A stretch of DNA of 64,000 bases from an uncultured Desulfosarcina sp. (lineage in GTDB: Bacteria; Desulfobacterota; Desulfobacteria; Desulfobacterales; Desulfosarcinaceae), in NCBI GenBank assembly GCA_963674945.2, contig CAXXWQ010000002.1, forward strand, positions 1 to 64,000. The letters are read 5' to 3'. Shown here one piece after another: positions 1-64,000 of this stretch. The notes under the pieces were generated by a model, which was not told the origin of the DNA, did no database searches, and saw only the letters and a list, made by a program, of their open reading frames with translations. Within the stretch, counting starts at the first letter, position 1. Each line of letters starts with the position of its first letter. The translations under genes and the position numbers were made by a program.

Positions 1-468
1 CATAGTATAGAAATTGTATTGAAGCAGTTTAAAGTATATCTATTATGGCATCAGAGACAATATGGAGATTAAAGCATCGATATTGAATCCATTTCGTGTT
101 GTTTCATTTAGAAATTTAAAGGACATAAAGACAATATATTTTTACGATTATATAAAATATGATATCTATAATTATACAAAAACAATCAGAACGAGGTGAA
201 TTGGGACGCCCCTTCAGAGAAAGAGGACAAAATGGATTGTAAATTTGCAACATTGAAAAATTATTATAGCCTAAATAATTATGGTATCACAGAAAACGGG
301 ACAAGATTATCATCATTAATAAGAAATGGAATAATAAGTCGATCTGAAGCATTAGAAAAAGAAGAAGCTATGAAAAACGATATAAAAAGTGAATACAGAA
401 ATATTATTCATGCCGCATGTGATGCTTTTGGAATTCTAGGAAACAATAATAATCGATTTGAGGAATAA
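1..468 (+). CDS. 3' part of an N-acetyl sugar amidotransferase-like (LPS/glycan biosynthesis) gene, apparent frameshift near 190
   Basis: AT-rich; ...IYFYDYIKYD... continues in another frame as VNWDAP...DCKF...RLSSLIRNGIISRSEALE, resembling the C-terminus of WbpG/WbuX-type amidotransferases; 5' end outside the window. Confidence 0.5.
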
Positions 469-500
469 TGACTTCGCCACATCGTTAGATGTCAGATTTC

Positions 501-2071
501 GTAACCGTTCACGGGGCAATTTTAGGGCTGACATCATGGCCTTTAACCCATTGAAAACAAAGCATAAATTGTGTGCACCGTAACTGCCTGAAATAATTTA
601 AAATAAATCTAGATTTTTTCTTTTAACTATGTTAGAGTGCTTTTCATGGCACTCAAAAGCCATTTTCAGAACTCGATTGGCAACTGGACACCCAGAGGCG
701 GTGAGAAATTACATCCTATATCTGGAACAGGCGCTTCATGATATGCAAAAATGGGTTGAGACCCATGAAAAAACGCATAGAGAAACTTGAAGTCCAGACA
801 AAATGAATTCTCGTAATTCCAGTAAACCGCCCTCATCCGATCCGCCTTTTAGCAAGCAGAAAAGAAAACAGAAAAAGAGCAAGCGATCCAAAGGCGGACA
901 AAAAGGACACAAACCGCACCAGCAACAACTGCTCGAGCCGACAAAGCAACATTCGTTGATGCCAAAATGCTGCAGTTGTGGTCATTCGGTGTTCGATCAG
1001 GAAAAGATGAAGCCTTTTTACACCCATCAACAGATCGAACTTCCCAAAATCGAAATGGAAGTCAGCCACTATATTCTGCACAAGTGCGATTGCCCCAATT
1101 GCGGGAAGGTTGTCAAAGCCAAGCTGCCATCTGCCCTGTCGAGCGGATACGGTCCCCGATTTACCGCATTTGTTGGTGAATTAAGCGGTATTAAAGGGAT
1201 GAGCCGAATGGACGTAAAGCAGTTATGCGGACTCTGTGTTAGACATTCCCATTGCTACGGGGACGATCCAAAAAATCGTTGACCGCACTTCAATGGCGAT
1301 TTTGCCTGTGTATGAACGTATCGGGGGTATCGCCAGAAGTTTCTGGTGCAATTATATCGATGAGACCTCCTGGTTTACAGAAAACGATCTGCACTGGCTG
1401 TGGGCCCATGGTCAACGAGCGGGTTGCTTTCTATCGCATAGACCCGCATCGCTCCAAGGTGGCTTTCGAAGCACTCATCCAGGACTGGAACGGCATTCTG
1501 GTCAGCGACGGTTACGGCCTGTATCAAAAATGGGTTCACCGCCAGACGTGCCTGGCTCATCTAATCCGTAAGGCCGATTCTCTGGCGGAGAGAAAGAAGC
1601 CGGATTTACGTCGCTTCGGGAGAAATCGTCGCCGCTTGGTTGAGACAACTGGTATCGTTTGCCAAAGAGCCACCCGACCCAAAGCAATGGTCGGATTTTT
1701 ATACATTCTTCTTGTTTACCGTGTCCCTTTGGGAACCCGATAAAACGGATGCAGGAAAACTCGCTCGGCAGATCATCCGGGAAATGAACAACCTATGGGT
1801 GTTTATGGATCACAAGGGCGTCGATCCCACAAACAATCGTGCCGAAAGAGCGCTACGCTTTGGTGTATTGTGGCGGAAACGAAGCCTTGGCACCCAAAGC
1901 GAGAAAGGAAACCGTTGGGTTGAGCGGATATTGTCACTGAAAGAAACCTGTCGCTTACAAGCAAAGCAGACTTTTCCTTTTCTCGTGGAGTGCATTACTT
2001 CCTATTTTCGAAATTTAGAGCCAAACCTTTCCTGGATTTAATCCAATGGGTGTTACCCTGTGAATGCGTAC
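501..2071 (+). mobile_element. IS66-family element, single-ORF (ISBst12-like) type
   Basis: Left end GTAACCGTTCACGGGGCAA vs right-end reverse complement GTACGCATTCACAGGGTAA; exact 8-bp TSD CAGATTTC at 493-500 and 2072-2079. Confidence 0.92.
646..2041 (+). pseudogene. IS66-family transposase broken by several single-base indels (possibly sequencing errors)
   Basis: Consecutive frames give NSSKPPSSD, CSC/CPNC zinc finger, IDETSW, VSDGY, CLAHLIR and PTNNRAERALR motifs. Confidence 0.85.
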
Positions 2072-2245
2072 CAGATTTCCACCTCCAAGCTCATGATTTC
2101 GGATCATCCGAATGTGGATATCAGTACGAAGTCTACGCAATCGTTTCTTCATTCCATTTCCCCCGTCGTTGCGCTGCGATCCGACAGAGATACCAAATGA
2201 TGCTGGTGTCTCATGATCCTCTTCTACTAAAAAAAGAGCGTATTT

Positions 2246-4703
2246 TCAGAACACTGCATCTCCGGGAAAACTATGTGACACCTCCGGCATGATTTGAGGT
2301 GCTGCAGCCATTTAGTTCGAATATCATTTGCAGCTCGGTACCGGGGTATTTTACCTGCGCACTGTTCAGATGCGCAAACAGTTGGCAAAGAGCCCGATTG
2401 GCCGCTGGGAACGAAGCGCCGTGCAATCGTATATTCAATTGCTGATTTTCAATATCGGGCAGTACATCGCCTTCGGTCTGGAACAGTGTCTGGAGAAGAC
2501 TCCGTGCATCCGACGAGTTTACCGTCGGACCCGTGAGCAACCCAACCATTGCCGTCTCTGCACGATATGCAATCATACGAACCGTGTCCATCAGGCGTTT
2601 TCTGCCCGGTTGTAAACGTAAAAATTTATCTTTTGCTTCAAGTTCTCCCCACGTGATGTGTTTACTTGTCTGTTTTCGTTTTTCTTTCAACTCGCTGAGT
2701 TGATACTCCATCTTTTCGATTTCTTCTAACAGCTCGGCCTTTTTCTCTATCCACTTCTTAAACTTTACCGGTTTGTCTTCATTTTCAGGGTGAATGGTCA
2801 TCTCGGCAAAACAGGCACGACGATATCGTAGCTTGTTCTGCAACGAATTACGGGATTGATTCAATTGCCGCCAAACGGGGTTGATTACCCGTTCGGTATC
2901 AGGAAATTCAACGACACCATAATCTAAAAGCACATCGATATCAAAATGTTGCATCATATAGTTGAAAAAGTTTTCCTGACACCACCGGCTGAACATGCGT
3001 GCTGCCAATTGAGTATGCGGCAAATCGAAAGCGGTGCTGATTACGCTGGTCTGGTGTCCGGAATCGGTCAGTTTTCGCACTTGTCGCATCCATGTTGCAC
3101 CCTTACCAGATCCCACCAAACTACCCATTTCGCAAAGCCGCATCTTCACCACCTCTTTGTTTGGCATCGCAACTTCATACTCGGTGAACCAATGCTCCGG
3201 CCATGATTCACCAGGATGCTTATGATACGTCATGCAGCCGATTCGATGGCGATCCCACATTTCCTTGAAGAATGCGGGACTATATCCTTCCCTGTCGAAA
3301 ACAAGAACGAACCGGCATAAACATGGGTTCTCTTGTAGTTGCTGCAAACCGGGTTGATTCGGAACGTCTTGCAACAACCGGGGAACGATATCGTCTCTTA
3401 AAACCGCCAATAATCCAGGATCGATCTGCTTTTCGACGACAAAAAAAGGTCGGCCAATCGCATCGTTAACCCAATAGTCGGTAATGCCCCTCATGCACAA
3501 TCGTTCCCGGGACACGTAGCGGCGCGGTAGTCGGGTCAATTTTCCATGATAAACACGTACATGCCCGTCAACATAAAGCGCGCCAACCGATTCGGGCGCC
3601 TGTTCCATCCAGTATTTACCGAGGTATGCGGCCCACTTTTCCGCGCCGTGGTCTGCGCTCAACGCATCCATCTTGTAACGCAAACAGCGAACCTCCGGTG
3701 CACGATCCAAGCCCAATAACTTACCAAATTCTCCCGGAGCATGGCCTCGTATTTTTTCTGTCGTCTTGATCCTGCATAAGGCCATAAACGAAAGCAGCAA
3801 CAAGACATGAAAGATCGTGTAATAGCCTTTGACTTGGCCGAGGAACTGTTTTGCGCCGGTAAACAACCCGTTTGCCACCAATGACGGTATCGCACAAAGA
3901 ACGCCTGCTTTGGGAACGTCCAGGCATCTGTCAAAACGAACCGGCGCACCAACCATTTTGCCCAATGATGCCAATATGCGTTCCCCGACTCGGTTGCAAG
4001 CCGTCCCCATACCATCGGCAGCAGCCATGTCGACCATGTCCCGATCTGATTTGGTTAGACACGGTTCACCAATCCTTGATTCGATTAACCGACCATCATC
4101 TATAGCTTTGCGAAACGTATCGTATTTAATGCCAAGTTCCAGGGCGGCATCTTTTTTCGAGCACCCTTGATCCAGTAAACGTTGGGCTTGTTCAAGCACC
4201 TCAGGTTTGAAAACCTTGCCGCCGCGTCGTCCCCGCCGCTGAACGAAAAATGCCTCGGCGCCGCCGGACCTGAGTTTGTTCACGGATCGGATGACATTGC
4301 TCTTGGATACGCCGAATGTGTTTTGGATATCGATCTGGCGGCAAGCTCCGGATTCAACCAGTTGGGCTGTTATCATCCGAAACATTCGTTGATCGCCTTG
4401 TCTGTGAGAATAAATCGGAACGGTCGATAGAAAATAGGTCCAGGTCGTATCGTCACGAAATACACTGACAAGCCCGTTGATTTGTCTTGCACCGCGAGGA
4501 ATAAGTGGTAGTATCTGTTGAGGCATGGCATCCTTTTCCTTTCATTTATCCGCCAAGATAATAAGGTTAAAGGTGCCATGTTCATTTTCCGGTTGCAATA
4601 CCTTACCGGCCTGCTGGATTCAGACTCCTATCTTTCTGTTTTTCAACCACTTACATTATGTTTTGCTTGCCATATGCAACAATTAGGAAATCAAGTTTCC
4701 TGA
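2246..4703 (-). mobile_element. Unclassified IS-like element carrying a 751-aa transposase
   Basis: Imperfect TIRs TCAGAACACTGCATCTCC (2246) vs TCAGGAAACTTGATTTCC (reverse complement of the end at 4703), 13/18 identical; flanks TATTT and TATTA are only a near-TSD. Confidence 0.65.
2271..4526 (-). CDS. Large DDE transposase with two N-terminal HTH-like segments and a coiled-coil insert
   Basis: YVDGH, VFDREGY and RWCQENFF match a D-D-E triad; HTH-like FGVSKSNVIR and LGIKYDTFRK. Confidence 0.8.
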   Translation of the reverse strand: MPQQILPLIPRGARQINGLVSVFRDDTTWTYFLSTVPIYSHRQGDQRMFRMITAQLVESGACRQIDIQNTFGVSKSNVIRSVNKLRSGGAEAFFVQRRGRRGGKVFKPEVLEQAQRLLDQGCSKKDAALELGIKYDTFRKAIDDGRLIESRIGEPCLTKSDRDMVDMAAADGMGTACNRVGERILASLGKMVGAPVRFDRCLDVPKAGVLCAIPSLVANGLFTGAKQFLGQVKGYYTIFHVLLLLSFMALCRIKTTEKIRGHAPGEFGKLLGLDRAPEVRCLRYKMDALSADHGAEKWAAYLGKYWMEQAPESVGALYVDGHVRVYHGKLTRLPRRYVSRERLCMRGITDYWVNDAIGRPFFVVEKQIDPGLLAVLRDDIVPRLLQDVPNQPGLQQLQENPCLCRFVLVFDREGYSPAFFKEMWDRHRIGCMTYHKHPGESWPEHWFTEYEVAMPNKEVVKMRLCEMGSLVGSGKGATWMRQVRKLTDSGHQTSVISTAFDLPHTQLAARMFSRWCQENFFNYMMQHFDIDVLLDYGVVEFPDTERVINPVWRQLNQSRNSLQNKLRYRRACFAEMTIHPENEDKPVKFKKWIEKKAELLEEIEKMEYQLSELKEKRKQTSKHITWGELEAKDKFLRLQPGRKRLMDTVRMIAYRAETAMVGLLTGPTVNSSDARSLLQTLFQTEGDVLPDIENQQLNIRLHGASFPAANRALCQLFAHLNSAQVKYPGTELQMIFELNGCSTSNHAGGVT

Positions 4704-5043
4704 TATTAGGTGATTAAGGGAACGGCTTCTAGAGGAAGAGGCATGTGGCTATTGGCTCCCGTGACGCCGATGGGTTTCTGTCCTCGTTTTGCAATTTGTT
4801 TGGTTTTCTATTGATTGTATGGAGATTGGAATTCTATTCAAACTTATGCATGAATTACGCAGGTTATGCAATACAAATTCTACTTGGTTCTTCCACAATG
4901 TCGACATTTTGTACTTTTGAAGATATCTGGCCCAGATCGTCCCTAAAAAGTACTTCCAATCAATTCATTGCTCTTAGAAGATCCAATTGCAAATGCCGCC
5001 GTCATGATTGGTCTTGTACGCGATGCGGAGTACAAACTGATTT

Positions 5044-7692
5044 TTACTTTACCTCATCCAACACCTTTCGGACTATTTTCGCAAGATCGGCCCTCACTAC
5101 CGGCTTGTAGATAAAACCTCTGATGCCAATTTCCGATGCCGATGCATCGTTTATCTTATTGCTGTAGCCCGTACAAAGAATAACAGGAATATCAGGGCGT
5201 ATTTTCATTAGTTCAACCGTCAGTTTATCACCGGTCATATTCGGCATCGTCATATCGGTAATAACCAAATCGAACGCAGACGGTTTGATTCTGAACAACG
5301 CCAATGCCTCCACACTGCTTGTACGTGTGACAACATGATAGCCTAAACCCTCAAGAATCAGTTCTCCTATCTCGGCGATTGAGGCTTCATCATCGACGAA
5401 AAGGATACGTTCATCGCCACCGGAAAGTTTGTCTTCAACCGGTGCAGGGTCATCTGTTTCTGATTCAATAACAGGCAGGTAAACGTCGAATGCCGCCCCA
5501 TCACCCAACTTGCTGTTAACGATGATTTCGCCGCCCATGCTTTTTACGGCTCCGTGAACCACCGCCAAACCGAGGCCTGTTCCTTTGCCGGTCTTTTTGG
5601 TAGTAAAATAAGGCTCGAATATTGAACTCAGGTGGGCTTCAGGAATACCAGGCCCTGTATCGGCAATTGTAATTTGGACATATCTTCCCGGCTTAATTAC
5701 AGTAAAATTGGTGACCAATTTTTCTTCTACAGAAACATCGGCAACATTTACGTGCAAAATGCCATCATCAATCTCCATGGCCTGACAGGCATTGGTACCA
5801 AGATTTAAAAAAATCTGATGTATCTGTCCGGGATCGGCCATAACCAGCTCTTTGCTTGTGATATTCGCTTTCACCTCGATGGAGGTGGGGATACTTGAGC
5901 GTAGCAGTTGGAGAACTTCCCTTGCTATAAGGCTGACCTGCACTGGTTTCTTTTCGCCATCGGTTTGCCTGGCAAAGGTCAATATTTGTTTGACCAGATC
6001 TCTTGCCCGCTGACCGGCCTTAAATACCTCATGAAGATTTTTTTCCAGGGAAGACCCTTGGCGAACCTGTTCCAGGGAAAGTTCGGTGAAACCGATTATC
6101 GCGGAAAGAATATTGTTGAAATCATGAGCGATGCCGCCGGCCAGCGTGCCGATGGCTTCCATTTTTTGGGATTGTCTCAGTTTCCTTTCCAAATCAAGTT
6201 TTTCCATCGCGGCTTTATGGCGATCCGTAATGTCTCGGGCGATGCCGAGTACGCCAATCAAGCTGCCATCGGGTTCGCGCATAGGGGCTTTAATCGTTTC
6301 AAACAATCCACGATATCCATCGTCGGCAAACGTACGCCACTCTTCGTTGATTATGAGGCTGTTGGCCTCCATCGCTTTTCGGTCGTTTTTTCGGTAAACG
6401 TCCGCAAGCTCTTTGCCAAAAAGATCGTAATCAGATTTTCCTACGATTTCTGATTCTTTTGCACCGCAAAAACCTTCGAACGTCGGATTGCAGCTAAGAT
6501 AAACGCCATTTTGATCCTTTAGCCAAATTAAGTCAGGAATTGTACTAACCAGGATGCGGTTCCGGGATTCCGATTCGATTAATGCATTTTCAGCCTGTTT
6601 TATATTGGTAATATCCTGAAACGTGCCCATGATCTTGACAACACGGCCCTCCTCGATTACCGGCTGACTGATGATGCGCGCCCAAAGATTATTTCCTTTT
6701 GCGGTGATAAAGCGAGCCTCCGTGTCATAAGACTCGCCATGTTCAATCGTGCGCTTGATTGCCTTGTAAATCCGATCTTGTTCTTCTGGATGAAAAAAAC
6801 CAATTGCCTCTTCCAAAGGTGGCTTGTAATTAAACGGTACTTCGTGGATCCGGTATGTTTCTTCGGTCCAGGTCACTTCATATGTTTCAGCATCCAACTC
6901 CCATCCGCCAACACGTGCCATGCGACCTGTGGCATCCAATAATGCTTTCGCCTCATGCAGCTCTTTTTCAACTTTTTTTCTTTCTGTAAGGTCTATACCA
7001 ATACCGATTAGCGTTCCGTCTTCAAGCTTGATGTTTGACCATTGTGATTCGATGATTCTTCCCGACTTTGACCGGATGAGCAATTCCTTCCATTCTGGGC
7101 TGCCCGTGTTCATTGTGTCAGATACTTTCCGCCGGTATTCAGGGTCGGGGAAAAGCATATTTTTCAAATCGCTGGACCGAACTTCTTTAACGTTCCAGCC
7201 CGTCAATCTTTCGAATTCACGATTTAATACTATCATATCGGTATTCGGATCGTACTGATTCAGCATTACCGGAATTCGATCGACGATATTTTTTAGTAAT
7301 GTACGTTCTTTTTGTAGCGCCTCTTCTGCAAGTTTACGCTTGGTGATGTCTTTGCCAATACAGTATAATTTTTGCTCGTCGGCAGAGAAAGTAGCTGTCC
7401 AAGACATAAAGCGTATGGAACCATCCTTGTGAATATACCGATTCTCGAAATCTTTAATCTTGCGGTCGGCAGTTAGTTTGTTAAAGGCTTCAATATTTTC
7501 GGCAAGATCGTCTGGATGAAGCAAATCATTGATAGGCTTGGATAGCAGTTCATTTCGGGAGTAGCCCAAAATGCTTTCCCATGCGGAGTTCACATATTTA
7601 AAGTATCCATCAAATCCAACGATACAAATGAGGTTTACGGATGAACTGACTAACCGATAGTAATCATTCGGATTCATTTCTGAGTTTGCCAT
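5044..7692 (-). CDS. Multi-PAS hybrid sensor histidine kinase/response regulator
   Basis: Four PAS/PAC repeats ending DIT/DLT; H-box LAGGIAHDFNN; G-box GTGLGL; C-terminal REC domain (FVDDE, DMTMP, KP). Confidence 0.95.
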   Translation of the reverse strand: MANSEMNPNDYYRLVSSSVNLICIVGFDGYFKYVNSAWESILGYSRNELLSKPINDLLHPDDLAENIEAFNKLTADRKIKDFENRYIHKDGSIRFMSWTATFSADEQKLYCIGKDITKRKLAEEALQKERTLLKNIVDRIPVMLNQYDPNTDMIVLNREFERLTGWNVKEVRSSDLKNMLFPDPEYRRKVSDTMNTGSPEWKELLIRSKSGRIIESQWSNIKLEDGTLIGIGIDLTERKKVEKELHEAKALLDATGRMARVGGWELDAETYEVTWTEETYRIHEVPFNYKPPLEEAIGFFHPEEQDRIYKAIKRTIEHGESYDTEARFITAKGNNLWARIISQPVIEEGRVVKIMGTFQDITNIKQAENALIESESRNRILVSTIPDLIWLKDQNGVYLSCNPTFEGFCGAKESEIVGKSDYDLFGKELADVYRKNDRKAMEANSLIINEEWRTFADDGYRGLFETIKAPMREPDGSLIGVLGIARDITDRHKAAMEKLDLERKLRQSQKMEAIGTLAGGIAHDFNNILSAIIGFTELSLEQVRQGSSLEKNLHEVFKAGQRARDLVKQILTFARQTDGEKKPVQVSLIAREVLQLLRSSIPTSIEVKANITSKELVMADPGQIHQIFLNLGTNACQAMEIDDGILHVNVADVSVEEKLVTNFTVIKPGRYVQITIADTGPGIPEAHLSSIFEPYFTTKKTGKGTGLGLAVVHGAVKSMGGEIIVNSKLGDGAAFDVYLPVIESETDDPAPVEDKLSGGDERILFVDDEASIAEIGELILEGLGYHVVTRTSSVEALALFRIKPSAFDLVITDMTMPNMTGDKLTVELMKIRPDIPVILCTGYSNKINDASASEIGIRGFIYKPVVRADLAKIVRKVLDEVK

Positions 7693-8450
7693 TCGTTCTT
7701 CCTTTTTCGAACATTTATCGTAAAGTTGGAGATGTTCATTTTGTACTGTCCGTTTTCGGTTCAGAAATAGAAAGTTCTGTTCGAGATCTCCCGCCGAAGA
7801 TCAGGCGGGACAGGAACGCACGTGAAAAATTTTTCCGAAACCGCCCCGAGGAAGAGCCTTCGGGACGAGTTTTATCGATTTTCCGAGGACAATATTTTTC
7901 ACCCCAACATAGATATCGGGCAAATCGGCCACTTCTGAATGGACATTTTATTATTTTGTTGATCGCCACCGATGTTTATGGGCAACAAATTTGATTCGTA
8001 TTAGAGTGATTGGCAATAGCTGCCGTGTGAATGCAGTGCAAAACCGTATCGTCATCACCGGTGTCAACCGAATGGGGAGCGGTTTACCAATAAATTGATG
8101 GTAACGGCGGCTCCAATGCATCCGCTGGAGTCGGTTACGAATTAGTGTTTACAGTCAGATTTTTCTGTGCAACTATTAAAACAAAGAAATGGTTTTCAGT
8201 AAAACTTCCTAAAAATATTTTATATTGTAGTTTCATTACCGAAAACAAGAGGTCCATCGTGCAGAGGAGTCGTGCATCCCCCTGCCAAGGGTAATGAAGC
8301 GGATCATGGTACCTCCTGCCTGTTCCTCCTCGTACGATAATCTCAAAATCGAACCGCCAGACCGGCCAATTTCTTTACAAATTTATTGGTTATACAATAA
8401 GTTAGACAGATCCCACGTTTTTCGAAGAGTTTCTTCCCGAGGAGAACCAC

Positions 8451-9251
8451 ATGGAATACAATATGTTGGAAAACAGCCTGATTTATTTATTGGATACGGC
8501 AATCCGACTCAATGAATCCGAACCGGATAAATGCTCCGTTAAATACTCCATCGTTCACTTATATCGCGGAATGAAGCTGTTGTTAAAAAAGAGGCTGTTT
8601 GACGAGCATTGGTCTCTTGTTTACAAAGATACAAGTGGTATTATTCCCATCGATTTTTTTGAACTGAAGAACAGGCTTTTTCGGATATGCAATATCGATA
8701 TCGATGAATACAATGAAATTATAAGCAAAATTCGAAATGACTATAAAAATGTTGAATTGTACCAATTCACCAAATCAACGATTCAAATGAGGAGCAATCT
8801 GGTTCAAATTTGGTCCTTTATCGTTGATTTTATTTCGAAATACATCGATATTTCAAATGATACATATGCGACCAATCTGTTTGACCAAACTTGTGAGGAA
8901 ATGGATTTCCACTTGGAATATATTCGAAATAGAAAAATCGAAGTCAAAAATGTTCTGTCAAACAAGGTAAAAGAATCGTATTATGCCGAACCGCTCAAGT
9001 GTCCGGAGTGCCTACAGCCGGCAGTTCCCTTATTGTTGGACACCAATGGTCAATTTACGTGTGAATTTTGTGATTACGTAGTTCATTGGAAAGAATTTGT
9101 TACAGATTGCGCATCTATTTTTAACTATTCGGGACCGTTTCATTGCCCCCGATGTCATTTCGAAGGAGTGATTCAAAAAGAGGAGCAAAGGATTTGTCTA
9201 TATTGTTGTAATGCACTGGATGCCGACCAGGGCGACTTTATCAATCCGTAA
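8451..9251 (+). CDS. HEPN-like helical domain with C-terminal multi-CxxC zinc ribbon
   Basis: KYSIVHLYRGMKLLLKKRLFDEHWSLVY N-terminal pattern; CPEC, CEFC, CPRC, CLYC; RBS GGAG. Confidence 0.65.
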   Translation: MEYNMLENSLIYLLDTAIRLNESEPDKCSVKYSIVHLYRGMKLLLKKRLFDEHWSLVYKDTSGIIPIDFFELKNRLFRICNIDIDEYNEIISKIRNDYKNVELYQFTKSTIQMRSNLVQIWSFIVDFISKYIDISNDTYATNLFDQTCEEMDFHLEYIRNRKIEVKNVLSNKVKESYYAEPLKCPECLQPAVPLLLDTNGQFTCEFCDYVVHWKEFVTDCASIFNYSGPFHCPRCHFEGVIQKEEQRICLYCCNALDADQGDFINP

Positions 9252-9331
9252 GGCGAAACCCAAGGCAAGCCGTTCGCCTTTTGCAGTTGTTATATCGGTA
9301 CCATCAACTTTTCATTCTTTAGGAGGAATAA

Positions 9332-10036
9332 ATGATTCGTTCTGCCGTTACAGCACTTTTGGTTTTGTGCCTGACATCCTGTATCACCGCACCATCACCG
9401 GACCCGGCACTCGTTGCGCAAATTGATGCACAATTTAACGCATCCAAATCGCAGATTTACAGTGCATCTGGAAAATTCAAGCGTCCCATTCCCTATGCGG
9501 TTGGTCAGTATGTTGTTACGGGTATGACAAGCCCGTCCGAACGCAGCGTTATGAAGATGGCCATTGTCGGCAAAGAGCAAAATGGATGGATCATAGAAAC
9601 CCATTCCTTGACGCAAACTTCAGAAAGCATCACCCAAATGCTGGTGGTGGGGCTGGAGGGTGTTACCGATACCGGCACGCTGGACGACATAGACCTCGTC
9701 TGGGTAAAAATAAAAGCCGAGGGGCAATCCGTACAGACCATTGAAGGTCCCATGCTAACCATGACCAAAGGATTGTATAAAAAAGCACTTGCAGGCCTGG
9801 AATTCAAATCCCAGGAGATGACTGACGGGGGAACGGTGAAGGTCCCGGCAGGAACCTTTAAAGGCACTGCAAAGATCCATAGTGAAGTTACATTCATGGG
9901 AAAAAAACATCTTTCAGATGCATGGCTTCATTCCTCCGTGCCCATCAGTGCCATGGTTAAATCCGTATCCAATAGTGATGAAACGAACATCGAACTATTG
10001 GATTTTGGTTTGTCCGGCGCCAAGAGAAGTTTCTGA
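9332..10036 (+). CDS. Hypothetical lipoprotein
   Basis: RBS AGGAGG; lipobox LTSC; VKVPAGTF beta-motif. Confidence 0.75.
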   Translation: MIRSAVTALLVLCLTSCITAPSPDPALVAQIDAQFNASKSQIYSASGKFKRPIPYAVGQYVVTGMTSPSERSVMKMAIVGKEQNGWIIETHSLTQTSESITQMLVVGLEGVTDTGTLDDIDLVWVKIKAEGQSVQTIEGPMLTMTKGLYKKALAGLEFKSQEMTDGGTVKVPAGTFKGTAKIHSEVTFMGKKHLSDAWLHSSVPISAMVKSVSNSDETNIELLDFGLSGAKRSF

Positions 10037-10072
10037 ACGATTTCAGATAGCGGATATTAAATATTGGATTCC

Positions 10073-10102
10073 ATCAACCCCGCTGCATTCGGCGGGGTTG
10101 AT
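10073..10102. terminator. Stem-loop, possible terminator
   Basis: ATCAACCCCGC ... GCGGGGTTGAT, perfect 11-bp inverted repeat after the lipoprotein gene. Confidence 0.55.
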
Positions 10103-10158
10103 TCCATATTCTTAACTTTCGGGAATCTGTCCGCTCCGCTTGGGATGATTCCCGAAAG

Positions 10159-10734
10159 TTGCGTTATTTCTGCAAAGACGAGAGCCGGCGATACGCCATA
10201 CCAGCTCTTACACCGGCTCAGAGGAGTCGTAATTCGGCTGTCCGTATTGTTGGAAGGGAAGAGAAAAAAGTTACTGCATTCGTGCTTCATACAACCTTCG
10301 TAGAAAACCGGCAGGCCGAGGAGATCCCCCCATTTTTTCATAGAATTATGGAAGAGGAAACATTGGAGCAGGTTCCGGATCGAGTCAACGGCAATCAAAT
10401 CTGTGCCATCGTAAAAGAGGAAACATCGCCGGAATTCGATTATTACATGGGCGTTGAAGTCAGCGGTTTCGAAAGTGTCCCTGATGGTATGAAGCCACTT
10501 GCCATCCCGGCTTGCCAGTATGCCGCAGCACCATTTGTCAAGCGGGGAAACCCGGATGTTCTCAGTGTTTTTCAGTTCATTGCAGGCAAATGGATGACTG
10601 AAAACGGGTACATCCAAAACACCGCCGTGCCGGCATTCATTTACTACGATGAACGCTTTATCCCGGTATACAAAAAGGAAGGGTACGCCGGCAACCCCGT
10701 CGCCGAGATTTTCATCCCCATTAAAACTGCTTAA
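10159..10734 (+). CDS. GyrI-like small-molecule-binding (AraC effector-type) domain protein; start uncertain
   Basis: EIPPFF, FDYYMGVEV, IPACQYA, WMTENGY, YDERF, EIFIPI. Confidence 0.8.
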   Translation: MRYFCKDESRRYAIPALTPAQRSRNSAVRIVGREEKKVTAFVLHTTFVENRQAEEIPPFFHRIMEEETLEQVPDRVNGNQICAIVKEETSPEFDYYMGVEVSGFESVPDGMKPLAIPACQYAAAPFVKRGNPDVLSVFQFIAGKWMTENGYIQNTAVPAFIYYDERFIPVYKKEGYAGNPVAEIFIPIKTA

Positions 10735-10749
10735 CAACCAGGATATTTT

Positions 10750-11040
10750 ATGGAAATACCCATTAAAGCAGTCAATACGGTAGAAATGCTGACGCTACAG
10801 GACAATTACATTGATTTCTTTGCGTTTAAAGAAAATAGCCAAATGATGCAGCGACCGGTTCCGGTAAAAAAAACAGCCCGGGGAATGGAGTTGCGCCAGC
10901 CGCCAGGTGCGGAGCATGGATGGCCCTCTCTAATAACCGTTCATAAAGGTAGAAACGCCATTTCCGCCTTTGAGCACGCCATGCCAGATCAGTTTGTGCT
11001 GAATATGGCCGGAACCAAATTATTACTCTCTTCGACATAA
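10750..11040 (+). pseudogene. Internally deleted MBL-fold metallo-hydrolase
   Basis: N-terminus TLQDNYID...AEHGW fused directly to C-terminal FEHAMPDQFVLNMAGTKL; the HxHxDH core is missing. Confidence 0.65.
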
Positions 11041-11051
11041 GGAAAAATACT

Positions 11052-11858
11052 ATGAAAAACATCCTGGTTATATCCGGCAGTCCACGCCCCACTGGCAACA
11101 CGTATAAGATAACCAAACTCATAGAAGAGCAGATGACCGGTTTGGCTGATGTCCACTTTGAATATCTGATGCTGAATAAATTGAACCTGAAATATTGCCG
11201 GGGCTGCTTGACTTGCATGAAAAAAGGGGAAGAAAAATGTCCCTGCAAGGATGATTCGATCCTGTTGCGGGATAAAATGCTCGCCGCCGATGGAATTATT
11301 TTCATCTCCCCGGTTTATGTGCACACGGTTTCTGCATTGATGAAAAACTTCTATGACCGCTTTGCTTATATGTGTCACCAACCCCATTTTCGGGACAAAG
11401 CAGCCATTTTTGTCGTGACAACCGAACTCACCGGTGGGAAAGAAACCTTGGAATATATGCGCTTTCCGGCATTTACATGGGGCTTTCAAATATGCGGATC
11501 CCTTGAAGTCGTGTACCCTGGATTTCTGAACGGTGGAAGATACAAAGAACAGATCCTGAATCAAATATCTCAGGTGGCCAAAGATTTTTGTACGGCGCTG
11601 ACGGGACGCGAGAGAAAGCCATTGTTTCGTGAATTGATGTTTTTCAACCTTATGAAAAATAAGGTGACCCTTCACAGGGATTTTTTACCGGCCGACTATA
11701 ATTATTGGGAAAGGAAAGGGTGGCTTTCAAAGGATTTTTATGAAGAGAATAGCGTGACAAAATACAAGAAGATATTATCGAAATTTCTGGTCGGGCGAAA
11801 GGTAAAAAAAATGTTACATACCAAAGGTCTCGATGCCTTGTTGTTAGAAAATGTATGA
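11052..11858 (+). CDS. Flavodoxin-family / iron-sulfur flavoprotein (NADPH-dependent FMN reductase fold)
   Basis: GSPRPTGNT; CRGCLTC...CPCKDD; ADGIIFISPVY; MKNFYDR. Confidence 0.9.
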   Translation: MKNILVISGSPRPTGNTYKITKLIEEQMTGLADVHFEYLMLNKLNLKYCRGCLTCMKKGEEKCPCKDDSILLRDKMLAADGIIFISPVYVHTVSALMKNFYDRFAYMCHQPHFRDKAAIFVVTTELTGGKETLEYMRFPAFTWGFQICGSLEVVYPGFLNGGRYKEQILNQISQVAKDFCTALTGRERKPLFRELMFFNLMKNKVTLHRDFLPADYNYWERKGWLSKDFYEENSVTKYKKILSKFLVGRKVKKMLHTKGLDALLLENV

Positions 11859-11926
11859 GATATATCCCGCTATGTGGCAATGGGTTTAACTAAGCATAAT
11901 CGATGGTCTGTTTCACGGAGAAACGC

Positions 11927-12421
11927 ATGAAAACTGAAATGAGAATTAGAAAAACCACTATTTCAGATGTCGAGACCTTAACCAAAATAATAAGAGATTC
12001 CTATCAGACCGTCGCTGATACATTCGGTCTCAATAACACCAATTGCCCGAAGCACCCTTCAAATTGTACTGAAGCGTGGATAACGGCAGATTTCAAAAGA
12101 GGCGTCACTTATTTTATTCTTGAGGCTGATGGAAAAGAGATCGGTTGTGCCGCATTGGAGAAGCCAACGCCTGAATTGTGTTATCTTGAAAGATTGGCTG
12201 TTGTCCCGGAAAAACGAAAAAGGGGATTTGGAAAATCCCTTGTCGATCATATATTTCGTGAAGCAAAAGTGCTTGGCTGCAAGAAGATCAGCATTGGTAT
12301 CATTGCGAAACAACGTGAATTGAAGAATTGGTATTCAAAAATCGGCTTTCAAGAGGGGATCACAAAATTATTTGATCACCTGCCGTTTGACGTTACTTTC
12401 ATGGAATGCGATATTGTCTGA
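11927..12421 (+). CDS. GNAT-family N-acetyltransferase
   Basis: ERLAVVPEKRKRGFGKSL acetyl-CoA motif; WYSKIGF. Confidence 0.9.
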   Translation: MKTEMRIRKTTISDVETLTKIIRDSYQTVADTFGLNNTNCPKHPSNCTEAWITADFKRGVTYFILEADGKEIGCAALEKPTPELCYLERLAVVPEKRKRGFGKSLVDHIFREAKVLGCKKISIGIIAKQRELKNWYSKIGFQEGITKLFDHLPFDVTFMECDIV

Positions 12422-12576
12422 TACCTCCCAAAAAAGTGATCGACGTCACAGAATTTTTCAAAATCAGTGTGTATGTAGGGGAAGTGCCGGAGATCGGAAC
12501 TCACTGATATTGATGATCCCGCAAAAGTCGTCGCTTGGGCGGATTCGATTGCGCGTTACCCTAAAGGAGAGAGACA

Positions 12577-12648
12577 ATGTCAGATCCACTGACCATATTG
12601 TTATTCGGAATCGGATTCGTTGCAATTGTCCGATTCAGCAAAAAGTGA
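12577..12648 (+). CDS. 23-aa micropeptide MSDPLTILLFGIGFVAIVRFSKK, PEP-CTERM sorting-signal-like
   Basis: RBS AAGGAG; DP + hydrophobic LLFGxG helix + basic tail; homologous to 15486-15560; below the ORF-track cut-off. Confidence 0.65.
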   Translation: MSDPLTILLFGIGFVAIVRFSKK

Positions 12649-12995
12649 TGGGAAACCAAATCGGAACAATGAGTATCTGCAAATATTTTCCATCCATCAA
12701 TGTTACGGGACCAATACCGCATTCAAGGACAACGATCTTTGCGCGCAGATTGCGTTAGCAATCATTCTCCATTGGGTAAACACACATCCCCAACCTCATC
12801 ATACTGAAATTCCATCTTTTTACGACGAAGGCCAGGACCGTTTCGCCCCGGCCTTTTTTCTTTCAGATGAATCTTCGTACGATATCACAGTAGCGGACAT
12901 CCAGGTATGTATTAAAGTAAGCGGTTTATTAACCCCATCTTCACAAAATTGTTCAGGCATGGCAATGTGTTTCCCCAAAGAAAGGAGAAGATATC

Positions 12996-13325
12996 ATGCC
13001 TGAAGACTATGATTCATTCGATTCCAAGCAAAGGCGAAAATTTTGGGAAAATCATATCGAGAAATGGAAGATCAGCAGCCTAAGCCAAAGGGCCTATTGT
13101 AAAAAAAACGATCTCATTCTCCATCGGTTTTACGATTGGAAACGGCGCATCATGCCCGTTGATAAAACCCGAGTTACTTTTTTGCCGGTTGCGCTCAACG
13201 GATCAGCGACGAGGAAACATCCATCCGTTCGTATTCATACCCCCAACGGATTTACCATCGAAGTCGATGATCAAAACGGATCGATAGAAATCAACAAGCT
13301 TGTTGCAATGGTGGCTACATTATGA
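12996..13325 (+). CDS. tnpA: IS66 accessory protein TnpA
   Basis: FWENHIEKWKISSLSQRAYC...FYDWKRR, FLPV. Confidence 0.9.
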   Translation: MPEDYDSFDSKQRRKFWENHIEKWKISSLSQRAYCKKNDLILHRFYDWKRRIMPVDKTRVTFLPVALNGSATRKHPSVRIHTPNGFTIEVDDQNGSIEINKLVAMVATL

Positions 13326-13669
13326 TGTTGCCCACCAATCCCAAAAGGGTCTTTCTGGCCGTGGGTAATACCGATATGCGCAAATCGATCAACGGGCTTT
13401 CGGTTTTGGTGGAACAGGCCATGGATTTGAATCCCTTCGAAGGGGACCTGTTCGTCTTCTGCAATCGGCGTCGGAACATGATAAAAATTTTATACTGGGA
13501 TAAAAATGGATTTGCTCTCTGGCTCAAACGGCTGGAGAAGCACCGTTTCCACTGGCCAACAACCACAAAAGAAGTCGTTTCCCTTAGTGCGAAAGAACTG
13601 GAATGGCTTCTCGCCGGACTGGATTATACGAATGCTCATGTGCGTTTAAACTACCGTTATGCAAGCTGA
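13322..13669 (+). CDS. tnpB: IS66 accessory protein TnpB
   Basis: TDMRKSINGL, LFVFCNRRR, KILYWDKNGF, KRLE; ATGA overlap with tnpA. Confidence 0.95.
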   Translation: MMLPTNPKRVFLAVGNTDMRKSINGLSVLVEQAMDLNPFEGDLFVFCNRRRNMIKILYWDKNGFALWLKRLEKHRFHWPTTTKEVVSLSAKELEWLLAGLDYTNAHVRLNYRYAS

Positions 13670-13732
13670 GAACATCCACCTGGAAGTAAAATAAGTGTGT
13701 ACAAATTCAATTGGTTATGCTATGTATCAGGC

Positions 13733-15292
13733 ATGCTTTCGGAATCGAACAACCTGCCCGATGACGCCCAATCGCTTAAGGAGATTATCTCTTCTCAGCA
13801 GCAGCAAATCGACCATCTGCAAGAAATGGTACGTCTGCTGAAGAACGAGCTGTTCGGTCGCAAAAGTGAAGTTTTGCCGGCCGTCAATCCCAACCAACTC
13901 CAGTTGTTCAAACCCGACGAAACCGCAGAGCCCGTCCTTGCCGATGACGACATCACCGTCCCGGAGCACACCCGCAAAAAGCGTGGCCGCAAACCGTTGC
14001 CTGAGGATCTGCCCCGCGTCGAGGTCCTGCACGATATCCCTGAGGCCGAGAAACGGTGTGCTTGCGGAGTTGAACTGAGCCGTATCGGCGAAGAGACCTG
14101 TGAGAAGCTCGATTATATCCCGGCAAAAATCCAGGTGATCCGTCACATCCGCCCCAAATACGCCTGCAAGGCCTGCGAAGGCGTCGAGGATGACGGCCCC
14201 ACCGTTAGGATCGCTCCGCCGCCAGAACAACTGATTCCCAAGAGCAACGCCACTGAGGGACTGCTGGCCCACATCGCTGTCTCAAAATTCGCCGATGCGC
14301 TTCCCCTGCATCGCCAACAAAAGATATTTGACCGTCTGGGCGTTGACATCTCACGGTCAACCATGGCCAATTGGATGATTCAGGCCGCCGGTTGCTGCCA
14401 GCCGATCGTCGAATTGATGCATCAGGAGATTCGAAGCGGTCCTGTGATCAATATCGATGAAAGTCCGTTTCAGGTGCTTCAGGAACCGGGCCGCAGCAAT
14501 ACAACAAAATCGTATATGTGGGTGTTTTGTGGCGGCCCGTTGGATGCCCCTGTGGTGCTTTACCAGTATCATCCCACCCGTAGTGGGAAGGTAGTGCAAG
14601 ATATGATAGAAGACTATTCGGGCTATGTTCAAAGCGACGGCTACAGCGGCTATGATCAGCTGTCCCAAAAGCAAGGGATCATCCATTTAGGTTGCCTGAC
14701 CCATGCCCGACGTAAATTTGTCGAGGTGAACAAAGGGCGCAAGGCGCGCGGCAAACAAAAAGCAGCCAAGGGGCTTGCCGACGAGGCGCTGGATTACATT
14801 GGCGCATTGTATGGCATAGAACGGTATGCGCGAGACAAGGATTTGTCGTATGAACAGATCCGTGACCTGCGACAGGAAAAGGCCAAGCCGATTCTGAAAC
14901 AATTTAAAACCTGGCTGGACACCTACCATTGGCAAGCTCCTCCGAAAAGCCTTCTCGGCAAAGCGATCCAATATTGCCTAAACCAATGGGACAAACTGGT
15001 TGTCTATATCAATGCCGGATTTCTGAAGCCCGACAACAATGTGGCTGAAAATGTCATCCGGCCATTCGTGTTGGGTCGCAAGAACTGGCTGTTTTCCGGC
15101 GCGCCCCGGGGTGCGGAAGCCAGCGCCACCTTCTTCGGTTTGATCGAAACGGCCAAAGCCAATGGGCTGGAACCCTATGCCTATCTTCGATACCTGTTCG
15201 CCAAACTTCCGCTGGCCAGGACGCGGGAGGACCATCTGGCGCTTTTGCCAAAAAATATCGACAAACAGACGCTGGCGATCCTTCGCTATTGA
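13733..15292 (+). CDS. tnpC: IS66 DDE transposase TnpC
   Basis: FGRKSE, RKPLPEDLPR, zinc finger, IDES, SDGYSGY, CLTHARRKF, DNNVAEN, GRKNWLF. Confidence 0.95.
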   Translation: MLSESNNLPDDAQSLKEIISSQQQQIDHLQEMVRLLKNELFGRKSEVLPAVNPNQLQLFKPDETAEPVLADDDITVPEHTRKKRGRKPLPEDLPRVEVLHDIPEAEKRCACGVELSRIGEETCEKLDYIPAKIQVIRHIRPKYACKACEGVEDDGPTVRIAPPPEQLIPKSNATEGLLAHIAVSKFADALPLHRQQKIFDRLGVDISRSTMANWMIQAAGCCQPIVELMHQEIRSGPVINIDESPFQVLQEPGRSNTTKSYMWVFCGGPLDAPVVLYQYHPTRSGKVVQDMIEDYSGYVQSDGYSGYDQLSQKQGIIHLGCLTHARRKFVEVNKGRKARGKQKAAKGLADEALDYIGALYGIERYARDKDLSYEQIRDLRQEKAKPILKQFKTWLDTYHWQAPPKSLLGKAIQYCLNQWDKLVVYINAGFLKPDNNVAENVIRPFVLGRKNWLFSGAPRGAEASATFFGLIETAKANGLEPYAYLRYLFAKLPLARTREDHLALLPKNIDKQTLAILRY

Positions 15293-15485
15293 TTCTTCTC
15301 TTACTTTCTACCGGCCGGTTCACAATCGTCTCCCATACACATTTTCATTGCCAAGCCTATGATGTCATAATATCTGGGCTATGTGAAGATGGGGTTTATT
15401 TGACCCTTACGTATTAAAAAATTAGATCTGTCATTTGAACCTGTCACTGATAGTTCAGTTGTTCTGTATTGAGCGCGTTATGGGA

Positions 15486-15560
15486 TTACTTTCTCTCGGA
15501 GATTGAGAAGAAACCAATGAAACCCATTCCCAATAGAAGCAACATCACAGGATCTATCAT
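15486..15560 (-). CDS. 24-aa micropeptide MIDPVMLLLLGMGFIGFFSISERK, PEP-CTERM sorting-signal-like
   Basis: RBS AAGGAG 6 nt upstream; sigma-54 motif about 60 nt upstream; homologous to 12577-12648. Confidence 0.68.
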   Translation of the reverse strand: MIDPVMLLLLGMGFIGFFSISERK

Positions 15561-15620
15561 TTGCAGCTCCTTTCTTTTTGGTCGGTTCGATAATTGTGTG
15601 TGAAATTGGCAAGAGGGAAT

Positions 15621-15636
15621 AGCAACCAGTATGCCA
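15621..15636 (-). promoter_or_regulatory. Sigma-54 (-24/-12) promoter of the micropeptide gene
   Basis: TGGCATACTGGTTGCT on the minus strand: GG-N10-GC, close to TGGCACG-N4-TTGC. Confidence 0.7.
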
Positions 15637-15772
15637 GTGGCGTTTTTATTAATAATATCAATTTGTTTTATGTTGTATGGGGGGGGCTTTGGGCAATCGG
15701 ATTGCATCAAAACAGAGCAATCAATTGGATGTTTGTTCATATATTGCTGTTATTACATAAAAAATTAAGATT

Positions 15773-15815
15773 GCTGCAAAATGAGGCAGCCTCGCTTTCT
15801 GCATGATTTTACAGC
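15773..15815. promoter_or_regulatory. Paired putative upstream activator sites for an enhancer-binding protein
   Basis: GCTGCAAAATGAGGCAGC (15773-15790) and inverted copy GCTGTAAAATCATGCAGA (15798-15815), 14/18 identical, each quasi-palindromic, between two divergent sigma-54 motifs. Confidence 0.5.
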
Positions 15816-16006
15816 AACCAATTTCTTGGCAGAGGCGGGATCGATAAAATGAAAAGAGCATTCTGCCGCTGCTTGCGCGAAAGGAGAAAATGAAGGGGCG
15901 GTAGAAAACATAGGAATAATAAATGGTTCCAGCCTTGTTGGAACGGCGTCGGAAAAATTGTCGCATTTCGGCTTCAATGGTAACGCGGCTTCGTGAACGA
16001 ATGGTA

Positions 16007-16022
16007 TGGCCTGCAATTTGCT
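16007..16022 (+). promoter_or_regulatory. Putative sigma-54 promoter of the caspase operon
   Basis: TGGCCTGCAATTTGCT: GG-N10-GC with TTGCT. Confidence 0.55.
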
Positions 16023-16278
16023 AATATACGGAGGCAGTCAATAAACAGAGAAAATCCGGTGCTTTCCATGGAAAATTGTCCGTTATTGACACTCTGGTAA
16101 GCCGTCATGTAATGTTACAGTATAATATGATGTTTTTCATATTTTAACGTTGCTTAATGATTTCATTCTGTTCGTGCTTCGCCAAGGCCAGTCTTTCGTA
16201 CGAAATGTCATGCGGCTTGTTGTTATCCCCCTATAATGGCGATCGGTACGAATGAAGTAACGTTGCGGGAGTAAAAAA

Positions 16279-18135
16279 ATGAACACTCGATACGACTTGG
16301 TTTTTTTGCCGGCAGTTTGCATCATTGCCGTATTTTTCTCATCCTCCGTATTTGCATCTACCATCTTGGTAAATTTTGAGAACTACACCCATATTTCAAA
16401 TTCCGAGGGCCAGGATGATCACGAGGGAGAAAACGGCAACCTGTCGAAAGCGTATGATCTGGCAGAGGAGCTTTTGTCGCAATATCTTTTTCAAAGTGGC
16501 CACAAGGTTATAACATCCAATGAAGTGGCACCATCCCAATGGCTTACGGAAAAAGAGATCCGGGAGGGTAGAAGCGGAAAACAGCTTCTTCTCAGAAAAA
16601 TGGCGGCGCTGAGCGATGCATCCGTATTTTTCAATGCGGTAATGCAAATGAATGAAACAAAGGAAGAATATCTCGGTGTTCAGATGAGTACGAATACACT
16701 CACCATCTCCTACAAGCTGGTGGAAACCGCAAGCGGTGACACCATTGCGATCGATTCCGGAAAATATGTCAGTGCCGCCAGAACTTCCGGCTATGCCCGC
16801 CACAGCGCAATAGAAAAAATGGCAAAAGATGTGGCCGCGCGAATATCGACGAAAGCATCCGAATCGGGAAACGGTAAAGCGGAGAAAGAATTGTCAAAAT
16901 ACAAACAACAGTGGTTGAAAGAAGGGGCTGCGACCAGTGCCGTCTTCCAGAAGGGACAAAAAACTTCAATCACAAAAGGGGCCTCAACCCCAAAAACCCC
17001 ATCCACCGCAATTGTATCAAAAGACGAGAAGCCACCTGAAATATTTCTCATTCAGCCGCCGGTTACACGCGGATTTGCAGTGGTTTCCAAGAAACCCAAG
17101 GCAACCATCAATGTGGCTGGAGTGGTTCGAGACGACAGTTCCATCCTTTACCTGCGCCTCAACGGAAGTAGAACAAACTTGGATTCCGATGGTTTCTTTT
17201 CCGAAAGTATCGCGATTGATGGCCAAACCGAAAAAATCGTGATAGAGGCCATGGACGAGCCGGGCAATAAAGTAACGAAAGAATTTCAATTGCTTGCTTC
17301 CAATGATGATGCACTGCGGGGAAAATCCGTTTCGGATATGTCCATCGCATCCGGTGCATTGAAACCGGCATTGTGGGGGTTGTCCATTGGCGTGTCCAAG
17401 TACCAAAGCACGATGACCGATCTCAAATATGCGGATATGGATGCCCGGTGTTTGTCGGAATTTTTTGAAACCAAGGCCAAACAGCTTTATTCGGAAGTTC
17501 ACTTCAAGACCCTGGTGAATGAGCAAGTCACCAGAGACAGCATCATCGATCATATTTCCGGCCACCTGGGTCAGGCCGCACCACAGGACGTCGTGTTCAT
17601 ATTCATGGCCGGCCATGGCATCAAACACGCTCAGACAGGTTCCTATTACTTCATGCCCCATGACGTCGACGCAAACAACCTGCTGTCAAGGGGCCTTAGA
17701 ATGTCCGACTTCGAAGAATCAATAAACATTCTGTCAGAAAATGTCGGTAAGTTGATCATCGCCATGGATACCTGCCATTCGGGAGCGTTGAATGTAAACG
17801 TGCGCACGGCATCCGGCGGTGAGAATTTAGCGGAAGTGCTCAAGGCGTCAACCGGTGTCTATATTCTCGCAGCCGCCAAAGGCGGAGAGGGCTCCATAGA
17901 GGATCTTCGTTTCAGAATCCGGGGCAGTGATTCCGGACATGGCGTATTTACCTATACCTTGATCGAAGGGATGATGGGGAAGGCGAATTTCGATGGGAAT
18001 GATTACATTTCCGTCAACGAACTCTTTCAATTTGTATCGAAACAGGTGCCGCGGCTGACAAAAGGTCGGCAGCATCCTTTTATTCGATCGGCAGGGACTG
18101 ATCTGCCATTGGTCATGCTGGGGCAAAATCCATGA
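16279..18135 (+). CDS. Exported caspase-family (peptidase C14) protein with N-terminal CsgG-like and Ig-like domains
   Basis: Signal peptide ending VFA; IGVSKY, LKYADMDA, catalytic FMAGHG and MDTCHSG, HGVFTYTL, GRQHP. Confidence 0.9.
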   Translation: MNTRYDLVFLPAVCIIAVFFSSSVFASTILVNFENYTHISNSEGQDDHEGENGNLSKAYDLAEELLSQYLFQSGHKVITSNEVAPSQWLTEKEIREGRSGKQLLLRKMAALSDASVFFNAVMQMNETKEEYLGVQMSTNTLTISYKLVETASGDTIAIDSGKYVSAARTSGYARHSAIEKMAKDVAARISTKASESGNGKAEKELSKYKQQWLKEGAATSAVFQKGQKTSITKGASTPKTPSTAIVSKDEKPPEIFLIQPPVTRGFAVVSKKPKATINVAGVVRDDSSILYLRLNGSRTNLDSDGFFSESIAIDGQTEKIVIEAMDEPGNKVTKEFQLLASNDDALRGKSVSDMSIASGALKPALWGLSIGVSKYQSTMTDLKYADMDARCLSEFFETKAKQLYSEVHFKTLVNEQVTRDSIIDHISGHLGQAAPQDVVFIFMAGHGIKHAQTGSYYFMPHDVDANNLLSRGLRMSDFEESINILSENVGKLIIAMDTCHSGALNVNVRTASGGENLAEVLKASTGVYILAAAKGGEGSIEDLRFRIRGSDSGHGVFTYTLIEGMMGKANFDGNDYISVNELFQFVSKQVPRLTKGRQHPFIRSAGTDLPLVMLGQNP

Positions 18136-18166
18136 GCTCAGTGCATCGAAGGAGCATCTCATTACC

Positions 18167-18790
18167 ATGATGGAGAACGTAACGGTGCGATTGGTTATCC
18201 TACTGCTACCGATTTTGATGATGTTGCAAAGCTTGCCCGGTTTTGCCTTCGAAGATCAAAGAACGCTGCTTGTCACCGGTGTTCAGAACGAAAGTGGGTC
18301 CAGGGAGTGGGATGAACAGCTCGTGGCCATGGGCGTCGCGAATCTGATTTCGGAGGAACTGTTCAAAACCGGCAGGTACGTACCCATGGAAACCAATCCG
18401 GAAGTGCTGCAATCCATCAATGAGATGATTGCCCTCAACCGTCAGCGCGCCGACGTCAGCCTGCATCCGGATCGATCCTTGCGGTTTCCCCAAATGGAAA
18501 CCGACGCAATGGCCTATGGTGTCATCAGGCGATATGAAAAAAGGCGGAAGCGGGCGATTGCAGGACTCTTTTCCTTTGCGAAGGTCACTGCGTACCTTGA
18601 AATCGAAATCATCATCGAAGAAAAAGACGGACCGTTTCGATCCGCCGTCGGCAAGGCGGAAGGCGAAACAGTTTCCAAAGGTCTATTGGTTCAAATCCGT
18701 GAAGAGGAGATACGATTTGACCAGACCAGTTTAGGGGCCGTTGCCAGCGATGCCGTCCGGCAGGCGGTCTCACAATTATTCCCAGAATAG
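18167..18790 (+). CDS. Exported CsgG/TolB-N-like fold protein
   Basis: Signal peptide; MGVANLISEELFKTGRY...TDAMAYGVI; similar to the adjacent CsgG-like protein. Confidence 0.65.
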   Translation: MMENVTVRLVILLLPILMMLQSLPGFAFEDQRTLLVTGVQNESGSREWDEQLVAMGVANLISEELFKTGRYVPMETNPEVLQSINEMIALNRQRADVSLHPDRSLRFPQMETDAMAYGVIRRYEKRRKRAIAGLFSFAKVTAYLEIEIIIEEKDGPFRSAVGKAEGETVSKGLLVQIREEEIRFDQTSLGAVASDAVRQAVSQLFPE

Positions 18791-18802
18791 AAGAGTCGTC
18801 GG

Positions 18803-19447
18803 ATGAAACAAGAACATTTTCCTTTATTGATACTGATTTCTGTCATATTCATGGTGGCCTGTGCTTCGACATCCGTCTCGCAGACACCAGCTGCATCGGA
18901 AGCCAAAACCCACCAAATCGATGATCTTCCAATGTATTCAGGGGAGAAAATCATCGTCGCCATATTGCCGTTGGGATTGTCTGAAAGAGCGGCCAAACGC
19001 TATCCGAAACTTCTGGAAAAATCGGTTGGTCTGGGTGTCCACAATTTGGTGATGGAAGCTCTTTTTGAAACCAACCGATTTCGGTACGTCGAGGAAAAAC
19101 CGGAAATTACCCAGGACATCCTTGATCGTCAGTGGTTGAGTGCGTCAGGCTATTTTTCCAATTCCCAAGCGGTTTCCTACGGAAAAATGCTAGGGGCCGA
19201 GAAGGTGATTTACGGCGAGATTTACGACTATGCAGAAGGAGGGGAACAGGTATTTGGACTCAAAGGTCACCAGGGATTCAATATAGCCGTAGGAGTACAG
19301 ATTGTCTGCACAAACGTGGAAACCGGTGAAAAAGAATCCATCGGGACATCCAGGGCCATCGCAACGACCTACGGTGAAGCCAGCCGTGTGGCCATCGACG
19401 GGGCGGTGTATGATCTGGTGAGTCGCCTGCAATTAAATAAAGAGTAG
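18803..19447 (+). CDS. CsgG/HfaB-family lipoprotein
   Basis: Lipobox MVAC; VAIL...ALFETNRFRYVE...GKMLGAEKVIYGEI...NVETGE. Confidence 0.82.
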   Translation: MKQEHFPLLILISVIFMVACASTSVSQTPAASEAKTHQIDDLPMYSGEKIIVAILPLGLSERAAKRYPKLLEKSVGLGVHNLVMEALFETNRFRYVEEKPEITQDILDRQWLSASGYFSNSQAVSYGKMLGAEKVIYGEIYDYAEGGEQVFGLKGHQGFNIAVGVQIVCTNVETGEKESIGTSRAIATTYGEASRVAIDGAVYDLVSRLQLNKE

Positions 19448-19473
19448 ACATACGAACAGGATGGAGGTGGGAG

Positions 19474-20691
19474 ATGACATACATTGGAAAACTGTTACAG
19501 GCGATGGCATTGATCGTCACCTTACTCTATCCATTTCACGCTTCCGCAGGCGACTTTTGGGATCAAATCGATTTTTCGGTCCAACAGACTTCGACACCCG
19601 GCGTCTTGGGTGTGGACAACCGCATCTATAATGCAAGATTTGTCGGGAAATGGAACGATTGGAACGGGGACCAATCGTTTGGTGCCGATGAGGTGTTGGC
19701 AGAATCGGTAAAATTATATGATCGAAATGGGCATCTGGTACTGGAATCACCGGATACCGTCAGAACCCGTGACGAACTGGAGGCCTGGGCCAGGGCCAAC
19801 GCGGATATTATCTGGTCCACGATTTTCGGTGGGAATCCCAGCTGTCCCATCGGTGGCTCCGATGATGTGGTGATGAACCAGGCCTCCATCAGCGAAGTGG
19901 TGTTTGAAAAGGTTGTGCCGCAGCGAAGGCAACTGGAAATAGACAAAGTCAACAATGAATTCAAGGCGGCACTGGAGTACCTTTCCGTTGACATCAATGG
20001 GGATGAAGGCAATTCTCTTTCCGCGTTATTGGGATATGCACATGAGTTTGGCAATGGATTGAATTTGGGTTTTCTTCTTCCCTACCGATACACGGACATG
20101 TCCGATGACATCAATACAGACGCTCACTATGCCGGCCTTTTTCTTTATGCCAAGAAGCCGGTCAAGACCTGGGAAGACCTGGACCTTACATGGACCGTTG
20201 GCGGGGACATTTTTGGATCGGCGTTTTACGCCCAATCCGATGCCATTTCAGATATGGGCACCCTGAAATACGGTGGCGGGCTGTTTACTTCCATGTGCAA
20301 ATATTGGTCGACCGTCGGCCTCAGTTTTGGCGTCGACTATAAAGTTTCCGATGCATCCGTATGGGAGCGTGTCATCGACGATGATGACGAGTTCGTTCAG
20401 GATGTCATCGACTGGGTGAATGACCTGGATCCCGTGGGTTCCCTTTCCTATGGATTCAATGTGGGTGTTCCCGTCTTTGGCGATGATGCGGCGGTGAATG
20501 TTGAGACCATACGAACCCATTTTTTCAGTGATGATATCGATGGGAGCCGCGACACCCAGACGGTAATCGGACTCACATTCTCCTATTTTCCGACGGATAC
20601 ATTCGAGATCACCATGGGCGGCAGGACTACCTTCGAACTCGATGATATCGAAATTTACGGAATCACCATTGGTTCTATCTACAGGTATTAA
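19474..20691 (+). CDS. Outer-membrane beta-barrel protein (autotransporter-barrel-like) with an N-terminal extension
   Basis: Signal peptide ending ASA; amphipathic strands in the C-terminal two-thirds; terminal aromatic ...GSIYRY. Confidence 0.7.
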   Translation: MTYIGKLLQAMALIVTLLYPFHASAGDFWDQIDFSVQQTSTPGVLGVDNRIYNARFVGKWNDWNGDQSFGADEVLAESVKLYDRNGHLVLESPDTVRTRDELEAWARANADIIWSTIFGGNPSCPIGGSDDVVMNQASISEVVFEKVVPQRRQLEIDKVNNEFKAALEYLSVDINGDEGNSLSALLGYAHEFGNGLNLGFLLPYRYTDMSDDINTDAHYAGLFLYAKKPVKTWEDLDLTWTVGGDIFGSAFYAQSDAISDMGTLKYGGGLFTSMCKYWSTVGLSFGVDYKVSDASVWERVIDDDDEFVQDVIDWVNDLDPVGSLSYGFNVGVPVFGDDAAVNVETIRTHFFSDDIDGSRDTQTVIGLTFSYFPTDTFEITMGGRTTFELDDIEIYGITIGSIYRY

Positions 20692-20772
20692 GCAGGTTTA
20701 ATTCTGGGACCTGAACGGGTGCCTTTTTAAAACCATGGGTATTCGGATGCAATAAACAGCAAAAGTCGTTTC

Positions 20773-22482
20773 ATGGCCGATATCTATAAAGAGACGTTGT
20801 GCTCCATTCTCGGCAGCCGGTATAAAATCGGCGGAAAATATGCCGAAGGGGGAATGGGGAAAATTTATCTGGGGATGCATCGTGCACTTGGAAAGCAAGT
20901 TGCCATCAAGGTCATTGACCAACGGTTTTGCAACGATAAAAAGATACGCAAACAGTTTTTCAAGGAGGCAAAGCTCGTCGCCAACCTTTCTCATAAGGGA
21001 ATCATCGATATTTACGATTTCGGTAGCCGGGAAGATTTTGATTTCATTATCATGCCATTTATTGACGGGGTTACCCTTTCGAAGAAATTGTCGAGAGAGG
21101 GACGGCTTTCAATGCACGAATCCCTGCGTATCACCCGAAGCGTAGCCGAGGCACTGGCCTTTGCACAGAAAAAAAAAGTGGTGCATCGGGACATAAAGCC
21201 CTCGAATATCCTGATCGACGAACAACAAGAGGTGATCCTCACCGATTTTGGTATCTGCAAAGATTTGACCGATCCCGAGCGCACGGCTTCCCGCATGATC
21301 ATGGGGTCGCCGAAATACATGAGTCCGGAGCAGGCCCTTGGCCAATCCGTTGACGGAAGAAGTGATTTGTATTCTCTGGGTCTCGTTTTTTATGAAATGG
21401 TAACGGGCAAATATCCGTTTCATGACAAACAGGCCGAGGATCTTTTGCATTCACAGGTTCACGGGCTGCCACCGGAGCCGGATCGACTCGTATCGGATAT
21501 TGAAAAACCGGTAAATGACGTTATCGTCAAGCTGATTCAGAAGTCCCCGGAAAGAAGATATCAATCCGCCGAAGAACTGATTGAAGACCTGAAACAATGC
21601 GCCTTTCTCGATCCCCGTGACAAATTGCATTCACCCATCCCCACAGCGTCGGACACGCTGATTCTCTCCAATGGGCCCACAGCCGTGAATGTGGACCCGG
21701 GCACTATGGGCGTTCCTTTACAGCAATCTTCCGATGGCCCAATGCCGGTCATCCATGCAGACGGTTCCAAACAGCCGGAAACCCATTTTCTTAGAAGATC
21801 ATTTCACTTTCGGTTCCTGGCATTGGCCGGGCTTTCTTTATTGCTTGGATCGGTCTTGCTCTACCACTTTGGATTCAAAGTACAAGATACGGCGTTGGTT
21901 TTCGAATCGACGACAAGTGAAAAAAATGTGGCAGCGGGAACTGCCGGCCAGGGAACGATTGGATCTGCGCAGTCGGATACGGTCGATGCAAATCAAAATT
22001 CCCCGCATGCACACATCCTTGCCCAACTGGTGGCATTGGGAAAGGACAAGGATACAACATTTGTGATGGCATGGTCGAATCAGTTACACTATCGGATCGG
22101 TGACGAAATATCCTATCATTTCATATCCGAAAAACCGTGCTATCTGATTATGCTGAACCAGACTTCCGCAGGCAACATCGTTCAGATTTTTCCCAATGGA
22201 AATGATCGAAACCAGTTCGTGGCGGCGAAACGAAAATACTCCATTCCCCGTGAGGAACTGGAAATCACCTTTACAGTAACGGGGCCGCCCGGACGCGATG
22301 AACTCATCGTTCTGGTCTCGGGCGAGCCCTTCGCCCTTTTCCCGGAAAATTACGAAGACGAGGTTTTTTACCAACTGGATGGGAAGAATGCCGATGCGTT
22401 TTCGAAACGGTTGGACCATCTGTTGACGTCAAGAACGGCTTCCATCGCACAAAAAAGAATCGGCTATACAATCGATAATTAA
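20773..22482 (+). CDS. Membrane Hanks-type Ser/Thr kinase with a C-terminal extracytoplasmic DUF4384-like domain
   Basis: EGGMGKIY, VAIK, HRDIKPSN, DFG, YMSPE, DLYSLG; TM LALAGLSLLLGSVLLYHF; YRIGDEI...CYLIML...IFPN...VTGPPGRD. Confidence 0.92.
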   Translation: MADIYKETLCSILGSRYKIGGKYAEGGMGKIYLGMHRALGKQVAIKVIDQRFCNDKKIRKQFFKEAKLVANLSHKGIIDIYDFGSREDFDFIIMPFIDGVTLSKKLSREGRLSMHESLRITRSVAEALAFAQKKKVVHRDIKPSNILIDEQQEVILTDFGICKDLTDPERTASRMIMGSPKYMSPEQALGQSVDGRSDLYSLGLVFYEMVTGKYPFHDKQAEDLLHSQVHGLPPEPDRLVSDIEKPVNDVIVKLIQKSPERRYQSAEELIEDLKQCAFLDPRDKLHSPIPTASDTLILSNGPTAVNVDPGTMGVPLQQSSDGPMPVIHADGSKQPETHFLRRSFHFRFLALAGLSLLLGSVLLYHFGFKVQDTALVFESTTSEKNVAAGTAGQGTIGSAQSDTVDANQNSPHAHILAQLVALGKDKDTTFVMAWSNQLHYRIGDEISYHFISEKPCYLIMLNQTSAGNIVQIFPNGNDRNQFVAAKRKYSIPREELEITFTVTGPPGRDELIVLVSGEPFALFPENYEDEVFYQLDGKNADAFSKRLDHLLTSRTASIAQKRIGYTIDN

Positions 22483-22522
22483 AATTCCATGTTTTGATGA
22501 ACTCATAGAAATTCGGGTTTCG

Positions 22523-22715
22523 GACGGCTTCGTAAAAAGTTCGAGATCAAGGATTGCTGGCCGCGACAGCGAGCGGATGCGAGCGAACAATAATCGATTT
22601 TCATCCTTTCGGCGAACATTTATGTTCCATCCCGAGGAATGAGGCGTATTTATGATACGTCGCAGTGACGAGGGATGAAGCGTAACGAAGATATCGGGCT
22701 TTTTACGAAGTCGTC
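22523..22715. repeat. MITE/REP-like element with terminal inverted repeats
   Basis: GACGGCTTCGTAAAAAG ... CTTTTTACGAAGTCGTC (16/17); right end overlaps the stop codon of the activator gene. Confidence 0.7.
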
Positions 22716-24576
22716 ATGTCTTGGGTTCTTCAATTTCCATCTTCTTCAGAAGCCTGCTGAGACGGTTGCGATCGACCTGAAGTAATTTTGCGGCCGCCGA
22801 TTTGTTCCAATTGGCTTGTTGCATCGCCATCTGGATATGGCCCCGTTCCACCTCAATCAATGGCTTGATGGAACCTGCGGGAACATCGGGCGACACTTCA
22901 AAGACATTCAGTAAATCTTTGAGGTGGTGTCGATCGATGGTGCCGCCGTCGCATCGATAGGCGGCCTGAAACAACGTGTTCCGCAATTCACGGATATTGC
23001 CCGGCCAATCATAGGCTTGCAGCAATCGCAGCGCTTTGATGGAAATGGCAAAGTCTCTTTTTCCATTCATATGCTGCTCACTGAGATCCTTCAGGATCTG
23101 TCGGGACAGGGGGCCGATATCTTCCGTTCGATCTCTCAGCGGTGGGGCGGTGATTTCCACATTGGCCAGTCGGAAGTACAGATCATCCCTGAATTGTAAC
23201 GCCTCGCGGTCATTTTTGATGTCCTTGTGGGTGGCGGAGATCACCCGCAGATCGATTTTGACGGGACGACGCCCCCCCACACGCCACACTTCCTGTTCCT
23301 GCAGTGCACGCAGGAGCTTGGCCTGTTGTTCGAATGGCATGTCGCCGATCTCATCGAGAAAGATTGTCCCGCCATCGGCCAGTTCGAGAAGCCCCGGTTT
23401 TTGTTGTGTGGCGCCGGTGAATGCGCCTTTCTCATGGCCAAAGAGTTCACTTTCGAACATAGCGGCGGCAATGGCGCTACAATTACAAGCAATGAACGCG
23501 CCGGTTCGTTTGGAGCGGTCATGGATATATCGGGCAATCACCTCCTTGCCAGTGCCCGTTTCGCCATAAATCAATACCGCTACATTGAAGGATGCGATTT
23601 TTTTGGTGTCCTGGAAAACCTTTATGGTTTTGGGACTGCGGGCGATGATTCCCTCGGTCTCAAGTTCCCGCGCATATCGCTGTTCATCCCGGTCGAGGCG
23701 GTTCTCTTTTTTCTCTTCCATGAGAAACGCCTGTGCCACATATCCGGCGACCGCGAACACCAGATCACGATCGGTTTTTAAAAAGCCGTTGTTTCGTTCC
23801 GGGTGATCCAGATAGAGGCATCCGACTGTTCGATCTTTCTCCAACAACGGCATGCACAACACCGAATGGACATCCAGTTCCAATATCCTCTTGTCTGCCT
23901 GTTCCTCGGCGTCACGGTGATAAAAGATCCAGGCGCCTTCTTCCATAACACTTTTCAAAAAATCACAAATGACTTCGGGCAATGTGCCATGGGGGCCAAA
24001 TCCACGAATGTGGGTAATGGACATTTCTCCGGTGCTATCTCGCCGGGATAGAATTGCGCGTTGGCCCCCGGTAATGTCGAGGAGGGTGACGAGCACCAGC
24101 GTACCGAAATCGACATCCCCGGTGGATGCGTATAAATCGGTCACCATTTTCAGCAATTGGGATAGCTTGTGGGCCAGCCCATCTTTCTCCTCCATGAACA
24201 GAGCCGGTCGGTTTGCTGTCGCCTGGCGCCATGAGGTGGCATCTTCCTGCGAGACGATTGTCATTCCGGCAGGAGGCGCATCCTGGGAACGAATATCGTC
24301 TACGAATGTGAAGAGATAATCGTGAATGCGAAAAGACTTTCCATGGGACAGGGGACATCGATCCATTCGCTGATCGTCGACAAAGGTTCCGTTTGTACTT
24401 CCTTCGTCGATCAGATCGAATCCTTCGGTTGTCTGTTCGATGCGGGCATGTCTTCTGGAAACGCCAACATCGTTCAATGGAATATCGTTTCCGCTTCCGC
24501 GCCCGATGCGTGTCTGTCCTTCAAGGGAATAGACATTATACAAGTGGGAATCTTTCGAAATGATTATGCTGGGCAT
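22714..24576 (-). CDS. FHA-GAF-sigma54 AAA+-Fis HTH transcriptional activator
   Basis: FHA IGRG...VSRRHA...STNGTFV; GAF SVLCMPL...GCLYLD; GETGTGKE, ESELFGHEKGAFTGA, FLDEIGD, WPGNIRELRN; HTH NKSAAAKLL. Confidence 0.95.
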   Translation of the reverse strand: MPSIIISKDSHLYNVYSLEGQTRIGRGSGNDIPLNDVGVSRRHARIEQTTEGFDLIDEGSTNGTFVDDQRMDRCPLSHGKSFRIHDYLFTFVDDIRSQDAPPAGMTIVSQEDATSWRQATANRPALFMEEKDGLAHKLSQLLKMVTDLYASTGDVDFGTLVLVTLLDITGGQRAILSRRDSTGEMSITHIRGFGPHGTLPEVICDFLKSVMEEGAWIFYHRDAEEQADKRILELDVHSVLCMPLLEKDRTVGCLYLDHPERNNGFLKTDRDLVFAVAGYVAQAFLMEEKKENRLDRDEQRYARELETEGIIARSPKTIKVFQDTKKIASFNVAVLIYGETGTGKEVIARYIHDRSKRTGAFIACNCSAIAAAMFESELFGHEKGAFTGATQQKPGLLELADGGTIFLDEIGDMPFEQQAKLLRALQEQEVWRVGGRRPVKIDLRVISATHKDIKNDREALQFRDDLYFRLANVEITAPPLRDRTEDIGPLSRQILKDLSEQHMNGKRDFAISIKALRLLQAYDWPGNIRELRNTLFQAAYRCDGGTIDRHHLKDLLNVFEVSPDVPAGSIKPLIEVERGHIQMAMQQANWNKSAAAKLLQVDRNRLSRLLKKMEIEEPKT

Positions 24577-24691
24577 GTCACTATCGAACCCTCCCTCGTT
24601 TCATTGCTCTTCATGTTCGCCAATCGGAAGTACCGTTGACATCAACTCATATTGGATTGAGAGTAACTTCAATTCACTGTGTTTGTCAATT

Positions 24692-24806
24692 TTGACGGTG
24701 CCGTAAAAATCCGATCCATCTATCGGCTAAGAAGATAATCACGCGTTTCTTGCACGCGATTGTTAGGCCATCTTTGTCCTGGAAAAGCTTTTTACGGGTT
24801 CATCAA
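24692..24806. repeat. Second, shorter and diverged copy of the same MITE/REP-like family
   Basis: TTGACGGTGCCGTAAAAA ... TTTTTACGGGTTCATCAA. Confidence 0.55.
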
Positions 24807-25039
24807 TTCTGGTTCTGCATGGTGCAAGGTTGCTGTATTTTGATTGATATTTTTTGGCCATTTGCCAACATTCACCAATTTTGATATGGTAATGAAAAAG
24901 TATTTTATGATATTTTAAACATTCTGCCTGCTGTGCCCACATACGGAAAAATAAAGACGCGATGTTGTTAGGAAGAAAGCACGACACGATGATTGGCTGG
25001 AAGTGAATAATCCCGTTCATACGGCTTTCGGAGGCGCTT

Positions 25040-25336
25040 TTGGAAATTCATCAAGGTTTCGTTGACTCGGCATGCGTACGATCAGAATCAGGAACCATCG
25101 ACGAACAGGAATCGATCCCCGATGACCTCGGTTCGTCAAACGGCGAGTTTGAAATTCGACTCTCCATCGCCATTTATGCCATTATCGCCGTCATCGGCAT
25201 GGCGGCGATTTTTTTAGGAGCATCACACTTAGCGGCACAAATCAAGTATCAATTCCCCTTTCCGGTAAAGGTGGCATGCCCGGAGAAGCCGGCTGATATG
25301 CCGACACCCCATCTTTTCGGTGATTACCAGCAATGA
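25040..25336 (+). CDS. Small hypothetical single-TM protein
   Basis: GGAGG upstream of a TTG start; one hydrophobic helix. Confidence 0.4.
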   Translation: MEIHQGFVDSACVRSESGTIDEQESIPDDLGSSNGEFEIRLSIAIYAIIAVIGMAAIFLGASHLAAQIKYQFPFPVKVACPEKPADMPTPHLFGDYQQ

Positions 25337-25487
25337 GTCGTTGTCTTGCAAAATCGCCGTGAACAAACGATCCATAACGGTCGTCTACCAACCAACCATA
25401 CCGGGACATCGTGCCCGCTTTCGAAGCGTCTGCAGGCGTCACCGGCATGTCCAATAGAGATTTCCTTCTATCCTGTCGATTGAAGAT

Positions 25488-26945
25488 TTACCCGCCGGAT
25501 CGTTCGACAAAGGTGTGCAGGGGCTCGGGTTTGAAAGCGTAGCTGCTAAGGGGCTGCCACTGGCAGAGTGCGGAGATCTCTATCCCATCTTGAATGACGG
25601 CAACGGGTCGATCGGCTGAAACGACCACGACGATGATGTCATTGTGCTCTGCCGAAAAGCGCAGTGCGGAGTTGTAACGTGCCCCACGGGAAAGGTCTTC
25701 GCCGGGGATGGTGCGTCCGTCGAGCAGACAACCGAAGCCCTGCAACTGAATCAGGCGGGTTATATGCAGGGCGCCGTCCACCTTCGTGAGGGATTTGGCA
25801 AGGTCCAAAAGGTGCAGTTCTCTAAGGTCGAGGGGGGTGTCGAGGGTCTGACCGGAGATCTTCACCGCTTTCTCATTCAGGTCGATCACCAGCGTACAAC
25901 CGTGCTTCTGGGCCTGGGCGTGGTGGACAAGGTTGGTAACGGTACGAAAAAGGACCCCACCCGTTTCGGCGTCCAGGTCGCTTTCGAGAATAAGCTCCTC
26001 TAATTGCACCATCTTGGCCTGACGGGTCGTGGATTGAAAACTTCCGTCGCAGAAGCTGCAGACAGTATCCTCGTTAATTTTGAGAAAGCCATGCTGGCCA
26101 AGAAAGTCGGCTAGCAGACAGAAGCTCGGCAGTTCACCATTGCTGATCCCCAGGATGGTTTGGCCGTCGGATACGAGTTTGCGGGGTGAGCCAGTGACGG
26201 CCTGGAGCATCTTGCAGACGTGTTTGTGGTTGTCCAGCATCGGTTGTTCGCTGGGCCGGAACCGGGCTACGAAATTGATGGTTTGCTGAAACCGCGGCTC
26301 GCTGAAGAGCAGTTCACCCCTGGGCCAGGCACCTTCTTCCCGGGACTTGGAGATTCCCAAGACGGCATCGAGAATGGGATAAACCCGCATCTGGGAGTCC
26401 CAGCCGAGTTTCAGATTGATCTCATCGACCACATGATCGCGCACTGCGTGGGTGGCGTACTCTCGCAGAAAGTAGCCGGAGATGCCGGTGTAAAGCTCAC
26501 TGCCATTGGCGATATCATGGGAGAAACGCCAACAGGCATGTTCCAGCCAGCGTTCGGTGGGTCCCACACTGCACAGGTCGGGATGGTGCTCGGTGAACCA
26601 CATCTGGTAGAATACCGAATTGGAGCGTCCTCCATAGGAGATCAATCCTGCCAGGCCGAGATCAGGCTCGGGGAGGATGCGGTAGAACATCAAGCGGTCC
26701 CGCCCGGGGGGGGCTTTGGTACGCCAGGTCTCATCTTCCAAAAAGAGTTGGCGAAACTTCGGTTCGTGGCCCTGAAGAAGGTGCTGCGGGTCACAGACGA
26801 GAAGGGGCTCGTCGGCCGTAAGGGTAAAGATCACTGCCGTCCGGCTGGCACCGGAATAATGGGAGATGCCGTCGCGCAACCCTTCCAGGGTGTCGCTGAC
26901 CACATGATTTACAAAGGCCTTTCGATACTTTTCCGACATGTACAA
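25488..26945 (-). CDS. Diadenylate cyclase (DisA_N/DAC) domain protein with long N-terminal sensor-like region
   Basis: HGCTLVID, KVDGAL, RGARYNSALRF, VVVSAD in the C-terminal domain. Confidence 0.82.
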   Translation of the reverse strand: MYMSEKYRKAFVNHVVSDTLEGLRDGISHYSGASRTAVIFTLTADEPLLVCDPQHLLQGHEPKFRQLFLEDETWRTKAPPGRDRLMFYRILPEPDLGLAGLISYGGRSNSVFYQMWFTEHHPDLCSVGPTERWLEHACWRFSHDIANGSELYTGISGYFLREYATHAVRDHVVDEINLKLGWDSQMRVYPILDAVLGISKSREEGAWPRGELLFSEPRFQQTINFVARFRPSEQPMLDNHKHVCKMLQAVTGSPRKLVSDGQTILGISNGELPSFCLLADFLGQHGFLKINEDTVCSFCDGSFQSTTRQAKMVQLEELILESDLDAETGGVLFRTVTNLVHHAQAQKHGCTLVIDLNEKAVKISGQTLDTPLDLRELHLLDLAKSLTKVDGALHITRLIQLQGFGCLLDGRTIPGEDLSRGARYNSALRFSAEHNDIIVVVVSADRPVAVIQDGIEISALCQWQPLSSYAFKPEPLHTFVERSGG

Positions 26946-27028
26946 ATTTTATCAGGAAAAAAAGGAAATTAACAGGCCAATTGTGATGGCAGTCGATAGG
27001 TATCCGTCTTGCATCGGACTTTCTCCTG

Positions 27029-27217
27029 GTGTACTGGATGATTGGTTTGGGCTTGCGCCCCGGTTGGCGGTCTGGCAAACGATATCAACTCGACCTCAAC
27101 GGCAGTGCCTTGTTTTCAGGCAATATTACCATTGACGATGAAAATGGGAATGAATTGGGTGAAACGGATTACGATACATCGCCGTTTGTGGGTGTCGCCA
27201 TGAGAGGACAATTTTGA
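27029..27217 (+). pseudogene. 3' remnant of an outer-membrane beta-barrel gene
   Basis: Only the last strands ...PFVGVAMRGQF with terminal Phe; no intact 5' part. Confidence 0.4.
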
Positions 27218-27281
27218 TGAACGCACAAAAAGTCGCTGTTCTGACGGATTCATCGTTCGGTCCAGAAAAGGAGATTTTCCA

Positions 27282-29105
27282 ATGACAAAAATCCAAAAAA
27301 ATTCCACCAAAAAGATACCAAATAGATCGGAAATTCCCGCAGAACACCGGTGGGATTTGACACCTTTATTTGCCACCGATGCGGCATGGGAGAACGAATT
27401 TGACAAGATTGAAAAGAAGATAGAGGCGTATGCCCAGTTCCGGGGAACGCTGCTGGCGTCACCAAAGAGCCTTGCCCGAGGGCTTTTGTTCCACCTGGAG
27501 ATTTCCCGCCGCATTGAAAACCTGTATACCTATGCCCACTTAAAAAGTGACGAAGACAAATCCAATAGCCGATATCTCGGTTTGCAGGACAGGGCCATGG
27601 GATTGATCACAAGGGTGTCGGAGGCATCCAGTTTCATCGATCCGGAAATCCAGTCCCTCGACGTCTCCCGCGAATGGGAATTTATCAGCGCTCCTGAATT
27701 GGCGGCATATCGATTTTTTCTGGAAAAGATACTTCGTGCCAGGCCTCACACCCATGGGGAAGAGATTGAGAAGATTCTGGCCATGACCATGGAAGTGGCA
27801 AGGGGACCGTCACAGATTTTCAGCCAGTTGGACAATGCAGACCTGACATTCGGGACGATAGCCGACGAAAAAGGGGAGCAATCGGAATTGAGTCACGGAA
27901 ATTTTATCTCCTTTTTAATGAAAAATAATCGGAAGATCCGCCGGCGTGCATTTGAGCAGTATTACGAAACCTATGACGCACACAAACACGGCATTGCAGC
28001 GGCCCTGGCCCATTCGGTAAAAAAGGACCTGTTTTTCGCAAGGGTGCGAAATTTTTCTTCCTGTCGAAACGCCGCTCTTTTCCAGGACAATGTTCCCGAA
28101 TCGGTGTACGAGAATCTGGTGGAGACAGTAAAGGTCAACACGGCGCCCCTTTTTCGCTACCTGAACCTTCGAAAAAAGATGCTGCAGGTGGACAACCTCC
28201 ACTTTTATGATACCTATGTTCCCCTCGTGTCCGAAGTCGACTTTCGGCTCGACTATGACGAGGCGGTAAAGATCGCCGTGGCCTCACTGGCACCCCTTGG
28301 TGAGGAATATACGCGCGTTGTGGCGCAAGGACTTCGAAATGGATGGGTGGACCGGTATGAGAACAAGGGGAAACGCAGTGGGGCCTACTCTTCGGGCAGC
28401 TATGATTCACCGCCGTATATTCTGCTCAATTTCGAAAACGACAACATCAACAGCCTTTTCACCCTTGTCCACGAAGCCGGGCACAGCATGCACTCCTATC
28501 TTTCCAAGTCCCATCAGCCTTATGTGAACTATCAGTACACCATCTTTGCCGCCGAGGTGGCATCGACATTTAACGAGGTATTGCTTTCCCGCTATCTGCT
28601 GGACCAGTATCGTACAGACGACAAAATGACCGCTTATCTTCTCAATCGGCAGATCGACAACATTCGTGGCACCTTTTTCCGCCAGACCATGTTCGCAGAG
28701 TTCGAATTGCTGATCCATCGGGATGCGGAAGAGACAAAGCCGCTGACGGTGGACAGTCTCATGGAAACCTATCATCGATTACTGGAGATCTATTTCAACG
28801 ACGCATTGGTCATTGATCCGCAACTCGACCTGGAATGTCTTCGCATTCCCCATTTCTACAGCGCCTTTTATGTCTACAAATATGCGACTGGCCTGGCGGC
28901 GGCCATTGCTTTGGCGCGAGGGGTGCTTGCGGGAGGCATGGACGAAAGGGACGCCTATCTCGATTTCCTGAAGTCGGGGGGCAGCATGTTCCCTCTGGAT
29001 GCGCTGCATAAAGCGGGTGCGGATCTGGCCTCTCCTGAACCAATCTTAGGGACCATTGCCCATTTCGAGGAGCTGGTCGATGGATTCGCCGACCGACAGT
29101 GCTAA
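27282..29105 (+). CDS. pepF: Oligoendopeptidase F (M3B)
   Basis: RSEIP...WDL, GKRSGAYS, HEAGHSMH, AEVAST, HFY...FYVYKYATG. Confidence 0.95.
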   Translation: MTKIQKNSTKKIPNRSEIPAEHRWDLTPLFATDAAWENEFDKIEKKIEAYAQFRGTLLASPKSLARGLLFHLEISRRIENLYTYAHLKSDEDKSNSRYLGLQDRAMGLITRVSEASSFIDPEIQSLDVSREWEFISAPELAAYRFFLEKILRARPHTHGEEIEKILAMTMEVARGPSQIFSQLDNADLTFGTIADEKGEQSELSHGNFISFLMKNNRKIRRRAFEQYYETYDAHKHGIAAALAHSVKKDLFFARVRNFSSCRNAALFQDNVPESVYENLVETVKVNTAPLFRYLNLRKKMLQVDNLHFYDTYVPLVSEVDFRLDYDEAVKIAVASLAPLGEEYTRVVAQGLRNGWVDRYENKGKRSGAYSSGSYDSPPYILLNFENDNINSLFTLVHEAGHSMHSYLSKSHQPYVNYQYTIFAAEVASTFNEVLLSRYLLDQYRTDDKMTAYLLNRQIDNIRGTFFRQTMFAEFELLIHRDAEETKPLTVDSLMETYHRLLEIYFNDALVIDPQLDLECLRIPHFYSAFYVYKYATGLAAAIALARGVLAGGMDERDAYLDFLKSGGSMFPLDALHKAGADLASPEPILGTIAHFEELVDGFADRQC

Positions 29106-29565
29106 CAGGTCAGTTTACAACTCCCATGAATGATTTCATGAATCAGGGGGAACCAATTTTTTATATACAGGTCATATGAAAAGAGCGAGGGGTGAAGGAC
29201 GATGGAAAAGGGATGAAAAGGATACGCTTGTATCGTCTTTCGTCCTGCATCCTTCATCCAGCCTGAACAATTCTACAGCCTATACTCCTGCCCCCAAAAC
29301 TACCGTGTAGAAGAGAGGTCACCCTGGATAAGCTGCGCTTGTCATCAAGCCGACTCTTTGTTATGCTAAATAGTCACTATTCTGAAATGGTCAATTTGAC
29401 CGATGTTTTTCGTTCGCGTTCCTTCACCGTAGGATCTGCAGCGGGAGATATCGATCGGATTTCACTGTTTTTTTTGGATAGACATATAACAGGTTGGTAA
29501 GATAATACATTTTCTCGCACAACGATTTTTCTAAATACTGATGCTATTATGGATAAGACTGCCCG

Positions 29566-30516
29566 ATGAAAAGCAAAAGCCAACCCTATTCCATCCTGCT
29601 GGCGGAAGACGATCCCATTTCACGTCGTTTGTTTGAAAAAATACTTACAAAAGAGGGTTTTTCCGTCACCACGGCTGAAAATGGTCGAAAAGCACTGGAT
29701 CTGACACGGAGGCACTTTTTCCCTTTGGTTTTAACGGACTGGCAGATGCCGGAGGTGGAAGGTCCGGATTTGTGCAGAATGATTCGGAAGGAAAATTCAG
29801 AAAGCTACGTCTACATCATCATGCTCACTTCCAAAGGATCCAAGGATGATATCATCTCCGGCCTGAAGGCCGGCGCAGATGACTTTCTTACCAAACCGGC
29901 CCATCACGAAGAACTTTTGGCCCGCATCAATACCGGTATCCGGATCCTGGAACTCGAGAAATCACTGAAGAACGCCGTGGACAAGATCCACATCATGTCC
30001 ATCACGGATCCGTTGACCGAAGTGTATAACCGCAGTTTCATCAACGAACGGTTGCCTCAGGAGATCGGGCGTGCCATCCGGTACGATCGTGATCTCTCCA
30101 TTATGATTTGCGACATCGATCATTTCAAAAAGGTTAACGATACCCACGGCCACCTGACCGGAGACACCGTTCTTAAGAAATTTGCCCAATGCCTCAGCAA
30201 CAACATCCGACAACACGTGGACTGGGTCGGGCGATTCGGAGGAGAAGAATTTTTGCTCGTTTTGCCGGAAACGAACCTGAGTGGTGCCATGGTACTGGCT
30301 GAACGGATCCGCAAGGTCGTCGCGGAGTGCGAGATGGCCTATAAAGGGATCAGTCTTTTCATCACCGCCAGTTTCGGCGTTACCAGTTTTTCTTCCGTGG
30401 ATAAAAATCACACCGTGACACCGGAAATGTTGTTGGGGGCAGCCGATATTCTGTTGTACGAGGCGAAAGAAGGCGGGCGAAACGACATCCGGGGACGCCA
30501 GTGGACACCCCAGTGA
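29566..30516 (+). CDS. Response regulator-diguanylate cyclase (REC-GGDEF)
   Basis: AEDD, DWQMP, KP; DIDHFKKVND, RFGGEEF. Confidence 0.95.
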   Translation: MKSKSQPYSILLAEDDPISRRLFEKILTKEGFSVTTAENGRKALDLTRRHFFPLVLTDWQMPEVEGPDLCRMIRKENSESYVYIIMLTSKGSKDDIISGLKAGADDFLTKPAHHEELLARINTGIRILELEKSLKNAVDKIHIMSITDPLTEVYNRSFINERLPQEIGRAIRYDRDLSIMICDIDHFKKVNDTHGHLTGDTVLKKFAQCLSNNIRQHVDWVGRFGGEEFLLVLPETNLSGAMVLAERIRKVVAECEMAYKGISLFITASFGVTSFSSVDKNHTVTPEMLLGAADILLYEAKEGGRNDIRGRQWTPQ

Positions 30517-30615
30517 AAAAGAATCCGTCCGAACAGCGGCTTTTTATATGTTTATCGGATTTACGATTTTTGTACCGTCCGACATGGTCTGAAGTTCATG
30601 TCGGACGTTTTTTTT

Positions 30616-31857
30616 CTAAGGTTGGTAACTTCTGAATATGAGACTGGCATTGGTGCCACCGAACCCGAAGGAGTTGGACAGGGCGAAACGAATTTTCGCT
30701 TTCCGAGCCGCATTGGGCACGTAATCGAGAGTGCATTCTTCTCCGGGGTTGTCCAAGTTGATTGTCGGTGGGATGACTCCGTTTTGTATGGCCAGGACGG
30801 TAAAGGCCCCTTCGATGCCGCCGGCGCCACCCAAAAGATGACCTGTCATAGATTTCGTTGAAGAGATGGGGACCGACGCTGCCTTGTCTCCCAGTACGGC
30901 TTTGATGGCCCTGGTTTCATACAGATCGTTCAATGGGGTGGAGGTGCCATGGGCATTGATGTAGTCGAGATCATTACCGGAAATGCCCGCGTCTTCGAGG
31001 GCGGCACGCATGCAGCGGATCATGCCATCCCCATCGGGAGAGGGAGAGGTCATGTGATAGCCGTCACCGCTTTGACCGTAGCCGACCATTTCCGCAAGTA
31101 TCGATGCGCCCCGCGCAAGGGCATGGTTCAGTTCTTCGAGAATCAATATCCCTGCACCCTCGCCCACCACGAATCCGTCACGATCGCGATCGAAGGGCCT
31201 TGATGCTTTCTGAGGCTCTTCATTGCGGGTCGACAGGGCTTTCATGGCGTTGAAGCCGGCAATGCAGCAAGGGGTAACGACCGACTCCACCCCTCCGGTG
31301 ATCATGGCATCCGCCTGGCCACGCACGATGGTGTTGTAGGCATCGCCGATGGCGTGGGCACCGGCGGCGCAGGCCGTCGCGACGGAGATGTTGGGTCCCT
31401 TTGCCCCAAGGTGGATGGAAATCATGCCCGGGGCCATGTTACCGATGAGCCGTGGAATGAAAAAGGGGCTGCATCGCTTCGGTCCTTTCTCACGAACCGT
31501 ATGGGCCGTTGTCTCCAGCATTGCGAGCCCCCCCAATCCACATCCGGTGATGACACCGATGCGGGGGCAATTTTTGTCATCAATGGTCAGTCGAGCGTTT
31601 TCCGTTGCCATTCGGGCGGCTGCCACCGCAAACGCGATGAACCTTTCCGTTCGCTTGGCATCCTTTATCGGAAGATAATCCTCTGCGACAAAACCTTTTA
31701 CTTCCCCTGCAATTTTTGTGGTGAACTCAGTGGTATCGAATTGTGTAATCTCTCCGATACCGGACCTTCCTTCCGAAAGGGCGGTCCAGGTTTCCTCGAC
31801 ACCGATACCCAAGGGGGTAACAAGTCCCAATCCGGTGATGACAACCCGTCTACTCAA
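30616..31857 (-). CDS. fabF: Beta-ketoacyl-ACP synthase II
   Basis: RRVVITGLG, TACAAG, NAHGTST, GHLLG, SNSFGFGG. Confidence 0.97.
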   Translation of the reverse strand: MSRRVVITGLGLVTPLGIGVEETWTALSEGRSGIGEITQFDTTEFTTKIAGEVKGFVAEDYLPIKDAKRTERFIAFAVAAARMATENARLTIDDKNCPRIGVITGCGLGGLAMLETTAHTVREKGPKRCSPFFIPRLIGNMAPGMISIHLGAKGPNISVATACAAGAHAIGDAYNTIVRGQADAMITGGVESVVTPCCIAGFNAMKALSTRNEEPQKASRPFDRDRDGFVVGEGAGILILEELNHALARGASILAEMVGYGQSGDGYHMTSPSPDGDGMIRCMRAALEDAGISGNDLDYINAHGTSTPLNDLYETRAIKAVLGDKAASVPISSTKSMTGHLLGGAGGIEGAFTVLAIQNGVIPPTINLDNPGEECTLDYVPNAARKAKIRFALSNSFGFGGTNASLIFRSYQP

Positions 31858-31901
31858 CGATCCATCCTTTTCTCGAGCGGTTAGCGGAAAACGCGCCTTG
31901 G

Positions 31902-32129
31902 TTATTGCTTCTTTATGTAGTCCAGTGCATCTTTTACGGTAGCCATCTTTTCTGCATCTTCGTCAGAGATGTCTACGTCGAATTCCTCTTCCATGGACAT
32001 GATCAATTCTACCAGGTCCAGGCTGTCTGCACCGAGATCATCGACGAATGAGGCTTCCGGAACGACTTCTGAAACATCAACACTAAGCTTTTCCGCGATG
32101 ATTTTTATTACTTTGTCCTCAACTGACAT
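31902..32129 (-). CDS. acpP: Acyl carrier protein
   Basis: [12 protein letters not shown] phosphopantetheine site. Confidence 0.97.
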
Positions 32130-32217
32130 GATGTTCTCCTTTCAAGGTTGATGATATCGATTCTTTTGTCTCCATTTTTGAAAGCGGGCAAATTCGCCAT
32201 TTCCGGTTAGATTCGAA

Positions 32218-32964
32218 TCACATGTACATTCCACCGTTTACATGAATTATCTGGCCGGTAATGTAGTCCGCGGCCGTTGATGCGAGAAAGGCAACGACGC
32301 CGGCAACGTCTCCCGGTGTGCCGATACGCCCCAATGGGATCTGACCGATCATGGCGGCTTTGGCCTTGTCGTTGACCTCGTCGGTCATATCCGTCTCGAT
32401 AAAACCGGGGGCAACGACGTTTGCCGTGATGTTCCGGCTGGCCAATTCTTTTGCGACAGCCTTGGTCAGGCCGATGATGCCCGCCTTGGAGGCCACGTAA
32501 TTGGCCTGCCCCGGATTGCCGGAAGCGCCCACCACCGATGAGATATTGATGATGCGGCCATATCGCTGTTTCATCATCGCCTTGGCGACACACTTCATGC
32601 AGTTGAAGGTCCCCTTCAGGTTGATGTCCAACACTGCATCCCAGTCGGCCTCTTTCATGCGGACCAGCAGGCCGTCCCGTGTGATCCCGGCATTGTTCAC
32701 CAGCACGTCGATCCGGCCGGCCTCCTTCAGGATCGTCCCCATGTAGTCGGAAACGGCCAATTCCGAGGCGACATCCACCTTGTGGTAATGTGCGCTGCCG
32801 CCTGCGGATTCGATGGCTTGCGCCGTCTCTTCGGCGGCATCCACGTTGCTGCTGAAATTAAAATAGACCTTCGTTCCCGGCGAGGCCAAGGCAATGCAGA
32901 TGGCTCTTCCGATACCTCTCGACCCGCCGGTCACAACGACGACGCGTTCGATTGCTTCGGTCAT
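32218..32964 (-). CDS. fabG: 3-oxoacyl-ACP reductase
   Basis: TGGSRGIG, NNAGITRD, YVASK, PGFIETDMT. Confidence 0.97.
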   Translation of the reverse strand: MTEAIERVVVVTGGSRGIGRAICIALASPGTKVYFNFSSNVDAAEETAQAIESAGGSAHYHKVDVASELAVSDYMGTILKEAGRIDVLVNNAGITRDGLLVRMKEADWDAVLDINLKGTFNCMKCVAKAMMKQRYGRIINISSVVGASGNPGQANYVASKAGIIGLTKAVAKELASRNITANVVAPGFIETDMTDEVNDKAKAAMIGQIPLGRIGTPGDVAGVVAFLASTAADYITGQIIHVNGGMYM

Positions 32965-34610
32965 GCTGTCCTCTTGAAGATATGGTCGGCAAGTTGATCC
33001 ATGTCGCTTACAAGACTGCGGTAGCTGCCTTCAAGTACCTGTAGATCAAGAGTTTGCAAGAATTGCTCTGCCGTTTCCCCTTCGATGCTTTCGTTGCCCA
33101 GGCCGATGATTCTGGCCTTCTCGGCGATCAATCCGGCACAGGTGTTGGCGAACACCCGCGATGCAGCCAAGGTGATGTCGTCACCCTTGTCTGCGGCCAG
33201 TCTTGCCATGGCATCACCCACCTCCACGTGGGCCATCATGTCGGCCAGCGCGAACATGACCTGTTGATGTCGGGTAAGCCGATTCTCATGGGCAAAATCG
33301 ATCGTCTGCCGCACGGCCCGTGCACAGGCGGCGAAAATTTTGCAGCCGGCCCGGTCGCAATCGCCGTGGAGGGCATCGAGGTGTTGGGCCATATTGTCGT
33401 AATAGGCACCCTTTGTTTTGCGGCTCTTCTTCCAGCGAAATGTGGAGATGATGCTTTGTTGAATTTCGCTGGTGCCTTCGTAAATACAGGTGATCTTGAC
33501 GTCCCGTTTGATCTTTTCGACCCCGAACTCGCAGATGTAGCCGTACCCGCCCAATGCCTGCATGGCGTCATCGGCGGCGCGGTTGGCCGCTTCCGTCGTG
33601 AAAAGCTTGGCGATGGATCCTTCCACCTGCAGGTCTTCGTTTTCACTGTCCAGGCGTCGGGCGACGGCTTCGATGTAAGCGGCAGCGGCCTGCAAGTTGA
33701 CCCAGTGGGGGACGATGAGCTTATTGGTGTACCCTTTCTTTTCCGAAAGGGGACTGCCGAACTGTACACGCTCCTTGGCGTAGGGGATGGCAATTTCCAG
33801 TGCGGCCTCTCCACCGCCCAGGGCCATGGCGGCCACCATGAGCCGTGTGTACCCGAACACCTGGTTGGCCTGCTTGAGCCCTTTCCCGGGGGTATCCCCG
33901 ATCATGTTCGCTACCGGAACGAAGACATTGTTCAAGGTCAATGGAGAAGTGTTGGAGGCCCGGATGCCGTGCTTTTCCTCTCCTTTGTGCTGCTCGAACC
34001 CCTCGGTCCCCTTCTCCACGACGAAAAAAGTGGGACCTTCGGGGGTGTTGGCCAATACGGTGACGAAGTCGGCATAGCCACCAGTGGAGATAAACTGTTT
34101 GGAGCCGTTGATCCGGTAGCCGGTGACATTTCCGGCATCGTCCGTCACCGGTTCGGCCTTCGTCTTCAGGGAGGCCAGGTTGCTGCCGGCTTCCGGTTCG
34201 GTTACCGCATAGGCCACCAGGCTGTTTCCCTCGGCCACGGCGCCGAGCCACTTGGTTTTCTGTTCCTCGGTGCCACCGACGATGATGGGGTCCGAGCCCA
34301 ACTGGATGGCAAAAAATGCCGTTCCCACACCCAGACAAATTTTGCTCATCTGTCGGGTTACTGCACAGCAATCCATGGCACCGCCACCCATCCCGCCATA
34401 TTCTTCAGGAATGAAGAGCAGCTGGAGCCCGATCTCCGGGCTGAGCATCTCCCGAATTGCGGCTTCGGGAAAGATTTCATCACGGTCCCATTCCAGGACG
34501 GCCTTTTTCGTGAGCAGGCGGCTGGACAACTGGCGGACGGTGTCGATGACCATCTCGCGTGTTTCTTCATCCAAGCCACCCTGGGGGCGATGGCTTCCGG
34601 TATCGGTCAT
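32961..34610 (-). CDS. Acyl-CoA dehydrogenase family protein with C-terminal extension
   Basis: PEEYGG, TEPEAGS, INGSKQFI, ERVQFG, GGYGY, IYEGTSEIQ; ATGA overlap with fabG. Confidence 0.93.
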   Translation of the reverse strand: MTDTGSHRPQGGLDEETREMVIDTVRQLSSRLLTKKAVLEWDRDEIFPEAAIREMLSPEIGLQLLFIPEEYGGMGGGAMDCCAVTRQMSKICLGVGTAFFAIQLGSDPIIVGGTEEQKTKWLGAVAEGNSLVAYAVTEPEAGSNLASLKTKAEPVTDDAGNVTGYRINGSKQFISTGGYADFVTVLANTPEGPTFFVVEKGTEGFEQHKGEEKHGIRASNTSPLTLNNVFVPVANMIGDTPGKGLKQANQVFGYTRLMVAAMALGGGEAALEIAIPYAKERVQFGSPLSEKKGYTNKLIVPHWVNLQAAAAYIEAVARRLDSENEDLQVEGSIAKLFTTEAANRAADDAMQALGGYGYICEFGVEKIKRDVKITCIYEGTSEIQQSIISTFRWKKSRKTKGAYYDNMAQHLDALHGDCDRAGCKIFAACARAVRQTIDFAHENRLTRHQQVMFALADMMAHVEVGDAMARLAADKGDDITLAASRVFANTCAGLIAEKARIIGLGNESIEGETAEQFLQTLDLQVLEGSYRSLVSDMDQLADHIFKRTA

Positions 34611-34636
34611 GTTTGCTTTTTCCTTTGGGTGGGGGA

Positions 34637-34816
34637 TCAGTCTTCCTCAGGGTTGACGTTCTTTCCTTTGTAATCACCACATTCCGGGCAGGCATGATGG
34701 GGAAGTTTGGCTTCGCCGCATTCCGGGCAGGTGCCAACGGTGGGGGCTTCGGTCTTTTTATGGGTGCGTCGTTTATCCCTTTTTGACTTGGATGTCTTGT
34801 GTTTTGGTACAGCCAT
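34637..34816 (-). CDS. rpmF: 50S ribosomal protein L32 (59 aa, absent from the ORF track)
   Basis: Translated by hand: [19 protein letters not shown]...[23 protein letters not shown]. Confidence 0.96.
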
Positions 34817-35235
34817 GAGTAATCTCCTAACTATCTTAAATTCTTGTGTCTTTATGGATTCAACCCTGAACTCTGCGGGTTGCGCCTCTAGTAATTAAAA
34901 TGGTGGTGAATGTCAAGGACAATTGCAAAAAAAATCTTTTGTTTGTAGTCTTGTCCCCCTTATTCCGATGTGATAATGAGGTGGCCGGAAATGATTAATG
35001 TGGCATTGGCAGAATAAAATTATTTTAATAAAACATATGGTTATGTCGATATTTGATTCCATCCCGGCAATGGCAGCAGGCCATGGCGATTCCTCTGCCG
35101 GTTTTCGTCAATTGAACGCGACACGGACGGTGATCCGGCGAAAGGCCTTTTCATCGATGTCTTATTGTCTCCATCATAATTTCTAGGTGAGTTAAATAGT
35201 GCAACTCTTTACTACGACTTTACAAGGTAAATGAA

Positions 35236-36654
35236 ATGAAGACCATTATTACCCGATTTCCTCCGAGTCCAACGGGTTACCTGCATGTTGGCGGGGCACG
35301 GACCGCTTTGTTCAACTGGCTTTACGCCCGAAAAAATAAGGGAAAGTTTGTCTTGCGCATCGAAGATACGGATGCGGTACGTTCGACCCAGGCGTCGGTG
35401 GATGCCATCTTTGAGGCCATGGCGTGGCTGGGACTCGATTGGGACGAGGGGCCCTATTTCCAGACCCGGCGATTTGACATTTATCGGGAGTATCTTCAGC
35501 GGCTTCTGGATTCCGGGAATGCCTACCACTGTACGTGCTCACCGGAGGAAGTGGCGGAGATGCGAAAAAATGCCATGGCCATAGGCGCAAAGCCAAAATA
35601 TGATGGCCGCTGCCGAGAGCGCGGGCTCGGCAAAACCGAAGGTGCCGTGATTCGGTTCAAGGCACCCATGACCGGAACCACGGTGGTCGAGGACGCCATC
35701 AAGGGGAACATCGTTTTCCAGAATGCCGAGCAGGATGATTTCGTGATTTGCCGTAGCGACGGTACGCCGACCTACAACTTCGTGGTGGTCGTGGACGACA
35801 TTACCATGGGAATCAACACGATCATTCGGGGCGACGACCATGTCATGAACACGCCGAAACAGATTCTTCTCTACAGGGCCTTGAAAGCGCCACTTCCCCT
35901 GTTCGGTCATGTGCCCATGGTGTTGGGCAGGGACAAGACGAGGCTGTCCAAACGTCACGGGGCCATGTCGGTGACGGCATACCGGGACATGGGATTTTTG
36001 CCAGATGCCTTCATCAATTATCTGGTTCGTCTGGGATGGTCCCACGGCGATCAGGAATTTTTCACCCGCCAGGAGCTGGTGGAAAAGTTCAATCTGGAGA
36101 ACATCGGAAAATCGGCAAGCGTCTTCGATACGGACAAGCTCATCGCCCTCAATGCGGACCACATCCGGGCCACTGCCGTGGGGGATCTTGCCCCCCTTGC
36201 ACTGCCTTTCTTCCAGGCCAGGGGATATGACGCCAGCCGTGGCGATTATCTCGAAGGTGTCATCGGCACCCTGCATACCCGCAGCAAAACCCTGGTGGAA
36301 ATGGCCGAAGGGGCCCATTTCTTTTACCGCGACAATGTAACACCCTATGATAAGAAGGCTGCGGAAAAGTACTTTACGCCTTCAACGGCCGCGGTCCTTT
36401 CCATGCTGGCAGAAAGGCTGGATGCCCTGGCGGACTTGACGCAAAAAAGTCAGGAGGGCGCATTTAAAGCGGTGATGGAAAAGACCGGACTGGGCTTCGG
36501 AAAGATCGCCCAGCCGGTGCGTTTGGCCTTGACCGGTACCATCGTGAGCCCCGGTATTTTCGAGGTCATCGAGGTGCTGGGCAAGGATCGGGTGTTGACG
36601 CGGCTCACGGCGGCGGTGGAATTTATTAAAAGTGGTGCACATACCGAACGTTGA
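35236..36654 (+). CDS. gltX: Glutamate--tRNA ligase
   Basis: RFPPSPTGYLHVGG, LRIEDTD, IRGDDH, LSKRH. Confidence 0.97.
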   Translation: MKTIITRFPPSPTGYLHVGGARTALFNWLYARKNKGKFVLRIEDTDAVRSTQASVDAIFEAMAWLGLDWDEGPYFQTRRFDIYREYLQRLLDSGNAYHCTCSPEEVAEMRKNAMAIGAKPKYDGRCRERGLGKTEGAVIRFKAPMTGTTVVEDAIKGNIVFQNAEQDDFVICRSDGTPTYNFVVVVDDITMGINTIIRGDDHVMNTPKQILLYRALKAPLPLFGHVPMVLGRDKTRLSKRHGAMSVTAYRDMGFLPDAFINYLVRLGWSHGDQEFFTRQELVEKFNLENIGKSASVFDTDKLIALNADHIRATAVGDLAPLALPFFQARGYDASRGDYLEGVIGTLHTRSKTLVEMAEGAHFFYRDNVTPYDKKAAEKYFTPSTAAVLSMLAERLDALADLTQKSQEGAFKAVMEKTGLGFGKIAQPVRLALTGTIVSPGIFEVIEVLGKDRVLTRLTAAVEFIKSGAHTER

Positions 36655-37591
36655 ACCGTGATCCCTCCGGCCGGTTTTCGGCATCCGTTTCAAAGTAGAG
36701 ATTGAAGAAGAGATGGCTTCCCTTTGAAAAGCTCAGCACTGCCCCGGGGCCGATGGCAAAGACGCTCTCCTTGCTGTCGTCGATGCTGTTGCCGTCCACC
36801 TCGGAGTCGGTGATCTGTTTGAGGTAATAGCCATTGACACCGAGTCGCAGCATGGGGGAGATGACCTCGTAGGCGGAGGCGAAGTTGAGGTGAATGGCCT
36901 GGCCCGCCTGGGAGTCCGATGCACCCCCATACAGCAACCGATTGGGTTCATCGTTTTCCGCGTTCCACAGGTAGTGAACCCGCAAGGACGCCGTCCATTG
37001 GGGCATGATGAAGAGCGTTCCGGACCAGTAAGGGTTGAAGGAAAAGACGTTGCTGCCCGGGTTGAGCTCTTTGTCCGCATTGTACTTGCCGGTGGGCAGC
37101 AGCATCTGAAATTCGATGCGATGCATAAAAATTGGTCCATTTTTGCCCATGATGGGATCCCACTGCAGATACGGTCCCACCAGGATGTCGCCGAACCCGG
37201 CGTTGTTGGCATCGGGAAAAAAGGGATTGTTGATGTCGTATTCCAGGTTGGCCGAAACGTAGGGAACGATGAGATCCATTCCCCACTTGGCGCCCAAGAG
37301 CAGGGTCTGGTCGGATTGATAGAGCAGCTGGGTCAGGCTGACCCAGGCCTCCAATTCGGTACCGGGGAGGTTCATGTCATTGCCGTCGGCATCATTGAGC
37401 TGGTCCGCCGTGATATATTGGACATATTGGGTAAAATAGAATCCCGGGCCGGCCGGTGGTGCACCATCCAGAAATGTTGTGAAACCCAAATTGAGTCCCA
37501 AGGGCAGATCATAGGAAAATGCACCGTTTACGAGTACCAGCGACAATAATACGAAAGACAGCACGGAACGTACAACTCGGCGTTTGAACAT
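36626..37591 (-). CDS. Outer-membrane channel, phenol-degradation MetA-pathway/SphA-like family
   Basis: Signal peptide; PAGPGFY, GFGDI, LPTGKY, GYYLKQITD, AIGPG; terminal Phe; 3' end overlaps gltX. Confidence 0.85.
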   Translation of the reverse strand: MFKRRVVRSVLSFVLLSLVLVNGAFSYDLPLGLNLGFTTFLDGAPPAGPGFYFTQYVQYITADQLNDADGNDMNLPGTELEAWVSLTQLLYQSDQTLLLGAKWGMDLIVPYVSANLEYDINNPFFPDANNAGFGDILVGPYLQWDPIMGKNGPIFMHRIEFQMLLPTGKYNADKELNPGSNVFSFNPYWSGTLFIMPQWTASLRVHYLWNAENDEPNRLLYGGASDSQAGQAIHLNFASAYEVISPMLRLGVNGYYLKQITDSEVDGNSIDDSKESVFAIGPGAVLSFSKGSHLFFNLYFETDAENRPEGSRFNVRYVHHF

Positions 37592-37881
37592 GGCTTCTCC
37601 TTGCGCAATTGCATTGTGAAACAGCTTCGTCATCGTTTAATGGACTTATTCGCGGTGTTTGCTTGTTTTTGCATCGGGGGTATTCTTCTCTCGCCATCAA
37701 AACGGATGGCACGGTCGCTTGTTTCTGTTGAAAGATACATACCGCCACGAAAAAATCAATAGCAACTATTGTTTCGAAGAAAAATCCCTTTTTCGGGAAG
37801 ATGCCGCCGTTGGGCGGCGCTTTCCAATTTGGTCTTGACTCCTTCCGCATTTTTAATGTAAACCGGCACCATCTTTACTGC

Positions 37882-37955
37882 TGGGGGATCGTCTAATGGT
37901 AGGACAGCGGACTCTGACTCCGTCAATCAAGGTTCGAATCCTTGTCCCTCAGCCA
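37882..37955 (+). tRNA. tRNA-Gln (anticodon CUG)
   Basis: Acceptor TGGGGGA/TCCCTCA, anticodon arm GCGGA-CTCTGAC-TCCGT, T-loop GGTTCGAATCC, encoded CCA. Confidence 0.97.
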
Positions 37956-37965
37956 AATAAAAAAA

Positions 37966-37999
37966 AAGGGGTTACAGATTGTTGAATCTGTAACCCCTT
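37966..37999. terminator. Intrinsic terminator-like hairpin after the tRNA
   Basis: AAGGGGTTACAGATT-GTTG-AATCTGTAACCCCTT. Confidence 0.8.
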
Positions 38000-38569
38000 C
38001 GGTTTTTATGCCCCGTGTAAGCACTATGTAAGCAAATTTGATCAATTCGAATGGACCGGTTTTGGCTATGATTACGCAAAAGGAAGCCGGACCATCGGGG
38101 AGTGATGGCCCGGCCGGATGAAGATGAAGCACAGGAAGTTTGCGAACTATTCTATGGCCGATTTGTTATGGTTTTATTAGACCGCTGCCGGGGAAGCCGG
38201 ATGTTCGACGCACCCACTTATCACGGGTATTTAGAGAATCAATTTGATCTGACACAATTTCAACCGATTATAGCTTTATATGATCTTAGTCTGGTCTGAT
38301 CGGTTAGGCCTGCATTGTTCGGCATCTGTGTTGATTATTACATGGGCAATCTCATTCATTGGGTTTGCCCATTTTTAATTCAAGTGCCGTCTCCCTCGGT
38401 CGATACAATCATTGTGGGAGGTGGTCTCCCACTTTCAAAAAACGTTTTAGATAAGGCCCTGAAATCTTATTGGGGCCTTATCTATTTTTGGAGGGTCGGT
38501 AAAGAAACGACCGCCAGTTGCCAAGGTTGTCAGGGCTTCAATGACATCGGGAAAAGGTGGGGAGCGGGG

Positions 38570-38827
38570 TTATCCTTCATCGTTGGCTGATCCATCATAA
38601 ACCACCTCGCCGTTTTCCTTGGAAATGATGATGGCACGAGAGATTTGCGGGCCGGCTCCCATACTTGGCGCCTGGGTATACCAACATTCCTCACTAACCG
38701 CCGGCGCAACATAGATGTTCCAATTTTCCGGCTTCAATTCATAAATTTCGAACGATTCTATTGGTGGGGCGCATTGCTTTTGGGCGATCCTGAGGGCTTC
38801 GTCTTTGCCGATGGGAGTCTTTTTCAT
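38570..38827 (-). CDS. Small hypothetical protein
   Basis: RBS GAGGA; acidic C-terminus SRAIIISKENGEVVYDGSANDEG. Confidence 0.6.
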   Translation of the reverse strand: MKKTPIGKDEALRIAQKQCAPPIESFEIYELKPENWNIYVAPAVSEECWYTQAPSMGAGPQISRAIIISKENGEVVYDGSANDEG

Positions 38828-38844
38828 CGCTTCTTCCTCAGCAT

Positions 38845-39369
38845 GTGTTTTGTTCATCATACATGCCATCCTTGACTGTAACTCTTGCCGTTGCAGATGA
38901 CCTGTATCTGGAAGGGGCTCTCACCAGCGACACATACGCTTCCATGGGTAATATCATCACCCAAAACAGCTGCACGGTGGACGATGGTGTGGCTGTGACA
39001 TTGGAGACGGAGGCGACTGTCAAACTGAGGCCGACCACCGCGATCAAATCCGGAGGCACGCTCACTGTCGTCACTCTCGACGACGGCCTTCCCAACGACT
39101 GGGAGCTTCAGTATTTTCCTGACCTATCGCAAGGGCCGACCGATGATTATGACGGTGACGGGTTAAACAACCTGGCTGAATACAATCTTGGCCTGGACCC
39201 CTCCGACGGCGTCATGGACTCCGATGGCGATGGCATTCCCGACTGGTGGGAAGTCATTAACTTAGGCGGTGACCTGTCGCACGAAAATGATACTTTGAAT
39301 CCAGGCGATTATTATATTTACGATGCAAGAGGAAGGATGACCCATTTTATCAAGGTACAACCAAGATGA
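38845..39369 (+). CDS. Rhs-associated protein, probably 5'-truncated, with Ca-binding DxDGDG repeats and one terminal YD repeat
   Basis: DDGLPNDWE, DYDGDGLNNLAEY, DSDGDGIPDWWE, YIYDARGRM. Confidence 0.65.
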   Translation: MFCSSYMPSLTVTLAVADDLYLEGALTSDTYASMGNIITQNSCTVDDGVAVTLETEATVKLRPTTAIKSGGTLTVVTLDDGLPNDWELQYFPDLSQGPTDDYDGDGLNNLAEYNLGLDPSDGVMDSDGDGIPDWWEVINLGGDLSHENDTLNPGDYYIYDARGRMTHFIKVQPR

Positions 39370-42300
39370 TCGATATCTCTTCCTCACTTAATTCATCATT
39401 TATCTGGTCTTTCAACTGTGAAATTACATACGGATTCAACCCCATTAATGCTAAACTTCCATTTTCCATTCAAGCATAAGCAGAGCAATAAGGGAGAGAA
39501 TGATGAGGCGAATTTCTGCTTTTTTGAACAATGTTTTTCACTTTAAGGCGAAATTGATGTCGGTTAAATCAATTGCCATAACCATATCCGTTATCCTATT
39601 TGGATTTCACTTCACTTTGTTTTTCAGCCAAGATGTCTTTGGGTCTGCTCTAAGCCCTAATTGTGGTTCTTTTCACGATGCTCAATGGACTGCCGGAAGT
39701 ATAAATTATATTGGTCATGTAATGGGAGTTTACGATACCTACGATGAAGCTGAAGCTGCAATTCTGTCAAACCATCTGACAGACCCTATTAGCTATGTTC
39801 TCGACTCTACTTACCTACCTTATATGTACTCGGGACCTGTCGAGCCACCTGATATCTCCGCTATCTGCCACGTGGATAGTACATTTAATTCAGAAACACA
39901 AATGTTTGACGACGTCCTGTACGCTTATTTTATACTGTCAGCCTTTGATTGCTGCGATGGAAACGATTTCGACGGAGATGGCGTAGGCGACTGTACAGAC
40001 AATTGTATAGAGGCGTCAAACCCAGACCAACTGGATCACGATGGTGACGGTGTGGGCGATGCCTGCGACTGGGAGACCGAACTTTACTTGGGATATGAAA
40101 TCTATCCCCCCCATACGATCTGCCCGATCAATGAAAAAAAAGGTGACCCGATAAACATTTTAAGCGGCAACTTGGTGGAAAGAGAGAGGGATATCTCACT
40201 CCCATCACCCTTTCATAATGGTTTGGTTTTCAAACGATTCTATAACAGCCAGTCCACTTCGAGCGGAGCCCTCGGATACGGATGGTCTCATAGTTTCAGT
40301 GCCGTACTGACCACTAACTACTCCGATTCCAGTATGATTAAAATCAAAGATGAATCCGGACGAGGCTTGTTTTTTTCAACAACAGACAATATCAACTTCA
40401 TTGGTCTTTACAATGAAAAGAGTTCAGTCGTGTTGGAAAATAACGAATATGTGTGGAAGCGTAACGACAGCCTGCTTTATTTCTTTGATGAGTACGGCGT
40501 TTTGATAAGAATTGAGGATCGAAATGGCAACCAGCTATCACTCTCATATAATAGCTACAACCGCTTGGAAACGATTCTTGATCAATCCAGCAACCGTAGC
40601 CTGACATTTTATTATAATGCGAATAACAATCTTGACCATATTGTCGGGCCAGTCACCCAAAGCATTCCCAATGGCATCTGGGTTTCTTTTGGATACGACA
40701 CCAATAACAATTTGGATTCAGTCACTTATGCTGATGGGTCTGGATTTGATTATAAGTATGAGGATCCAAACGATGATCACAATCTGACCCAAAAAAGTGA
40801 TAAGCAGTCAAACACTTTAGCAACATGGTTCTATGGATACAATGACAAAGCTTATAAGAACATAAACAGAGAAGGAACAGGAGTCACCATCCTTTTCGTG
40901 AGTGAAACTCAGGTAGATGTAACGGACGCTTACGATTTTACCCGCTCGTACACGATTGATTCGTCAATTGATGCCCGCAAACGTATTATCCAGGCTCAGG
41001 GAACGGTTGGATGTTCAACCTGCAATGAAGATGTAGTTCGGATTGACTATGATACCAGCGGCAGAATTATGGAAAAAGAGTACGCCAATGGAAGAATTGA
41101 TAGTTTTGAAGACTATGACAGCCAGGATAATGCAACGACCGTGAGGCTTGCTTCTGGGGCTGTTGATGAACGTGTTATCCATTTCACCTACGATGAAACA
41201 AGCTTTCCATACTTGAGACTGCTGCTTAGCCGTACTGAAATCAGCACGTTGGATACGGGTGACGGATCTCGCCTGAAAGAAACCATCTGGGATTATGACG
41301 ATGACGGCAATACAATTCCAAATGAAAATCCCACGCCACGATTGAGCCGGTTAATCGAAAAGGGGTTTACCTATGATGAAAATGGGGAAGTCATTGCCTA
41401 TGAATATGTAACAGCATATTATTACAATCCAGAAGGGCAAATTGAAAGTGTCGATGGACCGCTTTCTGGTGCGGATGACACAACAGCGTTTACATATTAT
41501 CCACTGACAGGCGACCTGGAAACCATTACCCGACCGATAGTAGGAACAACAACATTTGGAGGCTACGATGCCGCCGGCAATCCCGGTAACGTTGTCGACC
41601 GGAACAATGTGCTAACGACCTTTGATCAATATGACGGTCGCAACCGATTGCTGGGTTGGACCACCAATGGTATCCCTCAATCCAGAAGCTACGACATTTC
41701 GGGAAATATCGTCACCGAAACCGACGGTGCGCAAAGATCGATTGGATTTGGCTATTATGACTCTACACATGGCGTCCTTAAAAATGGTTTGCTCAAAACC
41801 ATCACAGACGGTCGTAGCAATTACCAGCAATACAACTACGATGACCAGGGAAATATAAACGATGTATCTTTTCATAGGTCCACAGGTGAACGGAAGTTTT
41901 GGCAACGCTTTGATTACCAGTCACCGGACAGTCCGGGAAAACTTTGGAAAATCATCCGGAGAAACTATGAGGATACCTCGGATTTGGAGACTATTTACGG
42001 TTATGATGCCGCAGGCAACACAGACAGTATAACCGATGCTCTGCTCAATGAGAGCACCATCCTTTATGATGCCTTTAACAGGCCGTTTACGATAAATCAG
42101 CCGGAAAACCAAGTTATTATTTATGGTTACGACAGGCATGGCAACCTTTATTCGGTGAAAGATGCGAAAGAACTGGAAACAATATTCGTTTTTGATGATA
42201 TGAGCCGCATGGTTAAGCGGAATTCCCCTGATACCGGGACAACCCGATATGCCTACAATGAGGTTGGCGCCATTGAAACCATGGTAAAAAATAGCGGTAT

Positions 42301-43424
42301 AACCGTTGCTTACAGTTATGATGCCCTTAACCGACTGAGAGTCGAGGATTATGCCTATGACAACCTTGATGTCATCTATACCTATGATGCCTACGAAAGC
42401 GGGGTAAATTACGGTATCGGCAGGTTGACCGGAATGAGTGACGGTTTCAGCAGTTATAGTTATGGATACGATGCGCATGGGAATATAAACAAAGTCACCA
42501 AGATAGTAGACGGCATTTCTTACGTAACCGAATACGCCTATGATTCAGGCAGCTTGCTCGACAAGATGATTATGCCTGGGGGACAAATCGTATCCTATAA
42601 TCGAGATAGTGCCGGTCAAGTTTCGGGGGTGGATTACAAACAAAGCGATGCCTCACCATTACAAATTCTTGCTTACGGCATTTACTACGAGCCCTTCGGA
42701 CCGATGAAAACCCTCTCTGCATGGTCCAACAACAGCGACTCGGTGAGAACTTACGATTTAAGCTATGGGATCGATACAATCTATGATAGTACGATCAATG
42801 GCGGCGTTACGATCCAGGAGCTTGAATTCATACATGATGATGTCGGCAACATCACCGATATTTTGAATACAGCAGACAGCACCCGTGACCAACATTTCAA
42901 CAATGATGATTTATATCGCATCGATTCTTTTATGGGAATTTATGGATCGGTTGATTTCACCGACGACTATAATTTCACCAGCTACGATCCAAATGGCAAC
43001 CGAGAGTGGTATAGAAGATATGACTTTTGGTGGAATGGGTTCAATTATGAGATGGAGAAGATCAATTACAGCTATGATTCCGACAGCAATAAACTGGTTG
43101 ATAAACAGGTTCTGTCTGGAGTATTACAACCACGACCACTACCGTACACAGTAATCTACAGCCACGACGATGATGGAAACTTGGTTTCATCGGCGGCAGA
43201 GACGGCGGTTTCTGTGACGGCCACGCCCACGGAATATGTTTACAACCCACTGGGACAAAGAATAAAGAAAATCCACGGGGGTTTGACGACCAATTATCAT
43301 TATGACAAGGACGGCCGATTGATCGGAGAAAGTGACGTCCTGGGCAATTTGACGCAGTTATACATCTATCTCAATGGAGTTCCCTTTGCCAACGTTAAGA
43401 TCAATGGTACAAATGAAGATATTT

Positions 43425-45175
43425 CCTAAATTTTGCACGACGAATCATAAATAAGGAAGAAACCATCTGGGAATCCTGTTATAAAGGGAGGTGACATGCT
43501 TCCACAATAAAAACAGGAGGTACCCAGATGGTAAAATCAAGTAAATCAAAAAGCCGTAAAAACCGCAAGAACAAAGGGTTTAAGAAAAACGCTGCCAAGG
43601 CCAGAAAAATCAACGCTTCTACGCCGCATGAGACATGCAGCGAGCAACTAAGTCCATTTGGCGGGCTTTTAGCGATGATCAAATTTTTCGATTTGATCGA
43701 TTTCAAACAAATATTTAACTCCACCTATCATGCGCCTGTCCGGCAGCCAAAGCTGGGCCACTATTCGATGGTGGCAGGACTTCTGATGCTACTGTTTATA
43801 GGCTTTAACAGAATCTGGCATTTTACCTACATCCGACTCGATGCCATGCTGTGTGGATTTTTCCGACTGACAAAGTTGCCGGTGTCGAGCACCTTCTGGC
43901 GATACCTTGACAGCTTGGGAATTAACCAAGCCCAGTCCCTTCAGAAGCTCATGAGCATTCTGCGAGAACGGGTGTGGCAACAACTGGGTTTCAATTATTA
44001 CCGGATATGCATCGATATCGACACCACCGTCGAGACGCTGTACGGCAATCAGCAAGGAGGCAGGAAAGGCCATAACACCAAAAACCGGGGAAAGAAAGGT
44101 TACCGTCCGGTGCTGTGCTTCATTGAGCAGACCCGGGAGTGTCTTATCGGAAAGCTTCGAAAAGGTGAAACACTCAGTGGCAAACAGACCGCTGCCTTTA
44201 TCCTCCAGACAAAATCCCATTTACCCGGTTGTGTTCGCCAAGTCCTGCTGCGGGCCGATGGAGAGTTCCTGAGCTGGGAAAGTGTCCAGACTGCAAGACA
44301 CTGCGGCTATGACTTCATCATCGCCAACAAGAGATGCGACCCGCCCTTTGATCCGAGAGGTTGGTATCGGCCCTGGAAACGCAAGGATGTTGAGTATAAC
44401 AGCTGCGTCTATCAGCCCCTTGGTTGGGATACCCCGTGCCGGTTTGTGGCCATGCGTATACCGAAAGCCAAATCAACTTCAAACCAGCAAGTGCAATGCC
44501 TACTCTTTGAAGACGACAACTATACATACCGGATATTCTGCACGAACCTTTCAGGGCCGGCCCATGAGGTGGTCAGCAAGTATGATAAACGCGCTGACGT
44601 TGAAAACCTGGTGGGTGAGGCCAAACGTGAAGGGCTTGAGGCCATCCCATCAGCAAAGTTCAAAAACAATTATGCGTTCTTTCAACTTGTAGTGCTGTCG
44701 TATAACATTTGGCGTTACATCAAGATGCTTGCCGCCATGAGCCAGGACAGAAAAAAGATGCCGCATTTAAAAACGGTGGCATCCAATACAATCCGGATCG
44801 CCAGGTTGAAGCTGCTTTTCATTGCCGCAAAAGTTGTCAAAGATCAAAACCGTGACAAGGTCAAGTTCTCCGTACACGATGCGAGAACGCCCGCGATGAT
44901 CCATTTTCTCGACTTCCTGGATCAAGCGCGATTGAAACCGAAGCCGTGGAGACAAGTGGCATGTTGAACGTCTGCGTAACTCGGGAAAATATCATGCAAG
45001 AATTTTTTTTCACGACAATTTCCTTTGTATATGGGCAGTTAAACGAAACACGTGCAAACCGTATACTTCACACTAAAGGCAACGATCATGTGTTAGAGTA
45101 GAAAACGAACTCTTCGTCATTTTGAAAAAATTGGCCACCGTGGCCAATTAAAGCTAATTGCGTGCAAAATTCAGG
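43425..45175 (+). mobile_element. IS1380-family element
   Basis: TIRs CCTAAATTTTGCACG / CCTGAATTTTGCACG (14/15); 5-bp TSD TATTT at 43420-43424 and 45176-45180. Confidence 0.93.
43528..44967 (+). CDS. IS1380-family DDE transposase
   Basis: SPFGGL, IDIDTT, GYRP, LRADGEF, YDKRADVENLVGEAK. Confidence 0.9.
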   Translation: MVKSSKSKSRKNRKNKGFKKNAAKARKINASTPHETCSEQLSPFGGLLAMIKFFDLIDFKQIFNSTYHAPVRQPKLGHYSMVAGLLMLLFIGFNRIWHFTYIRLDAMLCGFFRLTKLPVSSTFWRYLDSLGINQAQSLQKLMSILRERVWQQLGFNYYRICIDIDTTVETLYGNQQGGRKGHNTKNRGKKGYRPVLCFIEQTRECLIGKLRKGETLSGKQTAAFILQTKSHLPGCVRQVLLRADGEFLSWESVQTARHCGYDFIIANKRCDPPFDPRGWYRPWKRKDVEYNSCVYQPLGWDTPCRFVAMRIPKAKSTSNQQVQCLLFEDDNYTYRIFCTNLSGPAHEVVSKYDKRADVENLVGEAKREGLEAIPSAKFKNNYAFFQLVVLSYNIWRYIKMLAAMSQDRKKMPHLKTVASNTIRIARLKLLFIAAKVVKDQNRDKVKFSVHDARTPAMIHFLDFLDQARLKPKPWRQVAC

Positions 45176-45829
45176 TATTTACATTTACCACACTGACCAT
45201 CTGGGAACCCCGCAAAAGATGACCGATAGCAGCGGGACGGTGGTTTGGGCTGCGGATTACAAACCGTTTGGTCAGGTGGATTGGACGATTGTTTGGCCGC
45301 CTGATTATGGTGGTATTACGGTCAATACTATTGAGAATAACTTGCGGTTGGCGGGCCAATATTACGATGCCGAGACCGGTCTGCACTACAACTACCACCG
45401 ATATTATCATCCGGCTACTGGGAGGTACCTGACGCCTGATCCGATTGGGTTGTTGGGTGGCATCAACTTGTATTCGTACGTCCAAAATAATCCGATTAAT
45501 TTTATTGATCCGTTGGGGTTATTTTCTTGGGGCTTTGGTGGAACAATAGGTCCAGTAACAATTAGCTGGGATTCTTCAAAGCCCACGAAAACGAATACTT
45601 CCTTTGTGAGTGACCTTGAGATAGGCGGAGGCTTTTCTTTCACATTTGACCACCCATTTCCTGATTCCAATCCACCAACTACCCCCTTTGACGTAAATGT
45701 TGGGCCAAGCAGATGGATAGGCTTTTCAACAGATGGGGATAAATTCAGTATAAAAATAGGATTAGGGGTTGGGTTAACGCCGATTGATATCTCATCAAAA
45801 GGGGAAGATTCTCAGAATGGTGGCTGCGA

Positions 45830-46033
45830 ATGAAACAATATTTACCAATAATATTTGCTATAATTTCTGGCTGCTGTCTGTTGATTATTGCAATTAGAAA
45901 TAAGATTCCGTTTTTTGGGGGCCTATTATCTCCTAAGATTAAAATTCAATTAAGCAGAACAGATAAGTATCTTTCTCTGTTCGCACTTTTGTTTTTTTTA
46001 TTTTCTCTTTTATTGGTTTGTTTAAATTACTAG
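45830..46033 (+). CDS. Putative two-TM immunity protein
   Basis: ATGA overlap with the Rhs stop; very AT-rich; two hydrophobic helices. Confidence 0.7.
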   Translation: MKQYLPIIFAIISGCCLLIIAIRNKIPFFGGLLSPKIKIQLSRTDKYLSLFALLFFLFSLLLVCLNY

Positions 46034-46499
46034 CGTCATAGGATGGTTTGAGGAAAAAAAACCAGCAAAAGAAATGAAAACCGGCGGTTGAGGAGATCAT
46101 TTTTCTCCTTTAACAGCCTTTTTTATCAAAATCGATCCAATCCTTCAGGGCCATAGAAAAAGCAAAAGTCCAATCCCCGCAAAAGCCGCAGCGAAAGGAA
46201 AAGGGGCCGGCGTGCTTTGTGCAGGGATATATTGCCGCGTTATCGGACGGCATTTTGCCGCCAAAGCCGGAAGGCTATCGGATAGACAAAATTCTGTACG
46301 ATAACGGCTCAATATGTACGGGTGCACAAAGCATGACGGCCCCGTAGATCAAGAACGTGAATGAGGGTTGGGGCAGAGCTAATCCAATGAATTGAAAGCA
46401 TAAGAACCAAAACAGCCTCAAACGGATACTTTTGGCCCCAAAAAAGGATAGTTTAAGAAATAACGCAGCTTCATTCAAAGAAATAGGGAGAATACAGAA

Positions 46500-47201
46500 A
46501 TGGCTATGAGAATAATCGTTTGCTCACTGAATCTTCTGCTGTTGGTTGGTCTGGTTGCTTGCGGTGATGGAGGCGGCAAACCGGAAAACAACATATCCGA
46601 CAATTCCACAAAATACCTGGCGAAAAACATTGTGTTCGAAACAAATGGTGCCTCGACGATACAATCTTCAAACAACTCCAATCCCTTTAATTTCAACCTG
46701 GTGCGGAAAGCATTCGCCCAGACCGATAATGTCGATACTGAGACGCAAATCATGGCAAAAAACGTTATTTTTGAAAATGAGCCGAATTCTAAAATCGAGT
46801 CCGACAATGTCCAGGACGCCCTTGAGGAAATTTCCTTGATATTTTCAGATGTCATTGTGGGAAAATGGAGTATCGTCAATCTCAATTATTCTACCATAAC
46901 GCACGTGGGGACTGGCTTGGTTGAAATTTATGACGATGGAACCTTCGATCTGATTGAAGGATCGTTCGCCGCGATTGGTGAGGGATCGAGCGGAATGTGC
47001 ACACACGTGGAAGATAGCCAGAGTTACGAATTTCATACCAAATCCCTAGCGACTTTTAAACACTCAAACAAAGGTGCTAAGAATTCGGTAATCCCCCTAT
47101 TGGTCTCTCTTGAGGAAGATGAAATCGTTCTGATTGGCGCAGGCGGTTGTGGTGCTGGCGGTAGGTGGAGGGTATCCATCTTGACGAGAGTGGTCGAATA
47201 G
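46500..47201 (+). CDS. Hypothetical lipoprotein with a short internal repeat
   Basis: Lipobox LVAC; LAKNIVFE / MAKNVIFE repeat; ESDNVQDALEEI. Confidence 0.7.
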   Translation: MAMRIIVCSLNLLLLVGLVACGDGGGKPENNISDNSTKYLAKNIVFETNGASTIQSSNNSNPFNFNLVRKAFAQTDNVDTETQIMAKNVIFENEPNSKIESDNVQDALEEISLIFSDVIVGKWSIVNLNYSTITHVGTGLVEIYDDGTFDLIEGSFAAIGEGSSGMCTHVEDSQSYEFHTKSLATFKHSNKGAKNSVIPLLVSLEEDEIVLIGAGGCGAGGRWRVSILTRVVE

Positions 47202-47314
47202 GGGGTCGATCCTCGAACCGGTTTTCAGGTGACACGTTTCCTTAAAAAGGGCTGTTTTATCTGGAAAAATGCCGAACGGTGGTTGAGGGCAGAATTACCG
47301 ACCTACAATAAGTT

Positions 47315-47617
47315 TCATTGGGCAGGTCGGAAGTCCTCGAGGACTTGATTGAGCAGAATCAAATTTCTTTTCGGATCGTTTCGATACAAAACAACCCGAA
47401 AGCGATCGGTTCCCAGACAACCAGTAATATGGCTGACGCCCCTGATTTCCCCTCTGAATAAGGGTTTGGGAAAGTCGGGGTAATAGTCAATATCACCTTT
47501 TGTCTTCAGGAAGTTGATAAAATCGATGTCTGTTGAGCGGTAAAGGACGAATTCGTAAATCATCGATCCATCGATACAATCTTCCAGTTTTTTGTATTTC
47601 TTGACAATCGGCATCAT
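47315..47617 (-). CDS. Small hypothetical protein, last gene of the MCP-V4R operon
   Basis: ATGA overlap with the desulfurase; LEDCIDGS and YYPDFPKP motifs. Confidence 0.7.
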   Translation of the reverse strand: MMPIVKKYKKLEDCIDGSMIYEFVLYRSTDIDFINFLKTKGDIDYYPDFPKPLFRGEIRGVSHITGCLGTDRFRVVLYRNDPKRNLILLNQVLEDFRPAQ

Positions 47618-48759
47618 CCGTTTCTCATATTAGCCGAATCGGCGATTTTCAAAATGGCATCGGCAACGGCATCGACATCCCGATTCCGGCTTAATGCCGA
47701 GAAACTGACTCTCACGGTTCCCTTGTCGGTATCGAGGTGGTGGTGAATGAGCGGTGCGCAGTGCAGGCCGGTCCGGACGACAATACCAAAAGCCGATTCG
47801 AGCAGATAACCGACCTCTCCCGGTGATATGCCATCAATTGTCAGGCTGGTAATTGCCACACAAGAAGAGAGTCCCGACGGCGCTATTGCCTTTATACGGG
47901 GATGATTTGCCAGTCGGTCTAAAAATCGTTTGCGAAAGTCGGAAACAGTGGCTTGAATCTTCTCCCATCCCAATGACTGAATGTAGCCGATCCCCGCGGT
48001 TAGACTTAAAATACCAGGTTGGTTTGGCGTTCCTGACTCATAAATCAACGGTCGATCCGGCGGTTGCGACAAAAGATCGCTGCGGACACCGGTCCCCCCC
48101 GTCAAGAGTGGCCGTAAAGACAGGTTTGGGGCAATGTAGACGATACCGCTCCCAGGCAGTCCGAACAACCCCTTGTGACCCGCGCAGACCATGGCTGACG
48201 GTTTTATCTCATCGATGGAAATCGGTAAGTGTCCAGCCGACTGGGAGGCATCAATTGCGCAAATGATATTTCGGTCATTGCATATGCGGCAGATTTCGGC
48301 GATGTCCTGAACCGCTCCGGTGACATTGGAGGCGTGAGATAGGAATATAGCCTTGGTACTTGGTGTCAGCGCCCGGACAATATTTTGGGGTTCCACGTAA
48401 CCGGTTTGATCGCACGGCACAATTTCCAGGTCGATGCGATGGAGATTTTTCAAGCGAAACAACGGCCTTAATAGGGAATTGTGTTCGATGGCCGTGGTAA
48501 CTACATGGCCGTGGGATAGGTCAAGTCCCTGGACAAGCAGGTTTAATGACTCCGTCGCGCCAGAAGAAAAAAACAGATTTGTCGGGTCCGAAATGTGGAA
48601 AAATCCGGCGATGCTGCGCCTTGCTTCGCCGATCAGGTCGGCACCCTCGGCGCCGGTTCGTCCCGCTTCACACGGAACACGGTCAAACCAACCCGTTACG
48701 ATGTCTTTGACAACCTGCGGTTTTGGGAAAGTGGTTGCCGCGTTGTTGCAGTAAATCAT
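47614..48759 (-). CDS. Class-V PLP aminotransferase, cysteine desulfurase (SufS/group II-like)
   Basis: NAATTFPKP, GATESLN, EHNS, HASNVTG, DASQ, GHKGL (PLP Lys), RTGLHCA (catalytic Cys). Confidence 0.92.
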   Translation of the reverse strand: MIYCNNAATTFPKPQVVKDIVTGWFDRVPCEAGRTGAEGADLIGEARRSIAGFFHISDPTNLFFSSGATESLNLLVQGLDLSHGHVVTTAIEHNSLLRPLFRLKNLHRIDLEIVPCDQTGYVEPQNIVRALTPSTKAIFLSHASNVTGAVQDIAEICRICNDRNIICAIDASQSAGHLPISIDEIKPSAMVCAGHKGLFGLPGSGIVYIAPNLSLRPLLTGGTGVRSDLLSQPPDRPLIYESGTPNQPGILSLTAGIGYIQSLGWEKIQATVSDFRKRFLDRLANHPRIKAIAPSGLSSCVAITSLTIDGISPGEVGYLLESAFGIVVRTGLHCAPLIHHHLDTDKGTVRVSFSALSRNRDVDAVADAILKIADSANMRNG

Positions 48760-48774
48760 GTTGAAGTATAACGA

Positions 48775-49368
48775 TCACCGGGGCGTCACAATAAATTCCC
48801 CATGGCGATGCCCCATCTCGATACCCCTGGTTTGTTCACATTTGAATGTGCCATAGCCATTGGGATAGGCTTTTCCGTAACCCAAATCCATAAACGCCCT
48901 GGAAACACCCTTAATCATGTAAGCGCATGGTTTATGCGGCTCATAGGTATCGGCAATTTCGGATTCATAATAATCATACGCATGGATAACCATTTTTTTG
49001 CCGGGTTTCAGCTCGACAATTTCCGTATTTGCCCAACCCCAAGCCGTGAAGACTGCAAATGCGCCGTGCAATACATCCTCAGGCATTTTTTCAATCATGG
49101 GGCCGACGATGGATTTGAATTCTTCGGAGTTGATAATGCCCCAGCCCGTATGGTAGCCGCACTCGCCGGCAGCCCTCTCCAAACCCTTTTCGACCGATTC
49201 GAAATCGCTTTTCGAAGCGGCTTTCAACATTTTTTCGGCAAAGGTGTTCCAGAAATTCGCCGGCAGAAATTGTACCAATACGCCGAAGGCCGGAATCATA
49301 CCGTCATCGTTTCCTTTTACTTTGATCTGAGACAACAGTTCAATGGCGTGTTTTCTATCGATAGCCAC
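48775..49368 (-). CDS. V4R/4-vinyl-reductase-like ligand-binding protein B
   Basis: AWGWA, YES, PCAYMIKG, CEQTRGIEMG..GEFIV V4R-type pattern. Confidence 0.72.
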   Translation of the reverse strand: MAIDRKHAIELLSQIKVKGNDDGMIPAFGVLVQFLPANFWNTFAEKMLKAASKSDFESVEKGLERAAGECGYHTGWGIINSEEFKSIVGPMIEKMPEDVLHGAFAVFTAWGWANTEIVELKPGKKMVIHAYDYYESEIADTYEPHKPCAYMIKGVSRAFMDLGYGKAYPNGYGTFKCEQTRGIEMGHRHGEFIVTPR

Positions 49369-49900
49369 AATCGACTCCTAATTTTATGGTTACTTCGAAC
49401 TCAGAGACGCGATCACCTCTGACAATACTGCGGGTTTCTCTAACTTGATAAGTCCCGATGGATCTATCGTTGATTGCCGAAAATGCCGCGGCAATGTAAC
49501 CCTGTCCGATAAAATTGACTGGGAATGTTTCCTTCTTCCACTTGCTTACCCATCCTTCATCAACATGCGAGTGCTTCATGGTCGCACTACCGCCCTCATT
49601 GGATAGCTTTAGGGAGAGTTTGCCCAGCCCTGTCAGCCCGAAATATTGCTCGGCAATTTCTCGGCGATCGTCGATAGCATCTACTTTTTCCACAATGAAA
49701 TATTTGGACAATGACAGATATGCGGCTTCTTCCATCGATTCGAACAAAAGCCGCGGTCCTCCCATATACTTTGAGTCGATCGCCAGTTTGGTGTACAACG
49801 TTGCATAATGGTGACAATGCAGTACCGAAGTTTCGTTGTTCACATATTGTAGGCATTTTTGCGGATCAAAGCGTTGTTCAAACTTACATTCAACGGCCAT
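49355..49900 (-). CDS. V4R-like ligand-binding protein A with HCHHY motif
   Basis: VLHCHHY, GLGKL, GYIAAAF, VRETRSIVRGDRVSEFEV. Confidence 0.72.
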   Translation of the reverse strand: MAVECKFEQRFDPQKCLQYVNNETSVLHCHHYATLYTKLAIDSKYMGGPRLLFESMEEAAYLSLSKYFIVEKVDAIDDRREIAEQYFGLTGLGKLSLKLSNEGGSATMKHSHVDEGWVSKWKKETFPVNFIGQGYIAAAFSAINDRSIGTYQVRETRSIVRGDRVSEFEVTIKLGVDCGYR

Positions 49901-49941
49901 TATTTTCCTCCACTTACGTGTGTGAATGGTTGAGCAGGTAC

Positions 49942-51111
49942 CTATTTCATATTTAGAACGGTACGCTTGGAACGAATCGCTATTTTACCCAATCGATTAA
50001 GAGAATCGAGCATTCTATAGCGGTCCTGATCTATCCGGCTGATGGATTCGATCACATTTGAAGTAATTCCTTCCAAACCATTGATGGTGCCTTCAATTTC
50101 ACGATTGGCTTGGGCTTGATTTTGAATTGAAGCATTCAATTCGTTGCTGATTCCCAACAATGAGCTGCTGGCTCTGCTAAGTTCTTCCGTGGCGGAAGCC
50201 TGCTCCGTCATTACATCGGAAATATCTTGGCTCAACGAAGATGTCCGGTCGATGTTCTCCATCAAGACGCCATATCCTTTCAGCGCATCCTTTGACATAC
50301 TTGCCGAGGTCTCGATGGTTTTCAGTGTTTCGGAGATAGTATTGTATATTTCTTTGGCATTGGAATCGGTCTGGTTGGCCAAATCCTTGATCTCAGATGC
50401 GACTACCGCAAATCCCTTCCCCGCATCTCCTGCACGGGCGGCTTCAATGGTCGCATTGAGCGCCAATAGATTTGTCTGGTCAGCCAATTCTTGGATCATT
50501 TTTACGACGTTGTTTATCTTTTCAGAGGCTTTTTCTATTGTACCGATGGATTGAACCGTTCCACGAATACTCTCTTCGCCATCTATAGATACCTGTTTGA
50601 GCGTATTGGCCACTTCGTTCGCTTCTTTGCTGCGGTCGGCAACCTCTCCGATGGAGGTGGAAATTTCCGTAATGGAACCGGAGAACGATTCGATGATTTG
50701 AAACTGGTCTTCCATATTGGCATTTATCGAATCCAAAGAGGTAATCATTTCGGTAACTGCCGCGGAGCTGCCGTGGGCGGCATCTTTTTGGCGATCCATC
50801 AATTTCAGAATTTTTTCCACCGACTGAATGACTTCGCTGATGACAACAACAAAGTATTTAAAGGCTTTTTCCAGCACACTTACGTTCATGGACAGATCGG
50901 TCCCGACGTTATTTTTTACCGTGCCATTGTTTCTCAACAAACGCATCGATTGTCCCGCAAGAAAGACAAATACGAAAGTGGCGAGCCCCATAAACAATGA
51001 GTTGCTCAACATATGATGAAGGAAAACGATGATCACGGCAGTGGGGATCGTTATGATGACAGGGGTTGTATAACGCCCGGACAGTGTTTTTCTTATTAAC
51101 CTTTTTAACAT
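49942..51111 (-). CDS. Methyl-accepting chemotaxis protein lacking a sensory domain
   Basis: Two closely spaced N-terminal TMs; QTNLLALNATIEAARAGDAGKGFAVVASEIK. Confidence 0.93.
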   Translation of the reverse strand: MLKRLIRKTLSGRYTTPVIITIPTAVIIVFLHHMLSNSLFMGLATFVFVFLAGQSMRLLRNNGTVKNNVGTDLSMNVSVLEKAFKYFVVVISEVIQSVEKILKLMDRQKDAAHGSSAAVTEMITSLDSINANMEDQFQIIESFSGSITEISTSIGEVADRSKEANEVANTLKQVSIDGEESIRGTVQSIGTIEKASEKINNVVKMIQELADQTNLLALNATIEAARAGDAGKGFAVVASEIKDLANQTDSNAKEIYNTISETLKTIETSASMSKDALKGYGVLMENIDRTSSLSQDISDVMTEQASATEELSRASSSLLGISNELNASIQNQAQANREIEGTINGLEGITSNVIESISRIDQDRYRMLDSLNRLGKIAIRSKRTVLNMK

Positions 51112-51441
51112 GAAAGCATCCCTTTTTTGAGCAAGTGAATCAAAACCTAATTCATATATTCTATTATAGGTCGCATGCGGATAGATATTAATAATTGAAT
51201 TGAAAGTTTGCCGGGATGGCCTTTATGTGTAGAATTACATTTTGATTTTAGATGGTTATGTAAGAAGCAGCATGCCATCGGTTGCCGTAGCGGGACAATT
51301 TTCTCGATATCCTCCAATACCGGCTCATTCAGATAGTAAAGGGAGTGACAATCCGATCCCAGTACACGATTAAAGTCTCGCATGAAATTGACGATTTAGA
51401 TTATTAATTATGGTTACTGCTAAATCCGTAAGAGGCAAATA

Positions 51442-51957
51442 ATGGCGGAAAAATTGAATCAACAAGCAAAGGCCGCGAAGGATCCCATGATTCATGTTGC
51501 CCTGAATCGTCAAAGGGAAGGGATTTTTGTCTGTCCGGCTTGTAAAAACAGCGTTTCCAAGGATCTGAGCAAGGTTGCGAACGCTTCGCGGGCGATTCGG
51601 ATCAACTGCAAGTGCAGATGTGGCCACGTTTATCAGGTTCTGGTGGATCGTCGAAGCAATATTCGCGAGTCCGTCAATTTCGTTGGACTGTTTCATTGCG
51701 ATACCGACACGGAAAAAGCAAAAAAAGGGTTGATCAAGATCATTGATATCTCTTTGTCCGGCCTTCAGTTTTCGTTGAACACCGCTCCCGATTTTACAAT
51801 CGGCGATCGAATTACAGTCGAGTTTACCCTGGATGATTTGAATCGTTCCAAGGTTCGTGAGGAAGGAATCGTCCGCTGGACCCATGCAAACAAGGTTGGC
51901 GTTCAATTCGAGAATAGTAAGCGGCATAACAAACTGGGCTTGTATCTGTTTCAATAA
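51442..51957 (+). CDS. Zinc-ribbon + PilZ domain protein
   Basis: CPAC...CRCGH; RRSNIR and DISLSG c-di-GMP motifs. Confidence 0.9.
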   Translation: MAEKLNQQAKAAKDPMIHVALNRQREGIFVCPACKNSVSKDLSKVANASRAIRINCKCRCGHVYQVLVDRRSNIRESVNFVGLFHCDTDTEKAKKGLIKIIDISLSGLQFSLNTAPDFTIGDRITVEFTLDDLNRSKVREEGIVRWTHANKVGVQFENSKRHNKLGLYLFQ

Positions 51958-52068
51958 CCTCCAGCCGTATCTTTCCGAAACGACCTGCCGGGCGTTCCTT
52001 CATACCGATTTGTCCATTCCTGATTTTACCGTCATGGATACGCCTATGGGGCGGAATATCGATTTTTC

Positions 52069-52923
52069 CTATTTTTTTAGATGATCGCCGAGGATGTTGA
52101 AAGAGAGAACCGCCGTCATGATGGCCAATCCAGGAAAGATGGAAAGGTGTGGCGCAGACAGGATGTAGTCCTTTCCTTCCATGAGCAGCATGCCCCATTC
52201 CGCATGGGGTGGCTGAACGCCGAATCCCAGGAAACCCAATGCCGATACGGCCAGAATCGCCTTGCCGAGACCGACGGTGGCCAGGACGGCGATGGCCGGA
52301 ATGCTGGCCGGAAGGATGTGTGACCGGATGATGGCGGATTTGGAAACACCCGCCAATTGGGCGGCCTTGACCCAATCCCGTTCTCTGACCGACAGGGTGA
52401 TGCCTCTAACGACACGGGCGTAGCGCATCCAGCTGGTCACCGAGAGCGCGAGCAGGAGGTGGACTGTTCCCGGTCCCAAAAGACCGGCGATGGCCATGGC
52501 AGCCAGGATTTCGGGAAAGGAGAGGAACACGTCGGTGATGCGCATGAGGCTTTCGTCGACCCATCCTCCAAAATAACCGGCCACCAATCCGACCGTGACG
52601 CCGAAAAGGCATGAGAAAACGACCACGGCGACGCCAATCCCGATGGACGCCCGGGTTCCGAAGAGAAGACGAGACAAAAGGCACCGTCCCAGCGAATCAT
52701 TTCCGAAGGGAAATTGCCATGAGGGTGGCGCCAGTCTGAGGGTGAGGTCGGTACGAATCGGATCGTGGGGGCACCCCCACCTGCCGAGCAGGGCAGCGGC
52801 CACGGTCAAAATGACGATGAGCCATGCGGCCATCAACAATGGGTTGTCGGCGATGGCCCGGCAAAACCGTTTGGCGATATGGCGTTTCCCGACAGATTTG
52901 CGGTGGTGTATGGGACGACTCAT
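52069..52923 (-). CDS. Nik/Dpp-family ABC permease (C subunit)
   Basis: FGNDSLGRCLLSR, WVKAAQLAG, LGFLGFGVQPP.AEWG. Confidence 0.93.
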   Translation of the reverse strand: MSRPIHHRKSVGKRHIAKRFCRAIADNPLLMAAWLIVILTVAAALLGRWGCPHDPIRTDLTLRLAPPSWQFPFGNDSLGRCLLSRLLFGTRASIGIGVAVVVFSCLFGVTVGLVAGYFGGWVDESLMRITDVFLSFPEILAAMAIAGLLGPGTVHLLLALSVTSWMRYARVVRGITLSVRERDWVKAAQLAGVSKSAIIRSHILPASIPAIAVLATVGLGKAILAVSALGFLGFGVQPPHAEWGMLLMEGKDYILSAPHLSIFPGLAIMTAVLSFNILGDHLKK

Positions 52924-53858
52924 TACAGGCGAATTCTCGGGTCCAGATAGAGAGAAACAAGGTCGACCACGAAATTGACCACCACGAAGATCGCGGCCGT
53001 GAAAAGGACCAGGCCCTGGATCAGTGGATAGTCCCGGTTGCCCACGGCGCTGACCATCAGATCTCCCAACCCGGGCCAGGCAAACACGGTTTCGGTCATT
53101 ACGGCGCCTTCCAGAATCATTCCAAACTCCAGCCCCACGACCGTAATCACGGGAATGAGGGCATTTTTCAAGATGTGCGGCGCCAGCGCCCGGCGCTTTC
53201 CGACTCCCCTGGCGCGCAGGGCCGTTAAAAATTCGGATTGCTTTGTTTCGATAATGGCACTGCGTAGCATTCGGGTGGTATAGGCGGTCAACGCCGTTCC
53301 CAGGGTCAGGGCGGGAAGGATCAGATGGTGCCAATCCCCGCGGCCGAAACTGGGAAGCCATTGAAGTCGTACGCTAAAAACAAGTATCAGTACCAGGCCG
53401 AACCAGTAATTGGGCATGGAAACCCCGGCCACGGAAACGGTCACTGCCGCACCGTCGATCCACGTGCCCTGCTTGATTCCGGACAGAATGCCGAGCGGCA
53501 GCGATATGGACAGCGCAACGATGATCGCCCACAGGGCCAACTCGAGGGTGCGGTGAAACCGCTTCTCGATCAGCGGCCACACCGGTGCCTCCTCCACCAG
53601 CGAATGACCGAAATCCAGGGCGATGATACGCCGCAACCACCGGCCATACTGGAACAAGAAAGGGCGGTCCAGCCCCTCTTTTTCTCGAATCCATTCGATG
53701 GTCTCCGGATCCGCGCGGACCTCCTCCCCATACCGTGCCACCGCGATTTCCAGCGGCACGTCGCCGGGGACCGCCTGCATCATGGAAAAGGTGAGCAGTG
53801 TGGCCCCGAACATGACGAGAATCGCGGTGAGAATGCGCTTTGCGAAAAAGTGGAGCAT
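52923..53858 (-). CDS. Nik/Dpp-family ABC permease (B subunit)
   Basis: GLDRP, DFGHS, LILPALTL, ETVFAWPGLG, RDYPLIQG, LDPRI. Confidence 0.95.
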   Translation of the reverse strand: MLHFFAKRILTAILVMFGATLLTFSMMQAVPGDVPLEIAVARYGEEVRADPETIEWIREKEGLDRPFLFQYGRWLRRIIALDFGHSLVEEAPVWPLIEKRFHRTLELALWAIIVALSISLPLGILSGIKQGTWIDGAAVTVSVAGVSMPNYWFGLVLILVFSVRLQWLPSFGRGDWHHLILPALTLGTALTAYTTRMLRSAIIETKQSEFLTALRARGVGKRRALAPHILKNALIPVITVVGLEFGMILEGAVMTETVFAWPGLGDLMVSAVGNRDYPLIQGLVLFTAAIFVVVNFVVDLVSLYLDPRIRL

Positions 53859-53864
53859 GTCCGG

Positions 53865-54878
53865 CTATCCTCTCCTTTCAAACCGATGGCAACACACCAC
53901 ATGCCCGTCTCCCACAACCGTTTCCGGCGGCGAAATCTCGCGGCATGCATCCACGCTTACGGGACAGCGCGGATGAAACACGCATCCCGGCGGGGGCGTC
54001 TGAATGGATGGGATCTCCCCTTTCAGCACGATACGTTCGCCCTGCCAGAGACCGGGGGTGAATGTACTGGACAGCAGCGCCCTCGCATAGGGGTGGCAGG
54101 GATTGGCAAAGAAGGCATCGGCCGGTGCCTTTTCCACGATGTTTCCCAAATACATTACCGCCACGCGGGTACCGATGCGTTTGGCCAGGGCCAGATCGTG
54201 GGTGATGAGAAAATATGTCAGATCATACTCTCTTTTTATTCCTTCGAGAAGACCTGCCATCCGGCGTCGGGCCATGGCATCCAAGGCGGTCAGCGGTTCG
54301 TCCAGTATCAGCAGGGACGGCCGGGTGGATAAGGCACGCGCGATGCAGGCACGCTGATTTTGTCCGCCGGAGACCTCTGTTGGCCGCCGCTGCAACAGCT
54401 CGACGGAAAGACCGATCTGCCGGGCCAACGCCCGGACGATGGTCACACATTTCTTCTTTGTAAGGCCCCTTGCCCGAAGCGGTTCCGCAATGGATTGCAT
54501 CAGAGAAAAATAGGGATTCAAGGAGGCCGCCGGTTTCTGGAAGACCATCTGCGAGACGGCCGCAAGGCGGCGATGGACCGCATCGTTCGGCTTTTCAATG
54601 CTCCGGTCGTTGAAGACGATGTTTCCTTCGTGAAAGGGATGAAGGCCCAGGAGCGCCCACGCAAGGGTTGTTTTTCCGGAACCACTTTCGCCCAGGAGGC
54701 AGAGGGTCTCGCCCCGCGAAATGTCCAGATTGATGTTGCGGACGGCGTTAAAAGAACGTTTGCGAAAGAAAGGACCGGATCGATCCTTGAAACGGACGTG
54801 AAGGTCTTGGATCCGGATCATGGAAACGGGTGGGGGATCGCCGACGGCCCTTTCTTTGTGCAATGGTCTATCCTGCAT
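53865..54878 (-). CDS. Oligopeptide/nickel ABC ATP-binding protein with C-terminal Cys cluster
   Basis: GESGSGKT, VSGGQNQR, DEP, HPY, GCVFHPRC. Confidence 0.93.
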   Translation of the reverse strand: MQDRPLHKERAVGDPPPVSMIRIQDLHVRFKDRSGPFFRKRSFNAVRNINLDISRGETLCLLGESGSGKTTLAWALLGLHPFHEGNIVFNDRSIEKPNDAVHRRLAAVSQMVFQKPAASLNPYFSLMQSIAEPLRARGLTKKKCVTIVRALARQIGLSVELLQRRPTEVSGGQNQRACIARALSTRPSLLILDEPLTALDAMARRRMAGLLEGIKREYDLTYFLITHDLALAKRIGTRVAVMYLGNIVEKAPADAFFANPCHPYARALLSSTFTPGLWQGERIVLKGEIPSIQTPPPGCVFHPRCPVSVDACREISPPETVVGDGHVVCCHRFERRG

Positions 54879-55665
54879 CGGAAACCAGCCTTCGGGTGTA
54901 CGGGTGGGTGGGACGTTGGAAGACGCTTTCAACGGTTCCCGTTTCCACGATTCGGCCTTCCTTCATGACAGCCATGCGATCGCATGTGTGGGCGGCGAGG
55001 TCAAGATCATGGGAGATCATGATGATGGCGATATTCTGTTTTTCTTTCAATCGGTGGACGGCATCGAGGACCTGGAGGCAGACGGTGGGATCGAGGGCAG
55101 AGGTGATTTCGTCCAGAATCATCACCTCAGGATGCATGGAAAACGTCATGGCCAACTGGCCCCGCTGGAGCATGCCACGGCTCCATTCATGGGGATATTG
55201 CCGACAACGCCTGCTGGCAGACGAGATGCCGACGGCTTCCAGAAGGCTTGCGATTCGTTCCCCGAACGTTTTTCGTTCCCCCCTTGTCGATCCGGTCCGG
55301 CAGCGCAGCACTTCTATAAATTGATACCCCATGGAGAAAACGGGGTCCATGGCATTTTCCGGGTTCTGGAGCGCCAGGGCGATCTTTCGTCCCCTTACGG
55401 CCAGCATCTCTTTTTGGGTCTTTGTCGTAATCTCCTGGCCGTCTAGAAAAATGCTCCCTTTCCGAATGACGGCCGGTGACTCCAGGCGCAACAGGCACCG
55501 GGCAAAAAGACTCTTTCCGCACCCCGATTCCCCCACGAGTCCCAGAATTTCTCCACGTTTCAGGGTTACATGGATATCCTTCAATATTTTTATCCACCCG
55601 GATTCTGCGGGGTAATCCACCGTCAACCCCTGGACCTGAAGTATGTGGCGGTCGGATGGGGCCAT
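54868..55665 (-). CDS. Oligopeptide/nickel ABC ATP-binding protein
   Basis: GESGCGKS, ILDE, SHDL, HPYT; signature diverged to WSRG. Confidence 0.92.
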   Translation of the reverse strand: MAPSDRHILQVQGLTVDYPAESGWIKILKDIHVTLKRGEILGLVGESGCGKSLFARCLLRLESPAVIRKGSIFLDGQEITTKTQKEMLAVRGRKIALALQNPENAMDPVFSMGYQFIEVLRCRTGSTRGERKTFGERIASLLEAVGISSASRRCRQYPHEWSRGMLQRGQLAMTFSMHPEVMILDEITSALDPTVCLQVLDAVHRLKEKQNIAIIMISHDLDLAAHTCDRMAVMKEGRIVETGTVESVFQRPTHPYTRRLVSDAG

Positions 55666-55671
55666 GTCGTA

Positions 55672-57231
55672 TCAGAGAGAATCGAGCCGGGGGGTGACGA
55701 GATATCTTTCGGCCGGATGAATGCGATAGTTTTTCACGTGGCTGCGGATGGCGCTCACCATGGACTTATGAAAAAGAACGATCACCGGGCACTCATCGTA
55801 AATGATGCGCTGGATGCGATCGTAAATCCGTTTTCGGTCTTCCGGATCGAATGTGACCTTGCCGTCTCGGGCGAGTTCGTCCAGTTTTCGGTTTTGATAT
55901 CCCATGAAATTGGAAGCGGCATCGGTGGTGAATATGCTGGATATGAAAAAATCGGGGTCCCCCTGGGGGGCGGTATTCCACATCTGCAGGTTCAGATGCA
56001 CATCGCCGCGTTGCATGGCCCGGTTGATGGGGGAACCGGTTCGGGTGACCTTGAGTCGGGTGGCGATGCCCACCCTGGCCAATTGTGCCTGCACCAGTTC
56101 GAGCGTCGGTTTCAGGGCCGCCCGGGATTCGTAGGTCCACATGTCCAAAACGAGGGGGCTGCCTGCGATTTCCAGGATACCATCGCCGTCGGTATCCTCG
56201 GCGCCGGCCTGTTCCAAGAGTGCCGATGCCTTATTTGGATCATGGGGCCACAGGGGGAGATCGTCGTCGCTCCAGGGCAATGTTTCGGGAAAGATGGAAG
56301 CGCATGGCGCACCACCGATGCCGGCCAGAATCATCCGGACGATCTGTTGTCGGTCGATGGCATGGTTGATCGCCTTGCGGATGCGGATATCGGCAAGGGG
56401 CCCGTCCTGTACCCGGACGAAGAAGAAGCACAGCCTGTTGGTGGGCCGGTGAACGATGGTCACGTCCTCTCTGGCGGCGATTCGAACTGCATCATTTTCC
56501 GGAAAATAGGTGGCCACGTCCAGCTGGTTGGCTTCAAAAGCCAGCATGCGGGTGGCCGGGTTTTGGACGATTTTCAAGAAGATTTTCGCGAGCCTTGCCG
56601 GCTCTCCCCAGTACCGGTCGAACCGGGACACGATCATCTGTTCCTTGGGAACCACCATCTCCAGGTAGAAGGGGCCGGTGCCCACGACCTTTTTCCCTTT
56701 GCCATGGGGACTGAGGATGGCTGTATCCGGCGAGGTCAAATCGTAGAGAAAGGAAGCGTTGGGGGCCCGGGTTTCGATTCGAAGCCGCAGTCTGTCTTCG
56801 ACGACGATGGACCGGATGTCGAGCATCTGCTGGACCCGTTTGTTGAAGGCGGTATCCTTTTCATCGATCAGTCGCGACAGGGACCATTTTACCGCCCCTG
56901 CGTCCAGTGCGGCGCCGTCGTGAAACACGATGCCGTCTTTCAGCGTGATCTCCCATATCGTCGGATCGACACGGCGATAGTCGCCTGCCAGCTGCGGGAT
57001 CAATTTCATGTCGAAATCGAGGGAGAAGAGCGTCTCGGTCACGCCGGCCTCGCCGGTGTACCAGCCGTTGGACCCCTTGGCAGGGTCGGGATTCGCAACG
57101 GAGGGGCCGAAGGGCGTCGCGATGGTCATTTGATCGGCAGTGAAAGCAGGGACTGCCGAAACACACATCGTGATGGTCGTCAATAGGGTGAGGGCCAATG
57201 CGGTTCGTATCTTATTTCTCTCTAAACGCAA
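55672..57231 (-). CDS. Family-5 ABC substrate-binding protein (start uncertain, TTG assumed)
   Basis: ETL, PQLA, FHDG, GTGPF, RKAINHAIDR. Confidence 0.92.
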   Translation of the reverse strand: MRLERNKIRTALALTLLTTITMCVSAVPAFTADQMTIATPFGPSVANPDPAKGSNGWYTGEAGVTETLFSLDFDMKLIPQLAGDYRRVDPTIWEITLKDGIVFHDGAALDAGAVKWSLSRLIDEKDTAFNKRVQQMLDIRSIVVEDRLRLRIETRAPNASFLYDLTSPDTAILSPHGKGKKVVGTGPFYLEMVVPKEQMIVSRFDRYWGEPARLAKIFLKIVQNPATRMLAFEANQLDVATYFPENDAVRIAAREDVTIVHRPTNRLCFFFVRVQDGPLADIRIRKAINHAIDRQQIVRMILAGIGGAPCASIFPETLPWSDDDLPLWPHDPNKASALLEQAGAEDTDGDGILEIAGSPLVLDMWTYESRAALKPTLELVQAQLARVGIATRLKVTRTGSPINRAMQRGDVHLNLQMWNTAPQGDPDFFISSIFTTDAASNFMGYQNRKLDELARDGKVTFDPEDRKRIYDRIQRIIYDECPVIVLFHKSMVSAIRSHVKNYRIHPAERYLVTPRLDSL

Positions 57232-57241
57232 ACTCAGGCTC

Positions 57242-57997
57242 TCATCGGGTGGCCGTGGCGACGAAAAAGTGAGGCAGGGGTTTGCCCGGCTTTTTGCCGC
57301 CATAGGGGTGAATGGCGAATCGGTCCGTATGGTGCGGCCCGACGCCTCTGAAGTTGGCTTTTTGCAGCAGTCCGATGGCATTTTCCAGGCTGACCCCTTC
57401 GTAGTAGGGAAGCACCTTTTGCAGTCCCGCGTATGTCCAGAAAAAGCGAAGCGCCGTGGATCGGCCGCTTCGAAGATAATCCGAGACCGTTCTCACAGCC
57501 AGGTGGGGAACCCGTTTCCAGGTGGTATTGGACCAGAGGCCATCCGACAGGATCAGGCGGCCCCCCGGTTTTAACACACGTCGCCATTGTGACAACGCCA
57601 GATCCGGGTGGGGAAGGGTCCAGAGCAGGTTGCGGGCGACCACTACATCGAAGCGGCTGTCTGCAAAGGGCAACGACTCGGCATCTCCGGTCTGAAAATC
57701 GATGTCCAGGTCGTTTTCCCGGGCGTATTGTCCGGCCTGGGCGATCATCTTCTCGGAGATGTCGATGGCGGTCACGGTGAATCCGGCACGGGCCAGGTAG
57801 ACGGCCAGTTGTCCGGTGCCCGTGCCGATGTCCAGCGCCTTTTTTCCGGCAATATCCGCCACCAGATCGTTCACCACCGCCTGCCATTGCCAGGCGATGG
57901 CCCCGGATTTGTCCCTGTCCCAGCCGAAGCTCGAACTGCGCCAGTTCCAATATTTGCGAATGGCGGATTTCTTTTTGTCCATTCCCGCGTCTTTCAT
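57242..57997 (-). CDS. Class I SAM-dependent methyltransferase
   Basis: LDIGTGTG, GDAESLPF, RVLKPGG. Confidence 0.92.
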   Translation of the reverse strand: MKDAGMDKKKSAIRKYWNWRSSSFGWDRDKSGAIAWQWQAVVNDLVADIAGKKALDIGTGTGQLAVYLARAGFTVTAIDISEKMIAQAGQYARENDLDIDFQTGDAESLPFADSRFDVVVARNLLWTLPHPDLALSQWRRVLKPGGRLILSDGLWSNTTWKRVPHLAVRTVSDYLRSGRSTALRFFWTYAGLQKVLPYYEGVSLENAIGLLQKANFRGVGPHHTDRFAIHPYGGKKPGKPLPHFFVATATR

Positions 57998-58044
57998 AGG
58001 TACCCCCTGATTACTTATCTGTCCATGAAATTAAGTAAGGACAA

Positions 58045-58082
58045 TGCCCGGCCGGGCTCGATGAAACAGGCCCGGCCGGGCA
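58045..58082. repeat. GC-rich intercistronic hairpin whose arms are themselves palindromes
   Basis: TGCCCGGCCGGGC ... GCCCGGCCGGGCA. Confidence 0.7.
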
Positions 58083-58120
58083 GGGAAATGTTTTGTTTGC
58101 TTACACTCTGCAAAATCAGC

Positions 58121-60430
58121 CTACAGGGATAAGTTGATCGTGCCCAATATCGTCCGGCCGGGGGCCCTGTAATATTCATAGTATTCCTCATCAAATAGGT
58201 TGTCCACAGACAGGGTCAGGGCCAATTTTTTGCTGGGTTTGACCGTTATCTGGGCATCCACGACAAATGAATCCGTGTAGTCATTGAACGCGGAATCGGC
58301 ATAGGGGTCCCGCTTCTTGTCATAAACACTGTCGGAGTATCGTAAGTTTACGGAGGCATCCAAAAAATCGGTAAAATATCCCATCCAGAAATTGAATATA
58401 TCCGTGGGCACTTCATCCACCTCCCAGCCGTTTTTGCTATCGCCCTCGGTTTTGGTATACTCGGACCAGTGATGGGTATAGTGGATCCCGCCTTTCAGGT
58501 TATAGGGCCCGATGGCTTCGATGCCGGTTTCAATGCCGTCGACATCGGCGGATTCCGCGTTGGTCCGTTTTTTTATGGTAACTGTCTGGCCGTCAATGAC
58601 GTAATCTCTTGACGCATTTACGATGAGGTCCTCAAATTCGTTCTGGAAATAGGTGGCTTTGACGCGCAGCCTTCTGTCAAGCAACTCCCACTCCGTGCCG
58701 ACTTCCCAGGACGTGTTTGTAGTGGGGTCCAGGTCCGGGTTGCCCGTGGCATAGGTGGTTTCTCCTCCGATCTCATAACTATAGTCGGCGATCCGGTAAT
58801 AAAGCGAGGGGGCGGTAAATGATTTCCCGTAGGAAGCACGCAACACGCCGTTTTCCATCAGCCGATACACCACGGATGCCTTGGGGCTGAACTGGCCGTC
58901 ATCCACATCCTCATTGATTGACCGGTTACCGTCACTATCATAAAACTCCGTATCCGTGGCCCACCAGTGATCATACCGGCCCCCCAGATACAGGGTGGTT
59001 GATTGGATGGGCGAATATTCGGCCTGAATAAAGGTGCCCCAGGTCAGGCTTTCTCCCGAATTCTCCGATAGGATGGACGTTCTGCTTTCCGTGTCAGTGG
59101 CGCCGGCCAGGTTGTATGTGGTATCTGTGGCCTTCTCCTTCACTCCCTGGGTGCCCACGGTTAAAAGAATCCGGTCGTCCATCATGTGAAAGGTGGCCGT
59201 CAGGTCGGCCTGGAAAAGATCGTTGTCTTCGACCTGGGTCTTTGTGCTCGAATTCGAATGGCTCTCGGTTTCCTTGTCGTTGTATCCCACAAGCGCGTTG
59301 ACATCCACCTTGTCCGGGACAGCGTAGTCATAGTGAAGGGTATGGACATAGGACTCTTTCTTCTTGGTGGCGAGTACGAATTCGTTGTCGTCCAAGGTGT
59401 ACGCGTAGGTGTCGGAACCGTCCCGAAGATAAAAAGTTCCCGACGTAACAGGGTTGCCGCTAGCATCGGTCAAGCAGCTTTTTCCTCCCTGCCATCCATT
59501 TTCAAACTGGTTGATGTTAAAGCTGTACCAGATTTTGGAAGTATAGGAGAATTCATACCCTGTTTTAAAAAATGCGCCGTAATCCTCGTACCAGTTATCG
59601 CCATTGGTTCCGATTTTATACCGGGTCGTATTTTTTTGGGGATCCGTATCCGTGGCCACATTCGTCGCAACGGGGATGGATGGATCCGGTGCGCCGGTCA
59701 CCAGATCAAAATCGGACAGGGTTCGATAGTACGGGTTTGTCTCGTAACCGTCCGTGGTCCGGTATTTAAAACTCATGGAAACGAAGAACTTGTCGCCAAG
59801 GTTTTGTTCCGTCCAGGAAAGGTTCCCGGAATCGTCGGGTGCGGCAAAGGGGCGGTCGGCAACGCGTGCACTGTAATACTGGGTATTATCCTCCCCATAG
59901 GTGAAAGAGCCCTCGGCCTCCGTGTCATAGGGAATTTTGGTGATATAATTGATCACACCGGTCTGGGCAAGGGTGCCGTAAAGGGCGGAAAACGGCCCAC
60001 GGACCACCTCGATTTTTTCTACGTCCTTCATGGGGATGGCCCCGGTGTTGTAGTAATGACCGTAATCGTACCAGTTAAGGCCGTCGACCATGACAAGCGC
60101 CCTGTTTCCCCGGATCATCGGGCGGGACCAGTAATCGGCCAGCCCCCTGTACTGGCGGGGATAAATCCCTTCTGTCCGGAACAGCGGCTTGAAGGGATGT
60201 TCCGAATTAAAGGCGTCAATCTCGTCTTCGGAAATCACGGAAACCGATGCCGGTGAATCCAGGGGTGCCTTGGGAGTTTTGGTGGCGATGACCGTTATCG
60301 GTTCCAATGAAAAGACGTCGTCGGGCTGCTTATTCGCCTCCTGGGCGCCGTGCACCGATGTCACCAATACGAGTAACGTCAATAAACACATCGCGGGCCA
60401 ACGATACGATAGATTCGCCAATCTCTTCAT
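58121..60430 (-). CDS. TonB-dependent receptor
   Basis: Signal peptide; LEPITVIATK TonB box; IEVVRGPFSALYG; GNPDLDP; VDNLFDEEY...PGR. Confidence 0.95.
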   Translation of the reverse strand: MKRLANLSYRWPAMCLLTLLVLVTSVHGAQEANKQPDDVFSLEPITVIATKTPKAPLDSPASVSVISEDEIDAFNSEHPFKPLFRTEGIYPRQYRGLADYWSRPMIRGNRALVMVDGLNWYDYGHYYNTGAIPMKDVEKIEVVRGPFSALYGTLAQTGVINYITKIPYDTEAEGSFTYGEDNTQYYSARVADRPFAAPDDSGNLSWTEQNLGDKFFVSMSFKYRTTDGYETNPYYRTLSDFDLVTGAPDPSIPVATNVATDTDPQKNTTRYKIGTNGDNWYEDYGAFFKTGYEFSYTSKIWYSFNINQFENGWQGGKSCLTDASGNPVTSGTFYLRDGSDTYAYTLDDNEFVLATKKKESYVHTLHYDYAVPDKVDVNALVGYNDKETESHSNSSTKTQVEDNDLFQADLTATFHMMDDRILLTVGTQGVKEKATDTTYNLAGATDTESRTSILSENSGESLTWGTFIQAEYSPIQSTTLYLGGRYDHWWATDTEFYDSDGNRSINEDVDDGQFSPKASVVYRLMENGVLRASYGKSFTAPSLYYRIADYSYEIGGETTYATGNPDLDPTTNTSWEVGTEWELLDRRLRVKATYFQNEFEDLIVNASRDYVIDGQTVTIKKRTNAESADVDGIETGIEAIGPYNLKGGIHYTHHWSEYTKTEGDSKNGWEVDEVPTDIFNFWMGYFTDFLDASVNLRYSDSVYDKKRDPYADSAFNDYTDSFVVDAQITVKPSKKLALTLSVDNLFDEEYYEYYRAPGRTILGTINLSL

Positions 60431-60510
60431 CTTTACTCCTTTGCGTTCCGCAACACTGAGCCGTTTGGAAATGAGGTTTGCAGCCGTTTCACGCAGTTGC
60501 CAGTGGAAAC

Positions 60511-60690
60511 AAAAAAAGCCACGAGGTCACGTTGCAGGTATAGCAACGATGAAACCTTCGTGGCTTAGGCGTTTGCTAAATTCGACAAACCGCCTCCCCA
60601 AATGGAACGAGGCGATTTGAAATTTGTTTTTTTTAATTATATGGTTTGCCAAATGGCATGACAGGCGGCTTCGGCCGCCAAGTGTTGGGT
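60511..60690 (-). promoter_or_regulatory. Structured 5' leader with an intrinsic terminator (candidate attenuator/riboswitch)
   Basis: AAGCCACGAAGG...CCTCGTGGCTTTTTTT terminator 80 nt before the receptor start, three further hairpins upstream, TTGACA at 60715-60720 on the minus strand. Confidence 0.6.
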
Positions 60691-60811
60691 ATCCATATTG
60701 AATCGCCCAATGGATGTCAAGGGATTTATCGGTTTTTCTGATGTACCGGGTACAACAGATCGGTTTGTCTGTATGATCGGATCAACGAGAAAAAAAAGCA
60801 GAGGAGGCTCT

Positions 60812-61291
60812 ATGGGCAGTCGATCATCACGTTTCCTTCATTTGCTGCCGATTCGATACCGGCGGGTCGCCATTGCCGGTATTATTGCCGTGGTCGCCGC
60901 CGGCTGCATGGCCAACTACGGCAGGCTCTCAATGGATGGGCAGGTTGGCAAGGATTTTCGAAAAGGGGTCATGCAAGCTGATTATGACTACTTTTATGCC
61001 GGTCGGGATACCATGCCCTATGCCATTGTCGGAATCGACGCCCGATTTGCCGTCTCTTCCCCATATTGGATTCCCCTCGGTTCAGATTCCGAAAAAATTG
61101 CAAAAATGAGCGGAAACATCTTCGGTGAAAACCATTGCAATCCCTATGGCGCACATATCCTGGCTTCTGACGGGACGGTGGTGGGGGTATGGTACTCGAA
61201 TCTACGCGATTACAGCATCATCGTGAATAAAAACGATCGCACCGTTGTGATCCTATTCGATAACCCGGAAAAAAACCGTATGATCCCATAA
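60812..61291 (+). CDS. Hypothetical lipoprotein
   Basis: RBS GAGGAGG; lipobox AAGC; PYAIVG, GVWYS. Confidence 0.8.
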   Translation: MGSRSSRFLHLLPIRYRRVAIAGIIAVVAAGCMANYGRLSMDGQVGKDFRKGVMQADYDYFYAGRDTMPYAIVGIDARFAVSSPYWIPLGSDSEKIAKMSGNIFGENHCNPYGAHILASDGTVVGVWYSNLRDYSIIVNKNDRTVVILFDNPEKNRMIP

Positions 61292-61798
61292 ATAATTGTA
61301 ATATTGAAGTGTTAGATGCTATTTGGTAGTAAATCATGCAATTTGACGAGAAAAGTAAGAATCGAGTCAACAAATGAAGATGACAAATAAACACAATGAT
61401 ATCAACTATAAATCTGCCTTCCTGATAACTTGGCGATTTCCTGCCGCTGAGCAAGAAAAAGGCGCAAGCCGGTAAAATGAGTAAAAAACCTTGACAGGAG
61501 TATTTCCCATTGATAAAAATCTTCTAAAATTATTGGGGTTTGGTCATAAATACGTATGTTTTTGCAATGAATTCATGTGTTTTATTATGACCGCCGCTCT
61601 TGGAAAACCAGCTTTTGTTTGCCGTTAACTCTTCGATCCGGGCCTTCCCACCTTCCCATAAAGGCCTGAAATCGATAAACTAACAACGGAAAGGAGGTTG
61701 TTCAGGAGCAACACGCAGTACCCGTGGTATCGCAGTACGATGACTAATTATTAGGTTGCAGTAAACAAGTAGTACTAACGTTAAGGAGGGATGTTCAG

Positions 61799-62899
61799 AT
61801 GAAAAAATTGTTTATTATTTTTGCCGTTCTTTGCCTTGCCGCACCGGCCATGGCAGCCGATTGGAATTTTTATGGAAACTTCCGTATGGCCACCTGGTAC
61901 ACGTCGGATGACTATGACGTGAGTGGCGGTACCTATGAAGATGATTCCGACCTTCAGTGGGAAAATGGTGGCAACAGCCGTATCGGCGCCACTGTTGCTG
62001 TCAATGATCAAATCGGCGGTGCTTTTGAAGTCGGTTTCGATGCGGATAATTTAACAGTTTACACAAGAAAAATTTACGGAACCTATAATTTTGGTGCCGG
62101 CGAACTGCTCATCGGCCAGACCTACACCCCCACCGCCCTGTTCTATTCCAACAGCGTATATGGCGGTGACGGCGACCTGCTCGGCCTTGGTGAATTCTAT
62201 GATGGCCGTTATCCCATGATCCAGTTGAAGATGAGCGGGTTCAAATTTGCGTTAATCACGCCGAGAACACGTACAGGAGCCAGAGACGCCAGCAACGGTG
62301 TCGGCGATCCGACCCTTGACTGGATGCTGCCCAAGATCGAAGCCAGTTACGCATTCAAGTCCGATATGTTCTTCGTCGATGTCATCGGTGGTTACCAGAC
62401 GTATACTTGGGACGGTGGCAACGGTGGAACCGACTATGATATCGACAGCTATATCGGCATCATCGGCGGTGGTGTTAACTTCGGCGCCCTGTTCGTGAAA
62501 GCCAGCGCTCACATGGGCCAGAACCTTGGTGATTTTGGATCATCCGGACCTTACGTTGTTACCGGATTCGGCGGATTTACCAAAGGTGCCGTTCTCGTTG
62601 GTAATGAAGTCAGAGACACCGACGCTCTGGGTTTCTTGGGTGTTATCGGTTTCAACGCTTCCGAGACGATCACCATCGAAGGTGGTATCGGCTACCAGAA
62701 CTACGAGCAGGATGTCAACAATACCGATGATGAAACTATGATGCAGTATTACGTCAACGCGACCATCAACGTTGCCCCGGGCTTCTTCATCGTTCCTGAA
62801 ATCGGCTACGTTACCATCGATCCCGACAACTACGGCGCTGCTACGGATCCCAATCCCAACAGAATTTACGCAGGCGCCAAATGGCAGATCAATTTCTAA
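61799..62899 (+). CDS. Outer-membrane porin
   Basis: Strong RBS; signal peptide ending AMA; NSRIG, amphipathic strands, terminal WQINF. Confidence 0.88.
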   Translation: MKKLFIIFAVLCLAAPAMAADWNFYGNFRMATWYTSDDYDVSGGTYEDDSDLQWENGGNSRIGATVAVNDQIGGAFEVGFDADNLTVYTRKIYGTYNFGAGELLIGQTYTPTALFYSNSVYGGDGDLLGLGEFYDGRYPMIQLKMSGFKFALITPRTRTGARDASNGVGDPTLDWMLPKIEASYAFKSDMFFVDVIGGYQTYTWDGGNGGTDYDIDSYIGIIGGGVNFGALFVKASAHMGQNLGDFGSSGPYVVTGFGGFTKGAVLVGNEVRDTDALGFLGVIGFNASETITIEGGIGYQNYEQDVNNTDDETMMQYYVNATINVAPGFFIVPEIGYVTIDPDNYGAATDPNPNRIYAGAKWQINF

Positions 62900-62930
62900 T
62901 GTAAAAACAAAAGCGATTTTCGCTTCGTTC

Positions 62931-62965
62931 AAAAAAAACCCGGGGCATTGCCCCGGGTTTTTTTT
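62931..62965. terminator. Bidirectional intrinsic terminator
   Basis: AAAAAAAACCCGGGGCA-T-TGCCCCGGGTTTTTTTT between convergent genes. Confidence 0.9.
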
Positions 62966-63234
62966 GTTTTCGAATTTGATGCGGCGCCAAAAACTGGCTT
63001 CCAAGAAACTCCTTCAATAATACAAAGTAAAAAAGACTTTATACTCGTTCAGCAATGTTGCGTTGGCGAGATCGTGCCCCTTTTTTCTGGTGATGGACGA
63101 CACCTTCGGGATTCATTCCGTTTGCCAAAAACACGAATCCGGAAAGATGTATTATTTGCCAAACGCCCTTCCAAGAAAAGATGTTTTTCGCGTTGCGGGC
63201 ACGGTGTGCGGGGTAGAGCAATGTTTTTTCGGTA

Positions 63235-64000
63235 CTATGGCTTTAGATCAAAGGCAATGATTTTGCTTATGGCATCGGTCAGAATGATCGATCCTTCCTT
63301 GACCACGATGGCGACGACCAGTTCATCTGTTCCATCATTGTCGATATCCCCCAAAAGAAAATCACTGGCACGTCCCTGAAATCCTTGGGTTTCCCATTGG
63401 GGTACGAGACCCATGCCGTTCCAGCGCATGGATACGATTTTTCCATTGTTGTATACTCTCAAGTCTTTCAACATGTTTTTTGAAAGCTCCTCATGCCGGG
63501 CAATGAGCACCTCTGCTTTTCCATCTTTGTCCATGTCAACGATTCGGATGCGTGCAGGAAAATACTGTCTGTTCGGCATTCCGGAATCAACCTTGGGCAA
63601 GTTGAAATAGAGTTTGTTTCCACCCGAATGCTCGGTGTCCTCCCAGATTTTTTCACCGTTGGTTCTGTAAATACGGATTTTGTCCCATTCGTTGTAGGCA
63701 ACGACGACGCTGCTTCCCGTTTGCGTGATATCCCCATACGCCATCCCCATGAGGTTGGCCTTTCGGCCCGGCAGTACTTGTCTGCCGGGTGCAATGCGGT
63801 CTCCCTGCCAGTTCATCTCCAGAATCGGTTCCAGAAAAATGGATTCGGCAGCATAACGGTGACGCTGGCCCAGAAGCACGTTGCCCTTGTCCGGGGTGGT
63901 CGCTACACGATAATACCAGTTGTTGCCGTCGGAAATCGTCTTGTAGGTATCGCCGGAGTATTCGAGGACGAACGAGTCTACGATGGTATTTCCCGAACCG
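63235..64000 (-). CDS. FG-GAP/VCBS-repeat protein, 3' part
   Basis: GDITQTG, DMDKDGKAEVL, GDIDNDGTDELV; frame runs off the window edge. Confidence 0.85.
   Translation of the reverse strand, partial: GSGNTIVDSFVLEYSGDTYKTISDGNNWYYRVATTPDKGNVLLGQRHRYAAESIFLEPILEMNWQGDRIAPGRQVLPGRKANLMGMAYGDITQTGSSVVVAYNEWDKIRIYRTNGEKIWEDTEHSGGNKLYFNLPKVDSGMPNRQYFPARIRIVDMDKDGKAEVLIARHEELSKNMLKDLRVYNNGKIVSMRWNGMGLVPQWETQGFQGRASDFLLGDIDNDGTDELVVAIVVKEGSIILTDAISKIIAFDLKP

Follow-up and report, generated by a model that had tools for sequence, protein, structure and literature searches.

A two-module locus of an uncultured Desulfosarcina with an outer-membrane barrel operon and a predicted sigma-54 activator circuit

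Genes and features of the locus

In the window, by which we mean the whole 64,000-nt stretch of Desulfosarcina DNA that was analysed, ORF calls place five co-directional reading frames, A to E, separated by gaps of 31, 12, 26 and 81 nt, and a convergent frame, F. These are the five tightly spaced genes and the convergent activator described in an earlier note on this DNA, and their layout leaves no space in the operon for additional genes. The six genes and the sigma-54 site are real. The features are listed here by coordinate and strand.

16279..18135, plus strand: A, predicted exported caspase-family protease with a FlgT/PelC/CsgG-fold N-domain, an Ig-like domain and a C14 domain with His446/Cys499
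18167..18790, plus strand: B, predicted periplasmic CsgG/LpoB-fold protein, paralog of C
18803..19447, plus strand: C, CsgG/LpoB-fold lipoprotein
19474..20691, plus strand: D, outer-membrane barrel with 12 strands, acidic, from an unnamed family (predicted structure)
20773..22482, plus strand: E, Hanks-type Ser/Thr kinase with a single transmembrane helix and an external DUF4384
22714..24576, minus strand: F, FHA-GAF-AAA+-HTH sigma-54 activator
16007..16022, plus strand: operon sigma-54 (-24/-12) site, GG at 16008-16009 and GC at 16020-16021; predicted promoter
15800..15815, plus strand: predicted F-binding box, 207 nt upstream of the operon -24 element
15773..15788, minus strand: predicted F-binding box, 219 nt from the plus promoter and 152 nt from the minus promoter
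15704..15719, minus strand: weak third box (score 10.0; the other two reach 24.8 and 21.4), lying 83 nt upstream of the minus promoter
15621..15636, minus strand: divergent sigma-54 site, with box spacing of about -82/-83 and -152, as in relatives
15486..15560, minus strand: 24-codon ORF with a ribosome site, 3' of the minus promoter; by eye it resembles a bare PEP-CTERM tail

The Ig-like domain of A, the minus-strand sigma-54 site and the activator boxes had been overlooked in the earlier note.

The product of gene A has a hydrophobic N-terminus and matches Peptidase_C14 at residues 368 to 604 (Pfam search, E 3e-15). Residues His446 and Cys499 are conserved in 7/7 aligned sequences, and the C14 domain, modelled at low confidence, combines the caspase-like fold with this His-Cys dyad. 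On these grounds the proposed signal-peptide caspase with an intact dyad is borne out, and A is predicted to be an exported protease. The suggestion that A has a CsgG-like domain of its own stands at the level of the modelled fold: the N-domain model matches FlgT (Z 12.3, rmsd 2.9, 156 aligned), PelC (Z 11.7, rmsd 2.5, 119 aligned) and CsgG (Z 10.3, rmsd 4.0, 146 aligned), and LptE-like chains match it as well in structure comparison. It does not extend to sequence families, with zero Pfam matches for the N-domain and no significant profile comparison with B or C.

B and C are paralogs with a CsgG-type alpha/beta core, and C has a lipobox with an invariant Cys. Their Pfam matches to CsgG are weak (E 0.014 and 1.5e-4) and confined to model positions 9 to 114 of 210, the first, periplasmic half. 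The claim of two more CsgG-fold proteins, one of them a lipoprotein, keeps its fold and its lipobox on these weak, half-length matches; the idea of a CsgG pore is left weak, since the periplasmic half is the only part of the CsgG model matched. Sequence searches against solved structures returned nothing useful for A, B or C. Taken together, B, C and the N-domain of A suggest a periplasmic collar, not CsgG pores. Among the six proteins there is no curlin subunit or CsgE/F family, and with no room for further genes the locus indeed has no curli subunits, as had been noted.

E consists of a kinase domain (residues 22-269) with intact kinase motifs, one transmembrane helix from residue 348 and a DUF4384 domain (439-519, E 7e-20), in agreement with the single-TM Hanks kinase first described. 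All domains of the proposed FHA-GAF-GAFTGA activator are present in F: an FHA domain with intact phosphothreonine motifs, a GAF domain, a sigma-54 AAA+ domain with Walker A/B and GAFTGA, and a C-terminal HTH, which is the domain set of an enhancer-binding protein. E and F thereby include the two parts that mark the type VI pathway, a Ser/Thr kinase that crosses the membrane once and has a periplasmic domain, and a partner whose FHA motifs are intact.

The barrel and its gene neighborhoods

No Pfam family, the autotransporter family included, matches D. Its model is a 12-stranded barrel (pLDDT 83.7), which upholds the prediction of an outer-membrane barrel in the operon, with helices before strand 1 and a very small N-domain resembling SdrD-B repeats. 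The predicted structure has the features of type Va autotransporters, namely a C-terminal 12-stranded barrel, a preceding helix and an aromatic last residue. NalP is the best fold match (Z 22.6, rmsd 3.4, 257 aligned, the pre-barrel region included), in an alignment that begins at D residue 48; plugged channels tie. FapF (Z 20.7, rmsd 3.1, 239 aligned) is tied with the autotransporters, and KdgM, NanC and COG4313 channels fall within 2 Z. As modelled, then, D resembles the 12-stranded barrels of autotransporters and FapF. A language-model atlas placed it in unnamed or generic barrel clusters alone.

The triad of D, B and C is conserved in 18 of 23 close barrel loci. Seen directly among the same 23 loci are two with a caspase, one with a kinase, one with DUF4384 and none with F; caspase and kinase are rare add-ons of the barrel triad. 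With D, the locus marks out an unnamed family of outer-membrane barrels whose partners are fixed. Since caspase, kinase, DUF4384 and F are all missing from the neighborhood of most triads, the triad works without the loop considered below. Nor are sigma-54 sites conserved before triads, with one upstream region in the top 5% of background.

The earlier note had proposed one closed system of six genes. This was rejected: barrel and activator occur in the same genome only here among samples of 401 and 65 genomes, and caspase and kinase are rare at triads. The locus is two modules, not a single fixed system. What survives of the expected co-occurrence is that the parts recur in several combinations. 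One further organism probably has the full set, as homologs of A, D and F (63, 69 and 65%) are each listed on a contig of 26,617 nt; at locus L022 the same D sits between C and a kinase. In genome G075 a membrane-anchored DUF4384 protein lies beside the barrel without a kinase, which suggests a structural role.

The activator, its predicted box and two sigma-54 promoters

The GG-N10-GC motif reported upstream of the operon is confirmed as TGGC-N7-TTGCT at 16007-16022. There are 197 such strict sites genome-wide, and by score this one ranks within the top 1% among 697 upstream regions; a sigma-70 scan near the operon start gave none above shuffles. The exact box pattern has two copies in the 7.08 Mb genome, both upstream of the operon promoter. 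In genome G445 the same motif occurs twice before a sigma-54 site adjoining a 53%-identical F, and the pattern from those four sites, circular insofar as it partly derives from the window's own, led to 10 more sites in four other genomes with F. All 10 lie in DNA of 31-42% GC, and four have a sigma-54 site 80-91 nt away. With a spacing range of this type, picked after the positive sites were known, box plus sigma-54 site occurs in 3/4 family genomes with F, in 0/60 without it, and in 1/400 of the order sample, the one being the closest F relative. The circularity-free evidence comprises the negatives and the first 10 predicted sites only. Box-bearing F relatives share the HTH helix DRNRL; in G115 and G313 the helix is different, and so is the box, which is a variant. 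Control of the operon by F, through a cognate box near a -24/-12 site, is well supported by this comparative genomics; the box tracks the activator across genomes, and the activator's control of the operon, as first proposed, is likely.

In relatives, box and promoter stand before genes for type VI secretion, for surface-anchored proteins and for fibre-like repeat proteins, and one close F relative has the box between hcp and a tssJ-tssK-tssM cluster. This genome has no match to the repeat protein that accompanies other F relatives, and a 470-490-residue lipoprotein also found beside them has no match to C and no solved relative. Here the F regulon has apparently shrunk to this locus.

Of the genome's roughly 48 sigma-54 activators, one is PrsR, a separate gene at C2:155610. 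F was considered as PrsR and rejected on receiver domain and score, with 297 bits against the 502.6 cut-off of TIGR02915.

A distinctly improbable alternative is that F's target is the divergent minus promoter, whose gene was lost or cut near IS66, that the operon site is another activator's or incidental, and that F came to adjoin the operon by co-transfer. The boxes at -83 and -152 fit this account, the typical spacing in relatives suiting the minus-strand promoter and not the operon promoter, and the many other activators would offer candidates for the operon site. One F box also contains TTTACA, which the available text of PMC1569441 gives as the 3' end of the PrsR motif; most other box copies, however, do not have it. 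Against this account, a strong box lies in the operon orientation at -207, and the divergent arrangement recurs in genome G048 (+80, -235), where it lies between hcp and the tss cluster. Desulfovibrio enhancers are reported, in the available part of PMC4641369, more than 300 nt away. Moreover, in G075 and G045, which have the caspase with the triad and no F match, the locus has no box or strong sigma-54 site.

Kinase-to-activator signalling and known systems

The reading that we favor, at somewhat less than an even chance, is that F binds the boxes and switches on the sigma-54 promoter while E supplies phosphothreonine to the FHA domain, forming a positive feedback loop through which the state of the outer envelope is reported. 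The sequences show that B, C and D keep together and that A has a third domain of the same fold; B, C and the A N-domain may assemble on D as a periplasmic collar anchored by lipid, in the manner of PelC with PelB and LptE with LptD, and the A protease would thereby be held in place at the outer membrane. If contact or damage registered at D, the collar or the protease would change, and the periplasmic DUF4384 of E would then be clustered or freed, which is the weakest step. E would autophosphorylate, then recruit or phosphorylate F, and F, once activated, would turn on transcription at both 16007-16022 and the divergent site. Its counterpart in relatives likely governs a contact and surface programme made up of type VI secretion, anchored surface proteins and fibre-like repeats.

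It is possible, though doubtful, that F controls the operon as a plain output, a surface or export structure of barrel, collar and processing protease loosely like Fap or Pel, with other kinases or a GAF ligand as the signal for F and E acting elsewhere. A kinase adjoins F in 2/8 F-type loci (G048 and G313); the six without one include the closest two in whole genomes (62% and 59%), and four of those six run up to the edge of their contig. The kinase of G048 is no ortholog of E, sharing 35% over 170 residues and carrying PEGA in place of DUF4384; what speaks for the favored loop is that the G048 locus further contains a pair of caspases, a protein with DUF4384 and an FGE-sulfatase domain. This genome has additional kinases, and next to an FHA-FHA gene it has another gene with DUF4384. 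That the predicted targets of F relatives are all envelope or secretion genes, that D ties with FapF and autotransporters and that the triad is usually alone also favor plain output. However, E lies inside the F-boxed operon and beside F, here and probably in a second organism, and the operon has no fibre-subunit or cargo gene, with no match in the genome for the relatives' repeat protein.

Very improbable is a role in antagonism or defence, in which the caspase is delivered to the surface via D and the collar, cuts proteins of an attacker or neighbor, and is induced through E and F on attack. The position of the close relative's box before hcp and tss genes would fit, as would the kinase, CsgG-fold and protease clusters that flank a type VI cluster in G436. 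DUF4384 also occurs in Csx30, the substrate of a CRISPR caspase-like protease (bioRxiv 2022.08.17.504292, in the text available). Hcp (PF05638), however, has no match in this genome (G000, 98.7% complete); the earlier remark on type VI genes holds for this genome as judged by Hcp but does not carry over to that close F relative. The triad is mostly without the caspase, no immunity-like gene was seen, and a folded 600-residue protein is unlikely to pass through a 12-stranded barrel whose lumen has helices inside it or next to it.

Returning to the favored loop, its extension to sulfate reducers generally, as a contact-and-surface pathway, is in our view unlikely. In it, the unnamed barrel and its three-part lipoprotein collar would position a periplasmic caspase, the caspase would pass outer-membrane events on to a kinase with DUF4384, and a sigma-54 activator that reads phosphothreonine would then induce type VI secretion, surface proteins that are anchored, or fibres of an amyloid-like kind. 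If true, it would be the first signalling role for DUF4384 and for exported bacterial caspases. The locus gives both a concrete context, with kinase, activator, box and promoter all within 9 kb, and the predicted regulon ties surface building to type VI secretion in sediment sulfate reducers. The literature that we found, with most subscription papers outside the search, held no description of the locus, box or barrel family, nor any link of DUF4384, exported metacaspases or FGE-sulfatases with CsgG.

Several known systems share parts with this locus. Autotransporters (NalP, Hbp, AIDA-I and EstA) are the top fold matches of D, which differs from them in its approximately 10% identity, very small N-domain and conserved lipoprotein partners. 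The Fap system, in which FapD is the peptidase, likewise pairs a 12-stranded barrel, FapF, with an exported cysteine protease; here, however, the protease is C14, not C39, and the operon has no subunit gene. CsgG-fold proteins are common to curli and this locus, where B and C cover the first half of the CsgG model. PelB-PelC, LptD-LptE and the FlgT ring also join a barrel or ring to a lipoprotein of the same alpha/beta fold, whereas D is 12-stranded and unnamed, the fold is present in three distinct versions, one of them joined to a protease, and polysaccharide, LPS or flagellar genes do not recur beside D.

On the regulatory side, the PrsK-PrsR/PEP-CTERM regulon likewise sets a sigma-54 activator and box over scattered surface-protein genes in sediment bacteria (PMC1569441, as far as its available text goes), but the box is different, and the predicted input here is Ser/Thr phosphorylation through FHA, not a histidine kinase. 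Myxococcus xanthus has FHA domains fused to sigma-54 activators, as in F, and these were reportedly linked to neighboring kinases in a proposal by Jelsbak in 2005; it is another lineage, and a specific box, regulon and envelope operon are predicted here. Control of sigma-54 transcription by Ser/Thr kinases through FHA activators has been proposed for years. TagR has an FGE-sulfatase domain, and such domains occur also in loci related to this one. In the TagQ-TagR-TagST-PpkA-Fha1 and RtkS-PpkA-Fha pathways of type VI secretion, an outer-membrane lipoprotein and periplasmic partners act on a single-pass Ser/Thr kinase and, through it, on FHA (PMC10482370, in the part available). Unlike that pathway, the operon has no phosphatase, ABC transporter or TagR-like gene and has a barrel and caspase, and its predicted output is sigma-54 transcription rather than machine assembly. 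Judged from its genes, the locus would be a variant of trans-envelope kinase-FHA signalling with a transcriptional output.

Operon genes and their folds

The gene content and layout first proposed for this locus, five co-directional genes facing a convergent activator, were borne out by an ORF and Pfam check.

Features of the operon and its activator in the window
16007-16022: sigma-54 site of the operon
16279-18135, plus: A, predicted exported caspase, 618 aa; Pfam caspase and Ig-like domain
18167-18790, plus: B, CsgG/LpoB-fold protein, 207 aa; weak Pfam CsgG
18803-19447, plus: C, CsgG/LpoB-fold lipoprotein, 214 aa; weak Pfam CsgG
19474-20691, plus: D, predicted outer-membrane barrel, 405 aa; no Pfam match
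20773-22482, plus: E, Ser/Thr kinase, 569 aa; Pfam kinase and DUF4384
22714-24576, minus, convergent on A-E: F, sigma-54 activator, 620 aa; Pfam FHA, GAF, sigma-54 AAA+ and HTH

Genes A to E, all on the plus strand, are separated by gaps of 31, 12, 26 and 81 nt, and the catalytic and binding motifs of the operon and activator proteins are intact. The locus is spanned, with zero differences, by contigs of one public run. Except for one other caspase domain, no close paralogs of A, B, C or D were found in the 7.08-Mb genome. Between E and F, at 22520-22716, lies a short inverted-repeat element, probably a miniature transposon, for which public contigs show very high depth.

In the confident model of D (pLDDT 83.7, pTM 0.78), a small beta domain and helices come ahead of 12 strands at residues 161-404. 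Its best fold matches, headed by autotransporter barrels (NalP, Z 22.6; Hbp, 21.6; AIDA-I, 21.5) and including small channels (KdgM, 21.4; NanC, 21.1; COG4313, 21.1) and FapF (20.7), are tied, with identity of about 10% throughout. With 63 D/E against 25 K/R, the barrel in its mature form is acidic. A profile search of 1.84 billion proteins returned 118 clusters at E <= 0.001; in the 39 that were scanned, the close D-family clusters had no Pfam family, and SdrD-B repeat proteins were four weak matches to the N-terminal domain. In a second barrel paralog, at L023:13824-15281, a long Gly/Ser-rich insert separates the helices from strand 1, and similar inserts are present in other family members.

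B and C are paralogous (98.5% probability by profile comparison), and the atlas clusters nearest to B are CsgG/LpoB. The model of A is poor overall (pLDDT 49.5; about 70-85 in the N-domain), and this N-domain matches FlgT, PelC, LptE-like chains, TolB and CsgG with Z of 10-12. Taken together, these models and profiles indicate that the locus has three copies (A N-domain, B and C) of one fold often found under outer-membrane barrels or rings, and we infer a collar of these copies on D.

A barrel triad and its partners

The earlier note had proposed one fixed six-gene system; the locus is better read as a conserved barrel triad (B, C and D) under a mobile kinase-FHA regulator. After three duplicates were dropped, 27 barrel loci were examined, 23 close and 4 distant (identity about 24% or less), a set in which L027 and L028 are near-identical. 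B and C are both present, in varying order and orientation, at 18 of the 23 close loci; four others stop at a contig edge, and L037 has D alone. Neither was found at the 4 distant loci. B is fused to an additional CsgG-fold domain in three loci. A caspase accompanies the close barrels at 2 of 23 loci (G075, G045), a kinase at one (L022), a membrane DUF4384 protein lacking a kinase at one (G075), and F at none. Among 401 order and 65 family genomes, the barrel occurs in 12 and 3, respectively, the FHA-GAF region of F in 12 and 5, and both together in the Desulfosarcina genome only.

One further organism probably has all six genes, because homologs of D, A and F are each listed with a contig of 26,617 nt, probably the same one, and, at L022, that D homolog is flanked by C and by a kinase sharing 77% identity with the first 123 residues of E. 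A triad locus at L025:5681-11796 also encodes an LPP20-like protein and a 456-residue lipoprotein, whose family, common to the repeat-protein operons beside F relatives, ties the triad to those operons.

The activator F, its predicted box and its neighbors

In genome G445, the sigma-54 site next to an F relative (53%) is accompanied by two copies of a motif that is likewise found twice before the window promoter; from these four sites we built a pattern for the box, the predicted F-binding motif. The pattern occurs only twice in the Desulfosarcina genome, and 12 times in five genomes with F relatives (reversed control, 0). The 10 matches outside the pattern-building set all lie in AT-rich DNA, and one is upstream of F itself. 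Four of the 10 have a sigma-54 site 80-91 nt off and two more a variant site, by eye. The window boxes are 207 and 219 nt upstream of the operon promoter; relative to a divergent promoter, which faces a 24-codon ORF and IS66, boxes lie 152 and 83 nt upstream. Five barrel-only genomes gave 4 matches, three of which are within ORFs and none of which has a sigma-54 site nearby. The combination of box and promoter turned up in 3 of 64 family genomes, each of them one of the 4 that carry F, and in a single genome of the 400 from the order, that of the closest F relative; the spacing range applied was fixed after the positives were seen, and the Desulfosarcina genome does not fit it. F shares the recognition helix DRNRL with these relatives; in the Desulfosarcina genome, where parsing of 48 activator-like ORFs gave 26 helices, no other helix is the same. 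In G115 and G313 the helix differs, and the box takes a variant form that occurs two or three times. Judged from sequence, control of the operon by F is likely, and is the strongest step of the proposed mechanism.

Among the genes that follow the box are hcp and a tssJ-tssK-tssM cluster in G048, those for a PEP-CTERM protein in G415 and for a subtilase and other exported proteins in G436, and, in G445, those for repeat proteins accompanied by a lipoprotein. The window IS66 (12917-15410; at least 10 near-identical genome copies) lies between two 23-24-codon ORFs with ribosome sites (12577-12648, plus; 15486-15560, minus), which face each other and resemble bare PEP-CTERM tails.

Two of the 8 other F-type loci have a neighboring kinase. 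In G048, F and a kinase are clustered with two caspases, a DUF4384 protein and an FGE-sulfatase domain, with the triad absent; the two closest whole-genome F relatives (62% and 59%) have no adjacent kinase, and other kinases lie elsewhere in both genomes. A recurrent but loose kinase-F link is plausible. The kinase-DUF4384 fusion is an architecture listed for the Proteo1 family (bioRxiv 2025.01.12.632604), and exported or FGE-fused caspases appear as known but unexplained in PMC3501461.

Beside three F relatives (L057:5503-7850, L058:5350-7900, L079:7786-10470), a sigma-54 site leads into genes for small secreted proteins with about three 36-residue Gly/Ala/Asn/Val repeats, in tandem copies in G115, and further to genes for a secreted protein of 110 residues, a lipoprotein of 470-490 residues and FHA proteins. 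The repeat proteins resemble subunits of functional amyloid or beta-solenoid fibres. Scanning of the longer members gave no Pfam match, and no repeat-protein match was found in the Desulfosarcina genome.

Other loci have related parts. A recurring cluster (L151:4236-13913 in G436; L152:1-7379 in G445) combines a kinase-PEGA protein, a trypsin-like protease and several CsgG-fold proteins; the G436 copy also has an ABC exporter and adjoins a type VI cluster. On contig C4 of the Desulfosarcina genome, a second, exported DUF4384 protein converges on an FHA-FHA gene (L043:8554-10250). In G045, caspase-DUF4384, caspase-PEGA-FGE and several DUF4384 genes are clustered, some apparently fragmented (L157:5079-12662). 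Another, distinct family of FHA-AAA activators, which lacks GAF, occurs in five genomes (L059-L063), two members beside apparent exopolysaccharide or PEP-CTERM genes. In the window, a DACND-DACNH-diadenylate-cyclase-domain protein is encoded upstream of F (25488-26945, minus), and an Rhs/YD-repeat gene (39500-45833) is apparently transposase-interrupted, its core and tip resuming at 45162 as read from translation.

A possible relay and known systems

In the best reading of the whole, the collar and protease on D would pass an envelope event to E, E would activate F, and F would induce the operon. We hold this full path tentatively, at slightly under even chances; its weakest step is the outer-membrane relay. 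No published account of the system was found in the literature searched, coverage of which was limited. Because Hcp was not found in the Desulfosarcina genome, the locus is not a member of the type VI threonine-phosphorylation pathway, but the working principle would be similar to the one set out in PMC10482370.
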